Shown here piece after piece: positions 1-64,000 of a DNA stretch of 64,000 nt. Made by a program: the position numbers and the translations under genes. Numbering within the stretch: the stretch's first letter is position 1; every line of letters begins with the position of its first letter. Source of the DNA: Lytechinus pictus (taxonomy: Eukaryota); NCBI RefSeq assembly GCF_037042905.1, contig NC_087252.1:3598001-3662000 (forward strand), given 5' to 3'. The notes below the pieces were generated by a model that worked only from the letters and a program-made list of their open reading frames with translations, was not told where the DNA came from and did not search any database.

Positions 1-563
1 TATCGCGAATGCAGTCCCTACTGATTTAAAAAGGGAACTGTTAAGAATCAGCTGTTTGCATTAATTGGGTCATGAAGATGATATCTCACCAAATGAATAA
101 TGCGAGCGCGAAGCGTGAGCTGAAAATTTTTGATATCCGGGATGATACCTGGCCGTTCTAAGCTTTTTTTTAATTATAAAATGAATGGCTATCTAATTCG
201 CTGAAAATAAATCCTCTATGGAAATTATGAATACGCAGGATATGTATCTCGCTAAAACAAATAATGAAAACTCTAATAACATTTGATTTTTAAGCCCCAT
301 GTGAACAGATAATCATTAATAACTGCGAGCGCGTATCGCGAGCTACATTTTGAATTTTATATAATGGCCTGAAAGATTTATGTTCGTGACCAAAATTGTT
401 GGGACCTAAATGCTAACGGTGAATGGATGAGAATGTTTTTAAAATTTAAAGAACAAAAAACATTTTTGGAGTATTATGACAACGTTTACTATACATTTTG
501 TTTCTTCAAATTTCGGGGGGGGGGGGCAACTCACTGGGGACTCCCCATTCGGTGGCGCCACTG
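1..563. mobile_element. Right part of a GCGAGCGCGAAGCGCGAGC-motif non-autonomous transposon
   Basis: Motif copies near 102 and 325; ends in the TIR-like GGTGGCGCCACTG. Confidence 0.55.
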
Positions 564-1086
564 GTCTGGGGCGGAGCCCCCAGAACCTCGTGATATTTTT
601 AAACATTGCAGATGGCCATTTTTTTTTTAAATCAAATCGCGGGTACATACATCACATATTATATTAAGTTGCTAATTAATTGAATTGAAGGCTACACGTG
701 CAAAAGAAAATGTCTCATGAGAATTATTCGAAGATTTGAGGAGCTTTATACTCATATCTTATATTTTGACAATACGTTTTCTATCGATATACGCCCCCAT
801 CTTTTCTCCAAGAGATGACGATCTACAACAGAAGGCTGAAGATATTCATTCGACCCAACCCATTCTCATTTTTTTAATTTGTAAGTTGATTACAAAAAAG
901 AATATGTATAATGATTAGACTGATTCTAGAAACAGAGAATGGGCAACCATTGAACATATTTTGTGCAAATAAAAGAAAAATACAGGTGTCACTCAGCTTT
1001 CGGAACTATTTTATTGGCGGAGGATTTAGGACTGAGTATAATATATGAATAAGATCTGCTCATGAGATGCTTTAACCAGTTGCCCC

Positions 1087-1410
1087 CTAAATGTGCATGC
1101 GCCGGGTCAAGCTAGTGTTTACCTGGTTGCCCGAGTCGAGTTCTACAAGTTAGGATACGTGGTTACCCTGGCTAGGCCGTCGGGATATCCCTGGTGGCCC
1201 CTTGAAAAATTATTTTTTTTTTTTTTTAAAAATGCGATAAATAGCCCTTTATTCCCTTTAATTTTGTTAAATTTAGCCCTCTAAATGTGCATGCGCCGGG
1301 TCAAGTCAGTGTTTATCTGATTGCCCGAGTCAAGTTCTACAAGTTAGGATACGTGGTTACCCTGGCTAGGCCGTCGGGATATCCCTGGGGGCCCCTTGAA
1401 AAATTACTTT
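1087..1410. repeat. Direct duplication, period 194 bp
   Basis: CTAAATGTGCATGCGCCGGGTCAAG...GGCCCCTTGAAAAATTA at about 1087 and 1281. Confidence 0.85.
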
Positions 1411-2478
1411 ATTACACACACACCGCAAAAAATGGCCGGTGCCCCCCCCCCCCTGAAAAAGCAAGGACCCCCCAGTCCCCCCCCCCCCCCCCCCGGGAAA
1501 AAAATCCTAGCTACGCCATTGTCTGCGAAGGTCCGAAAACGCTGGAAAAAGCCATGTTAAAGTGAATTTTTGTTGCACGTGGTCGTATCATGCATGCACT
1601 GCACTGCGTGCACGTGTGTTGGCTGTTGGCTGTGCGAAAGACGAAATCAGAGAGCAGGAAGTGGAAAGCGAACTACCCGATTTCGTTTTCGCTGTCTGCG
1701 TTTTTCCAAACAGAATCAGGGGGGTAGAAAGCCTGTTCTGATTTTGTTTTTAATATATAACAAACACAGGTATAGAATGAGGTATCAGAGAGGACCAAAA
1801 GTATTTCTGATTTCATTCTTCTGTTTTTGATCTCCAAAAATGAAATCACAACGGGGTTTTTCTCGTTGTGATTTCGTTTTTGTGTTTTCAAAGACCAATC
1901 CATGAGGTTGACTTCCGTTTTTGCTCTACGAAAATCAGGAATGAAAAACGAATTATCCATTAGTACCCTGATTAATTGGACACCTAAGTGATGTTGACAA
2001 TGTACATCATTTTCAACCTCAAGGTGCTGTAATATTTGAAAAAAGTCCAGATGTGCTCACTCCTGCAAGAAACTCACCGTTATTTGGTAAAATATATTAT
2101 TGAATGTGAAAAATTGAGAACTATTCAAAAGTTGATTATGATATTCACATTAATCGTTCGGTGCTGTGAGTTTATTGGTAGCTCATTTCCCCCCCCCCCC
2201 CCAAAAAAAAAAAAAGAGTTTACATGAGTAAATAGAGAAGAACTATTCAAGAATGAGGAGCATGACTTAAATATTATCGACATTGGATATAAAACAATAG
2301 AGTCATGACAGTTATAATAGTTTCAGGGGGTAATCGGAAAGACACAGTAAAGTGCTTCTAAAATATGAGACCCTACCATGCCTACGATATCAGACACTTT
2401 TTTCTTTTCAAAACTTTCCTCGAATAATGTGGAACTTTGATTCCTCATTTGAATAATAAAGAAGATTTAACAACTCAC

Positions 2479-4002
2479 TTGAGCACAAAGTTCTTTATCA
2501 GTCAATTGTACATTCTTTGGTGGTGTATTCGTGTGGTTGTGCCGGTTGTCATGGTGATCAAATGCATTGAGATCATCTTCGTCTTCTTCAGTCTCTCTCT
2601 CGGCATCTTTATGAGCATCAATTAATAGCTGGAGAAAGTCTACCCGCTGAAAATGATTTAAATGAAAGTATCTGTATTATCACTGATCGAAAATTGTTTT
2701 CTGCTCTACACTGTAAAAATGCTTTTTAATGTTTTGTGTACGTTGATAAACTCATCCCTCTATCAAAAGATACTTAAACTATTTATCAAATTTCTATTTT
2801 TGTATTGGTTTTAGCTTTTTAAATGATTTGTTTAATGGTTTAAACAACATATTTGACACTTTAAACAATAGTCGTTAGGATGACTGGCTTAAACAACGAG
2901 CTCAATATAATAAATGACGTTTAAGTGTAATTGATTTATGTTATCATTTTTCTTCCCTCTTTTCCTTCTTCATCTCTTGTACCTTCACCAAAAGACGAGG
3001 AAAACATGAAATATAACGAACAATAAAATAAACAACATATCTTGTGGCCTGTATTCTGAAGCCAGGTTTAACTTAAACCACGATGTAATTCAACAATACT
3101 GTTTGCATTGTATATTTCTTACGTTTAATTTGTTGTTTCCATTTGCTTTCGTAATGAATAAGAATACTTCAGTTATGATTCCAAGCACTTATGAATCACT
3201 TGAGTGTCATTTGAGTTGATAAATTAAACGTCTACTAATAGAGATTTGTGCCCCAATTTGCTTTCCATACTAAAACGACAACTTTAACCCAAGGTTTAAT
3301 TTAAACCTGAGATCAGAATACGGGCCTGAGAGTCTAACCTTCGCGACGTTTCCTGAAGATATATTCTTTCTCAGTTCTACAGCCTTTAGAATCACCTTCC
3401 TGAAGAACTCTATTACATCAACAGGGAAGAATGTACAAAGGCCTGTCTTGGTCAAGATCCTACCTATCGGATGACATATATCTTGAGAAAAAAATCGGAG
3501 ATAGTAATGAGATTAATAATTGGTTCGGTTTGGTCCAGATTTACTTTTTTCTTTTTTTTCAAACGTAACAAACAAGTCAATCCCCAGCTCCTTTTTATCT
3601 TTTATCTATATTATTCTATTTCAATTTCAAGTTTTCATCCTTGTTATAAAATAAAATTTATTTCTAGAAGAAGATGTAGATATTAAATGTAGCTTTACTT
3701 GTAGCTTGAATTGCTTTCATTTAGACAAATGTAAATTAAGCTTTACATGATGTTTGTTGAAAGGACATTCTAGATATTTAAAAAGCTCATTTGTAAAAGG
3801 GGTTAGATCAATTTTTCATCAAATATGGTTTTCTTGTCCCAATGTATAGATATCTTAATCTTAGCAGCTCTGTGAAATGATACCAACCGGAAAAGTTGAA
3901 ATTCCCATTAAAATGTGAACAAAAATGGCAAAGGAAAATCACCTTTTTTCAAAAGAGGTTAGATTCAAGTCAGTTTGTTCGCAAAGGGGGCAAGACCCGC
4001 AA

Positions 4003-4078
<76 letters not shown>

Positions 4079-4161
4079 AAAGTTATACATGTACAACAGC
4101 TTTGGCAACTCTTTTATTTAAATATTGTAAAGAAATGGATGAAGAGAACAATATAATATAT

Positions 4162-4259
<98 letters not shown>

Positions 4260-7200
4260 ATACATGTATATGTATATATACCAAATTTCATGTTTACATG
4301 GTAGGGTACTCTAATGGAAGTTTATTTTCACATCAGAATATTGAAATATGGGGAATTAAAAAAATATGTATTTTTTTTTCAGAATAGTCTAAAGTGGATC
4401 TAATCCCTTTTGCAAACAGACACATCTGAATCACATTTGCAAAAGTAGTTAAATCAAGTTTTCATATTTTTTTTTCGGGCGGGGGTGGGGGGTCTATTTC
4501 AATCGCTCGATGATACTAAATAAGAGTTGAAATTCACATTAAATATGATTAAAAATAGCAAAGAAAAAATATTTTAGAAATATGAAGACAGGAAGATTTC
4601 TTTTGTACCAAATTTTGTGTTCGCATGATAGGATGGTAATGCAATGTGGGAGAATTAACAAAAGCTTGATTTTCTCGGAATGGTCTAAAATCGATCTCTC
4701 CCCTTTTGCAAACAAACTCTTCATTTATAAAACTTTGTGCATACAAACTAATTTTCAGCATTTTTTAAAAATATATATTTATATTGCATTTAAACCAAAT
4801 ATATGAAAATTTCATTTTGAACTGTCTATCAAAACTAAAAAAATATATATAAACGGTAGCGAATCATGATAAAGTCATGCTGATCAAAATTGATCATGGG
4901 GATAACATGGTGTTTTGTTATAGTTCTGTCTGTTGTACCGTTTCTGCTCATCGACTATTGATCACTTTGACATTTTGTCAGTAATAACAAAAACGAGGAT
5001 AATTATACTCACTACTAAGAAGGAAGAGCATGCCAAAATCAAATAGGAATCCTCGTTTTGCATTGGACACGAAGGGGTTATTTGGGTCTGATTGGGCATC
5101 GATGTCAAGACCAAAAGCACAGCTTCCAATTGTATCAATGGCAAACGATCCGAATAGTCTGAAAGGTAACATGGGCGGATCCAGCTTTTTATAAGGGGGG
5201 GGTTGGGGTGGTATGCGAGGGAGCGTAGCGACCGAGTCCAAGCGAGCGAGGGGGGAGGGTGTGGGAGGGGGGTGTCCCCCCTCCCACAGTAGGGAAATTT
5301 TTTAAAATCTGTGTGTGAAAATGGCGTTTTCTTGCTTTATAAATGAAATAAATACATAGAAATAGAATAAACTATAATTACAAGTTTAAAAAAAAGATAA
5401 GATTTTAAAAAAAGGTCCCCAGATTTTTTTAGGGGGGGGGTTGCAACCCCCCCAACCCCCCCTCTAGATCCGCTTCTGGGTAAGTAACAAAGAAGAACTG
5501 ACATCTTTAGTAGCCTTCTTTAAATACTCAATTAAAAAGGAGTGGATTGTACATGGCATCACTTTAATGTAAGAAAGTACGACCGGCCATACTCTTTGCA
5601 GGAGTTTAAAGAGCCAATGAAACTATAAAATTGTCAAGCATGTAAAAATATTCTATTCATGACGTTGGAGGCACAACCTTTAAGGACAATGAAGGAAAAG
5701 AAAAGTAATTAGCCAACTTTTCTTGGATCAAGATATTCCGGCACAAACGGTGTATTTTCTTCGATAAAAGGAATAAATCGAATGATTTAGATAATTGTTT
5801 AGAGATAGTAGATATAAGGAGCCATCAATTTAAATATTGTTTATCTTTCTTTGAGCAACTATTTTATTCCCCAACGAAACAGCGGTCGAAATGTGTTTTG
5901 CTCATTCATGTCATTGATTACGGTGTATTACTTAGCTTACTCTTTGCATTCGATGAATCCATTCTTCTTTTGCATCTTCCCAAAATGCTCCACAAGATGA
6001 TCTGCACTTCTATTCACTAGAGGTGCCATCTACGTCAAAATGTTAAAGGGAAGTGGGGATAAATAACATCAAGGGTCCGTTGCAGAAAGAGCTGCAATCA
6101 ATCGCAACTCTAAAATTCATGAGCAACTTGATTTTCAACCAATCAACAGCGCGCATTTGGGTCTTGCGATTGATTTTTTGACTTGCGTTTAAACGCAACA
6201 TTTTTTGCAACGGACCCCAGGTAGATAAAAATAAAGTGTACATCATCATGGCAATCCAACCGTTATCATCGTTTTCATGATCTCAAACACCACAGTTATA
6301 ACTATTATTATCATCACTATTATGATCATTAAAATGATTAGATTCATTGCAAGCACAACTGCTATTACTGTTATTATTATCTCTATCATGGATGCCTTAA
6401 TCATCGCCATGGCAATGCACATCAACATCAACATCAAAAGCAACGTTATCAGTGTTACTTGACTCACTATCAGGGTTATTAGAATAAGAAAACACACTCT
6501 TAAAACGTTTGGCAGCCTACCGTCCACAAAACAATTGGTTAAAAAGAAAATATCCAACTGTGGGTAGTTTTTAATCAATACTGTGAAGTTTTCACCCAAA
6601 GCACGCATTACTGGTTTAATGCTACCCAAAATCGGGCAAAGGTTTAACCAATTGTTGTGTAGACAGAATGTTGCCCAACATTTTTAAGAGTGCAGATATT
6701 CCACTCTACATATATTATCAATGTCAGAAGTGTTAGCAAATTATCATGAACATTCTGCATATCTGAAACGAAATGTCATAATTTGAAGACCAATATACGA
6801 ACTGCCAAATCATTCAAACATTATCCATATACACTTAAAAAACATTTAGGAATTAATCCTGACATATTAAGGTTTCCAAACAAGAAATTTACAAGATTCA
6901 TCTGAACCGAACGATGGTGATGAAATGTTCTCCATTGAGGCGTAAAAGGGTTAAAATTTAGAAAGGTACCTTAGACATGCCATAAGTGTTTATTTACCTG
7001 TTTCATTTTGGCAGCACTAAATGTTGGACTGACAACATTTCTTACTTCATGCCAGCGTTTCCCTTCTAAAGCACCAAGACCATGCAACATGTCCTCATTC
7101 ATGTTCAGAAATCTCTGATAAAAATAAGTGGTTTTCAAAAAAAGGGTGACAGGGAGGGGTAAGGGGTCATGGGGGAGGCGAGAGAGAAAGGGTGAATAAC

Positions 7201-10200
7201 GAGGGGCACAAAAATATTGAGAGGTGAAAAATTAAGTATTCTACACTCTACTGCGCCAGTAAAACCCTCCACATGTTATACCATTCAAGAACTGGGTAAA
7301 TCATAGATCACGACGTCTGTTTTCCTCATTAAAATAATAATTAAAACCTACTTATCAGCATTTATTGTACAGGTTGTATAGGAAATATTAAGTTTCTTCC
7401 CTTTTAGGCGCCAACAAATCCCTCCACATATTGCACCATTCAAGAACTGGGTAAAACCTGGATCAAGACATCTGTTTTCCTCAGTAAAATAACAATTAAA
7501 ACTTACCTACATGTATTTATTGTACAGGTTGTATTTAGTTATTATCAGTTCATAACTTCATTCATAATTTCATGGTTTAATTAATTATCGATTTGTATTT
7601 CTGTAATTCTGATTGTTTGTTGAAAATTGATTTGAAAAAGGGATAAACAAATAACTCAAATACACTTCACTACATTATTATTTAGCTTGAAGCCATCGGT
7701 GTCTGTAAACCTTTCATCCCAAGTCCCAATCATGTTGACACTTACCGGTCGATCGTGGAACTGAGAAAAGTTTTTGACAAAGATATGCCTCAACATATCC
7801 GGGTCTCCTACGACCAGGATGGGTTCCTGAAAGGTGTACATTCTGTGGGAATATACAATCATAGCATTATACAATCATGATAATTGATATAAAACACTTG
7901 ATTGACGGAGCAAAGGCGACTGGGACACACTCCTTGATTGATAGCACTTTTCTTACCAATCACGCTTATTTCTGTACAGAATTAACAGGTTAGTCATAAT
8001 AGCTAATGGCCAACCTTTCATATTTGCAACAAACCCTTATAGTCAAGTTTCTGACCCTTCTTACAACGTTTAAGATGTTCAATTGATGCTATAAAGGATC
8101 ATAAAAAACTTCAGGTTTATTTTTTTCTCTAAAGATTAAAAACAAATAACTATTAAATCGTTGTTCATCAGCATTACTTATAATACATGTCATCTTTATT
8201 ATTTTAATCCATCATCATTATGATCGTTGACCGGTGATCATCACCATCATTCTCATTCCAATTTTTTTTTTTTTTTCAGTATTAGAATCAGGGTTCTTTT
8301 TCTTCAAGATACCATATTCGTTAACCATTCAAGAGCTAACAGATATTTTAAAAGAGGTTAATGAATCTCACCCGTACACCTTTCCATGTTTCTTCTGTAA
8401 AATATCATATCCTGTTGGTAAACCCTGCAATAAAAAACAATATATTTTAATGGAATGATCAATGATTGCAATCACCTCCGTATAAAGGTGAATAAAGCTG
8501 AAAACTTCTTGAAGGAAAATTAGAAGCTAAATCAGAGAGGTAAGAATTTATATTTTGAATGAAATCCGACAAATGATATAAAAGATGGTTCTGATTTTTT
8601 TTTATCACTGTTAAGATATTGCAATTTCTAATTGGGCGTATACGAATTCAGAGGTGTTGACAACTCTCCCATTTGCTCCAAATTGTATCGACTGCAAATC
8701 GAATGCTATAAAATATTCCAGACAGAAATTACATAAAGGGCTGATACATAGGTAACACCCTAGTTCATACTGTATACACTCCATGAAAATATTAATCGAG
8801 CATATGATTTTTTTAGACCTGCACGATCTGCTTCACTCGCATACAGTGTTCAAACATGAATGAAAATTACAAATGTGATGACTTGATTAAAGACTTACTT
8901 TTTTAAATGGTTTAAAAGTACCCAGAATCGGTGATCCCGGTTCAAATACGACGCCTCGACGTTTCCAGTAGGTGTGACACCAATAATCCTTCCTGAAATA
9001 AATTTTAAAAACATGAATTACAAAATATATCAAAAAATCATGAAATTTAAAAATTTAAACTTTTAATTCCAATTCTGAATCTACAAAAAAAAAGGTTTCG
9101 TTTATTGAAGTGAAGTTCAGATTTGCTCTTTAACTTTCTATCCCAATAAATCCAAGTTGATAATCTTCACAATAAAAACGTTGTTTAAATTTTTTGTACA
9201 ACCCAGCTTAGTATATTAACATTGCAGCAGTTGTTTAACAGTTTAAACAATCTTGCTTGATTTTTTAGGACTAAAGTATTAAAAAGAAAATTTGATATTT
9301 AAGATCTTAAAACACTTGTTTTATTGTAAAAGAACTACTGTAATGTTAATACAGTAGACCTAAACAACTTTGTTGTATAACAATTGTAAAAAAGCGTTTT
9401 GCTTTGTTAATTATGATTATATATATATATATATACACTCCACCCCAACATTACCCCAATTCTCCTTACTCAGTTTAAAGAATAGCTATTACCTGTTCAC
9501 TGTAGTCATTTATCCCCCTTACATTGTGTCTTTTGTTTGTTTGCTTGACTGCACTAGAGTTATTGTTCTCTTTAACTGTACTTTAGTTCAACATTAAATT
9601 TGATTTAGTTGCTGATGAACCCTCAGGGGGAAACAGTCTGTACAACTAAAATCTAAGCAACTCGCTCCACCCTATTACTATACTACATGAAGTTCCTATA
9701 TGTACATGTAGTTGAGCACTTTTCAGTAACTGCAGTTTCGTATAGTCAGTATATATATATATATTGTAAAGAAATGGATGAAGAGAACAATGGTAGGCGT
9801 AGCTTAAATCAAGGTTCCCCAGAGCCCCGGGCGGAAATCTGTCCCGAAAGGTAGGGGGGACAACAGGGGCTGATCCAGCCTTCGCCAATAGGGGGGGGGG
9901 GCGAAAACATTTTCAGTCATATTTTAATCCCCGATCGGCAGCTCGAAGGTAATTTTTGTCTGTTTCATTGAAGGAGTAGTCCTCATGGTCACTTTTTAGC
10001 TTTATCCTTATAAATCAACATAAATATATGATATCATTGTCCTTATTCATATAATGCGAGCGCGAAGCGCGAGCAATTTTTTTGGGGAAAATTTATGTAT
10101 TTTTTTCCTAAAATTTGAACATTCTGGGCAATGTTTGTTATCCTGAAAAAGATGTATATACAACTAAATATTTACTACGACCGCGAAGTGCGAGCAGAGG

Positions 10201-12171
10201 TTAACTGATGGAAAAGGTACCTGTTAAAGACTGCTTGCAATTAGCCATGAAGACGTTACATATTTCAACAATCAAATAATGCGAGCGCGAAGCGCGAACT
10301 GAAATTTTTTGAAATTTTTACCTAAAGACTGGAAATTCTAAGCACTTTTTGTAACTTAAACATATAATAGGTATATAACTAAACAATTGATGCGAACGCG
10401 AAGCACGAGCGGAAGGTTTTGAGATTTAGACCTAAGAACGAGACACTCTGTTAATGTTTTGTAAATCATGAAAAGGATGAGTAATTGGGGTCTTTCTTAC
10501 ACCCGGTCCTTACATTAATAAAGCGAGTACAAAATGCAGCCAGAAAATGTTCATATACGTTTAATTTGAATTGATCGAAAGGGTACTTGTTAAGGACTGC
10601 TTGCACTTAGCCATGAAGACGTTTCATATTTCAACAATCAATGCTAGCGCGAATCGCGAGCTGAAAATTTTTGACATTTTTTCAAAAAGAATCGAAAATT
10701 TTAATCAATTTTTGTAATCGTGAACAGGGTAGCTATATAACTAAACAATTGATGTTAGCGAAGCTTGAGCAGAAAATTCGAGATTTAGACCTAAAAACGG
10801 GACACTCTACTCATGTTTTGTAAATCATGAAAAGGATGAGTAATAGGGGATCTTTCTACATTAATAATGCGAGCACAAAGCGCGAGCAGAAAATTTTTGA
10901 TATTGTGATCTGAAACTGGATAATGATTTAAATAGAGAACAAATTGAATATCTTAATAAACATGATCGTGTTTCAGATTTTATACCTAGAATCTCGGCAT
11001 TTTACACATCTATCAGCGAGCGCGAAGCGCGAGCTTAAACTATTTGATATTCCGATCTGAAAAAAAGAGTCAATTTCAGCTATATATTTCAAGCACTTTG
11101 TAGGAAAATTGTGAGGTGAATATGGATCACACTTAATAAAGAGCTGATATTTTTCATTATTATTTGAGTTTTGACATAGGACCGGGACATCCTTAGGACA
11201 AGTCATATGAAAATGATGACTATCTTCCTATTCCTCTTACTAAGCGCAAGATGAAACAAAAGGGACAATTTAATCATTAAATTGATATCTTATTTATTAA
11301 TGCATAATGCGGGCGAGAAATCTGATGATATTATGGCCTGAAAACTGGACATTTCAAACACTTTTGTAATTATAGAATGCATCAGTTAAAACATTTTAAC
11401 CATCAATGCGAGCGCAAATCGCGAGCCAAAATCTTTGATAAACTGTCATGAAAATCAATATTGAGACATACATAAATCGCCAATCAAAATACGAGTAGCA
11501 CTATCTGCTACGTTTTGACAATCAGACTTGAAAAGGGATATTTTCAAACTAAATGGAATACACAAAAATAATAGGTACTGAATAAATCGAATTTTGCGAG
11601 CGCTCAGTGCGAGTAGAAAATGTCAATATTCAGACCATAAAAACTGTAACTTTTACAGATCAATTTTTAAAAAATCCGTTTGTAAATCACACAAAATAAT
11701 GAAAGTTTGATTTCCGAGGTGAAATGTATAATGTATATTGACTTCCAAACATGATATTTAAGCTCCATATTGAAAAATCACGGCTAACAGGCAATGCGAG
11801 CGCGAAGCGCGAGCGAAAATTTTATATAGTGACATGAAAGATTCTTTTTATTTTCCAAGTTTTCCCCTCATCTTATTTTATTCACTCTGGAAAATTTGAC
11901 AAGCAAAAAAAACAAAGGTTTTCGCCAAAAATGTAAGGTCATTTAGTCCAAAATACACGTATTATTTCGAATGTGAATGATGCATTTTTCTCCATCATAA
12001 AAGACCAAAAATAGTAGGGGGACATTTGATATTGTGTCCCCCCTACTATTTTTGGTAGGGGGGACACGTCCCCCCTGTCCCCCCTGGGATTTCCGCCCAT
12101 GCCCAGAGCTATCTACCCTTTGGAAAAATTGGTGATGCCGTTCAAGCTGTTGTACATGTATAACTTTACAC

Positions 12172-12230
<59 letters not shown>

Positions 12231-12821
12231 ATTATAATGATGTGATTATTTGTACACACTTATCATCCACACTCTTATAATATTTCTAATCGACTGGTAT
12301 AAAAGGTGTGGTGTGCTGGATAATTATATCGCTGTGCAAAAAAAAGAGAAAAACGCTCTACGTTGCACACTATACACACATTTTATTTGGAAAGAAATAC
12401 AATCTGAGGTAAGTTTGCTGTATTAGCAGATTAGGGACCGGGCATTTAAAATGAGCGGAACAAGAGCGATATTAAATATTACCCATACTCACAGCTGACG
12501 AGAACATATAGCAGACGTAGCTTTGCATGCATTACAGATGAGATTTGAAGTTTACGTTTATTTTTAAAAGAAATATCTTCTTCTATTGTCATATTCGGCA
12601 TAGAGGCCTATACCGAAGGAGCAATCAACTGGTTTCGTCGAAGTACTCTGTTTATATACCGGTTACATACATTTTTATATTTCTTATATAGAATTAGTAC
12701 ATGAGCTGATCGATACTAAGTGAAGACAGACTTACACGAAGTAGAAGACAATGATGGCGAGGAAGATGATGACAAGGGCCATCGTCAATGACATCGACAT
12801 TCCGAGTATTTCAAGCTCCAT
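2479..12821 (-). CDS. Cytochrome P450 clan 3 (CYP3/CYP5-like), copy A, 5' part (exons 1-9); 3' exons lie left of the window
   Basis: GT-AG exons in frame: 12736-12821 ([28 protein letters not shown], membrane anchor), 8899-8992 (YWKRRGV..PG), 8372-8424 (KKHGKVYG), 7746-7842 ([16 protein letters not shown]), 6998-7114 (C-helix [15 protein letters not shown]), 5941-6029, 5013-5158 (DTIGSCAFG), 3339-3481, 2479-2646 ([11 protein letters not shown]). Same exon phases as copies B and C; the most divergent copy. Confidence 0.92.
3046..3326. mobile_element. MITE, same family as 58122-59991, ending a few bases from the copy A exon 8 donor
   Basis: TIRs GGCCTGTATTCTGA / TCAGAATACGGGCC; internal sequence colinear with the split copy. 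Confidence 0.8.
4005..4280. repeat. (TA)n microsatellites flanking a short fragment of the 41220 repeat family
   Basis: Direct reading. Further (TA)n at 12175-12226 and 36122-36202; (CT)n at 13517-13592. Confidence 0.95.
5170..5478. mobile_element. MITE with 5-bp TSD
   Basis: TIRs CATGGGCGGATCCAG / CTAGATCCGCTTCTG; TSD GGTAA at 5165-5169 and 5479-5483. Confidence 0.8.
9435..9750 (+). mobile_element. Probable Penelope-like element pLTR remnant
   Basis: About 315 bp bounded by short (TA)n runs on both sides and containing the hammerhead motif; no coding remnant seen. Confidence 0.5.
9602..9653 (+). ncRNA. Minimal type I hammerhead ribozyme (Penelope-like pLTR type)
   Basis: TTTAGTTG-CTGATGA-A-CCC TCAG GGG-GAAA-CAG T CTG-TA-CAACTAAA: helix I 9604-9611/9643-9650, core boxes CUGAUGA and GAAA, GUA cleavage triplet at 9640-9642. 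Confidence 0.75.
9826..12101. mobile_element. Non-autonomous hAT-like DNA transposon, about 2.3 kb, 8-bp TSD
   Basis: TIRs CCCGGGCGGAAATC / GATTTCCGCCCATG; TSD CCCAGAGC at 9818-9825 and 12102-12109. An uninterrupted host sequence is visible in reverse near 41815-41835. Internal array of GCGAGCGCGAAGCGCGAGC motifs. Confidence 0.8.
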
Positions 12822-13507
12822 TCTGATGTCTGTCTCACTATAGATTTGTGTATGTCCTTCAGCACATTCAATCATTCAATGCAGTATTATACAAGTTCTG
12901 TGTTAGCATGCACGTGAACTTCATGTTTTTATGATTTTATCTGATCAACCTCAGAATCGTAGCACACCATTTGTACGGGCTTATTCATTGTACAGTGATA
13001 AACAGTATTTACACTAAGATTGTATGATCCTTACATAGTATAATAAATAATTTTTTATTGTTTTCCGTGGCTGGTAAGCAGTAAAGCCTAGAGTAGCAAC
13101 CCCTAAACCACATAAAAGCGATATGAAATATATACATATAGATATATATATATATATTTATATAATGCATTTTTTATGTATTGCTTGTCAGTTAATTTAT
13201 TACGTGTATCATTATTATTATTGCATTTTCTTTGTTAATTTGATTTTAAGTGTGCAGATGACTTGGTCCGTACTGAGGGTGATAAGAAGATTGATTTGCC
13301 GCAAGTTACTGCTCCATTTTTTATACATATATTTAATTAATTTATTTATGTATTTATGTAAGTAAAATACCCCCCCCCCCCCTTTAAACAAGCATGACGA
13401 AGTAAACAAAATGTCATCTTGATTTTTCTACTGTTGTCATCTGTATATCAACATTGATATCCTAACCTCTCCCATCCCTTATCTTCTTCTTCTTATTCTC
13501 TCTCCCC

Positions 13508-13596
<89 letters not shown>

Positions 13597-15663
13597 AAAC
13601 TCCATATAAGCCCAGTTATGCATAAACGGTCTAGATGAAGAGACTATCCAAGTTCAAAGTCCAAACTCAAGTATAAATATTATTGCGGTCGGCTATATGG
13701 GGCAGTCGGATGAAAGGGAAGCCAGACAGTACATTAAAGGGGTACTTCACCATGAAGGAATGGTAATGATAATGAAAAAAGATATATTGGTGAAGGTTTG
13801 GATGAAAATCTATCAATCTATAACAAAGTTATTTAAAGCAGTTTCATTTTACTTTCATTTGTGACGTCATGTGCGAGCATCTTTTCCTACATCATGAATT
13901 TCAAAAAGTCAATGAAATTTCAATTTCTCAAAACAAAAATCCTCAGTTGTTTTTCTGGTACCTTCGATCTATCAACAGACAAACCATTCTGCATCCGCTC
14001 CTGAAGTACGAAAAATATTTTAGTCATCACTAATCCTCAAAAAAAATTAAATTCTTGCATTTTCCTGCCTGTATAGGACGACACAAATATATGTTAACAA
14101 ACTTCCCCTTTTACCTACCTCATGACCATGACAATCTGATGCGAACATGTAGGCCTGCTATATCCATCAAAAGCCTACTAAGTATGATGTTGAAGAGATC
14201 CATGGAAAATGTTATTCTTCAAAATAAACGAATGCCTAGCTGGTACGTGTATATACCGTAAGAAATATATATATTAATTCAATTCAAAGAATTTGATTTC
14301 AGGTAATCTTTTTGGATGGTATGTAGTGAGAACGTGCATGAATACCTCTACTAATATCATTATTATTACTTATACATTATTGTTCGATTTGATTTGTCAA
14401 TAACCAGTTGTCGTATCTGGTAAACGTTTCTGCACCAGCAAAATAAAAAGTAAAAAAGTATGTAAGTGGGGGCACTCTGCCACCCTTCACCCTCTGTAAC
14501 CATCACTCCCCTCCCCTACCCCTCTCTCCCCCCCCCCCCTCCCTCTCTTGCCCATCCCTTTGTTTCCTCTCTTTGCTGCTTCTACTACTGATGATGACAC
14601 TCTCCCTCTTCATAATGCCCACATGACATCAAATATTTAAATTACAACCTCGAGAAAAAGAAAATGATTATTGTTTGGTCATATGTAAGTTCTAGATTCA
14701 AATCATTAAATGTTTGTTTTTGTGTCAGTAAAGCAACGCCATCTTTCGTTGGGCCTCATTAGCAGCTGTGTACGCTGATCAGCTGATAGAGTTGGATCTC
14801 CGTCCGTTGGGGCTGTTTTTCAAGATAACATACATTTAACAGAATATACACTACTTATGTAAATAAATGATTATGAGAATAGACAAGAACATTGTTTTCT
14901 TTTAAAGACAGTTCTCAAAGCAATCAATATAAATGTCTCCATAATGACAAATTGATTTGGACTTTAGTACTGATGATACCGTCTACTTTGAGGGCTGAAT
15001 TTGTAGTCAATTATAGTTGAGTTGAGTGAATAAAGAGAGATCTAATACAAAATAACAAGCCAGGAAATCCTCTGCAAAATCCGATATAGATTCTTGATAC
15101 TTCTGAATATTCGGAAAATGAATGTTGGGATACATTCAGGGCAATTAATTATCTTCTTCATTTTATTCGTAAATCAATTTGGGTTAACAGAAACAGGGTT
15201 GACAGAAACAAATAGAAGATACTTAAAGAGCTACAACATATAAATGTATTTATTCGTTCTTACAGGTTTATCATGTTTATATTATTGTTAAAACACTTGC
15301 ATATTGCAATTGACATAAACATAAAGAGGTCACATTTTCTGCATATGATCATGTTTAGCGTAGCAAGACGTGAATATCCAGACGATACAGCAGTAACATA
15401 ATTAACAGCGTTTGAAAAATGCATTCCATCCATTGCACAAATTTATTTCATTGTTCTTGTTATCTACAGCGTATAGCTGAGAAATTATTTAAGATTTTTT
15501 TTTCAAAACGTGGAAAAATAAATCATGCGCTGATGCGCCTCCTTTGCCATTCAAAGTAATTAATTTTATGTTTTAACCTAAAGAACCCAGGTTCTATAAA
15601 TTGTAAATTTCAGATGTCTTATCATTACATTTTTTGTAATCATTTCGGGATTTGGTCATGACC

Positions 15664-18600
15664 TCAGGCAACCTTGTCAGCTCTGGGCACTGCTTTTAGT
15701 GTTATTCCATTGGGTGGGGTCAGGAAGCCGGTAATGTTGAACTTAGGAGGAATCTGTTTTAAAACAAGAGAAAATGTATTTTTCATAGTTGTGATGAATG
15801 GCGCAATTGGTTAGAAGAGTACAGTGTATGTAAGCTGTTTTCTGCAAGGCTATTATAGTCGAGATATACAGTTTTAAAGGTGTTGATTAGGGAATAGATT
15901 GCCAAAGTGATCAGTGTACTTCAGATACTCTTGCTCACACCTTAAAAATACTGAGGCCTCAGTCTACTCAAAAGCGAAAACAAATAAAATAGTCCCGAGG
16001 GGTAAGAAAGAAAGAAAGTAAAACGAATGGCTCTAAACCACTATTGTTCGATTATTAACACATAAAAATGACGTCACCTTTTATAGGTCTTGGTCCCCTC
16101 CACCCATCATGATCTACTATCCGGGCACGACCCCTCCGCAGATTGTGTGTAACATTATAAATAAGTTAGATGTGGGTGTGGGGTGCATTGCATTGAAGTG
16201 TATGTCTATTGGTACGTATGGACAGGTTGTTCGCTTTTATACCTCAGTCTGTGTGCAAGTCTCAAACCGGAAGTTCTGAAGCACGCGCACAACCGCCATC
16301 TTTGTTTCCATGAGAGCGAAGCGCATTCCGATGCAGTTGCGAGGGCCAGCACCGAATGGTTGCCAAGCGAATGGATGCTGTTTGGCTCGGGCCTCTTTGG
16401 TGAATCTGTTGCACGTACAAAACATGTTTGATTAAAATAATTCATGGATCTGTGCAGAATATAATGTACCGTTGGTGACCGGCGGGTGTATATCACTGAC
16501 TCCGCTATCCCTTAAGACAATGACCGACTCTCCACAATTTGAATATTTAGTCAATATTTTTTTTTCAGTTTACAAATCAGTTCATAAAGGTAGTCTGAAA
16601 TTAATTGTCGATAACGTGAACTCAAGATTACTCTACTTCATTTTTTTTTTCTGAATGGGAGAATTCCCTCATCGTCAGTATTGTGTTACAATCGTCAACG
16701 TTGCTTGAGCTGGGGTGGTACTGCTATTACAAGGTGGACACAATGCCTATATACTGACATTCAAAAGGAAATCTAAACACCTAGTTCAATGAATAATGTA
16801 TAAAAGGATGTATCTTTATGATAGGGGAATAAATATCCTTCCGCGCGCATTCTTAAGCGCAATAGGCTGTTGATAATCAATTTTTCCTCCTAATTTTTGC
16901 AATTTCGATTACCTTTTTACGAACGCACGTGCATTACAAGATCGTGAAAGTAAACGGTGTCCATCTTGTAATACCACTGGGGATTTCGAAGTCATTTAGA
17001 TTCTGAATAATAAAAATAGATATCGTAAGAAATATGGCCCTTTCCAGTACTGTCCACACGGATTACCTTTCTGGGATGAACTTCTTTGGTTGAGGCCAGT
17101 AGTCAGGATCGTGATGAATGGTGTATATTGGTATGAAGACTTGGGTTCCCTTCTCAATGATGGCGCCATTGTGTTCAAAGGTCTCATTGCACATGCGATT
17201 TGCACTGCGAGAAATTCGAGAAATGCTCAATACGATAAGAAAGGAAACTTGCGTCTATTCCTATTACATCAACGGATAAGAATTTGAGGAAGGTAAAGTC
17301 TGAATAAGACGAGCAGAAAAGGCATCCATGATTGGACGTAACACGTTCTCTGATAGATGATAAATTTTAAAAGAGCTTTGATAATCAATACTGCTGTTTA
17401 TCATGGTTCAAGGAAGTATCACAGTATCTATGGTAAAACATTGAATACGGACTCATCATATGACAAGGCATTTCTTGATGTTCGAAGGTGCCGTTGCGAT
17501 GACACCAAGAAGCATCGGATAAAAACATTAAGTCCGATTTAAAAGAGGGCCATCAAACATTATCTTAAACAACTACTATAAGTGCGATACTGTATCGAAA
17601 CGATCGTGGCGAAGAGCAATGAGATGAATGTAAATTCGAAGCAGGAGAATCAAGGAGCCAAAAAATAGATTGGGATAGATGAGAAGGATTTGATAATGGA
17701 TGGCATCGCGAAGAAAAACAAGATCAAGAACAAGGAGAAAATGGAGGGAAAGAAAAAGGAAAATACGAAGGCTTACACCGCAGCAGGTGGGAACAACCTC
17801 AGGGTTTCGCAAACAACTTGATCAAGGTAAGGCATGGTTGCAACAGACTTGTACCCGGCGTCGTCACGAGAGGGCGTCATCTTGTCAATCTCCTGGATTA
17901 GCTTCTCCTGGACCTCAGGGTTGGTGGCCAAAGAATACGCGATGAAACCTAGGAGAGTGGTGGTAGTCTCGGAACCAGCGGTGAAGAAGATCAGCACCTG
18001 TTAACATTAAATAACAGAACTATTGGCTGTTGATGAGGAGTGGATATAATTATGTGCCAATCCTATGGTGGGTAAGAAAATACACGGAACAGTAATCATT
18101 GGACCTATGTGTGTCGAGTCTTTCGAATTAATTTAAGCACTTGTGGTATTAATTCGGACTCAGTTTAGCCGACACCACGACAATCGGAATACTAAGGTCG
18201 ACCACAGCCGGAAGTGGCGACGTGAAGCGCTTGATACGTTCCATTATGACAAAATCGTATCGGTCAAACCAAGGAGTTGGGAACTCCCTGGTCAAACACT
18301 GAAACGCTGACAGTGACGATACCAGGCGAAGGTTCAATGACAAAGAATTTCAATGTATTTACGTTCGAGTTATAGGTGTCAGCAAGTAGGTCTATCACGG
18401 TGCCTTTTACAACTCACTTAGTATATTGTCCTCATCTTCCTCCATTTAAATAATGTGCCCCTGCCCCCTCCTTAATCAAACACAAATGTCAAATGTGCAC
18501 TTCTGATTAAGAATCAAGTCTTGCGTTTCATTTAGATTGCACTACATTTAGACTTCAGCTATTCTGCAAGGAACCCAGATCCAATGAGATTCAAGGCATC

Positions 18601-21600
18601 TGATAGCGTATAGGAGTGATTCCTTCACATTCTAAACTTTTTCTAGAATCATAAAAACGCTCATTGGGTTCTGTTACTCTATTGGTCATACCTGAGCTAG
18701 GACCTCGTTGTCTGTCAGAGGTTTTTTCTTGCCCATACCCCTTGAGTGATACTGGGTATCGTGATGTTTGTCCAAATCAGCATGGATATCGTCCTCATCC
18801 TCCTCCTCTTCGGGTTTGTAAACTTTGTTGACGTTTTCATGTTTCTGCGCATCAAGCAGTAACTGAAGGAAGTCAACCCTCTGGGGAATAAAGTCGTACG
18901 TTTGGCTAATGAATAAATGAGCCTCAACTAGGTGAATAAATAGTGGAACTATTTCAGTAAGAATAGTTTGCACTTATCTAAGCGCATGGCTGACTAACAA
19001 TTGTGCCAAATCACTCCTTGAGTGTCTTTTCTCTCTTTTAATGTCGGAAACTTATATCATTACGACTAGATATTAAATTCGCTTTTATTCTAATAAGGAT
19101 GGGAGCATAGTCACAGATATGAACATAGGAATTCGTACGATGATTTAGAACATTACACAGGAAGATATTACAAGTCTCAATACTAGCATCAAATTCTACT
19201 ACAATTTATTCTGAAATCGGGACGCAGACCAATCGTAAGGTGTGCGGTTACGCTGCCATATTTCATCCCTCGTATCGTCATCATAAAAAACAACACTACA
19301 AAAGTAGAATTATACACACATACACACACACACACATGTGTATATATATATATATACATAACTAAAAACCTTGGAGTCGGATCCTGATGTAATATCATTT
19401 CTCAAAGCAATTGCTTTCTTGTTGACATCTTTGAAGAAATCGACTACATCGGCGCCCATGAACAATCCGAGTCGGAAGTAAGTAAAGACTCTCCCCAAAG
19501 CTGGAATCATGCCTTTTACAAAAAATATGAAGACAAGTGAAATAGCTATGAAGTGAAGCCACATGGCAGGTTAAGATTCACAAGTGTTTGGTGATATTGA
19601 TTAGAGTTTGCATCTGAAAAATGTTGAGCAAAGATACCAAACTCAGAAAATTGTGGCTCAAGTGTTTTGTCTCGTTGTCTGCGAGACAGTGTAATGACCA
19701 AGCATGGACCTTTGAATTTCCAATGGTGTAATGCAGTCAGTCTCCCACACATCCATCGTTCCGACCACCCTCCTGCATAGCTTCTACAAGTCTGTCTGTT
19801 GCTTACAAGAGTTTTCTTTGTCTTATGTGGTATTGCAGAAGGAAATATATGCCTAATACCTTGGTCACATTTGCTCTACGGCGCGCCGTAGAGCAAATGT
19901 GACCGAGGTATAATCATTAACGAGTTGGTCATCTCATGTTATGGCATTGATCGTCGCTAGGGAGCACACTGTATACCGAGTTAGGGTTTTGAGGGAAGTA
20001 CGATTAGGTGAAAATGGCATTTCACCAACAGTTGATCCCTCAAACGAATTCCACTGCCAAGTGATGTCACCCCTTTCCCAAAGTATACACTGTCCCGATC
20101 GTTATGTTGTTTTATTTCAATTCTTAGCGTTAATTCGTAATACAGTTGTTCTAAGATGTGGATGCTTATCTTCTTCCACTCCCCTGACGTACGACAGATT
20201 CAAGAACATAATGTATTGTCACCCAAGAGGTCTGTCAAATATTAGTGAATCAAAACAGAGGTTCGTCCTGCACTCTAATATAAACGTCACATTTGCAACT
20301 TTTCTCTGCTCCAAAACATAGGAAGAAATTGCTGTTGGGTTCACCTTTGTCGCCAAAGAACTCCCAGCTGTTCATTTGACTAGGATTTTCAAAATATTTT
20401 CTATGCTATTGCGAGCGCTTAGCGTCCCAGCTCCAAAACATAGGAAGAAATTGCTGTTGGGTTCACCTTTGTCGCCAAAGAACTCCCAGCTGCTAATTGT
20501 CATTTGACTGGGATTTTTCAAAACATTTTCTATGTTACATGTACTGCGAGCTAAACGCTCTAAACGTCACAGCTCTAAAACATAGGAAGAAATTGCTGTT
20601 GGGTTCACCTTTGTCGCCAAAGAACTCCCAGTTGTCATTTGACTGGGATTTTCAAAAATTTTCTTTGCTATTGCGAGCGTTTAGCGTCCCAGTACGAAAA
20701 TTCCATACTGTACATATACAGACAAAATGATTACTTCCGATAATGAAGAATGGGTTCCAGACGTCAAACTGGAAGGCCTTTTTAGCATTGCTCACGAAAG
20801 GATTTCTCGGATCAGACTGGGAATCGATGTCAAGACCAAACGCACAACTTCCGACAGTATCCATGACGAAGGCCCCAAAGATACTGTGGAAAAGGATATG
20901 TGAGAAATGGAATAGAAATTCAAGGAGTTAACCATTAGGGGGGCAAAATAAGTAAGTGGTAGCTACAGATTGTTTCCACTTGATATATGACCTAGTAATG
21001 AAAGTGAAGCGCTATCATCATTATCATCAACAGCAAGATTATTATTACTCTGGTTCACACAGTCAATGGTATTAACTGATGTAAAAGGTAACTGATTTTT
21101 TTTTTCATTCTCGTATGGGTGAATCTGATAAGGCAATTTTAAATGTGGATAATAGTTATGTAAGAACAACTATAAATAGCCATCTTATATGGCGATTTAT
21201 AAATGTTCCACGGCGCACCTAGTACCCTCATACTAGTCTCAGTTTCAGTAGCTTTTTAGGTCGCTTGGTGCATTCAATTAATTAATTCTGCATGCCACGA
21301 ACCCATTCAACTAATATGGGTTTGGGTGCAGCAGCACGTGGATCAATTTCTTGCTAAAGAAAAAGACACCATGGCTGGAATATGAATCCGTAGCCTCCTG
21401 TTTTAAAAGCGATGTTAAAAGGAAATAAGTCGAAAAAAAAAGTTATCTGCAATCAATGCTATTTGATGTGGTTTTCACTACGAATATAGGTTATCATGGT
21501 TATTGGCAATTGACTTACTCTTGACATTCGATGTACCCTCTATCTTTCTGTTTGATCCCAATGTGTTTGACCAGACTGTCTGCGCTAGCGTTTACAAGAT

Positions 21601-24600
21601 TGGACATCTGTATAAGGACAGAAGAAAGTACACTACGATTACTTCAGGCCTTCATAAAACCCTATTTAGCCAACTTGACTTCTTATAGCCCCCCCCCCCC
21701 CCCTCATTTCCTTTTTTCCTGTACACTTCATCAAGCTTGATGTTATTGATATTAATTTTTACCATCCTCCCAATCAAAACCTTCATCATAACACATTAGG
21801 AGTTTAGCTGTCGTCAGTATCACAATATATCCATTTTGTTCACGGATTCCGACCTGATTATAAATTGTAGGAATACAGTATATCATGCGGTGTCTTCGCT
21901 CTGTGTTCAAATAGTAATTTATCAAATTCTACAGCATGAGCAGTGTCTTGTGATATGTGAGGAAAGTACACACAAATGTGTACGATTTTATTAATAAAAA
22001 AATACACAAATAGTTGTGTTCACTGTGTTCACATAGGCAGCTGAGCAACAATACTCAAAAAGTGAACAATTTGAAGGTGATTTCTCATTTTGCTCCAGAC
22101 TGTGGTCAAAGACACACTATGAGCATACTGTGCACTCACTGTGGAACAAACTGAGACAATCCGTTCTTTTCAAGAGGGACATTCTCTTAGTAAAGCGGAC
22201 CTACTTACCTGTTTCATCTTTGCCCCGCTGAATGTCGGGGTTAAGATGTTTCTTATTTCCTTCCAGCGCTCCCCTTCCGCCAGTGACACCATACTTTGAA
22301 GTTCATCGGGAATCTGCGGAAAGCTCTTCATTAGAAAGAAAGACAAAAAAAGGAATAACTATGAGATGTTTAAAAATAACCAAACGATAGCGCTCCAAGG
22401 CGGGGTAAGTTTTCCCTTTTTTTGTGAAAGTGTAGAAAAGACGCAGACTTTAACTCAAAAAAGGAAAAAAAATCACTCTAAAAAGTTTAAATTCTCACTC
22501 CATCAGGATTGGTCACTCGTCTCCAAGAGGAGTGTGATAAGAGACCTGGTTCCCATTTCATAAAGAGTTACAACTATGGTAACTTTGCCATTATAGCAAC
22601 TACCATGTAAACCTTGATTCTGATATGCTGCTGAGTCCTGTTACCATGGTAGTTGCTATTATGGTAAAGTTACAATAGTTGTAGAGACAATGTTTTCAAA
22701 ATGGACCCTACTGATAAAAAAATATTTTTTCTGATACTTACAACTCTGTTGTGGAAATTGTTGAAGCTCTTCACCAGAACAAGTCGTAATATCTCGGGAT
22801 CACTCACGACAATGACGGGAACACTAAATGAAAACGTCCTATTGACAGGATGCAGAAAGATACAGTTTTCATCCGATTATGGCCGGTTTGATAGCTTTCT
22901 TACCCCCCTTTCACATGGTAAAAAAATCGTAATTTTAAATGATGCTTCTAGTGAAAAATAAGGCTAATGAGAAATATTTAGCACGTGTAAAACCAAACTA
23001 GAACATGATAGAATCACGAACGCTAATCACAGAAACGAATACAATAGCATTCATCATTAGAATGATGATTCAAGATTCACGTGTGAAAAGGCACTTGGTT
23101 ATGCCGCTTTAAGGTATTTTTTTTCAACCTTGATTTCTGCGCCATTGTATGGCCCACGTTGTCTGTTCAAAGAACTGATTTTTACTGATATCTTAACAGT
23201 GGGCTCTTTTAGAAAGAATCGATCAATGCCATTTAAGAATTTAGGAAATGTTCTGAATAACAATTTGCTTCATTTTTTTACATTGTAAGATAGGTAGAGA
23301 GGCAATGATAGATTGATAAATACCAGGGATATTTTGCCTAATAAAACAATTTGAAAGGTTTTTATAGTACAGACTTCATGTTACCACGCTTTGATTACTG
23401 TTTTTTTATCTGTTAATATACTCAAAAAATGGTTCCGTTTCATAAAATCTAGCTGGAAAAAGCTTTTTAAAAGTATGAAATATTTTCATTTTCTCTTCAG
23501 TATAATGTACGAACAAAATTTGCCAGATTCATGAACACACGAAATTGTATTCGTGATTTGATGAAGAATTTTGTCAATTCTGCAAAAAATAAAATTTTAG
23601 TTTTCAAATATAGGAAAAACAAATAGTGAGTGATATCATCGACTTTCCCATATGCATTTCCTTACGTTGTGCGTACATTTGTTTTGATGAAAATAAGAGA
23701 AAGCTTGGCGGAACCAGCGGCAGATGGCACTTTTCCACCCCCCCCCCCAAAAAAAAAAAAAAATCCCCGTATGAAAAAATGCCCTTTTTTCAAAATGGAA
23801 AGTGTCTTCTTTTCAAATGAAATGTACCCTTACTCAAAATGAAATACCCTTTTTGAAGTAAAACATAATACATGTGAGGTAAGAAAGTCAAAAAAATCTT
23901 TGGCTCGCGCTTCGCGCTCGCATCAATTAATGTTTAGTAAGGTACTCATTCTATTCTTGGTTACATAATATGCTTAGAATGTCAACTTTTCTGGTTGGAA
24001 TATCACAAGTTTTTGGCTCACGATTCGTGCTCCTATTGATCATTTATTGTAAGGTAAAGTATACTTAATCTGTTCTTAGTTACAAAAAGTGCTTAGGATA
24101 TCCAGTTATCAGGTTGAAATGTTAAATTTTTTTAGCTTATGCTTCGCGCTCGCATTATTTAATTGTTTAGATATTTATCCTATTCATCAGTCACTAAAAA
24201 TGCAGTCCTTATCAGTTTCCTTGTCTAGTCAGTGTATTATAAATTTCAGCTCGCGCTTCGCGCTCGCGTCAATTCTTTAGTTTAAGTAGATACACATCTT
24301 TCTCATGATAACAAAAACTGCTAGGAATGTTTAATTTCCATGTCTTATTACATGAAATGCCCAAAAGTGTGAGCTCGCTATTCGTGCTCACAACATCTCG
24401 CAAGGAAACCCTTTTATAAGTAAATAGCGTCATAATTGACCAAACAATGAGTTTCACAACTTCAGATTTATTTTTTCTTTCCAAACCGCTCGCTCGCGGA
24501 AAAAACTAAAGCTTGAATATATATCTTATCAATCAGAAACCAATCCAAAGAGGTTGAACTCAATTTAATTACTACAAAACACACATCTACTTCATGCAGG

Positions 24601-27600
24601 TGATAATCTCATGGTGAAAGTATCCGTTTTGCACCAATATGCCCGTTTTGACACTATAAATATATTATTTTGGCTTGCCCCCCCCCCCCAAAAAAAAAAA
24701 TAACACTACTTTTGAAGTGCATAATCTTTTTTGAGTACTTACCCGTAGAACTTCCCATATTTTCTCGTCCACTCTTCGAAAATTTCAGGGATTTTTGTTC
24801 TCTGAAAAAAAAATCAAACAAATTTTTAGCTTGACAATCAAACGTGAAAATGTTTACACTACCCTCTTCATTGCAACACTATTAGCCTATATTAAATGCT
24901 AATATTTTTTAAAAACAAAAAATAATGTCTTCTGTTAGTTGAAACAAGATTATGGTGGTCATGATTTTGTTCTTTATCGATGTTTTTTTAATTAAATAGC
25001 TACAAATAGAAACCAATAGCGGTTCTTTGAGTATTTGCCTATGTCCAGATTTATCACAAACGATGTTGAATGTGTTATAAAATGCCTCATCTAACTCGAT
25101 CAGATTTATGTGATTCCAATATATACGACTGAGGCAAAACGACATAAAGTACCATTGTCATGGTTTAATGGTTTAGTCAGTATCCGATGGATTTTCGTAT
25201 TGGCAAGATGCGTTGCTAATTCATCGAATACAGTATATTCGAACGGGCGCTGCAACGGGGCTTCCACCCCCCCCCCCCCCAAACACACACATTTTTTTTC
25301 AGTAGGCTTTAAACAATTATCAAAACGTAAGATATGTAAGACTGGCCATCAAATTGTGACTCTAGGCATGTTCATTTAACTTTTTATTCGACCTCACCCA
25401 CCCCCCCTCCCACTTTTAAAATGCCCCCCCCCCCCATACCCAAAAGGTCCAGGGTCCCATAACACAAAGGTTAGCGTTTGATCGTACGCTTGATTTTCAT
25501 GATTGATTGTACATTGTAATCAATGCAATCAATCTTAGAAAAATGTTCTAAGATATTTGCTAAGTTTTGTGTTACGGGCCCCTGGTTTAATCATTAGGGC
25601 CTACTGATGTGAAGATTGGGTTTCCAATTAGAGGTAGAGCTGGTTCGTACGGCACTCCCTTCCGCTTCCAATAACTGTGGGTCCAGAGGGCGGTATATCT
25701 AAGAAAGATGATAAGAGAGATAGGTTGAATATCACAATCAATTAGACTAGTCTTAGTCCTGTCGAAAAGTTGGCGAAAAGAAATTAATAATAATAATATG
25801 CGACATTTATAAATCTCTTAATACAAATGACTCAAAGCCAAGCACACTTATTACCCCGACTTAAGCACGGCTTTCCTGATCGGACGCTCGAGCATTCAAG
25901 GAATTCCTTCCTACCGGGTATCCATACTAGACCTCGGTGGAGAGCGGCAAATTTAGATAAACGCCTTGCCAAAGGACGTGAATGTTGCGGTGGGATTTGA
26001 ACCCCGGCCGGACCTTGTGTTTCAAAGTCACAGGACTTATCTAGTGAGCCGCAACACCTCATTTGTGGCCAATTTCTATAAATGCAACCTAGTAGTCTCA
26101 GAGCGTATGTAGGTCTACCCTCTGTGCAGAGTGTGGTTTGTCATTAGTACCCTGGTCCTAGTCTGGTTGTGAATTATAACTTTTCGAAATCATTCCCACC
26201 GTCCAATCTAATGAAAGTATGATATTTTATAAAAACAATAAGAGTTTGTCAGATTTTGAGCGTCTATCTGCATTGTCTTGGAGTTGTTTCAAAGACGGTT
26301 TTGACAGGTGTCCCTTTCCATGCCCAAAGGAAAAAAACCCACTTTTTATCCAGTCTTTTGATTTTCGCCCATATAGATCTTCAGATTGAATTTACAATAT
26401 AGCATGCATATTTACACAAGTTATTTCATTATATTTGACAATCTGAAAAAATCAAACTAGCATAATGCTGAAAATTTCATCACAATCCCATGTAAAATAA
26501 GAAAGTTAATACATTTTAAAGCTTCGCTTATTTTTCACAAAACAATTTTATGCACAACTCAGTGACATGCAAATGAGACATTCGATGATGCCCCTCACTT
26601 ACTATATCTTTTGTTTTTTATTATTTGAATTATACAAAATTTCAATTTTTACCGATTTGACAGTAAGGACCAACTTGACTGAACCATATAGTATTAACTC
26701 AATGCTAATTCCACGTGTTCAAGGAGAATTTTTTTTTTTCACCTGACAATGAGGGGAAAATTTGAATATTTCATGTAATAAAATACAAAAGGAATAGTGA
26801 GTGGATGACGTCATCGGTCTCCTCATTTGCATACCGACCAGGATGTGCATATAACTGTATTAAGAATTTAAGCGAAACTTTAAGAGATCTCAACTTTATT
26901 ACTTTACATTCGATTTTTGATGAAATTTCAAGTGCTATGCTCGTCAGATTTTTGTCTTTTTCAGTGAAATGTCACCTTTTTTCTTTGCCAGAGAAATGGA
27001 TGACATTTCAACCCTTTACGATAAAAGACTGGTATTGCACAAACACTTCATGTCATTGATTATCATAAACATATTTATTTTACAGTGTAAACATTGCACA
27101 ATGATGTAGACTTGCTGCAAAATTGCCAACTAATAATATTATAATATTTTTATATCTGTTTTAAAAAAACTTCTTACTGATAGCCACTTACAAAGTTCTT
27201 AACCCATTTATTTCGTTCCAACTCATATCTTTTGTATGATAGGATTTTACTTTAATACTACGTACATGTATAATATCGTCGTACATGTATAATATCGTTC
27301 AGATTTATGATTCATCAATAACGACCTACAAACAATGTTATTGAGCTATAATTATTGTATCAATGATCTTAATTTCCTTAAATCATATATCAGTATACAT
27401 AAAATTTATGCAATTTATATTTAGCTTTTTGCAAGTTTTTAGAATTTAAGTATTAAATATCAAACCTTTACAAATCTTTTTGTAAGGAATACTTTTTGCC
27501 AGGTGCAGTAAACTATTTAGGTGGTCCACAACTCGACTAGTCTAGATTTTCTTGCGATCTAAGACTGTTTGATCTGGTTTATTCGTTATACATGTTTTTT

Positions 27601-27926
27601 TTTATATACCAAATGAATATGGTATTAAAAACAGTGCTATATTTGAGTGCCTCTCTCCAGCTATTTTTTAGGACATCATAATTTTTTTCGAGAAATTACG
27701 GTTAATTCTTGACTATAAGAATGTCAACGACGCGTTGAAATTCATTCTAAACGACGAATACTTTGTATTTTGTAAACAAATATGTTATACTACTGCTTAT
27801 CGAGTTTTAGAAAGATCCTCCTGGCTATAGGCCTACTCACAATGTGTACAGGGTGACGAATCCGAGAGTGAACCAGGCCAACAGACATGTCAATGACATC
27901 GACATTCCCATAACCTCAATCTCCAT
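15664..27926 (-). CDS. Cytochrome P450 clan 3 (CYP3/CYP5-like), copy B, complete 13-exon gene, 544 aa
   Basis: Exons 27841-27926, 25605-25698, 24743-24801, 22742-22838, 22209-22325, 21519-21607, 20735-20883, 19370-19512, 18692-18880, 17777-17997, 17067-17204, 16243-16405, 15664-15753 sum to 1635 nt, ATG to TGA. Motifs: WKEIR, I-helix [10 protein letters not shown], ExxR (ETLR), PERF, heme signature [11 protein letters not shown]. Confidence 0.95.
19857..19910. mobile_element. 54-bp hairpin: TIR-only derivative of the 35620 MITE family
   Basis: TACCTTGGTCACATTTGCTCTACGGCGCGCCGTAGAGCAAATGTGACCGAGGTA flanked by TAA/TAA. Confidence 0.8.
20309..20692. repeat. Triple tandem repeat, units of about 120-140 bp, intron 7 of copy B
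   Basis: AAAACATAGGAAGAAATTGCTGTTGGGTTCACCTTTGTCGCCAAAGAACTCCCAG in units starting near 20309, 20431 and 20573. Confidence 0.9.
23705..24690. mobile_element. GCGAGCGCGAAGCGCGAGC-motif element in reverse orientation
   Basis: Repeated GCTCGCGCTTCGCGCTCGC near 23902, 24016, 24135 and 24249; poly-C runs near both ends. Confidence 0.6.
25786..26065 (-). mobile_element. tRNA-derived SINE, diverged
   Basis: Minus strand reads GACTTTGAAAC..GGTTCAAATCCC..GGCAAGG..CCACCGAGGT and ends in (ATT)n; head homologous to the 34224 SINE. Confidence 0.7.
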
Positions 27927-30900
27927 TTCGACTTTCAATCAAAAGTACACCCTTGATCGCAAAGTGGTGTTCAGTCTTTGTCCCAAGTCGTTCAGTCGAA
28001 TGATGCAACCTCCAGTGAGACTACTACTATAAGGTATTTAATTCATACGCTATTCTTGAGTAAAGGTATGATAATGCTGCAGTCACAAGGGCGAAACTGA
28101 CTCCAAACCGACCGATGATACGTCATTGGAAATAACGTCATAAAATTAGTCAGTCAGGGTCGATCACACCGGTATGACTCTCAAACTACTTGTTTGATAT
28201 CTTGCAAGAACTTTGATATTTACCAAGGATGGGAGCATAGGGGTAGCAATGGAGCAGCCCCCCCCCCCCCCCCTCCACCAGAAAAATAGTATGACACAAA
28301 TTATGGATATGCTGAATTGTTGCATAATGTACTCGTAGTGAAATGTTTCACTTTCAGTTAAATTTCTATTGTTGCAGCTATTTCCGAAAAGGACCAAGAT
28401 ATGGAAGATTCCATGCGGCACAGAGATGATGAAGCATATCATGATTTCAAGTACGTCTACAGTTGATATGCTTTAGATATCAATGTCACGAACCCAATGG
28501 TGTGGACCGATGCTCGGGGAACAAGGTATACACCCAAACAGACAATACTGCCTGATTATGCATTAATTAACGCAGGAACATTACTTGCAAATCTGAAAAA
28601 ATGCCAAGAAAACTCAACCAACCACCCCTCCCTTCCCCCCCCCCTCCCACACCGTTGGTTGATCCGGATTATGCCTCTCTTGGTCTCTTGCTTCTATTAA
28701 AATCATCTCTCAAATTTTGGAAGGTCCATTCTTAGTTTCAGAGTGATGACACTTTTCTGGTAGTCCTATGCAGGAGGAAAAAGCGCAAAGAAAATTCTTT
28801 AGGCAGCTGAAGTACTTCGTCAACTTACGTTTTCGCCTGTGAGGGTGTGTCTGGGTGGACCGATTGGAGTGGGGTGTGTATATGTGTTTGAGTGGGGTGC
28901 ATCTGTGAATGGATGAGTATGAGAGAGAAAGTGTGTGTGCGTGAGGGTGCTCGTGTGTGTGAGTGTGATTGTGTGTGTGTGAGGGTGTGTGTGTTTGTGT
29001 TGGGGGAAATGGTGGCGAGGGATTTTGTTTAGGATGGGGATAAGTGTGTGTCATGACGAGTAAGGATATTTGCGATGTTGTGTTTGCATGCTGTCAGTGA
29101 AAATGGTTGGGGAAGAAAAATGTTGGGAATGTAATGAAATTCCAAAAACAAGAACTTCTTTATTGGTAATTTGCTAATTGAAAGCTTTACAGAAGACAAT
29201 ACCGGTAAGAAAATCGGAAAATGATTTTTGGGGAGGAATCGCATAAAGGGATTTTTGGATAATCCTAGAGCTCCAAATTATTCAAGTGGTAGTGCTTCAC
29301 AATTAAATATCACCATGGGATATTTTTCTAGAAGATACAGAAAAGGTATTGACATATTTTATGACTATATAATGATCTTACCATATTCTATCTAATGGCT
29401 GCAGCATTACACTTATATACCCAGTATAAACGTGGACAGAAAGTTAACAAGCTTTCATTGGCATTTGTGTGCGAAGCGTTGTTTGATCAAAACTGATTCA
29501 TACAAGTATAAAAAATGACACCTCACGAATCCCCAATTTAAGGAGAAATATTCATTAGCACATATTTTTTATATGACCTGAAAAAGTATTATCTCCCAAA
29601 CGCTTGGACAATCAGCAGGTATTTTTTACTGTGATGTAAAGTTCGACTTGCGCCAAAGTAAGACATGACTGCAATGAATGAATGCAGGTGACAATGATGT
29701 CATAATGCTGCATGAGTTAGTAAACATATCTGCAAACCTCCTTTTTCAATGAAATTAACTTGATGAATCGATACAAAAAAATGTTTATTAAACAATTTCA
29801 ATATTAATTATTGAAAGGGTGTTTTGCAATAGATTTAAAGCAATCCTTGCAAGATTATGACATCGTTGGCATCTGTATTCATTTATTGGGGTCATGCTTT
29901 ACTTTGGCCCAAGTCAAAATTTACATCACTGCAAAGAATACCTTCTGATCATCCAAGCGTTAACACGTACCCTATTAATATGGTATCAAGTTATTTGGGA
30001 GAAAATACTCTTTGCAGTCATATATAATGATTATGTACTTATGTCATATTTCCCCCTTCATTTAGGGCTTTCTGATGTGTCTTTTACTCACACGATATAC
30101 ATCCATCCTTATGATATGTCTGTCAGTCTCTACCTTACACGCCTTTACCCCTTCCCTACCCACTCCCCCCCTCTCTTTCTCTATTTATTTCCCTCACTTT
30201 CCCCTTTCTCTCTCTCCCTTTGCCCCCCCCCCCAAGCTCCACTTCCCGTCTGTCGTTGTGCCCATCGCTAATAGAATATATATAATCTAGGGGTTATGTT
30301 TAGAAGACACAATTAATATGTGACATATATTAAACAGTTCAAGTAAATTATTGTTTATTGAGTATAAACCACTCGTATTTTACAATGAATATGTTGGTAT
30401 AAAGAAAAAGTATTTTCATGGTTAGAATTCCACCAGGCAAAACACATCACGCCAGAACTCTCTAAACTTCAAGATTGAATCGTTACAGGCTATTTCAAAC
30501 CTGTCGAGGAATATTATATAGACAATGCCTGTGCTCATTGACAAATTCAGGAGGAAGATATATACTGTATATTTTCATGAACCTGAGCGACTAAGAAAGT
30601 TCATGTTGGAAATATGTTCAATTAATATTTTCTGTGATCTCATTCATTCATGAACTGCAAAAGCATATATGGTTTTGCAGCTAAATAAAACGTTAAATTA
30701 CATTGCATTGTTTTCATGATAAAAATAGTAATTAGTTGAATAAGAACTAAATTCACTTTATCGCGAAGTACCCACCTCTCTCTGCAACTTCTAGATAATA
30801 AAGCAATTAAATACAAATAATTATAACTGTTTCTGTATTTTCTCTTGGCAATATAGGATATAGTAGTTTCGTTGATTCAAACACCATCCCTAATGATATA

Positions 30901-31352
30901 CACAATTTATTATACACCATATCATTGCATTTTACATAATTCGATTTTTGAGCAGCCTAATCTAGCTTAGTTAGTAAAGATAAACGATTTTTATTTGTAA
31001 GATATCTTTTTTTATTTGTCTTCGTCATCTATTTTCATTCTCTGTTAATGTCTTATATTCATTCAAAATGTTACACTAAAAACAGATTGGGTAAAAATTT
31101 ACACAGTATTGGGTAGAAAGGGGACATGCACGTTAGCTGGGTAAATCTTTCCTCCATATTGGGCAAAATGCCTGTTTTAAGGGTAAATTTCAACGCAACA
31201 TTCCGTAAAATTTATAAAAGTATTTGGTATCATTTTACCTAGCAAACATGCATGTTCCCATTTTACCCAATATTGGGTTAACGGTTTTTATAGCATAAGT
31301 GATTTCAGATCCATTTGATATTTTGTCCATTTCAATACTGTGAGTAAATTCT

Positions 31353-34300
31353 TCACGCAGCCTTGTCCGCCCTTGCCACTGTTCTGACTGTAATACCATT
31401 TGGAGGTGATAGAAATCCGGTTCGGTTGAACTTCGGTGGAATCTAATTTAAAAAGAAATAAAGAAAAAATATATTAGTAATTGTATTGATAAAGACTACC
31501 GTTTACAATTAATTGCCATGAATGAAAAACACCTTGGAAGCGTTTCGGGTTAAATGAATGGGGGTAAAATTTGCATTTATGTTCCTATAGTGCAATAAGA
31601 TGTGAAGATAACATGTTAGCGATAGAAAGTAAGAAAATGTGTGGCTGACTTTGAATTATCAGTACTTTTTTTCCAAAGAACTGGGATATTAGTCAAGATA
31701 ATCATCTTGAAATTTAATTAAAATATAATTACTTGACTATCTACATGATCTGGAGTACAATAATATTAGCTATGGGTGTAGGCTAATTATTTTATCTTCT
31801 GATCCTTTACTACAGTATAGTGATATGGGTAATGAGATTTAATGAGATGTATTGTGAGATTTACACGCAGAACATACTGTTCGGGATTCGAATGCATTGC
31901 TATCTCTTTGTAAAAATCACAGTGTCTAGTATATCCCACAGGATGTCCTCATTTTGTTACGAGTATTTGAATACACTGTGAAATGATCTCCACACTGTAC
32001 AAATGTTCAAATTTTTCATTGTGAATCTCACATTGAGAGCCCTCGAAGTGAGCTCACTGTGAACCCAAGGACGTTTCCACAGTGTGAAAGAATCTTCACT
32101 CTGTTCAATTCGAGCATTTTATTAGTGTGGATCACATCTTCACATGGTCCAATTGTGAACAAACTTTGAACACATTGTGAACACACTGTGAACAAACTCT
32201 GAACATATTGTGACGACACTGGGAACACACTGTGAATACCCTCTGAACACACTGTGGACACATTGTGAATACACTGTGAACACACTGTGGATACATTGTG
32301 AAGACACTGTGAACACACTGTGGATACATTGTGAAGACACTGTGAACACACTGTGGATACATTGTGAAGATTGTGAACACACTGTGGATACATTTCAAAG
32401 ACACTGTGAAAACACTGTAAATACACTGTGAACACACTGTGAACACATTGTGAACACATTGTGAACACACTGTGAACACACTGTGGATACATTGTGAAGA
32501 CACTGAACACACTGTGGATACATTGTGAAGACACTGTGGATACATTTTAAAGACACTGTGAACACACTGTAAATACACTGTGAACACATTGTGGATACAT
32601 TGTGAAGACACTGTGAACACACTGTGGATACATTTTAAAGACACTGTGAACACACTGTAAATACACTGTGAACACATTGTGAAGACACTGTGAACACACT
32701 GTGGATACATTTTAAAGACACTGTGAACACACTGTAAATACACTGTGAACACATTGTGAAGACATTTTGAACACACTGTGAACACATTGTGGATACATTG
32801 TGAAGACACTGAACACACTGTGGATACATTTTAAAGCACTGTGAACACACTGTAAATACACTGTGAACACATTGTGAAGACATTGTGAACACACTGTGAA
32901 CACATTGTGGATACATTGTGAAGACACTGAACACACTGTGGATACATTTTAAAGACACTGTGGACACACTGTGAATACACCGTGGACACACTGTGAATAC
33001 ACCGTGAACACACTGTGAATACACCGTGAACACACTGTGAACACACTGTGAATACATTGTGAAGACACTGTGAACACCCTGTGTGAAACTGTGTTCTTCC
33101 AGTAGGGATGTTCGTGTTTGTTTGTTTTGGGGTTGGGGTTCTGTCTACCTCTGTCTGTGCGCATGTCTCCAACCGGAAGTTCTGAAGCACGCGGACGACA
33201 GCCATCTTGGTTTCCATGAGAGCAAAACGCATTCCGATACAGTTGCGAGGACCAGCACCAAATGGTTGCCAAGCGAAAGGATGCTGCTTGGCCTGTGCTT
33301 CCTTAGTAAACCTGTCAACAACAAACATGTTTGTAAATAGAATGGCTACAGTCTTAAAGACAGATAATTCTCTCCGTATATAAACCACAACGCCAAATTT
33401 TCCATACTACTAAAGTTTCATTCCTCGTTTTTCATTTGTTAATAGATCACATAATACATTACATGGAGGCACTATTATGTCTTGAAAAGTTGATTAATGT
33501 GAATATAACTAAATAAAAAAATAAAATAAAGTAATGAGAAAAAAATACAAACTCTAGGTAAGTTCTGCATTATAGGCATTGCCATTGCTATCAAGGTAAT
33601 TTTCAAACATTATTAAAATGGTGGAAATGGTACCTTTCGGGAATGAACTTCTCTGGTTCGGGCCAGTAGTCCGGGTCTCGATGGATCGTATACATGGGTA
33701 TGAAGACTTGAGTACCCTTCTCGATTGTTAAGCCATTGTGCTCAAATGTCTCGTTGCACATCCGGTTTGAACTGTAGAAGGATAAGAAGAATTGATAATC
33801 GATAATATGCTCAGACGCTTTGAAAGAAAAGGGGAAGAGCATAGATATGATTTAGCTAATGCATTTTATCTGCCATAAAGACATCATGTCTTTCTTTTTA
33901 ACATCTTGGGGATACTTGAAGACCATTTAAGGATCACGTGAGTAAATGCCTGACGTCTTTGAATGTTAAAAACGGAAAAAGAAATGGACAATCTTTCATG
34001 GTACATGCATCTGTTCACAAAAGATACCGGGGTCAATATGCAGTGGTTAGAGCATTGGACTCACAATCGCAAGGTTGTGAGTTCGAATTCCTTCTCTGCC
34101 ATTGTCTCCACTTTGATAAAAAGGCCCGATAGTAATTTCTGTCGTCTATAAGGTCAGCCACTGTGACTGGTTAACCTAAAATGACGTAAAATGTTTCCTA
34201 GGTTATTGATTATATACCAGCTTGTGGAGCGTCGTGGCCCAGTGGATTAGTCTCCGGACTTTGAAACAGAGGGTCGTGGGTTCAAATCCCAGCCATGGCG

Positions 34301-36116
34301 TAATTTCCTTCAGCAAGGAATTCATCCACAGTGTGGTGCACTCGACCCAGGTGAGGTAAATGGGTACCGGCAGGAAGTAATTTCTCAAAAAAGCTGTGTG
34401 CACCGAATAGGTAGCCTAGCTTAGCCGGGTAATAATAGCAGGGCCCGTTGGGAGAACAGTTTTCGGAACTGAAGTGGCTACCCTGGGTAAATATACCTTT
34501 ATTATTATTTTTTTTTTTTTTAGCTTGGCGTTTACCTACAAAACGCTGTCCAGCCGAGTTCCTTCGGGAGTTACCATAAACAGAAACAGACAAAGAAGAA
34601 ATGAAGAATAGGTTCAGGATGGAAACCAAGTAAACTTACACTGCAGCAGGTGGGAACATCCTCAAAGTTTCGCAGACCACTTGATCCAGGTAAGGCATGG
34701 TGGCAACAGACTTATACCCGACGTCGTCACGAGAGGGCGTCATATTGTCAATCTCCTGGATAAGCTTTTCCTGGACCTCAGGGTTGGTGGCCAAAGAATA
34801 CGCGATGAAACCTAGGAGAGTGGTGGTAGTCTCGGAACCAGCGGTAAAGAAGATCAGGGCCTGTGAGGCGGGAAACGCATAATCTTAACATCATAATGGG
34901 TGTGATACATTCATTAAAGATGATAGCAAAGAAAGTTCATGAACTGAGCCCCGTCATAGAAAAGTATTTTCTAAAAATGATGTACATTCATCCATTCATT
35001 GTTTTCTTGAAAATTCAAGTTGCTTCCCTTTGTTTACAAAAGACCTTGTGCACATTTCATGCATTTCGCCATGACGTTAATAGATTTCCATACATTTGAA
35101 GTAGATCGGATCAATCGTATCTCTTTGTATTACGGGGCCCAGTTCTACATAACTGTCTAAACCTGGTCGTATGTACATGTAGTCCATGCTACATCGAGGA
35201 AGTTACAAATTCAACCATAGATTTGGGGTTCGAGTCATGTCATATCTATCGGATGGTGATATTAAAGGTGGCTTAAAAAGTGAGTGTGTGGTTGATACAC
35301 GCCTTTGAAAGTTCAGTTCAACATACACATTCTGTGCCTTTTTAAAAAATGTAGGTATTTTCTTGTAAGCAGCAGCAAAACTGTCATTGCCACTGCCAAG
35401 TACCGGTGACAGTAGGAAGCATGATGTTTCTTCTTGAGAAAAGAAAATTTGACTGGTTGGGTTTTCAACTCGAATCTCATTGCATCTGAAGTGCTTCATT
35501 TACTCTGATCTGATGGTGTCATGACGAAGGAAATATATGGATGAGGCATTTGAGGGATTAGGTTGCAATTTGAGGCTAATTCATTAGTTTCTCAAAAAAA
35601 TCATTCAGGCGAATCTTAATACCTCAGTCACACTCCGTCTACGGCTGCCGTACGGCGAGTCGAAAACAGCTTTTTTAATATTTTGTTGTAATGGCTACAT
35701 ATAGGCGGTTTGAATAAAAAATGAATAAACCGACTGTTTTCGACTCGCCTTACGGCCGCCGTAGAGCAAATGTGACTGAGGTATAATGAGCTTAACAATT
35801 AAGGGGAGGATTATGTTGCTCTGTCAGAAAATGAACAAGAGCGATTGTAAATGTTGTTGTTTTGGACTTTCTGTAAGACTGAACAAGGCGGAAGTAACTT
35901 ACCTGAGCCAATACATCATTGTCTGTCAGAGGCTTTTTCTTGCCCATACCCCTTGAGTGATACTGGGTATCGTGATGTTTGTCCAAATCAGCATGGATAT
36001 CGTCCTCATCCTCCTCCTCTTCGGGTTTGTAGACTTTATTGATGTTTTCCTGCTTCTGCGCATCGAGCAATAACTGCAGGAAGTCAACCCTCTGAAAGAA
36101 AAGTTTATTCAGTCTC

Positions 36117-36207
<91 letters not shown>

Positions 36208-36532
36208 TGCCTGTTTGTGGCATTTTTAATCTCCTCGGTTATTCTTTTATAGATTTTATCACTCTAAGAACCTTTAATGGACTGAATTGGCAAATCACAT
36301 TTTTATAACATGTTTGTAAACTCATTTATGTATTTCCTTAAATGTCGGTTTATTAAATCAAGAAAAGAAGAAGTTTAAATAAGCGTATAAATTCGAAGAA
36401 GCATAATGCAAGTCACATCGGGAAATATGACCACGTCATAGGTTTCGATTTCTTGTGATGATTGTGGGGGATGATCGGCGAGGGAGTGAAGCAAACGAGC
36501 AAGGGGAGGGCGTGAGAAGGGAGTATGCCTCC

Positions 36533-36568
<36 letters not shown>

Positions 36569-39500
36569 AGGGACTTTTCAAGAAATTGGCATGTGGAAAT
36601 TGCATTTTAGAGATTACTATAATCACTTTTTAGGCCATAATATTGTAGTCCATTTTAACTTTTAAATTACAAAACATTTTAAGGACTATTTGTAGTAAGC
36701 CAAGAAGACAATACATATTTCAACGATCAAATAATGCGAGCGCGGAGCGCGGACTGAAAATATTTGACATTCAAACATAAAAACTGGACATTCTTCACAT
36801 GCTTGTACAATGGCTTTTACATTTATCAAGAGTTTCAAGTGGTCTTTTTCTTGACGTTTCCCTTTCCTATTGAGATTTTTGTTTACACTTTTGGAGTTGG
36901 TTTTACAACCACTTGGTTAATCAAAGGTATTATACCGCATGGCTAAAAAAGAATCGCGTGTAAGTATTTCAGTCAGAAATCATGTTGATATATTTATTCT
37001 TTTACAAAAAAACCAAACCTTTGTATCGGACCCGGAGCTGATGTTTTTTCTCAAAGCGATGGATTTATTGTTGACCTCCTTAAAGAAATCAAGCACATCA
37101 CCAGGAATGAACATTCCAAGCCGGAAGCGAGTGAAAAGCCTTCCAAGCGGTGGGATTAAACCTTTCAAAGAGGAATTGGAAGTGATAGTACACGATAAAA
37201 ATTCTGAAATGAGCAATTGAAAGGTTGGAAGAGGGGCAACCCTTTTCATTTACCACTTTAAACGGTTGGATCAGAAACTCATAAGCATGGATACAACGTT
37301 TGGAAAAGGGTAATAAGTGCACTCCTCAAAAAATTCAATTGCTTATTTGACATTAAAGTTTAAGCGTTTTAGAAGTAAAATCGATGTTGCTTAAAATAGA
37401 ATGTATATATCTATTAAGAACCCTACTCGAATACTATTTTTTTGTTGTTTGTAATTTTGAATTGAAATGAATATTGTAACATATTAACTTAGAATTCTAT
37501 AAATAGAGATATGGTGAGGTTGTACAGTTGCCTTCAGCAATCAACGATTATTTTGACTACGAAGCACTGTATATAAGCAAACATAACGAAAAAATATCTA
37601 ATTAAGATGTGAAACAAGTTATGAACACGGTGAGTGCTTTCCATGTAGAGGCCAAACACTATGATTATCATAATAGTTTGTTGCTTGCTAGCTGGATTGC
37701 TGTTCTTCCCATTTAACTCTCGGGCGTTTTTTGTTATTTTCGTTTGTTCACATTTGTTCCACATAACGGTAGTTAGTGCATACGATACAGTGTGTTCAAA
37801 CAATGGATTATGCGAAGATGTGATTCAGATTGTTAAAATTCTCAAAGCTAACAGTGTCAAGATAGCTCCACACTGTAAACAGCTGTACACACTCAGTGTT
37901 CAATAAGTGGACGATGTGAAGATTTGACTCACACCATGCAGACTCTTTTTACACACTATGACCACAGTATGTGGCACGACACACTGGTACACTATGCAAC
38001 ACACTGTGACCACAACATGCTACACACTGTGTTCTTTCCAGAAAGGACGTTCACTGTCGTTCTCGGCTCTCAAATAATATAAATAATAAAAAAAAAAGTG
38101 ATTACTTCCAACGATGAAGAACGGATTGGTGAGGTCGAATTGGAAGGCCTTTTTTGCATTGGTCACGAAAGGACTGTTGGGATCTGACTGGGAATCGATG
38201 TTGAGACCAAACGCACAACTTCCAATGGTGTCCATCACGTAAGCTCCAAAGAGGCTACAGGAAATAGAAAATAGTAACCCACAGATTAACGAGCGTTGCA
38301 ATAATTACGTACATGTATGCCCAACGTCAATTAGTTTATAATAGGTAAGGGGTTTAGTGATTTAAAAATCGCATCTAGGTTATCCGCATGTCAAGCGTCA
38401 TTGACAGCATTGTGGAGACAATAAACGTTTAATTGATATTTCAGGCAATATACGGCTTAATGTTGCTTGATATATTACAAGTCAAAATGTTGTTCAAGTA
38501 AATAAAACTCAGTTGAATGATGATTAAAACTGCATTTTTGTATTCTCAGTGATTAAGGGGCGACAGTACTTATTTCACACGGTATACTTCTCGCTGATCA
38601 TAAGACAATAAGAAAGACCCAATTATTTTACAATTTGCTTCAAGTAAATCAAGAAAAGATGAATGACGTTTTTGTGTGTCTTGGAGAAGGTCAGCAAGAT
38701 CAGGGTTGAATTTCAGGATATAAATTACGCACACATTGCGCACAAGGTAGACTTATGTATAATCATGATAATCAATGATTACCTGTGTTCAATTTGACAA
38801 AAAGATGAACTTGGGTCATTCTTCGATTCAAATGCTTAATTGCTTTATCAAAGGAATTAAGTAGTTCCAGTGTTTTGTCGATTTAGAAAACACCACATTT
38901 TGGCAAACCCAGCTGCAGGACTGTTCACTGAAGTTGAGGAGTAAATAGACTTACTTTTGACATTCGATATATCCTTTCTCTTTTTGTTTCATTCCAATGT
39001 ATTTCACCAGATTGTCCGCGGCGCTATTGACAAGATTGGACATCTATATTGAAAGAGATTACACAAAATAATAGCCTTATATTTCGATGAATTGTATATG
39101 TTTACGTTGTTCTCCTACCTACGAAGTATAAATAGAATACACGGGTGCTAAAAATTTAATGACCCCCACCAGAAAAAAAATATATTTAAAAGTGTTCAGG
39201 TTTTGCCATCATTTAGTTATTTAATTGTGAAATCGGGTGATAATGCCATTCAATAAAGTTTGTTTCTTTGGGCTAACCGGATATTGTAGTGTTGTTGTCT
39301 ACATTCAACACTCAGCGGAAAGGGGTACATTTTCTTGTTGGGTTCACTAACTTTTTAGCACCTCGTAAATGTATGAAAAGAAGAACACGTTTTAGCCTTA
39401 AATTACATGCCACCTGGAAATTACACAAAATAACTAAACGTCAGTTAGACCAACTGGTTGTAAATGAAATAAGATTAGATTAAGCGAAAGGCAGACAACG

Positions 39501-41931
39501 TGGTGTAGACCAAATTTGTGACAATTTAACACGTGACCTACCTACCTGTTTCATTTTAGCACCGCTGAATGTCGGGGTTAGGATATTTCTTATTTCCTTC
39601 CAGCGCTCGCCCTCAACGATGGAAACCATGCCTCGGAGTTCCTCTGGAATTGACGGAAAGGTCTTAGTGAGGAAGGATGAGAAGATGACAAGAAAGGATA
39701 ATATTAACAAAATATCCATAAGTTGATTCTGCGCGATTCGTCTGTTTTAATTGTATTTATAATTTTTATTACTATTATTATTATTATTATCATTATTATG
39801 ATTATTATTATGATTATATATTATCATCATCATTATTATAATCATCATCATTAGTATTCTCATTATCGTCATTATTATCTTCATCATTATTAGTATCATT
39901 ATCATCGCCATCATCATTATTGTTGTCATTTATTAGTATTCCAACTCGCCACTGCAGGCTAGTGGCTCACCCAACCTCCTTCCTTCCCCGAACCCAACAA
40001 GCCTAGGCCACGTTTCATAAAGACTTACAACCATTGTAACTTTGCCGTTAAGGCAAAACTATGAAAACCAATCAAAATCAAGGTTTCTCTGGTAGTTGCG
40101 AAAATAGCAAAGTTACGATAGTTGTAACGCATTATGAAATGGGCACCTGGACTAGAATGCAAACCCATTCCCGATACCCGGACTTTTCGCATTTACTACG
40201 GAGACACTCTCTACAACGCACCAATCCCTTTAAAAATGCAAGTCAAATCACAATGGAGAGCTGAGGGGCCAAAAGTTGGTGGACAGCAGCGGAATATGTT
40301 GATTCTGGATAACGACATATTTGCAATTGTTCGTCCGGTGCAAATCTTTGGAAGATCTTCTGTCCCAGTGTACCGATTTTCGACAAAGACCTGTCGGCTC
40401 TCAATAGTGATTTAAATCGCATTTTCAGAGGAATCGGATGTGCTGTAGACAGTGTCTCCGTAGTTAATGCGAAAACTCCCTACTTACAACTCTATTGTGG
40501 AAGTTATTGAAGCTTTTGACCAGAAGGTGCCGGAGAATCTCTGGATCAGCGATAACAATGGCGGGGGTGCTGAATGCGTATGTCCTGTACGACAAATTGG
40601 ACAACAACAACATCATTTTGATTAGGTATTTTAATATTTTTTGAAGGGTGGGACTTTTATTAAAAACGTGTCCACCATGCGAGATTTTCATGAAATAACT
40701 TTGATGTTTTATCCGACAGTTGCCACAGGAACTGAGCTTCTCAGCTCATCAAATACAAGGAAAGTGGTCAGTTCGGACAGCTTGTCAGACAACAGATATT
40801 GACGGAAAACTCTCCTGGTGTCAAGTTGGCTTTAGCAATTCCAGAAGGAAGAGAATAATAAACTTATTTTGGTGGGTTTTTTCATGACCGCTAATTTCAT
40901 TTTAATTGTTTTGTTAATTGAAAGAATAAGAAATTAGTATGACATAAACTGAAAGTTTTTAAATGAAGATTTGGCGAAAATTCATCAAAAAAGTTATGGA
41001 TTTTTTATCATAACTTTGTATCTTAATAAGAAATTTATTGTTGTGTTTTGGGGGCTTTTAAAATCGAATTCAGTATGTTCACAGTGATAGGTCTATCATG
41101 GAAATCATTACTCTTCACTTACCCGTACACCTTTCCATACTTTTTCCCCCACTTCTCGAAATTGTGAGGAATTGGCTATATAAAAAAGATGGATATGAAA
41201 TATTAACATTAGCAAGTATCACCCATCCCACATGAGCTAACCGCCTCTACCGTAAGACACACTTATACCATGTATACTTGTAGGCTAAATATCGTCCGAG
41301 TACCGTGGACTTTAACATCTGAAATTCTAACGCCAAGCGTGGACCTGCGTAGATAAAATTTCACTGCTAAATGCAGACAACTCCTATGTATAAAATGTCA
41401 CTCACTTACCGTTTGCTTACCCCTGTACTGCGACATTTTTTTAGGGGGGTCGGGGTTTCATTTTCACTTTATTTACACGCATGCGCAGTCTATTTACCTT
41501 TACAACAGCTTTGGCAACTCTGTTGTACATGTATAATTTCTCCATGCGTGTACTGTATCTAGGCAATAGCTTTGATCTAACTGAGGCATAGCGCTTGTCA
41601 TTGTTCAAAAAACACCTACACCCGATAAAGGAAAGTATAATTGGTATAGTGTCGAAAATCTGTTTATCTGACGGTCAATCGGATCGAGGTCGCCCTTGCC
41701 ACTAACCCGTCTCTGTGGTCTAGTGGTTAAGGCACCGGCGTTCAAAGCTGGGGGTCCGGGTTCGATTCCCGGCAGAGACATTCTTTCTGCATCACCAATT
41801 ATTCCAAAGGGCAGATAGCTATTGGGAACCTTGATTTAAGCTATGCCTACCATTGTTCTCTTCATCCATTTCTTTCACAACATATTTAGATAAAAGCTAT
41901 TGTACTGTACATGTATAATTTCTCACAGAGG

Positions 41932-41966
<35 letters not shown>

Positions 41967-44900
41967 GGGTGTGTGTGTGTATGTATACACAACAAAAAAA
42001 GTAAGTCCCCCCTAAATCAAATTGCTGTAACTTTTGAACGGAATTATTTTGAGATATGATATTTCGTAGGTGGTTTTTTACACTCATTAAGCAACCTCTG
42101 GGGAAAAATGAGATTGATCAGTTGAGTCATGCATGAGTAATTAAAGATTGAATTAAAAATGACAATTTTTGAAAGTCACAAGAGTCGTTTTTTCAGATTG
42201 TGCAAATACAAAGCTGGGCAAAAGTTGTTTTTAGGTGAATTTTATGGTGTTAATGCTGTTTTACTATCCATCATTTAGCCACTCCACACACAATTTTGAT
42301 ATCGTATGTTCATGGTTGAGTGAGCACAATAATGCACGGGCCGCGGGGGGGGGGGCTCAGCCCCCACTTTTTTCCAAAAGCATGTACGAAAATGTAAAAA
42401 TGACCATACGATTGTGATTTTTTGCATGGTCAGCCCCCCCCCCCCCCCCCCCACTTTGAAAACCGTTCCGCGGCCCCTGTATAGTGACGTATCATCAAAA
42501 GGGTTTATAGTAGTATCCTCTACAACTTGTTAGATCATGTTAAAATTTGAAAATGTTGGTGGCTCCCCCGATTATAGGCCCCTCCCCCATTTTAAAATTC
42601 TGGATCCACCACTGATTTGTCCATAAATTAAACTGATCATGAGAATTTGTAAGAAAAATACATTTATGCAGTATAAAGAGTATTCATTCCTAAGTTTTCG
42701 AATGTGCTCGCTCAACCATGAAAATTTTAAAACTTCGGAAAGTGTGTGGTGATAGAAATGATGGATGATAAAAACAACAGCAATTAAAGTCACATTTGAA
42801 ACCGAATTTGCCCCCAATATTCACTTTATTACCATTTAAAATGGGTCTGTGACATTGAAAATACCCAACTTCCCACTTTGATGTGTGCTCACTCATCCAT
42901 AAATAAACAAATCGATTTCATTTTTGCACAGAATTCTGCCCATAGGTTGATCAACATTACTGCCAAATGACATTGCTAAAGACAGCCTTGAAAAAAGTTC
43001 CACCACATTGAATAGGGGGTTACTTATTCTTAATTATATGCACCCATAGTGTACACAAGTCTATGAGAGAGGAAGTCATCATTTTAACAAATATGAAATG
43101 AGGGTTTGTTTCATGGACGGTTTTTGTTACTTCTGCCAACAGTTATTTCATGAAACTTCGCACATGGCTGCAGTGTAACACTATCCAAAATGTGCGCACA
43201 CCAAAATAACCATTTGATACGGCACAGAGTGGGGCCAGGGCCTTGAACTTTCTTCTCATTTGCATAATTTTCGAATATTGTGTGCTCACTGATGCATTAA
43301 ACATCGGGATTTTCATAAAAATCAAATCAAATGAACCATGCAAGGAGGTTTGTAATAGATATCCATAGTTACAAATTGCATTTTTTCCAATAACGTAAAA
43401 AAAAAGCTAATCACATTCCAAATGTTCATTCAAGTGTGAATGTTTAATTTAACGCCTTTGAATCATTGAAGCATGTTTATTGGTCATGAACATAACGAAA
43501 AAGTTGAGAAAAGATCATTTTCAGTTACCAAAATGAAACAATACTTGCCTATGATATTTGAAAATCGTATCTTTTGTTTTCAATAAATGTTCATTGAACC
43601 GTGAAACAATGAATATTATTGAAGATACTCTTCCCAAAAATAACTGTCATCATATTCTATCATTTTTATTGATAGAAATGTGTAAAAATCCAATTATAGC
43701 AAATTTGGACTTGTGTTCATTCAACCGTGAAATTTAGCCAGAAAAGTTGTATCGTCTTTTAGAAAGTACCTTTTACAAGCCTTCTGACTATTTTTCATGA
43801 TGAGAATGTGGAATTAGTTCCAATAAAAATGGAATCAAAGTCATGATATTTGGCGTGTGACTTTTGAAAAGTGACATTTTTGCCTTCTGACGGTGCTCAC
43901 TGAAGCATGACATAAAATACTCCATAACATTTACTCAGAGGGTAGCCTATAAAATTACCTACACGCTCATGTAAAAATATATTAAAAACTCGCATTGGTT
44001 CGGAAATTATTGATGTTTGTTTAAGGGGGGACTTACTTGTTTTGTTGTGTATATATCCAGTCTTACAAAGAGTTGTGATTGATCAAAAAACGTAAATTAT
44101 ATGGAAATCCCTCATCATAATCATCATTTTCCCAGTGGACAGCGATGAATGCATGAGTGTCCATCATATCTAGAAGTTTCTTTGAACAAACATGCATTTT
44201 AGATGTTGACACAGCTGGCTTTCCATAGTTGTGATTGATCGAATCAATCTTAACTTTTTGCAAGATGGGACCCAGACCTACCGATGTAAAGATTGGATTT
44301 CCAAACAGAGGAAGAGCAGGTTCGTAAGGCACTCCTCGCCTCTTCCAATAGCTGTGTGTCCAGAAGGTGGTGTACCTGGTCACAAATCAAAATTAATAAT
44401 ATAACGATAATTAAAAAAACTGACACTGATGGTCCTGGTGACGATGATGATGATGATGATGATGTGGATGATGAAAGATGATGATGATGATAAATGATGA
44501 CGATGGTAATGAATTGGCCAGGTACTAGTTTAATGGATCAGATCAATTTAAATATATGAATATGACTAGTGGCATTAATAAGCCATGCATCCTAATGGCA
44601 TTTATGTAGCAATATACATTGAGCCATCTGAACAAATTCATATTGATAATTATAATAATAATAATAATAATAACAACAATGATAATAATAATAATAACAA
44701 TATATATGAACTATATAGGGTCTTTTCCATTTTGATTAAATGTTCAAGGCGCTTGAAAAACAGCAAAAGCAAAAAGTAAAAATTAAGTACAAGGAAAAGT
44801 AAATTACAATAGAGGAAAATGTATGTCTTCAAACCTAGTACCTGCTGGTGTACAAATACAATTCATGTCGAATTCCGTATTTGGACATTTGTTTTAATTA

Positions 44901-47900
44901 TCATACTCTGCGGTCATAAAAATGCTGGAATGCACTCGGAAGATTCGATAACGTGACACTCTGATATTCTTCTGTTATCATTCATTCCATGACGATAGAT
45001 ATGTCAAAGCGAACCATAGATCACCTAGCAAAGCCCTGAATATTGTCGTACTTTGGTCTAGCTCCCAACTCTTCTGTATTTACCCCCCCCCCCATCACCA
45101 TCCCCAACTGCCTGTCGACGTTTTCATGTCTGGACGCAGCACGCAGGTGCGTAGCAATTAACTGTTTGGAAAGTGACCCCACCCATACCAGCCTCCAACA
45201 ACTCCCCAGATTATGACACAAAGTAAAACAATTTTTTAAATTTACACATTGTTTTTAAACATGTTAAACCTTACAGTAGTTGTTTATCAGATTAAATGTC
45301 AATGTTTAGCGCATGGAAGAATAGATATTAAGATTTTAAACACATGTTTTAACTGTGATTCATTACGGTAAAAGTTCATATAGTAAAGAGTGTTGTATAA
45401 GAATAAATGTAAAGCATCAATTATTGTATAAATACATATCTACGGATTCAGGTCACTTCTGTGTTGGGCTTGGATCCTGAACTGGACGGCCTTTATTAAT
45501 GCACGAGATTTCCTTGGCAATGCCAGGAAATCCCTATTGATTTCATTCAACAAAGGGGATTTACCAGAGGAATATCAAAACATTGATATCGTTAAAGGGG
45601 TACTCCTGGCTGAATATCCAGATATAATGCATGTACAATTTATGGTCAAAATGCAGAAGATCTCATTTACATCATATAACAAAATAGCAAAGTTATTAAA
45701 TTCTAAATGTTGTTAAAACTTTAAGAAAAAGAAAACAATCAATATAGTTTATTAAGTTATCACATCTCACTGATATTGTTCATATTTTCGCCTTTTAACC
45801 CTAAAAAGACTGGGGAGGGGGGCTGATTCAGCCCCCCCCCCCCCCTCAACATTTTCGCGATGAATCAGCCGCTCGAAATATTTTGACCGCGTCGCTCGCT
45901 GACTTTTTACTTTCAAGTCTCGCGCAACTTTTGAGACGAGAATTGTGACCCCCAGGTACGCGGTTTCGAAATTACGCAACATTTTGTAAGTGCGTGCAGT
46001 CCCAAAATTACTCAAAAACGTGAATTTGTGTACAAATCCAATGCAAATAGTGTTTTAGCCAAAATTCATAAAATGTATCATTATTTTTGCTTTTACTGCT
46101 TAAAATCAATTGATTTTATCTTGTTTATGGTCAAAATAATGTCCCCGACAATTTCCATTGAAAAAACAATCCAAAAAAAAAGTCGAAAAACAAAGAAATA
46201 CATAAGAAATTTAGAAAACAATAGAATACATAAGAAAATAAATGTGATATTGAAATTTTTGAAAAATAAATTTGATCAGATGCCTATCTAGAGTATGTGG
46301 AACAAAAATTAGCTTTTAGGGGCATTATTTTATTAATTAGAGCAAACTTATGATTTTACGCATAAATTAGCATAATTAATGAGCAATGAGATTTTTCGCA
46401 GAATTTGATATTATAGTTTTGTAGATAATGCCATGGGTAACGCGCTTGCCAATTTTCGTCGCGATCGCGCGATCGACGGCCGAGATCATAAGGGGGGTGA
46501 ATCCGCCCCCCCCCCCCCCCCCGTCTTCTTAGGCGTCGAAGAGCTAAAGTTTGATGACATTGGAGGCCTATTGTCCTTTTCCCACAGCAGCAAATGCACG
46601 ACTACCCAGGCACAAAGACCATTATGTCAAAGGTCCAAATGATTATCATAAACATATTTATTATACCAGTGTAAACAGTGCACAATGGCGCAACACAACG
46701 GGTCCTCAAGACCTAATCAAATAACATATTGCAGCGTAAAACGCATTTGAACATGTTGAAACACTACTTGTAACCTTTGCTAACAAATGTCATATACACT
46801 GCAAAAACATCGGTGTCAATTTAACACCATCCGATATCTTTATCGGAAAACACCAGCGAAGTTTTGGAATAACATGAGTTTATAATCAAACCGATATTGT
46901 TCTAACACTCATCGGTGTTGCTTGAATTCATATCTGGTGTTAGCCTAGAGCCAATCCGGTGTTGTTTCAACATCTCTCTGGTGTTTTCCGATATAGGTAC
47001 CAGACTGGTGTTAAATTAACATTCCGGCAGGGCCTTGGGAACGATTTTTCAATAGGGGATGCTGGTTGAAAGAAAAAATTGACAATTTCTACTTTATAAA
47101 ACACCTATCTGATTTCCAGGGGGGTGCTTCCACTGGTATATAACACGCCCAGCACCCCCGCTCCCCAGGGCCATGAGGGGAAGCGGCTTAGGGTTGGGAA
47201 CCATTGACACCCTTCCCTTACGATTACTCATAATCATGGTCGTGATGGAAAAATGCATCTTCTCTATTTGTATACAGCAACAAAATAGAGAGAAAAAAAT
47301 TGTATTAGGTTGGACAATTTTTCCCGGTCTGGAAATTCAACCATTTCTGATATCATCATAAACCATTAGGTCTCGGAACTCTCCACAGATTGCTTCAACC
47401 ATTTTCCCATCTATTCAATGAAAATCAAGCGGTACTCTTGGGGAAAACAATAATATATCTATCAAAATCGATGAAATTCAGGTACTGGAAATATCTATTT
47501 TAATAACATTTACAAAGGTTTACTGGGTGAAAAATCAATAGTACCAGTTCGGATTGAATGTACATCTTCAAAGACATAGTACTCAACATAATAATGCGAT
47601 GAATAAGAGTGGGAAAAGAGTTGCTCTTTCAAGTGTAAAGGACCTCGGAAAACTTGATCAATTGAAGGAATGAGACAACAATATCAATCAAATTCACTGA
47701 ACTGTAATACTTGGTCTGCTTGAGCACACAGGCGAATTCCTGTTTACTATTTGCTTTAAATTGCACTATTAAATATACGATTTGTTTTTAATAACGTTAA
47801 TCACTAGAACTTGGTTCTTATTTTATTGAATATTTGTATAAAATTACATTCATTACTTACACGTAATACTTTTCACTTGTTTTGAAGTGTGACAATTTAC

Positions 47901-50900
47901 ATTTTATTGTTATTGTTGCTGTTGCTATTTTGCACATATTCGGGTTTTTCATGTATATATATTTGATAATTAAAATGATTAATGTATATAAATTGCTTAG
48001 AGTGGAGGAAGTAAAATCTCAACCTAATTTCAACATAAGATTTAATGATTAAATACCCATGTTCAATTTGTAATAAATCTGTTAAAATAAATCAAAAGGC
48101 TTTGTTATGCACTGTATGTTCACAGTGGGTGCATATAGTTTGTGGCGGGGTCTCAAGAGAGACCTATGATTCAGATGAACTGTTTGAAAATTGGCAGTGC
48201 CCGAAATGTGTTCTCCAAAGTGTATTACCTTTTTGGAATGATCCTGATCTATCTACTGAAGTCGTGTATAACTGTAATAATATTTCTGTCGACGCACATG
48301 ATGATAGGTCAACCGAAACTAATGATTTTGCTCTAAAAGATATTAAAGGTATAAAATTAGCTCATCTTAATGTCAGAAGCATTGTTAATAAAGTTGCTGA
48401 TTTACAATGTTGGCTGAATAATAACCCTTATGATCTACTAGGAGTGTCAGAAACATGGTTAACAAAAGAACATTCTGATAGCTTGATTTCTGTTAAAGGT
48501 TATAAGTTTGAGAGGAAGGATAGATGTACTCATGGAGGTGGAGTGGGATGTTTTATATCAGAAAATTTATCGTATATAAGGAGATTGGATCTTGAATCTG
48601 TTGCCTTAGAAATAATTTGGTTGGAGTTGCAACGTAGCAATAGTAGCTCATTATTTATTGGTATATTGTATAGAAAACCGGATAATCATTTAGATTTTTT
48701 TGACAGTCTTGAAAGTAATCTTGAGAAATTGTATACAGTTACAAACAACGTCATCCTTCTTGGTGATTTTAACTGTAATATGCAAACCATAAATAATCTT
48801 TCTAGAAAAGTTTCCAGTCTCCTTACTACAATGCAAATGACACAGGTTATATCTGAACCCACTAGAATTTCACCACATAGCCAGTCAGTAATCGATTTGG
48901 TATGTATTTCTGATGCACTTGTTGACAATATTATTAAGTCAGGAGTGCAGTCAGCTGGACTTAGTGATCACTCTGTGATTTTTACTGCAATTAAAGGGAA
49001 ACATCAATCCCTTTCTCCGAAAATAACTAAATGTCGTTCATTCAAGTACTTTGACAGTGAGAAATTTAAAGATGATGTAAGGAAAGTTGATTGGCATGAG
49101 TTTTATTCCTGTGGGACTGACGTTGAAAAATTGTGGCACTATTTTAAAAACACACTCCTGGACATTTGTGACAGGCATGCCCCCGTGATATCAGTGCGGC
49201 AAAAACAAAGAGGGGTACCTTGGATAAATGATGATTTTTTGGTGTTAGCACGCGAAAGGGATTATTATCGAAAGCAATTTAGAAAAACAAGATTAATTTA
49301 TTGGTGGAATAAATTTCAGTTTTCCCGTAACAGAGCTAATAACTTGATTAAAAATTTGAAAAAGAAGTATTATCAGGACAAATTTAAGGACTGCGAAAAT
49401 GACATAAAAAAGAACTGGAACATTTTATCGAAGCTTATACCTAAGAAAAATAAAACCACGAGTCATGATGTTAAATTAACAATTGATAATGATCAAATAC
49501 CTAACAATGAAATAGCTCACGTTCTAAACAAAGCCTTTAATGAAGTCGGCTCAAGGTTGCAAGCCGCTTCGGGTAATTTCTCGAAAGATTTATTAAACAA
49601 TTTACAAACTCTGTTTATTCCAGATTGTGAATTTAAATTTTATGCAATCAAAAAGGAGTATGTTTTGAAAGAACTATTACATATTGATTGTTCGAAAGCG
49701 GTCGGAGTAGATGGCATTCACCCTAAGTTTCTTAAGCTGGCAGCAGAGAGTATAGATGGCCCTTTAACCCATTTATTTAATGCAACTTTACAAACTAGTG
49801 TTATTCCAGAAGATTTTAAAACAGCAAGAATTACTCCTGTACATAAGGGAGGATCATTTGATATTGACAGTTATAGACCAATTTCTGTGCTTCCAGTCCT
49901 GTCCAAAATACTAGAGAGAGCAATACATGATCAATTGTATAAGTACTTAAATGTGAATGATCTACTTGCAAATTGTCAGTCTGGCTTCAGACCGTCTTAT
50001 TCTACTGCCACTTGTCTAACTGAGATTACAGACTTTTTGTTTGATAAAATGGACCGAAAACATGTTACTGGTGGTATTTTCTTGGACTTACGCAAAGCTT
50101 TTAATGTTATTCCTCACAATTTTATACTTGCAAAACTTAAGTACTATGGTATTACTGGCAATGAATACAACTGGATGGAATCGTATTTAACAGACAGAAG
50201 GCAATTTGTAATGATTAACAGTTGTCGCAGTGAATTTTTGAAGATAAAATCAGGTGTCCCACAAGGATCTATACTGGGTCCATTGATATTTTGTATTTTT
50301 ATTAATGACATGTGTAATTTGAAATTGCATGTACATTCTAAAATGTCTCTTTATGCTGATGATACCGCCATTTTTAATCACGGTGAATCAATTAAGGAGG
50401 TACAAAAGTATTTGCAAGATGATTTTGATTCAATAAGTAAATGGCTAGACTTAAATAATATGCATTTACACCCGCAAAAAACAAAAGCCATGGTATTTGG
50501 TCAAAAGAAAAAGTTGAGGGGTGCTCATTTGTCAGTGAAATTCAGGAACATACAATTAGAAAATGTAAAAAAGATTAAATACTTAGGTGTCATGCTCGAT
50601 CCGGGCTTGACTTGGTGCGAACATATTACTAATATCGTTTGTAAAATATCTCGGGCAATAGGTTGTGTAAGGCGGATTAAGCACTTACTGTCCTTTGATA
50701 TTATGAAGAAGCTGTACTTTTCTATGATTTTACCTTACATTGATTACTGTATTACATCTTGGGGAAGCAGTGCAAAAATACATTTAGATAAGATACAAAA
50801 ACTTCAAAATAAATATGCCAGAATGCTTTTGAAAAAAGATTATAATACATCACAAATTTCTTTGTTGCAGTCACTGAAGTGGCAATCAGTAGATCAGCGT

Positions 50901-51731
50901 ATAAAATATCAGTATTGTGTTCTTGTATATAAAATAATGAATGATTTAGTTCCAAATTATTTAAAACCTTTAGTATGTAAACGGCCCGTGAAATACAGGA
51001 CACGGTATTCTTTACGATGCCCCCTTCAGCTTCCCAAAGCTAGAATTGAACATAAAAGAAAATCTTTCGCATATGTCGGACCCAAATTATTTAATGCACT
51101 TCCTTCAAATTTACAAGTTTGTACCTCCTTGTTAGTTTTTAAAAAATTATGCAAAGCCTTTCATACGAATTGATAAAGAGCGAAATGATATTCCATTGAT
51201 TTACAATGCTATGTATGTTTAAATTGTCACTTCCCACTCTATATTTTGGTGTTAATTGTTTCTGATGTTAGATATTTTGTATTTTGTATTTTTGATGTTG
51301 TTTGTTGTTGTTGTTCATAGTTATCTTGACATGTATTTTAAACTGCAGGGCGCCTTTGTAAAGCAGTTTTAAGAACTGAACAGGCCTACCCTGCAGTATA
51401 AAATAAATAAAACAAAATAAATAAATAAATAAATAATGAAAATTAAATAATGTAGGAATTTATAATGAATTTCAACTCTCAACTACATATAATATATAAA
51501 TATTCTGACAGTCTGCCTTTGGTAATAACTCTTTTGTCGGTCTGGAGTAGGTTAGCAAATCAGAATCTGTATTTCTCTTTTATGATGAACACAAAAATCA
51601 TAATAAGTTCCTTTCCATTTATCCAAACTTCTGCTCAAGACTTACCCAACGTAGAGGACAAGGAGTCCGAGGGTGAACATGGCCAAGAGCCATGTCAATG
51701 ACATCGGGAATCCCATAAACTCGATCTCCAT
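31353..51731 (-). CDS. Cytochrome P450 clan 3 (CYP3/CYP5-like), copy C, complete 13-exon gene, 542 aa
   Basis: Exons 51646-51731, 44282-44375, 41123-41175, 40488-40584, 39546-39662, 38955-39043, 38106-38254, 37019-37161, 35903-36091, 34640-34860, 33634-33771, 33149-33311, 31353-31442 sum to 1629 nt. Contains AGSETTT, ETLR, PERF and [11 protein letters not shown]. Confidence 0.95.
32150..33085. repeat. Degenerate minisatellite built from ACACTGTG(A/G)A-type units, intron 12 of copy C
   Basis: Dozens of acactgtgaac / acattgtgaag / acactgtggat variants; source of the spurious CSQCVHSVF ORFs. Confidence 0.95.
34030..34110 (+). mobile_element. tRNA-derived SINE head, degenerate
   Basis: GCAGTGGTTAGAGCATTGGACTCACAATCGCAAGGTTGTGAGTTCGAATTCC gives A/B boxes; acceptor stem does not pair. 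Confidence 0.5.
34224..34510 (+). mobile_element. tRNA-derived SINE, full length
   Basis: A box TGGCCCAGTGG, B box GGTTCAAATCC, core CACTCGACCCAGGTG..AAATGGGTAC, LINE-like 3' stem-loop, (ATT)n tail. Confidence 0.85.
35620..35783. mobile_element. PIF/Harbinger-like MITE, TAA TSD
   Basis: TIRs of about 50 bp, TACCTCAGTCACA... / ...TGTGACTGAGGTA, flanked by TAA on both sides. Confidence 0.8.
41220..41930. mobile_element. Dispersed repeat carrying the TCA tRNA-like gene; related pieces at 4074-4152 and 9762-9825/12102-12172
   Basis: The segment AAGAAATGGATGAAGAGAACAATGGTAGG..TCAAGGTTCCC..TTGGTGATGC and the TATACATGTACAACAGCTT motif recur at the other loci, which lie next to (TA)n tracts. Left boundary uncertain. 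Confidence 0.6.
41709..41780 (+). tRNA. tRNA-like gene with TCA anticodon (opal-suppressor-like cloverleaf) embedded in a dispersed repeat
   Basis: GTCTCTG-TG-GTCT-AGTGGTTA-AGGC-A-CCGGC-GT[TCA]AA-GCTGG-GGGT-CCGGG-TTCGATT-CCCGG-CAGAGAC-A: 72 nt, all four stems pair (G-U allowed), A and B boxes intact. Confidence 0.7.
41988..44049. mobile_element. Non-autonomous Tc1/mariner-like element, about 2.1 kb, TA TSD
   Basis: TIRs CACAACAAAAAAAGTAAGTCCCCC / GGGGGACTTACTTGTTTTGTTGTG flanked by TA; no transposase ORF; nested MITE near 42337-42479. Confidence 0.7.
45796..46548. mobile_element. Probable piggyBac-like non-autonomous element inside a Kolobok-like relic
   Basis: Starts TTAA-CCCT; GGGGGGCTGATTCAGCCCCCC-type hairpins near both ends; right end degenerate. 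Confidence 0.4.
47597..51438 (+). mobile_element. 5'-truncated CR1/L2-group (Crack/Daphne-like) LINE, antisense in intron 1 of CYP copy C
   Basis: ORF2 above; 3' UTR ends in a CAGGG...CCCTG stem-loop (51345-51393) then an (AAAT)n tail. Short upstream frame [24 protein letters not shown] could be an ORF1 C-terminal remnant. Candidate 7-bp TSD AATAATG at 47590-47596 and 51432-51438 is tentative, so the 5' boundary is uncertain. Confidence 0.85.
48045..51173 (+). CDS. Non-LTR retrotransposon ORF2: PHD finger + AP endonuclease + reverse transcriptase (CR1/L2-group LINE)
   Basis: 1042-aa uninterrupted ORF. N-terminal C4HC3 (CSIC..CTVC..H..C..CPKC); APE motifs HLNVRS, SETWL, GDFN, SDH; RT motifs [32 protein letters not shown]. 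Confidence 0.96.
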   Translation: MIKYPCSICNKSVKINQKALLCTVCSQWVHIVCGGVSRETYDSDELFENWQCPKCVLQSVLPFWNDPDLSTEVVYNCNNISVDAHDDRSTETNDFALKDIKGIKLAHLNVRSIVNKVADLQCWLNNNPYDLLGVSETWLTKEHSDSLISVKGYKFERKDRCTHGGGVGCFISENLSYIRRLDLESVALEIIWLELQRSNSSSLFIGILYRKPDNHLDFFDSLESNLEKLYTVTNNVILLGDFNCNMQTINNLSRKVSSLLTTMQMTQVISEPTRISPHSQSVIDLVCISDALVDNIIKSGVQSAGLSDHSVIFTAIKGKHQSLSPKITKCRSFKYFDSEKFKDDVRKVDWHEFYSCGTDVEKLWHYFKNTLLDICDRHAPVISVRQKQRGVPWINDDFLVLARERDYYRKQFRKTRLIYWWNKFQFSRNRANNLIKNLKKKYYQDKFKDCENDIKKNWNILSKLIPKKNKTTSHDVKLTIDNDQIPNNEIAHVLNKAFNEVGSRLQAASGNFSKDLLNNLQTLFIPDCEFKFYAIKKEYVLKELLHIDCSKAVGVDGIHPKFLKLAAESIDGPLTHLFNATLQTSVIPEDFKTARITPVHKGGSFDIDSYRPISVLPVLSKILERAIHDQLYKYLNVNDLLANCQSGFRPSYSTATCLTEITDFLFDKMDRKHVTGGIFLDLRKAFNVIPHNFILAKLKYYGITGNEYNWMESYLTDRRQFVMINSCRSEFLKIKSGVPQGSILGPLIFCIFINDMCNLKLHVHSKMSLYADDTAIFNHGESIKEVQKYLQDDFDSISKWLDLNNMHLHPQKTKAMVFGQKKKLRGAHLSVKFRNIQLENVKKIKYLGVMLDPGLTWCEHITNIVCKISRAIGCVRRIKHLLSFDIMKKLYFSMILPYIDYCITSWGSSAKIHLDKIQKLQNKYARMLLKKDYNTSQISLLQSLKWQSVDQRIKYQYCVLVYKIMNDLVPNYLKPLVCKRPVKYRTRYSLRCPLQLPKARIEHKRKSFAYVGPKLFNALPSNLQVCTSLLVFKKLCKAFHTN

Positions 51732-51810
51732 TCCGACTTCGAATAAAAAAGCTAGTACCTGGAGAGTGACGATCAAGACTTTGACAAGTTGGCCGACAGA
51801 CTGGCGAATT

Positions 51811-51820
51811 ATATTTATAC
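51811..51820 (-). promoter_or_regulatory. Candidate TATA box of CYP copy C
   Basis: Minus-strand GTATAAATAT about 85 bp upstream of the ATG; position plausible, TSS unknown. Confidence 0.35.
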
Positions 51821-53289
51821 ACACACAATGTGTGACGTAGGCTGTTATTCTGATGTCATGATTTGAATATATTGCATGCATAGCTAGCAACACGGGCCAA
51901 TAGTTTGCTGAACTTTAGAAAGGACTTAGACACCCCCAGTGGATAGACTGGGAGAATAAGGGACGCCAACCTCCTGATAACAGGAGATATATCATACATT
52001 TCACACCAACTATAACAATATTTGTCGGTACATCTTGGGGGGTTGATCTATAAAGTTTTCTGCTTAATTCTCATTTACCGTAATTTGCATCTTTTAGATT
52101 CCTCAGTTCCACTCCCCTCCCCCATTTATAAATCATTATTGAGCCCCATCCGCTCCAAGATGACCAATATGATTTCAAGTACCATTTCAAGTAGAATCAT
52201 GTCGATTGTTATCAATGTGAATAACTTATCCCTGGTCCCAGGAGTACCCCCACCCTCATCATAAGGCGCAGATCCAGAGGCCAGGCACCTGCTGCCCCCC
52301 CCCCCCTCCGGATCCTCTCTTAGTTTTTTCTTTCTTTCATTCTTTCTTTCTCTTTCTTTCTTTCATTCTTTCTTTCTCTTTCTTTCTTTCTTTCTTTCAT
52401 TCTTTCTTTCTTTTTCTTTATTTCTTTCATTCTTTCTTTCTCTTTCTTTCTTTCTTTCTTGTTGTTTTCGGAGGTAACTCTGTACTTTCGCGGAGGGGAA
52501 TTTGTTTTGTGTGTTGTTGTTTTTTTTTCGATTTTAGTGTGCGTGACATGATTTTTGGTTTCGTTTTAAACGCTCTCATGAAACCTTCATTATTATGATT
52601 GATATACGCCATTATATGAAAATGTTCTCTCTCTTCATTCGTTCCTCTTTCTTTTTTATTTTCTTTTCAAAACTATCCTCCAATCCCTCACCGTTTCCCT
52701 CCTCACCAAACAAATCCTGGTTTTATGGAATCATTCATCTGGTCTCCTTTTATAAAAACTTGTTATAATAACATTTTTTCAATAGCAGTTCAAAAGCTAC
52801 GGTCTTTATGTAATAGTGCCCAGGTTATGCCGTTAGACAAAGACGTCAATCAATTGCAAATTTTAATTAATTGTTTTGGTTTATAATTAACTATTTTGGT
52901 TGATAAAAAAAATATTTCTATCAATATTCTCATGCAATGTCAAATTTCATAGACTATTATAAATACTTACGTTTTAGTCCTAATCCGGACTTTGTTCGTA
53001 GACTAAAAAGGTCTTATCCGTTTCATGGCCAAAGTACAATGAGAAACTGACGAAATTATTTGCACAATTACAAAGTATTCCCTAAAAAGGAAATCGAACA
53101 ATTCGAATGTTGATGAAATACTAGATGAAAATTTCGTTTGCTATCTGTCAATATTCCAATACCATTTCCATAAAAGGGGAATCGTGTGCATGTGCGTGTG
53201 TGTGGGGTGAGTGGGTAGGTGGGTGGGAGGGGATCCGTGCCACATAGTGGGTGCAGTTTCTGTTTTTAATCACACCGTACCCAGATTAA

Positions 53290-53866
53290 AGGGATGGTCC
53301 GGGCTGAAAGTATGTATAGCTTAATAAATAGATTACAATTCACTGAGCAAAATGCCGAAAATTTCATCAAAATCGGATAACAAATAACAAAGTTATTGAA
53401 TTTTAAAGTTTAGCAATATTTTGTGAAAATAGTCGTCATGAATATTCATTAGATGGGCTGATGATGTCACATCTCCACTTGTTCTTTTCTATTTTATTGT
53501 ATGAAATTAGGTTTATTCAAATTTGTTCCTCCAAGAACTAGAAAAATTGGATTGACAACTGAATAGTGCATTAGATAGTTATTGCTGCAACTTATTTCAT
53601 TATAAGGGAGACATATTATTCACACAAGTATGAAATAATGAAAAAAATATGATTTTATGTAATAACATAAGAAAACGGAAAGTGGAGATGTGACATCATC
53701 AGCCCACCTAATGAAAATTCATGACGACTGTTTTTACAAAATATTGCTAAACTTTAAACTTCAATAACTTTATTTGTTATCCGATTTTGATGAAAGTTTC
53801 GGCATTTTGCTCAGTGAATTCTACTCTATGTATTTAGATATAAATATGTTCAGCCCGGACCATCCT
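53290..53866. mobile_element. Fold-back MITE, Kolobok-like (TTAA-AGG start), long TIRs
   Basis: TTAAAGGGATGGTCCGGGCTGAA ... TTCAGCCCGGACCATCCT; arms pair for roughly 190 bp. Related relics near 13735, 26400-26990 and 45593. Confidence 0.75.
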
Positions 53867-54519
53867 AAGTACTTGGCTGGAATGCGATTCATTCTTGCTG
53901 TAGCACCTCGTGGGTAAAACTGCTAAATCCGGCCAATAATCGTCTGAGTAAAACAAAATATTGCGCTTTAGAAACCCCTTGTTCGAGGGCGCAAACACAC
54001 TCATTTACGAACATAATATAGTAGGATTATCAATTTAGATATACCACATTAAGGTGGCTTAATGAGAAAACAAATTTGATGGGTCAGAATATACCATGAT
54101 TAGGCAAAACTTTTCACGAGCAAGCAAAAGAAATGATGAGCTTGAAATCTGTTTTGGTGATTTTGGGGAAAAAATCAACAAAAAATAAAATTTTATTTTC
54201 ATTTTTGTTTTCTTTCTTTTTATTTTGTCTCTTTTTTTCTTTGTCAGCGAATCTTTCGGGACCAAGTGCCCTGGAGGTTCCCCTTCAATCCATCCGATTT
54301 CACCATACTGACTATAACTCATGTCACCATAACCAGCCTGCTTCTAGGCCTAATCTTTTGAAAGTAAAACATGATATCAACAGAGTCATATTACTTTGTT
54401 ATTAATAACTTTTTTTTTGCATTTGATTTTTTTTCATCCCACACCCTCACGCCCTTTCACACGCATGTATGTCTCCGTCCTAAGATATCTGACAGCAAAT
54501 GAAAAAAAATCATAGAACA

Positions 54520-54682
54520 CAGGGGCCGCGGAAGCGTGGGGGCTGGGGGACTTTAGCCCCCCCCCCCCCCCCCACTTTTTCCAAAACCGTGTACAAAAAC
54601 GTAAAAATGACCATAAGATTGTGATTTTTTTCATGGTCAGCCCCCCACCCCCCTCACTTTGAAAACCGTTCCGCGGCCCCTG
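54520..54682. mobile_element. MITE with 5-bp TSD; second, damaged copy near 42337-42479
   Basis: TIRs CAGGGGCCGCGGAA / TTCCGCGGCCCCTG; TSD GAACA at 54515-54519 and 54683-54687. Confidence 0.85.
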
Positions 54683-56704
54683 GAACAGTCAGATGCGCCC
54701 GTTATTTCGATGGTTTTGGTTTGTTATTCCGAATGTTCATTATTCCACTGGTTCGCCATTTCGAAACATGAAAATCGGATACAGTCTCTAGCAAGATGTT
54801 CGTTGGCCCGAAAAAAAAAATAGTTAATCCAACATTTTTGTTTGCATTATTCCGAAGGTTCGTTATCGCGAATTAAAATAAGATTCTTTCTTTTCTAAAG
54901 ATTTGATAATCTGAAAATTAAACAAGGTCTGCGGCGACTAATGAACTGTTCGAAACTTATTTAAACTACGACTCTTCAGAATAAATGTAATGGAAAGGAG
55001 TACGGTATTTGAATTATGTGTAAGGAAAATGCATTATAATCATTTTATGATTGTACAATTATTAATGACAAATACGCGAACAGTACCACCCCATACACCC
55101 TTAAAAAGTATATTTCAAATATTTCCTGCCTATTTTCAACGTTTCACCAAATTAAAAACGAATTTTCCATTCATCTCAAATACATGTTTACAAAATGGCC
55201 AGTATTGTCCTACTCAGAATAGACTCGTCCTTCACAAAATCAAATTTAAACAGTTCCTACTTTGTTTAAACAACACTTGCATGCCTTGTGTGAATTTGTA
55301 TTAACATTATCCGTTTAATGCATTGAATGCACTTTTTACAGCAACAAATATTTGTTTCATCCTTTAGACTGGATTTTCTTTTGGGGGGAAGGGGGATAAT
55401 AAGATTTTTCATAAACTGCTACAGGAGGCGGCTTACTTCATTTACATTTTAATCAAATACCAGTCTTCAACGCATAAAAGATGCCATTAAATTCATCTTA
55501 ATAATACATCAAATTAGGAAAATTCATTAGGAAGTAAACAAAACTTTATTTAGCATTTATAACATGGTATTTCAAATTCAGACAAACGGATTCTAAGAAA
55601 AGGATTATTAAAATGATTCGTTAAGTTTTATTCATGTCAAAGTCATATTATGTAACATAAAATCTATCGTTGATGAAATCTTTCTTTAAAAGCTCTCTTA
55701 CAGTATAGAGTAAAAAAAAACAATGAAGTGGATATGCTATATTTCTTATAGGCCTAATTATTGTCACTACATTCTACTAACTTTCGATACATTCTATTAA
55801 TTTTCTTCAGATTTCACCCTTTCTAAGCAGGATCTAATAACGATGAATAAAATCTATTTCATAAACTATATCACTTCTAGTAGAACCTGATAAAATGTTT
55901 TAAAACAGTTGTACATCTTTGCGCTTTACAGAACGTATATATTCTCTTAGTTTCAAGAAATACTGCTAGTCAACTCTGACAAAAACATGAAGCAAAATCT
56001 AATTGAATATCGAAAACATAAATATGAAGGATGAATGGTGCATTAAAAATGATATCTAAGCTATTTGAGTCATTTATGTCACATTCAAATCAGCGAAACC
56101 GACTCCAGACCGACCTAACTATTACGGTTATTTCCAAAAACCGTCGGTTTGAATTCGGTTAGGTTGGTGTTACTGTATCTTTAGTAGGGTTAAAAGGTAA
56201 GTGTTCCTATGCTTGAATTTCACATCTCGGGTTTGAACCAAAATACAATAATCAAATACCTCCCTACGTTTCACTTCTGATAGGCAGAAAATAATATTGG
56301 ATGAAATTTTCATTAGAGCCTCAGTTAAAAATGAAGCACAACCCCGTCCAACTTGTCTCTTAAATTTATACAAGCTTTGGCAGTATGGATAGGCTTACAT
56401 TTGGGTATACAAGATTTTGAGAAAAGAATATATATCAGTACCGCATTAATTTTTTCTTAGTTTTTCTGAATAGTTTTTTTTTTTGTCTTTCTTTCTTTCT
56501 TTTTTCCTAATAATACGTATTGAACTGCAAAACATGATACAGAAAAGGTCATGAATCATAGCACTTTTTAATTATCTCATAATGTGTTTCTTTTAAACAG
56601 GCGTTTTATCGGAAACAAAGACAGAATGATACTACGGAATCACCACTTGTTGAAAGACTCATAAATACTGCATCTTTTACACCATTGGATATGTCTAAAT
56701 CAAA

Positions 56705-56882
56705 CTGGTGGGTGTTTCATAAAGCTGTTCGTAAGTTAAGAGCGACTTTAAGAACGACTGGTGATCCTTTCTTATTATGGCGAATGGTATTCATTAGCGT
56801 TGGTTTTGCGCGTAAGAAAGGATCACCAGTTGTTCTTAAAGTCGCTCTTAACTTACGAACAGCTTTATGAAACAGCCACCTG
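56705..56882. mobile_element. Palindromic MITE
   Basis: GTTTCATAAAGCTGTTCGTAAGTTAAGAGCGACTTTAAGAAC is mirrored by GTTCTTAAAGTCGCTCTTAACTTACGAACAGCTTTATGAAAC. Confidence 0.8.
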
Positions 56883-57372
56883 GTTGTAATTTAAAGTATA
56901 TATACACGCCTAAGTTTTGCGGTAGAGGTTATAATCTGAAGAATAAAGTAAAATTAAACTACTTTGTGAGTTGATTTAGAATTGCTCTACCGTTTAATTC
57001 TCTTTAGTCTGCCATATAGAATGATGTATGTTTTACAAAGATTTGAGTGTGACCTGGGGAGTGTTCCATCAACATTTTCATCCGACAAGTTGTCAGATCT
57101 GACATCTTTTTCTGATGTTGATTGGCTGAGCGGTACTGTTACTATGGTAACTGTCGGATAAATGGGACTTGTCGGATAAAACGTCCGACAAGTCCTTTCA
57201 TGAAACGCCCCCCTGATATACTTAAGTCAAATTTTATTGCAGACGAGCACATGCTTTTTTCTGTTTTTTTTTTCTTCTCTTTTATTTGCGAGTTCAAGTC
57301 ACACTTACAATCTTTGTGAAACATCGCAGAATAATTAGATTATAGACAGATAGAGGTTGATCGAAATCTCGT

Positions 57373-60300
57373 TTAGACAATTTTGTCTGCCCTGGGTACA
57401 GCTTTGAGAGTAACACCGTTTGGTGGAGTAAGGAAGCCAGACATGCCGTACTTCGGAGGAATCTAAATGAAAATAATTATGATGAATTTTAAAAATTGAA
57501 GTCATAAATTGAATGTCAGAGAGGGCACCCCACCACAAATAAGAACAACAACAACAACAAAATAACCTTTTTGTCTGATCAGGGGTCCGTTGCAGAAAGA
57601 GTTGCGATCAAATGAAATTACTCAACAAATCAAACAGAACTTGATTTTCAACCAATGAAATGCATGTATTTGGGACTTGCGTTTGATTTTTGTTTTAAGT
57701 TGTGATCAAAGGCATCTCTTTCTGCAACTAGCCCCAGCACATTCCGATACACTGACTGGAAATTAAGGATACAGGTTCTAATACTGCGATAACACTTATT
57801 AATTAGCATATTATTACTGAGAAGTTTGCAAATAATTATGACCCGATATTTAGCTCGAAAATGGAAAAGTAAGTCATCTTCCCCCTTATCTTTGACTCGG
57901 CTTCATCAAAATTAAGAGAATATTCATCCCATTCCCAGAAATTTTAGTTTTAGGTCATATTTCGAAATGTGGGGAAAAGCTGCAAAGGAAAAAATTAGGT
58001 GTAAGTGGTATGATGATTTAAAAAAAACAATGAACAGAATTTCTAACAAGGAAAAAAAGGACTCAGAGGTGGTGTGTATGGTGCGCCGTTTCCCCAATTA
58101 TTTATTTCACGGTGACACTTTGGCCCGTATTCTGAAGTCAGGTTTAACTTAGACCATGGTCTAACTCTGTGCTAAAATTATGGGGAGCCAAACATTCAAA
58201 AATTATGTTTGTATTGTATATTTCTTATGTTTACTATTTTGTTTCCTTTTGCTTTCATAATGAAGAATAATACTTCAGTTACAGGGGCGGATCCAGCTTT
58301 CGCCAATAGGGGGGGGGGCCGAAAAAAAATGTACCCATATTTTCCCAGATGGGCAGCTCAAAGTTGATTTTTGTTTGTTTCTTTGCAGGAGTAGTCCTAA
58401 CGGTCACTTCTTAGCTTTATTCTCAAAAAACATAAATAATGCCATATACGCCTTAATTGAATAGTACGAGCGCGAGCTAATTTTTACGGAAATTTCATGT
58501 ATTTTGTCCTGAAAATTGAATATACTGAGCAATGATTGTGATCGTGAACAAGCTGTGTATGTAACTAAATAATTACTGCGAGCGCGAATCGCTAGCAGAA
58601 ATCTTTAATATACGTTCTGGCCTGATGGAAAACAGACCGTAAGAACTGTTTGCAGTTACCCATGAAAACAATACATATTTCAACAATCAAATAATGCGAG
58701 CGCAAATCGCGAGCTGAAAATTTATGACATTTTGACCTAGAATATGGACATTCTAATCTAAGCACTTTTTGTAATCATATACATAATAGGTATGTAACTT
58801 AACATTTCATGCGAGCGCGAAGCGCGAGCGAAAAAATGAGATTTATACCTAAAAACGGGACACACTATTCATGTTTCGTAAATCACAAAAATTATGACTA
58901 ATTGGGTATATTCCTCCATTAATAATGCGAGCGCGAAGCGCGACAGGAAAACTTTTGATATTCTGATATGAAACTGGAATATTCAAGCACGTTTTGAATA
59001 AAGAACAAACTGCGTGTTTTTGAGATTTAGACCTAGAATATGCATTCTAGATACATTTCTTTTATCATGAAAATCAATAAAGCGCAAGCGCGAGCTGAAA
59101 AAAAAATTGAAGGCGTTCTGAAGAGGGTCAATTTAAGCACTATTTCAAGCATCGTAGGAAAATTGTGAAGTGGATATGGATCGTACTTGAATGATGCGAG
59201 CGCGAGTCGATTTTTTTTTATTAATATTATTTAGACCAAGCACCCGGAGAAATTGTAAGGACATTTTGTCATCATATGAAAATGACTATTTTTTCCTATT
59301 CCTCTTCCTAATCGCGAGATGAAACTTGTCGATATCGATATTCCATTCTGAAAAAGGGACAATATTTCATTATTAGGAATTCGTGAAACTGTTACCTTAT
59401 TTATCAATCGAATATTAATGAGAGCTCGAAATCTGTTGATATTAAGGCCTGCAACAGGATATTTTAAGCATTTTTGTTATACTGTTTTACAGCCTACTTG
59501 TGCACATATGGTAATCCTCCTATCGAGCTAATCGGCCGTTGATGGGGTGCAGGAGACCCATGTGCAGGAGAATGTCTTGATGCACGCAGTTGCGGTAGCG
59601 TGGTTTACCTACAGTTTGTGAACTAACAGAATGCAGTGCCACTGCAAGTAGGTCTGGGATCGGGCCGGCTGTTACGAGGCTGTAAATTAAACATGGGTAT
59701 AATACCCCTTCGTACCTTTCTTTCGGTTTTTTCAGCGTTTCTGTCAAGTTAAAAGGATTCTTTTTTGGTTGCCAAAAAATAGGGGGGCCGGGGCCGGCTC
59801 TGCCTCCCTTGGATCCGCGCCTGAGTTATCATTCCCAGGCAATTACAAACAATTCATATCAAACAAACAAATCATATCAGGTTATAAATTGAATGTGTAC
59901 TGTTAGGGATTTGTGCTCCAATTGGCTCTCCATAGTTAAACCACAACTTTAAACCAGGGTTTAACTTAAACTCGAGTACAGAATACGGGCCTCTATATCA
60001 AAGTTATTGGGAAAGTGGTTGTGTATTCGTAATTACTTACTTCCGTCTGTGCGCAGGTCTCAAAACGGAAGTTCTGAAGCACCCGCACAACCGCCATCTT
60101 GGTTTCCATGAGAGCAAAACGCATACCGATACAATTACGAGGACCAGCACCGAATGGTTGCCAAGCGAATGGATGCTGTTTGGCTCGGGCCTCTTTGGTG
60201 AATCTGCGGTAATGCGAGGGAATAACATAATAAGAAAATGTAACTTTAAACTTTGCATTTTTTCACTTAATTTGCTAAAAAGTCTCAGATAGCCTGCTCT

Positions 60301-61240
60301 AAAAGAAGCAAACATAACGGAGACAAATCATTTCTCAAGATGTTTATATAAGCTGCAGAATTCTGATCTAGGCATGCCATATTGATGAGGCCTACTTGAT
60401 CCTTATGTGTAAATGATTAAACATTCAAGTATAAAAAACATCTTTTAATTGTCTCATTGTGCTCACATCAAACTATAAAATATATATATTTGAGGAGCAA
60501 GCTTTCATACTTTTTAAACCTTTGGTCTTTTTGGACATTCTCAAGCCAAGTGGTAAACATGGTCAATGGCAGATGTCTATCTGGTTCATAGTGATCTGAT
60601 CATTGGACATCAAGCAGCTCATGTTAATCGTATTACTCATCACTTGGCTTGGAACCCACGATACCCTGATTGCTAGGAGAGAGTCATAACCACTAGACCA
60701 CTACGTTTCCAAAAAAGAAAATGATATTACCTTTCTGGATCAAACTTCTCTGGATCTGGCCAGTACGTGGGATCGCGATGAATGTTGTAAATTGGTATGA
60801 AGACCTGAGTGCCCTTCTCAATCTTGAAACCGTTATGCTCAAATGTCTCGTGACACATCCGGTTCGAACTGTGGTAATGGCGTAGAACAAAAACGTTTGG
60901 TTGACAAGGTAAAAAAAGGCATCCTTTATCATTTTTTAAGGAATTACAGGAAGCACAATCAGCATATCATCTAGACTTATTTATTCTATAAAAGGTTGCA
61001 TAAAATAGACCAAACTCACATAGCAGCGGGAGGAAACAGCCGAAGCGTTTCACAGACTACTTGATCCAGGTAAGGCATGGTTGCAATTGACTTATACCCG
61101 ACACTGTCGCGTGAGGGCGTCACCTCGTCAACCTCTAGGATAAGTTTCTCCTGGATGTTGGGATTCGTTGACAAGGCGTAGAAGATGTACCCCAGGAGAG
61201 TGGTGGTTGTCTCGGCTCCAGCGGTGAAGAAAATTAGCAT
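57373..61240 (-). CDS. Cytochrome P450 clan 3, copy D, 3' part (exons 10-13); exons 1-9 not in window
   Basis: Exons 61020-61240 ([14 protein letters not shown]), 60731-60868 (..DPER), 60041-60203 ([15 protein letters not shown]), 57373-57462 ([19 protein letters not shown]). Sizes 221/138/163/90 are identical to copies B and C. Confidence 0.92.
58122..59991. mobile_element. MITE with GGCCCGTATTCTG TIRs, split by the nested 58282-59823 insertion
   Basis: TIRs GGCCCGTATTCTG / CAGAATACGGGCC; uninterrupted sister copy at 3046-3326. Confidence 0.8.
58282..59823. mobile_element. Non-autonomous DNA transposon, about 1.5 kb, 5-bp TSD, nested in a MITE
   Basis: TIRs CAGGGGCGGATCCA / TGGATCCGCGCCTG; TSD AGTTA at 58277-58281 and 59824-59828; body homologous to the 9864-11850 region. 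Confidence 0.85.
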
Positions 61241-61999
61241 CTGTAAATGTGACAAAACGTGTATGTCATATAAATTGCATGACATCGAATTTAAATGTAC
61301 AATGTCGTTTTGTGGCATCCCTGGCGGCAGTAGCGGACTGTGACCCGGAGGAGACAAAGCATTGGAGGGGCACTGTATTGTTTGTGAACAATGCTGTGCC
61401 CCCCCCCCCCCCCCCAATGCTTTGTCTTTTCCGGGTCACGGTCCGCCACTGCCTGGCGGTGACACGACATTTGCTCCTGTGACAATGGCTCCGGTCTTAA
61501 TTTCGTGTAAGATGTAGGGTTAGGGCTGCAATAGAGTTTGTATGTTAGGTTTAGAGTCAGGTTTAGAGAAGTGTATAGTGTTAAACCAAGGGCTGAATTT
61601 GGTCCTTCGATTAGTGTGTGGAATTTAGAACGGAGGAAATGCCATGGAACCTCTCCGGCAAGGTGCTGTTCCAGTTCTTACCTACACTTCCTGTCTCCCG
61701 ATACCATGCCTGCTTCGTCCAGTAGTAAGGAGTTATGACGGTACATTACGCCCAGGTAGAGTCAATATAATTATCAAAGCTCTTACATGGTACGAATATA
61801 TGAGGCGCCGAATGTTCCAATATTATATAGAACAATTATTTGTTATATAATCATTATTTATTAAATAATAACTATTATTTATATATAATTTACATTTTAT
61901 TTATAAATAACTACTATTATATAAAATATCATTTCTAATTATTTATAAATAATTGCAAGTAATACTTCATTATTTGTAAATAATAATAGTTCGACATTC

Positions 62000-62330
62000 C
62001 ATTATTTACAAATAATGATTATTTGTTTTTCATTATTTATAAATAATGATTATTTGTTTTTCATTATTTATAAATAATGATTATTTGTTTTTCATTATTT
62101 ATAAATAATGATTATTTGTTTTTCATTATTTATAAATAATGATTATTTGTTTTTCATTATTTACAAATAATGATTATTTGTTTTTCATTATTTATAAATA
62201 ATGATTATTTGTTTTTCATTATTAATAAATAATGATTATTTGTTTTTCATTATTTACAAATAATGATTATTTGTTTTTCATTATTTATAAATAATGATTA
62301 TTTGTTTTTCATTATTTATAAATAATTTGT
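62000..62330. repeat. 31-bp AT-rich tandem repeat, about 10 copies, with palindromic core
   Basis: Unit CATTATTTATAAATAATGATTATTTGTTTTT; degenerate copies extend over about 61850-62700. Confidence 0.92.
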
Positions 62331-63383
62331 TGAGTTTTCCATTATTTATAAATAATGATTATTTGTTAAATAATGAAAACGTCTACTTCATTATTTATAA
62401 ATAATTTTTTCGAGTGCACCATTATTCTCATTATTTATAAATAATCATTATTTAATGTTCGAGTTTTCCATTATTTATAAATAAAGATTATTTGTTAAAT
62501 AATGAAATATCTACTTCATTATTTATAAATAATAAGTTTGTTTCAATATCCCATTATTTATTAATAATCATTATTTATAAACAATTTTTACAGTTTGCCA
62601 TTATATACAAATAATCATTATTTATATACAAATAACCATTATTTATTAAATAATGCCATTATTTATTAAATAATGCCATTATTTATTAAATAATGGAAAA
62701 CTCGCTATAACATGCAAATGTGGGACCGCCCATGATATGAATATTCATGATGCGATTTCCTTTTTCGTGATTTTTCTTCACAAATTTTTGTCCATTTCCT
62801 CTTCATAATGACATTTCTTGAAGCAATTTTCTAGGGATATGGTCTGATTGTAATATTCTTCATTTCTATGTAACTTCGTCTTCGTAGAAATATCAAAAAG
62901 TGTAATTTTATACGATTTTTCCTACAGTTCACAATCCCCATAGGCGCGCGTGTATCGTAGGGACAACCGGTGAATCGACGGAGTGCTCTTCATCGAAATA
63001 CTACGTTGGTTGGTCCCCGGAAGTGGCGGGCGGAATTTAGCCCGAATCCTCGATGGAAGTCGATCAAGTGCATATGAGCTGAGAGAGTGAAATATCAGTG
63101 TACTTGTACAGGCCCTTCTACTTTTTATAAATATTTCTTGTTGCTTTTTTTGTTAAGTTAATTTTTCCTGGTGTAGAGATAAGTTTCAGTTCTAATAATG
63201 CACTTCAAATACATTTTGGAGTGTCTGTTTGAGGCGTTTGGGGCGATTTCACCCTGGCCCCAAAATGCTCGCAACGACAATACGGGGGCATGATGACCTC
63301 TAAATTTTTAAAAACTTATTTTTCTATTGAAAATTATCACAAAATTCACCAAAAGTGTGCACGAAAGCCTTCGTATTTCACTT

Positions 63384-64000
63384 TTAAAACTCCAAAAAGT
63401 GCCCAAATGACAAGCTTGGTCGCTTCGCTGTGTCGCTTTCAACTTGAGAACGTTTACGCGTCTGCTTCCCCCCCCCCCCCCACCTCCTCCGAAAGAAATT
63501 CTGTATACGGCCATGCTCTAAAGAGCCTGGCACATTGATTTATGTATACTTTCATTTTCATTATTTTTATCTCATTATCAACATGGCCTTACGCAGAATT
63601 TTTTCCAGGGGGGCCGGGGCCGGAGCATGACCGTAGACGCGCGTAAACTTTCTCAAAAAAATCTTGAAAGCGAGACAGCGACGCGACCAAGCTCAAATTA
63701 CAAGCTTGGTCGCTTCGCTTTTTCAAGATTTTTATGAGAAAGTTTACGCGCGTCCTGCTCCCCCCACCCCCCCCCCCCCCCCCCGGAAAAAATTCTGCAT
63801 AAGGCCATGATGATAATGAGATAAAAATAATGAAAATGAAGTATACATAAATCAATGTGCCAGGCTCTTTAGAGCATGGCCGTATACAGAATTTCTTTCG
63901 GAGGAGGGGGGGGGGGAAGCAGACGCGTAAACTTTCTCAAGTTGAAAGCGACACAGCGAAGCGACCAAGCTTGTCATTTGGGCACTTTTTGGAGTTTTAA
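63384..64000. repeat. Inverted duplication centred on a MITE (63582-63809), running off the right edge
   Basis: 63384-63612 is the near-exact reverse complement of about 63778-64000. Confidence 0.9.

Follow-up and report, generated by a model that had tools for sequence, protein, structure and literature searches.

At the centre of a very abundant non-coding repeat of 0.4 kb lies a tRNA-like cloverleaf, and the best reading of this element, in our view, is that it is non-autonomous and retrozyme-like, with the tRNA fold as a candidate processing signal. The repeat would be copied by a reverse transcriptase and endonuclease of the Penelope type and its cloverleaf kept for the tRNA-processing enzymes of the host, not for the decoding of UGA. 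Taken whole, this reading is tentative and we give it slightly less than an even chance, but its parts differ in strength: mobilisation of the Penelope type is quite probable, it is very probable that the fold does not decode, and, given both, a role in processing is moderately favoured. We refer to the whole stretch of 64,000 nucleotides as the window and to the one copy in it that carries the tRNA, with its unit at 41543-41924, as the focal copy.

The cloverleaf, 72 nt on the forward strand at 41709-41780, is the single gene that ARAGORN reports in the whole 64-kb window, where its label 'SeC' derives from the anticodon alone. With Rfam RF00005 its score is 60.9 bits (gathering score 29, E 1e-10) over model positions 1-71 of 71, and the minimum-energy and centroid folds both give the cloverleaf, at -29.4 kcal/mol; equally good folding was found in 4 of 200 shuffles. 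It has a 7-bp acceptor stem, a 7/5 fold, a 4-nt variable loop and A73, and no CCA is encoded. The A box lies at 41716-41726 (tRNA positions 8-19; sequence and motif scan) and the B box at 41759-41769 (positions 52-62; motif scan), so that the paired stems and intact boxes described in an earlier note on this DNA are confirmed by ARAGORN, Rfam, folding and motif scan alike. ARAGORN and the sequence agree with that note also on the anticodon, TCA at 41742-41744, in a loop (41740-41746) whose G32 (41740) is non-canonical by comparison with 62 other tRNAs. The SINE heads near 34030 and 34224, described in the same note as having lost acceptor pairing, give no ARAGORN or Rfam call and do not fold as cloverleaves.

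The unit around this cloverleaf measures 382 nt (41543-41924, forward strand, 43% G+C); its predicted fold is a long and imperfect rod that has the tRNA region at the tip. A 5' arm (41543-41708) is patchwise complementary (flank duplex z -5.1) to a 3' arm (41781-41881) that runs to a common short end, where depth and loose ends indicate that many copies pass into AT-rich sequence. An optional extension of about 43 nt (41882-41924), recognised from loose ends and from the window copy at 4061-4152, resembles the 'tail' of Penelope-like elements. In the matched runs depth falls after 41874 and loose ends lie at 41875-41879 and at 41896, and the two 3' ends, about 43 nt apart in the focal copy, are a few nt further apart in other copies. 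Upstream of the unit, 41522-41542 is the end of a preceding unit in partial tandem: 41524-41542 is identical to 41906-41924, an exact terminal direct repeat of 19 nt with a period of 382 nt. Before it, on the 5' side of the insertion, motif scan and alignment place an inverted, truncated and diverged copy of the unit end and junction (41474-41521, reverse strand), and an X2 contig reproduces this inverted junction (41390-41550) with 0 other letters. A (TG)n microsatellite (41938-41984), following a short TA run, adjoins the 3' end. The tRNA lies antisense to a CYP3A-like gene of the host, a Lytechinus sea urchin, inside an intron (41167-44281, reverse strand) bounded by exon matches at 44282-44374 and 41122-41166.

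Three further copies in the window, all on the reverse strand, lack the tRNA. The copy at 4061-4152 is a 5'-truncated 3' end with the extension and (TA)n on both sides, that at 9752-9825 is a 3' arm stopping at the short end in (TA)n, and that at 12107-12175 is interrupted and consists of (TA)n, the inverted extension and then the 3' arm, which starts just past the terminator position. All three touch (TA)n, and counting the focal copy 4 of 4 have (TA)n or (TG)n as a neighbour on one side or both; the unit end motif is present 4 times in the window, where the expectation is 0.00, and no target duplication was seen at the insertion. Among the 15 of 59 joints listed from the matched runs, six tie the inverted end to internal positions dispersed over 41688-41855 and two are head-to-tail (41896>41511 and 41894>41522). 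Summed RNA-read depth climbs from 209 to 843-865 over 13 bins between 41550 and 41874 (Spearman 0.99) and then stands at 146. Repeat depth reaches about 160 nt upstream of the tRNA, which bears out the earlier observation that the tRNA sits in mid-repeat and not at the 5' end of a SINE.

Family letters were taken from four of 24 listed sequencing runs, matched to the window, and are read here from the rows listed, 40 of 138 for differences and 12 of 36 for indels, and from the joints mentioned above. Depth is about 40 in the flank but 10^5-9x10^5 over 41550-41875, about 10^4 times as high, and contigs matched to the repeat number 5,283 in X4 and 2,474 in X7, where a SINE would need 100 copies or more. 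The earlier note had weighed a family-wide TCA against a private mutation; no anticodon change occurs among the 40 of 138 difference rows listed, so TCA is probably a family letter and not a change peculiar to the focal copy. The lowest best-run share among the repeat rows listed is about 84%, which leaves room for a weaker majority of another anticodon letter, and TCA is apparently family-wide in runs that carry two organism labels.

At 41783 the other copies have T (422,793 of 423,525 depth units in X4 and 403,487 of 404,332 in X7), and therefore the family runs to six consecutive T at 41781-41786, a terminator of the Pol III type that is broken at 41783 in the focal copy. A second run, T5 in the family at 41799-41803, is interrupted here at 41801, and a motif scan found no run of four or more T on the forward strand of the focal copy. 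The weak TTCTTT terminator remarked on earlier is thus true of this copy, but the family has T6, and the weakness is a matter of decay. The tertiary pair G15:C48 is likewise kept in the family and lost in the focal copy, because tRNA position 48 (41755) is C in 99.7% of family depth and T here. The family majority retains all four stems, G15:C48, the conserved tertiary positions, the A and B boxes and the terminator, its odd letters being confined to loops; the focal copy is without G15:C48 and the T runs. From the family majority the focal copy differs at 1 of 72 positions in the tRNA, compared with 21 of 269 in the flanks (Fisher p 0.033), a contrast that is biased by the choice of this copy for its intactness and goes to p 0.11 when six arm-pairing sites are dropped.

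The Penelope-type context suggested earlier for the repeat fits the anatomy of its insertions. Penelope-like insertions show truncation, tandem arrangement, an inverted piece, a tail and contact with microsatellites (PMC8557442), and the unit largely matches them: depth and window copies give 5' truncation with fixed 3' ends, and a partial tandem (pseudo-LTR) and an inverted 5' piece are present, with a direct repeat of only 19 nt in the focal copy. Non-autonomous insertions of the Naiad/Neptune type, MRC1 and other non-autonomous Chlamys have in common with the unit these three arrangements as well as the (TA)n bias, the lack of a visible target duplication and, its length apart, the optional 3' extension, and Naiads are, like the unit, without a hammerhead (PMC8557442). 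In contrast to all of these (PMC8557442), the unit has a complete tRNA gene and terminator in mid-element, and its autonomous RT/GIY-YIG partner is presumed. The published tail measures 30-40 bp (PMC8557442); the extension of the focal unit, at about 43 nt, slightly exceeds it. An intact LINE ORF in the window (48039-51173) was considered as a partner and set aside, as it has no similarity to the unit.

Passages of PMC7229834 describe animal non-LTR retrozymes as tandem-type units of 150-450 bp with G+C below 50%, strong self-pairing, no LTR, PBS or PPT and a proposed ride on Penelope-like elements, all of which the unit shares. Retrozymes have a hammerhead, whereas the unit has a tRNA cloverleaf instead: the CTGANGA hammerhead core is absent from both strands of 41495-41935, and Rfam gives no hammerhead match up to E 5. 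We suggest that tandem or read-through transcripts of the unit would be reverse-transcribed at nicks in (TA)n by a Penelope-type enzyme acting in trans, which would start at either of two sites, one near 41881 and the other near 41924; two RT start sites are the explanation offered for the tail of Penelope-like elements in an excerpt of PMC11167929. Exposed at the rod's tip, the tRNA would be recognised by its shape and then cut, by RNase P/Z-type enzymes or an anticodon nuclease, in place of the hammerhead cleavage of retrozymes; a processing signal of this kind was among the roles considered in the earlier note. For RNase P and Z, activity does not depend on sequence identity (PMC9976931, in excerpt). 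TCA, G32 and U20 may be changes of the master copy that fell in loops ignored by such enzymes, and would have left the RNA of the element poorly chargeable. Cut monomers do not suggest themselves as the template, since most copies retain sequence on both sides of the tRNA and, in the matched runs, neither the starts nor the ends of RNA reads pile up at 41709 or 41781; insertion of an anole element in vitro did not need hammerhead cleavage (PMC11167929, in excerpt). The T6 terminator, required by a Pol III gene and not by a processing signal, counts against the processing reading. So does the free fold of the focal unit, which breaks the cloverleaf, a shape that costs 11 kcal/mol to force. The rod is not exceptional for the window, since z <= -4 occurs in 3 of 20 control segments, and in the three other window copies the arms do not pair significantly with the focal 5' arm (z -0.3 to -0.9).

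Among other short elements, tRNA-derived SINEs (PMC3531059; Bov-tA2/CHR, PMC2680898; both in excerpt) resemble the unit in being short and high-copy, with A and B boxes, a shifted anticodon and AT-rich 3' ends. The unit differs by its internal tRNA with some 165 nt of element upstream and T6 at once after it, by its tandem and inverted arrangements and by full acceptor pairing. We rejected a SINE identity on the definition in PMC3531059, there being no tRNA head at the 5' end and about 160 nt of repeat upstream of the tRNA, and likewise SINE-type head-to-tail transcription by Pol III, in view of the family's T6 (41781-41786) and T5 (41799-41803). Helenus TRIMs (PMC10886601) are also non-autonomous retroelements with an internal tRNA-like sequence, in some families predicted tRNAs, and this assignment was dropped too: the unit has one tRNA, no LTR pair, a longest direct repeat of 19 nt and no 4-bp target duplication. 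No published description of the element was found in the literature searched. Patterns drawn from it had no match in viral contigs, the first of them containing the focal copy's private letter at 41755, or in metagenome contigs; a scan of genome contigs returned 9 unrelated tRNAs, and two of those genomes were without a match to a second pattern. By blastn the unit had no match in phages, and weak prokaryotic matches to the tRNA alone were set aside.

The alternative that survives best, unlikely as it is, holds that, in a single event, a Penelope-type unit picked up a tRNA gene of the host together with its terminator, and that this gene is without a function there; TCA and G32 would be hitchhiking mutations of the master copy, and the fold would be intact only through the youth of the family. 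A box, B box and T6 do amount to a complete captured gene, 3 of the 4 window copies are without the tRNA, and TCA is one change from Arg TCT or TCG and from Gly TCC. Penelope-like elements are able to copy sequences of the host in trans (PMC8557442), and there are known examples of young repeats derived from tRNAs in which the fold is intact and the anticodon shifted (PMC2680898 and PMC8450103, in excerpt). Yet the best of the 62 comparators, which are tRNAs of genomes other than the host, is identical at only 54 of 72 positions while all stems and G15:C48 pair, and the tRNA has fewer differences than the flanks, a weak argument. That comparator is a tRNA-Arg (L062); the best match of the Gly/Glu type is L005 (53/72). 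Candidate sources are tRNA-Arg and tRNA-Gly. With tRNA-Arg the cloverleaf shares the D stem, A26 and the anticodon and acceptor stems, with tRNA-Gly/Glu the D loop, the 4-nt variable loop and the T arm, and from tRNA-Arg and tRNA-Gly it differs in G32, A36, U20 and U2:A71. The likeness to Glu, Gln, Asp or Gly tRNAs proposed earlier holds for the variable loop but not for the D, acceptor and anticodon stems, which are closest to tRNA-Arg. One isotype comparison gave Gly 6, Glu 2 and Asp 1 of 9 matched tRNAs and another Arg in 46 of 53, and both outcomes depend on the letters fixed in the search pattern.

It is less credible that the tRNA gene is kept to bind TFIIIC and Pol III, the mobile transcript being made separately; a short uncharged tRNA-like RNA would result, and the chromatin of the element would be kept open or insulated. 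Captured small-RNA genes are promoters in Cassandra and Helenus (PMC10886601). An A box and a B box, both intact and in the family followed directly by T6 and T5, are consistent with this, as are inverted-end joints that, in some cases among the 15 of 59 listed, lie 6-35 nt upstream of the tRNA. It is near there that Pol III would be expected to start. T6 and T5 runs terminate Pol III, however, and the terminator would halt it before the 3' arm, leaving the unit's own RNA beyond its reach; the earlier suggestion of a Pol III promoter for the downstream part of the element is unlikely because T6 follows the tRNA directly and T5 lies at 41799-41803. A promoter has no need of acceptor pairing, and RNA depth has no step at the tRNA start, where 150-nt reads cannot show a 76-nt RNA.

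Less plausible still is a foldback or MITE-like DNA element, in which the arms would be decayed terminal inverted repeats, TA the target and the tRNA internal cargo. The focal unit folds as RNA with z -5.6, both strands show pairing between the arms (RNA z -5.6 and -3.0, DNA z -4.4), and the copy at 12107-12175 begins with the inverted end motif. Six differences of the focal copy from the family, on both sides, make the arms pair better, the outcome expected of hairpin-templated repair; this result is partly circular in that the fold was computed on the focal copy. Against a DNA element stand the scattered 5' ends, as opposed to two fixed 3' ends, the increase of depth toward the 3' end, the direct terminal repeat with head-to-tail joints, the patchy match between arms whose outer ends do not correspond, and the absence of any target duplication seen.

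A working opal suppressor, one of the options raised in the earlier note, is very unlikely: some copies would have to be transcribed by Pol III, matured, charged with Arg, Trp or Gly, and read UGA. The family does keep every stem, G15:C48, U33, A37, both boxes and T6, and TCA is apparently shared under two organism labels; A73, G1:C72, C35 and A36 are shared with the Trp identity set, C35 and A38 with that of Arg, and a rare human allele changing Arg-TCG to TCA is listed as a nonsense suppressor. But each of the Arg, Gly and Trp identity sets, known from organisms other than urchins, is present only in part, with Arg A20 and U/G36, Gly C2:G71 and C36, and Trp C34 absent. The cloverleaf has U20 where 46 of 46 Arg comparators have A20, a main Arg determinant in mammals, plants and E. 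coli and a marginal one in yeast. Position 32 is a pyrimidine in 62 of 62 comparators and a purine in none, so the earlier caution that G32 argues against an efficient translational tRNA was well placed. Thousands of active suppressor genes would, moreover, be expected to be harmful. The RNA-seq reads (150 nt) are uninformative on expression of the tRNA because they are equal on both strands over the repeat, 62% continue into unlike sequence and only 15 of 1,837 are at least 99% like the focal copy. We regard as similarly improbable the bolder version in which a retroelement has seeded thousands of Pol III tRNA genes with a UGA-reading anticodon, some of them charged as opal suppressors, while the same fold replaces the hammerhead.

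That the cloverleaf helps a Naiad-type partner to read an in-frame UGA as selenocysteine can be dismissed: the UCA anticodon and the Penelope-type context are all that favour it, while the 7/5 fold, 4-nt variable loop, A73 and lack of a long variable arm differ from the 9/4 eukaryotic tRNA-Sec (PMC8450103, in excerpt), as the earlier note had seen, and the Rfam tRNA-Sec family is not the best match. The link to Naiads drawn in that note fares no better, for the Sec-encoding Naiads come from two clams and two spiders, carry SECIS and are proposed to use it with a Sec-specific tRNA (PMC8557442); the supplement of that paper names no Lytechinus, Strongylocentrotus or other sea-urchin family, and two motifs of the unit were not found in its text.

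For annotation, tRNA finders are expected to label copies of this kind as 'SeC' or suppressor genes in large numbers, and if any copies were charged, natural suppression of UGA by a transposon would be a real surprise. At 0.4 kb and high copy number, in a laboratory animal, the element offers a substrate for the role of RNA cutting in Penelope transposition. If the processing reading is true, the tRNA enzymes of the host stand in for a ribozyme, and a tRNA-bearing rider of Penelope-like elements would be a third type of small-RNA-derived retroelement, after the SINEs that ride on LINEs and the Helenus and Cassandra elements that ride on LTR elements.

The tRNA cloverleaf at 41709-41780, midway along a 382-nt repeat unit (41543-41924), is a real feature, as the earlier note had claimed from the sequence alone. 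ARAGORN calls it as the single tRNA gene in the whole window, on the plus strand with anticodon tca, and the covariance-model check proposed in that note, once run, matches Rfam RF00005 over the full length at 60.9 bits (gathering 29, E 1e-10); the cloverleaf also comes out as the minimum-energy fold and as the centroid, equalled by 4 of 200 shuffles. In tRNA numbering it carries G1:C72, U2:A71, C3:G70 and A73 in the acceptor, G15, U20 and A26 on the D side, G32, U33, U34 C35 A36, A37 and A38 in the anticodon loop, and, in this copy, G44 and U48 in the variable region. The decay that had been described for tRNA-derived SINE heads nearby is confirmed, as neither is called by ARAGORN or Rfam and neither folds as a cloverleaf; the two are adjacent on the plus strand (34224-34500 and 34030-34100), the second having a long body and a loop of TTG type.

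Four of the 24 sequencing runs listed were aligned to 41200-41932 at 80% likeness: the DNA contig sets X4 and X7, the contig set X2 under a second organism label, and the raw RNA run X21. Contig depths add up to about 30-160 in the flank against 5.7x10^4 to 9.2x10^5 over 41550-41874, and at the tRNA it is some 10^4-fold over flank, depth not being equivalent to copy number. Among the 40 of 138 difference rows listed, the sole one inside the tRNA is 41755 T>C (X4 699,153/701,273; X7 695,266/702,128; X2 1,414/1,418; X21 600/619 reads) and none falls in the anticodon loop, while the anticodon-containing bin is the deepest of 30 in both X4 and X7. TCA and G32 are therefore very probably family letters, with room for weaker majority or minority variants, and TCA is probably not the private mutation that it might have been. 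Since 41755 is tRNA position 48 and the family letter there is C, the family keeps the G15:C48 pair. In the family, C>T at 41783 and A>T at 41801 moreover place T6 immediately behind the tRNA and T5 at 41799-41803, whereas no T run in this copy reaches four on the plus strand; the weak TTCTTT terminator held against the tRNA thus reflects decay in this copy. With these three features restored in the family, this copy is a slightly decayed member, and the family tRNA gene is more complete than first supposed.

The anatomy of the insertion points to how the unit may move. A direct repeat (41524-41542 identical to 41906-41924) sets the 382-nt period, the unit-end motif has four occurrences in the window where 0.00 would be expected, and 41474-41521 is the unit end plus junction, inverted and diverged. 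An X2 contig (depth 3.5; the run is possibly related to the window's source) is identical to 41390-41550, so the left junction is present in a sequencing run. The 3' ends are of two sorts, near 41875-41881 (into AT-rich sequence) and near 41924, as exemplified by the window copies 9752-9825 and 4061-4152; RNA-read depth, 209 at 41550, climbs steadily until it reaches 865 at 41825 (Spearman 0.99, 13 bins) and is 146 past 41874. Among the 15 of 59 joints listed, the inverted end is joined to scattered points within 41688-41855 and the 3' end leads back to 41511-41522. All four window copies adjoin (TA)n or (TG)n, and no target duplication was seen at the insertion. Craig et al. (PMC8557442) describe Penelope-like insertions by such traits: they are truncated at the 5' end, partly in tandem, biased to (TA)n, and can bear an inverted copy on the 5' side and a tail of 30-40 bp, Naiads being without hammerhead. 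The two 3' ends of the present unit lie about 43 nt apart. In Frangieh et al. (PMC11167929), the tail is put down to reverse transcription from two start sites.

Judging from this anatomy, a Penelope-type enzyme acting in trans would most likely copy the unit, with tandem or read-through RNA as the template and the tRNA fold as a putative processing signal standing in for a hammerhead. RNase P and Z are described as acting irrespective of tRNA identity (PMC9976931); the stems and tertiary pairs required by such shape-reading enzymes are kept and the loops required for charging and decoding have drifted, from which we take the fold to be a putative processing signal. As a whole this reading is our tentative preference, at slightly less than an even chance. 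A tRNA that is a mere passenger, without role in the element, is a lesser but real possibility. Weakly against it, the letters in which this copy departs from the family majority number 1/72 in the tRNA and 21/269 in the flanks (p 0.033, or 0.11 without six arm-pairing sites), a contrast that is weak because the copy was chosen for its intactness. That the tRNA is a Pol III-binding module seems improbable. The pattern in X21 fits copies riding inside host transcripts, where about a quarter of the run yielded 1,837 reads balanced between strands, 62% of them continuing into unlike sequence and 15 at least 99% like this copy; no pile-up of read ends was found in this run, whose 150-nt reads cannot show a mature tRNA.

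A foldback DNA element is marginally more improbable again. The predicted fold of 41543-41924 is an imperfect long rod with the tRNA region at its tip (z -5.6 for plus-strand RNA, -3.0 for minus-strand RNA, -4.4 for DNA), and the flanks by themselves pair at z -5.1. Three results tell against it: the free fold breaks the cloverleaf, and imposing the cloverleaf costs 11 kcal/mol; among control segments of the window, 3/20 lie at z -4 or below (12 shuffles each); and the 3' pieces of the three other copies pair non-significantly with this 5' arm (z -0.3 to -0.9), in similar registers in two of the three. This copy's differences from the family majority at 41578, 41580, 41590, 41801, 41844 and 41889 fall on both arms of the arm-to-arm helices and make the pairs Watson-Crick, so that hairpin-templated repair or a better-paired subfamily is possible, the test being partly circular. 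More palindromic or inverted-repeat elements lie at 40180-40479, 53292-53865 and 63384-64000, hairpins of this sort being frequent in the window. In size, 43% G+C and self-pairing the unit resembles animal non-LTR retrozymes (PMC7229834), but it falls outside them for want of a hammerhead: the CTGANGA core is absent from both strands, and the element has no Rfam ribozyme match.

A working, transposon-borne and family-wide opal suppressor is very improbable. Of two pattern scans, the one with D loop and T arm held constant found 9 tRNAs (Gly 6, Glu 2, Asp 1) and the one with the D stem held constant 53 (Arg 46, Trp 4, Asn 1, Met 1, amber 1), from prokaryote and viral collections, not the host; the closest in that set are a tRNA-Arg(CCG) (L062, 54/72 identical) and a tRNA-Gly (L005, 53/72). 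By these non-host comparators Arg appears slightly ahead as ancestor; TCA is one change away from TCT, TCG or TCC. Position 32 is a pyrimidine in 62/62 comparators against G32 here, and all 46 Arg comparators have A20 against U20. For Arg, Giege and Eriani (PMC9976931) name A20 and C35 as the chief determinants of mammals, plants and E. coli (marginal in yeast); for Gly they name C2:G71 along with C35 and C36, and for Trp A73 along with CCA. Each set is incomplete in this tRNA, which might still be weakly charged. The scans also returned two Ancylomarina scaffolds (443 and 822 bp) with tRNA-Glu then (CA)n (L001:69-140, L004:89-160), probably eukaryotic contamination, and a viral-contig tRNA with anticodon CTA (amber; L032:53-127). 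The selenocysteine helper, suggested earlier through Naiads, can practically be dismissed, since this tRNA has a 7/5 fold and a variable loop of 4 nt, bearing out the difference already noted from eukaryotic tRNA-Sec (9/4; PMC8450103), the Naiads reported to use Sec come from clams and spiders and carry SECIS elements (PMC8557442), and one supplementary file of that paper holds no Lytechinus or Strongylocentrotus entry.

The tRNA lies antisense within an intron of a minus-strand gene, between exon matches 44282-44374 and 41122-41166 (tblastn); an exon close by has matches in the cytochrome P450 3A-like proteins of Lytechinus pictus (96%) and L. variegatus (95%). By tblastn this CYP3A-like host gene belongs to a tandem cluster; at least four such genes stand in tandem at 2425-61273 (minus strand), two traced first-to-last exon. 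The first intron of the same gene also holds an apparently intact non-LTR retrotransposon (48039-51173, plus strand), an unbroken frame of 1044 aa whose domains are a PHD finger, an AP endonuclease and a reverse transcriptase. Where the microsatellite adjoining the tRNA unit ends, another element begins (41978-44059), about 2.1 kb between 44-nt inverted repeats 89% alike, with no frame of at least 100 aa inside; from its looks we take it to be of non-autonomous Tc1/mariner type. Tandem arrays at 32070-33090 and 61935-62400 have periods of 11 nt and 31 nt.

Unlike SINEs (PMC3531059), the element has an internal tRNA with an immediate terminator, and unlike Helenus (PMC10886601) it has no LTR pair, so it belongs to neither class. 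In general, tRNA look-alikes that reach high copy number and have shifted anticodons are already known (PMC2680898, PMC8450103); the literature searches listed no paper on a tRNA-bearing Penelope-type element or on this family, which may sit unclassified in Repbase or Dfam. In its workings the element would resemble a non-autonomous unit of Penelope or retrozyme type.
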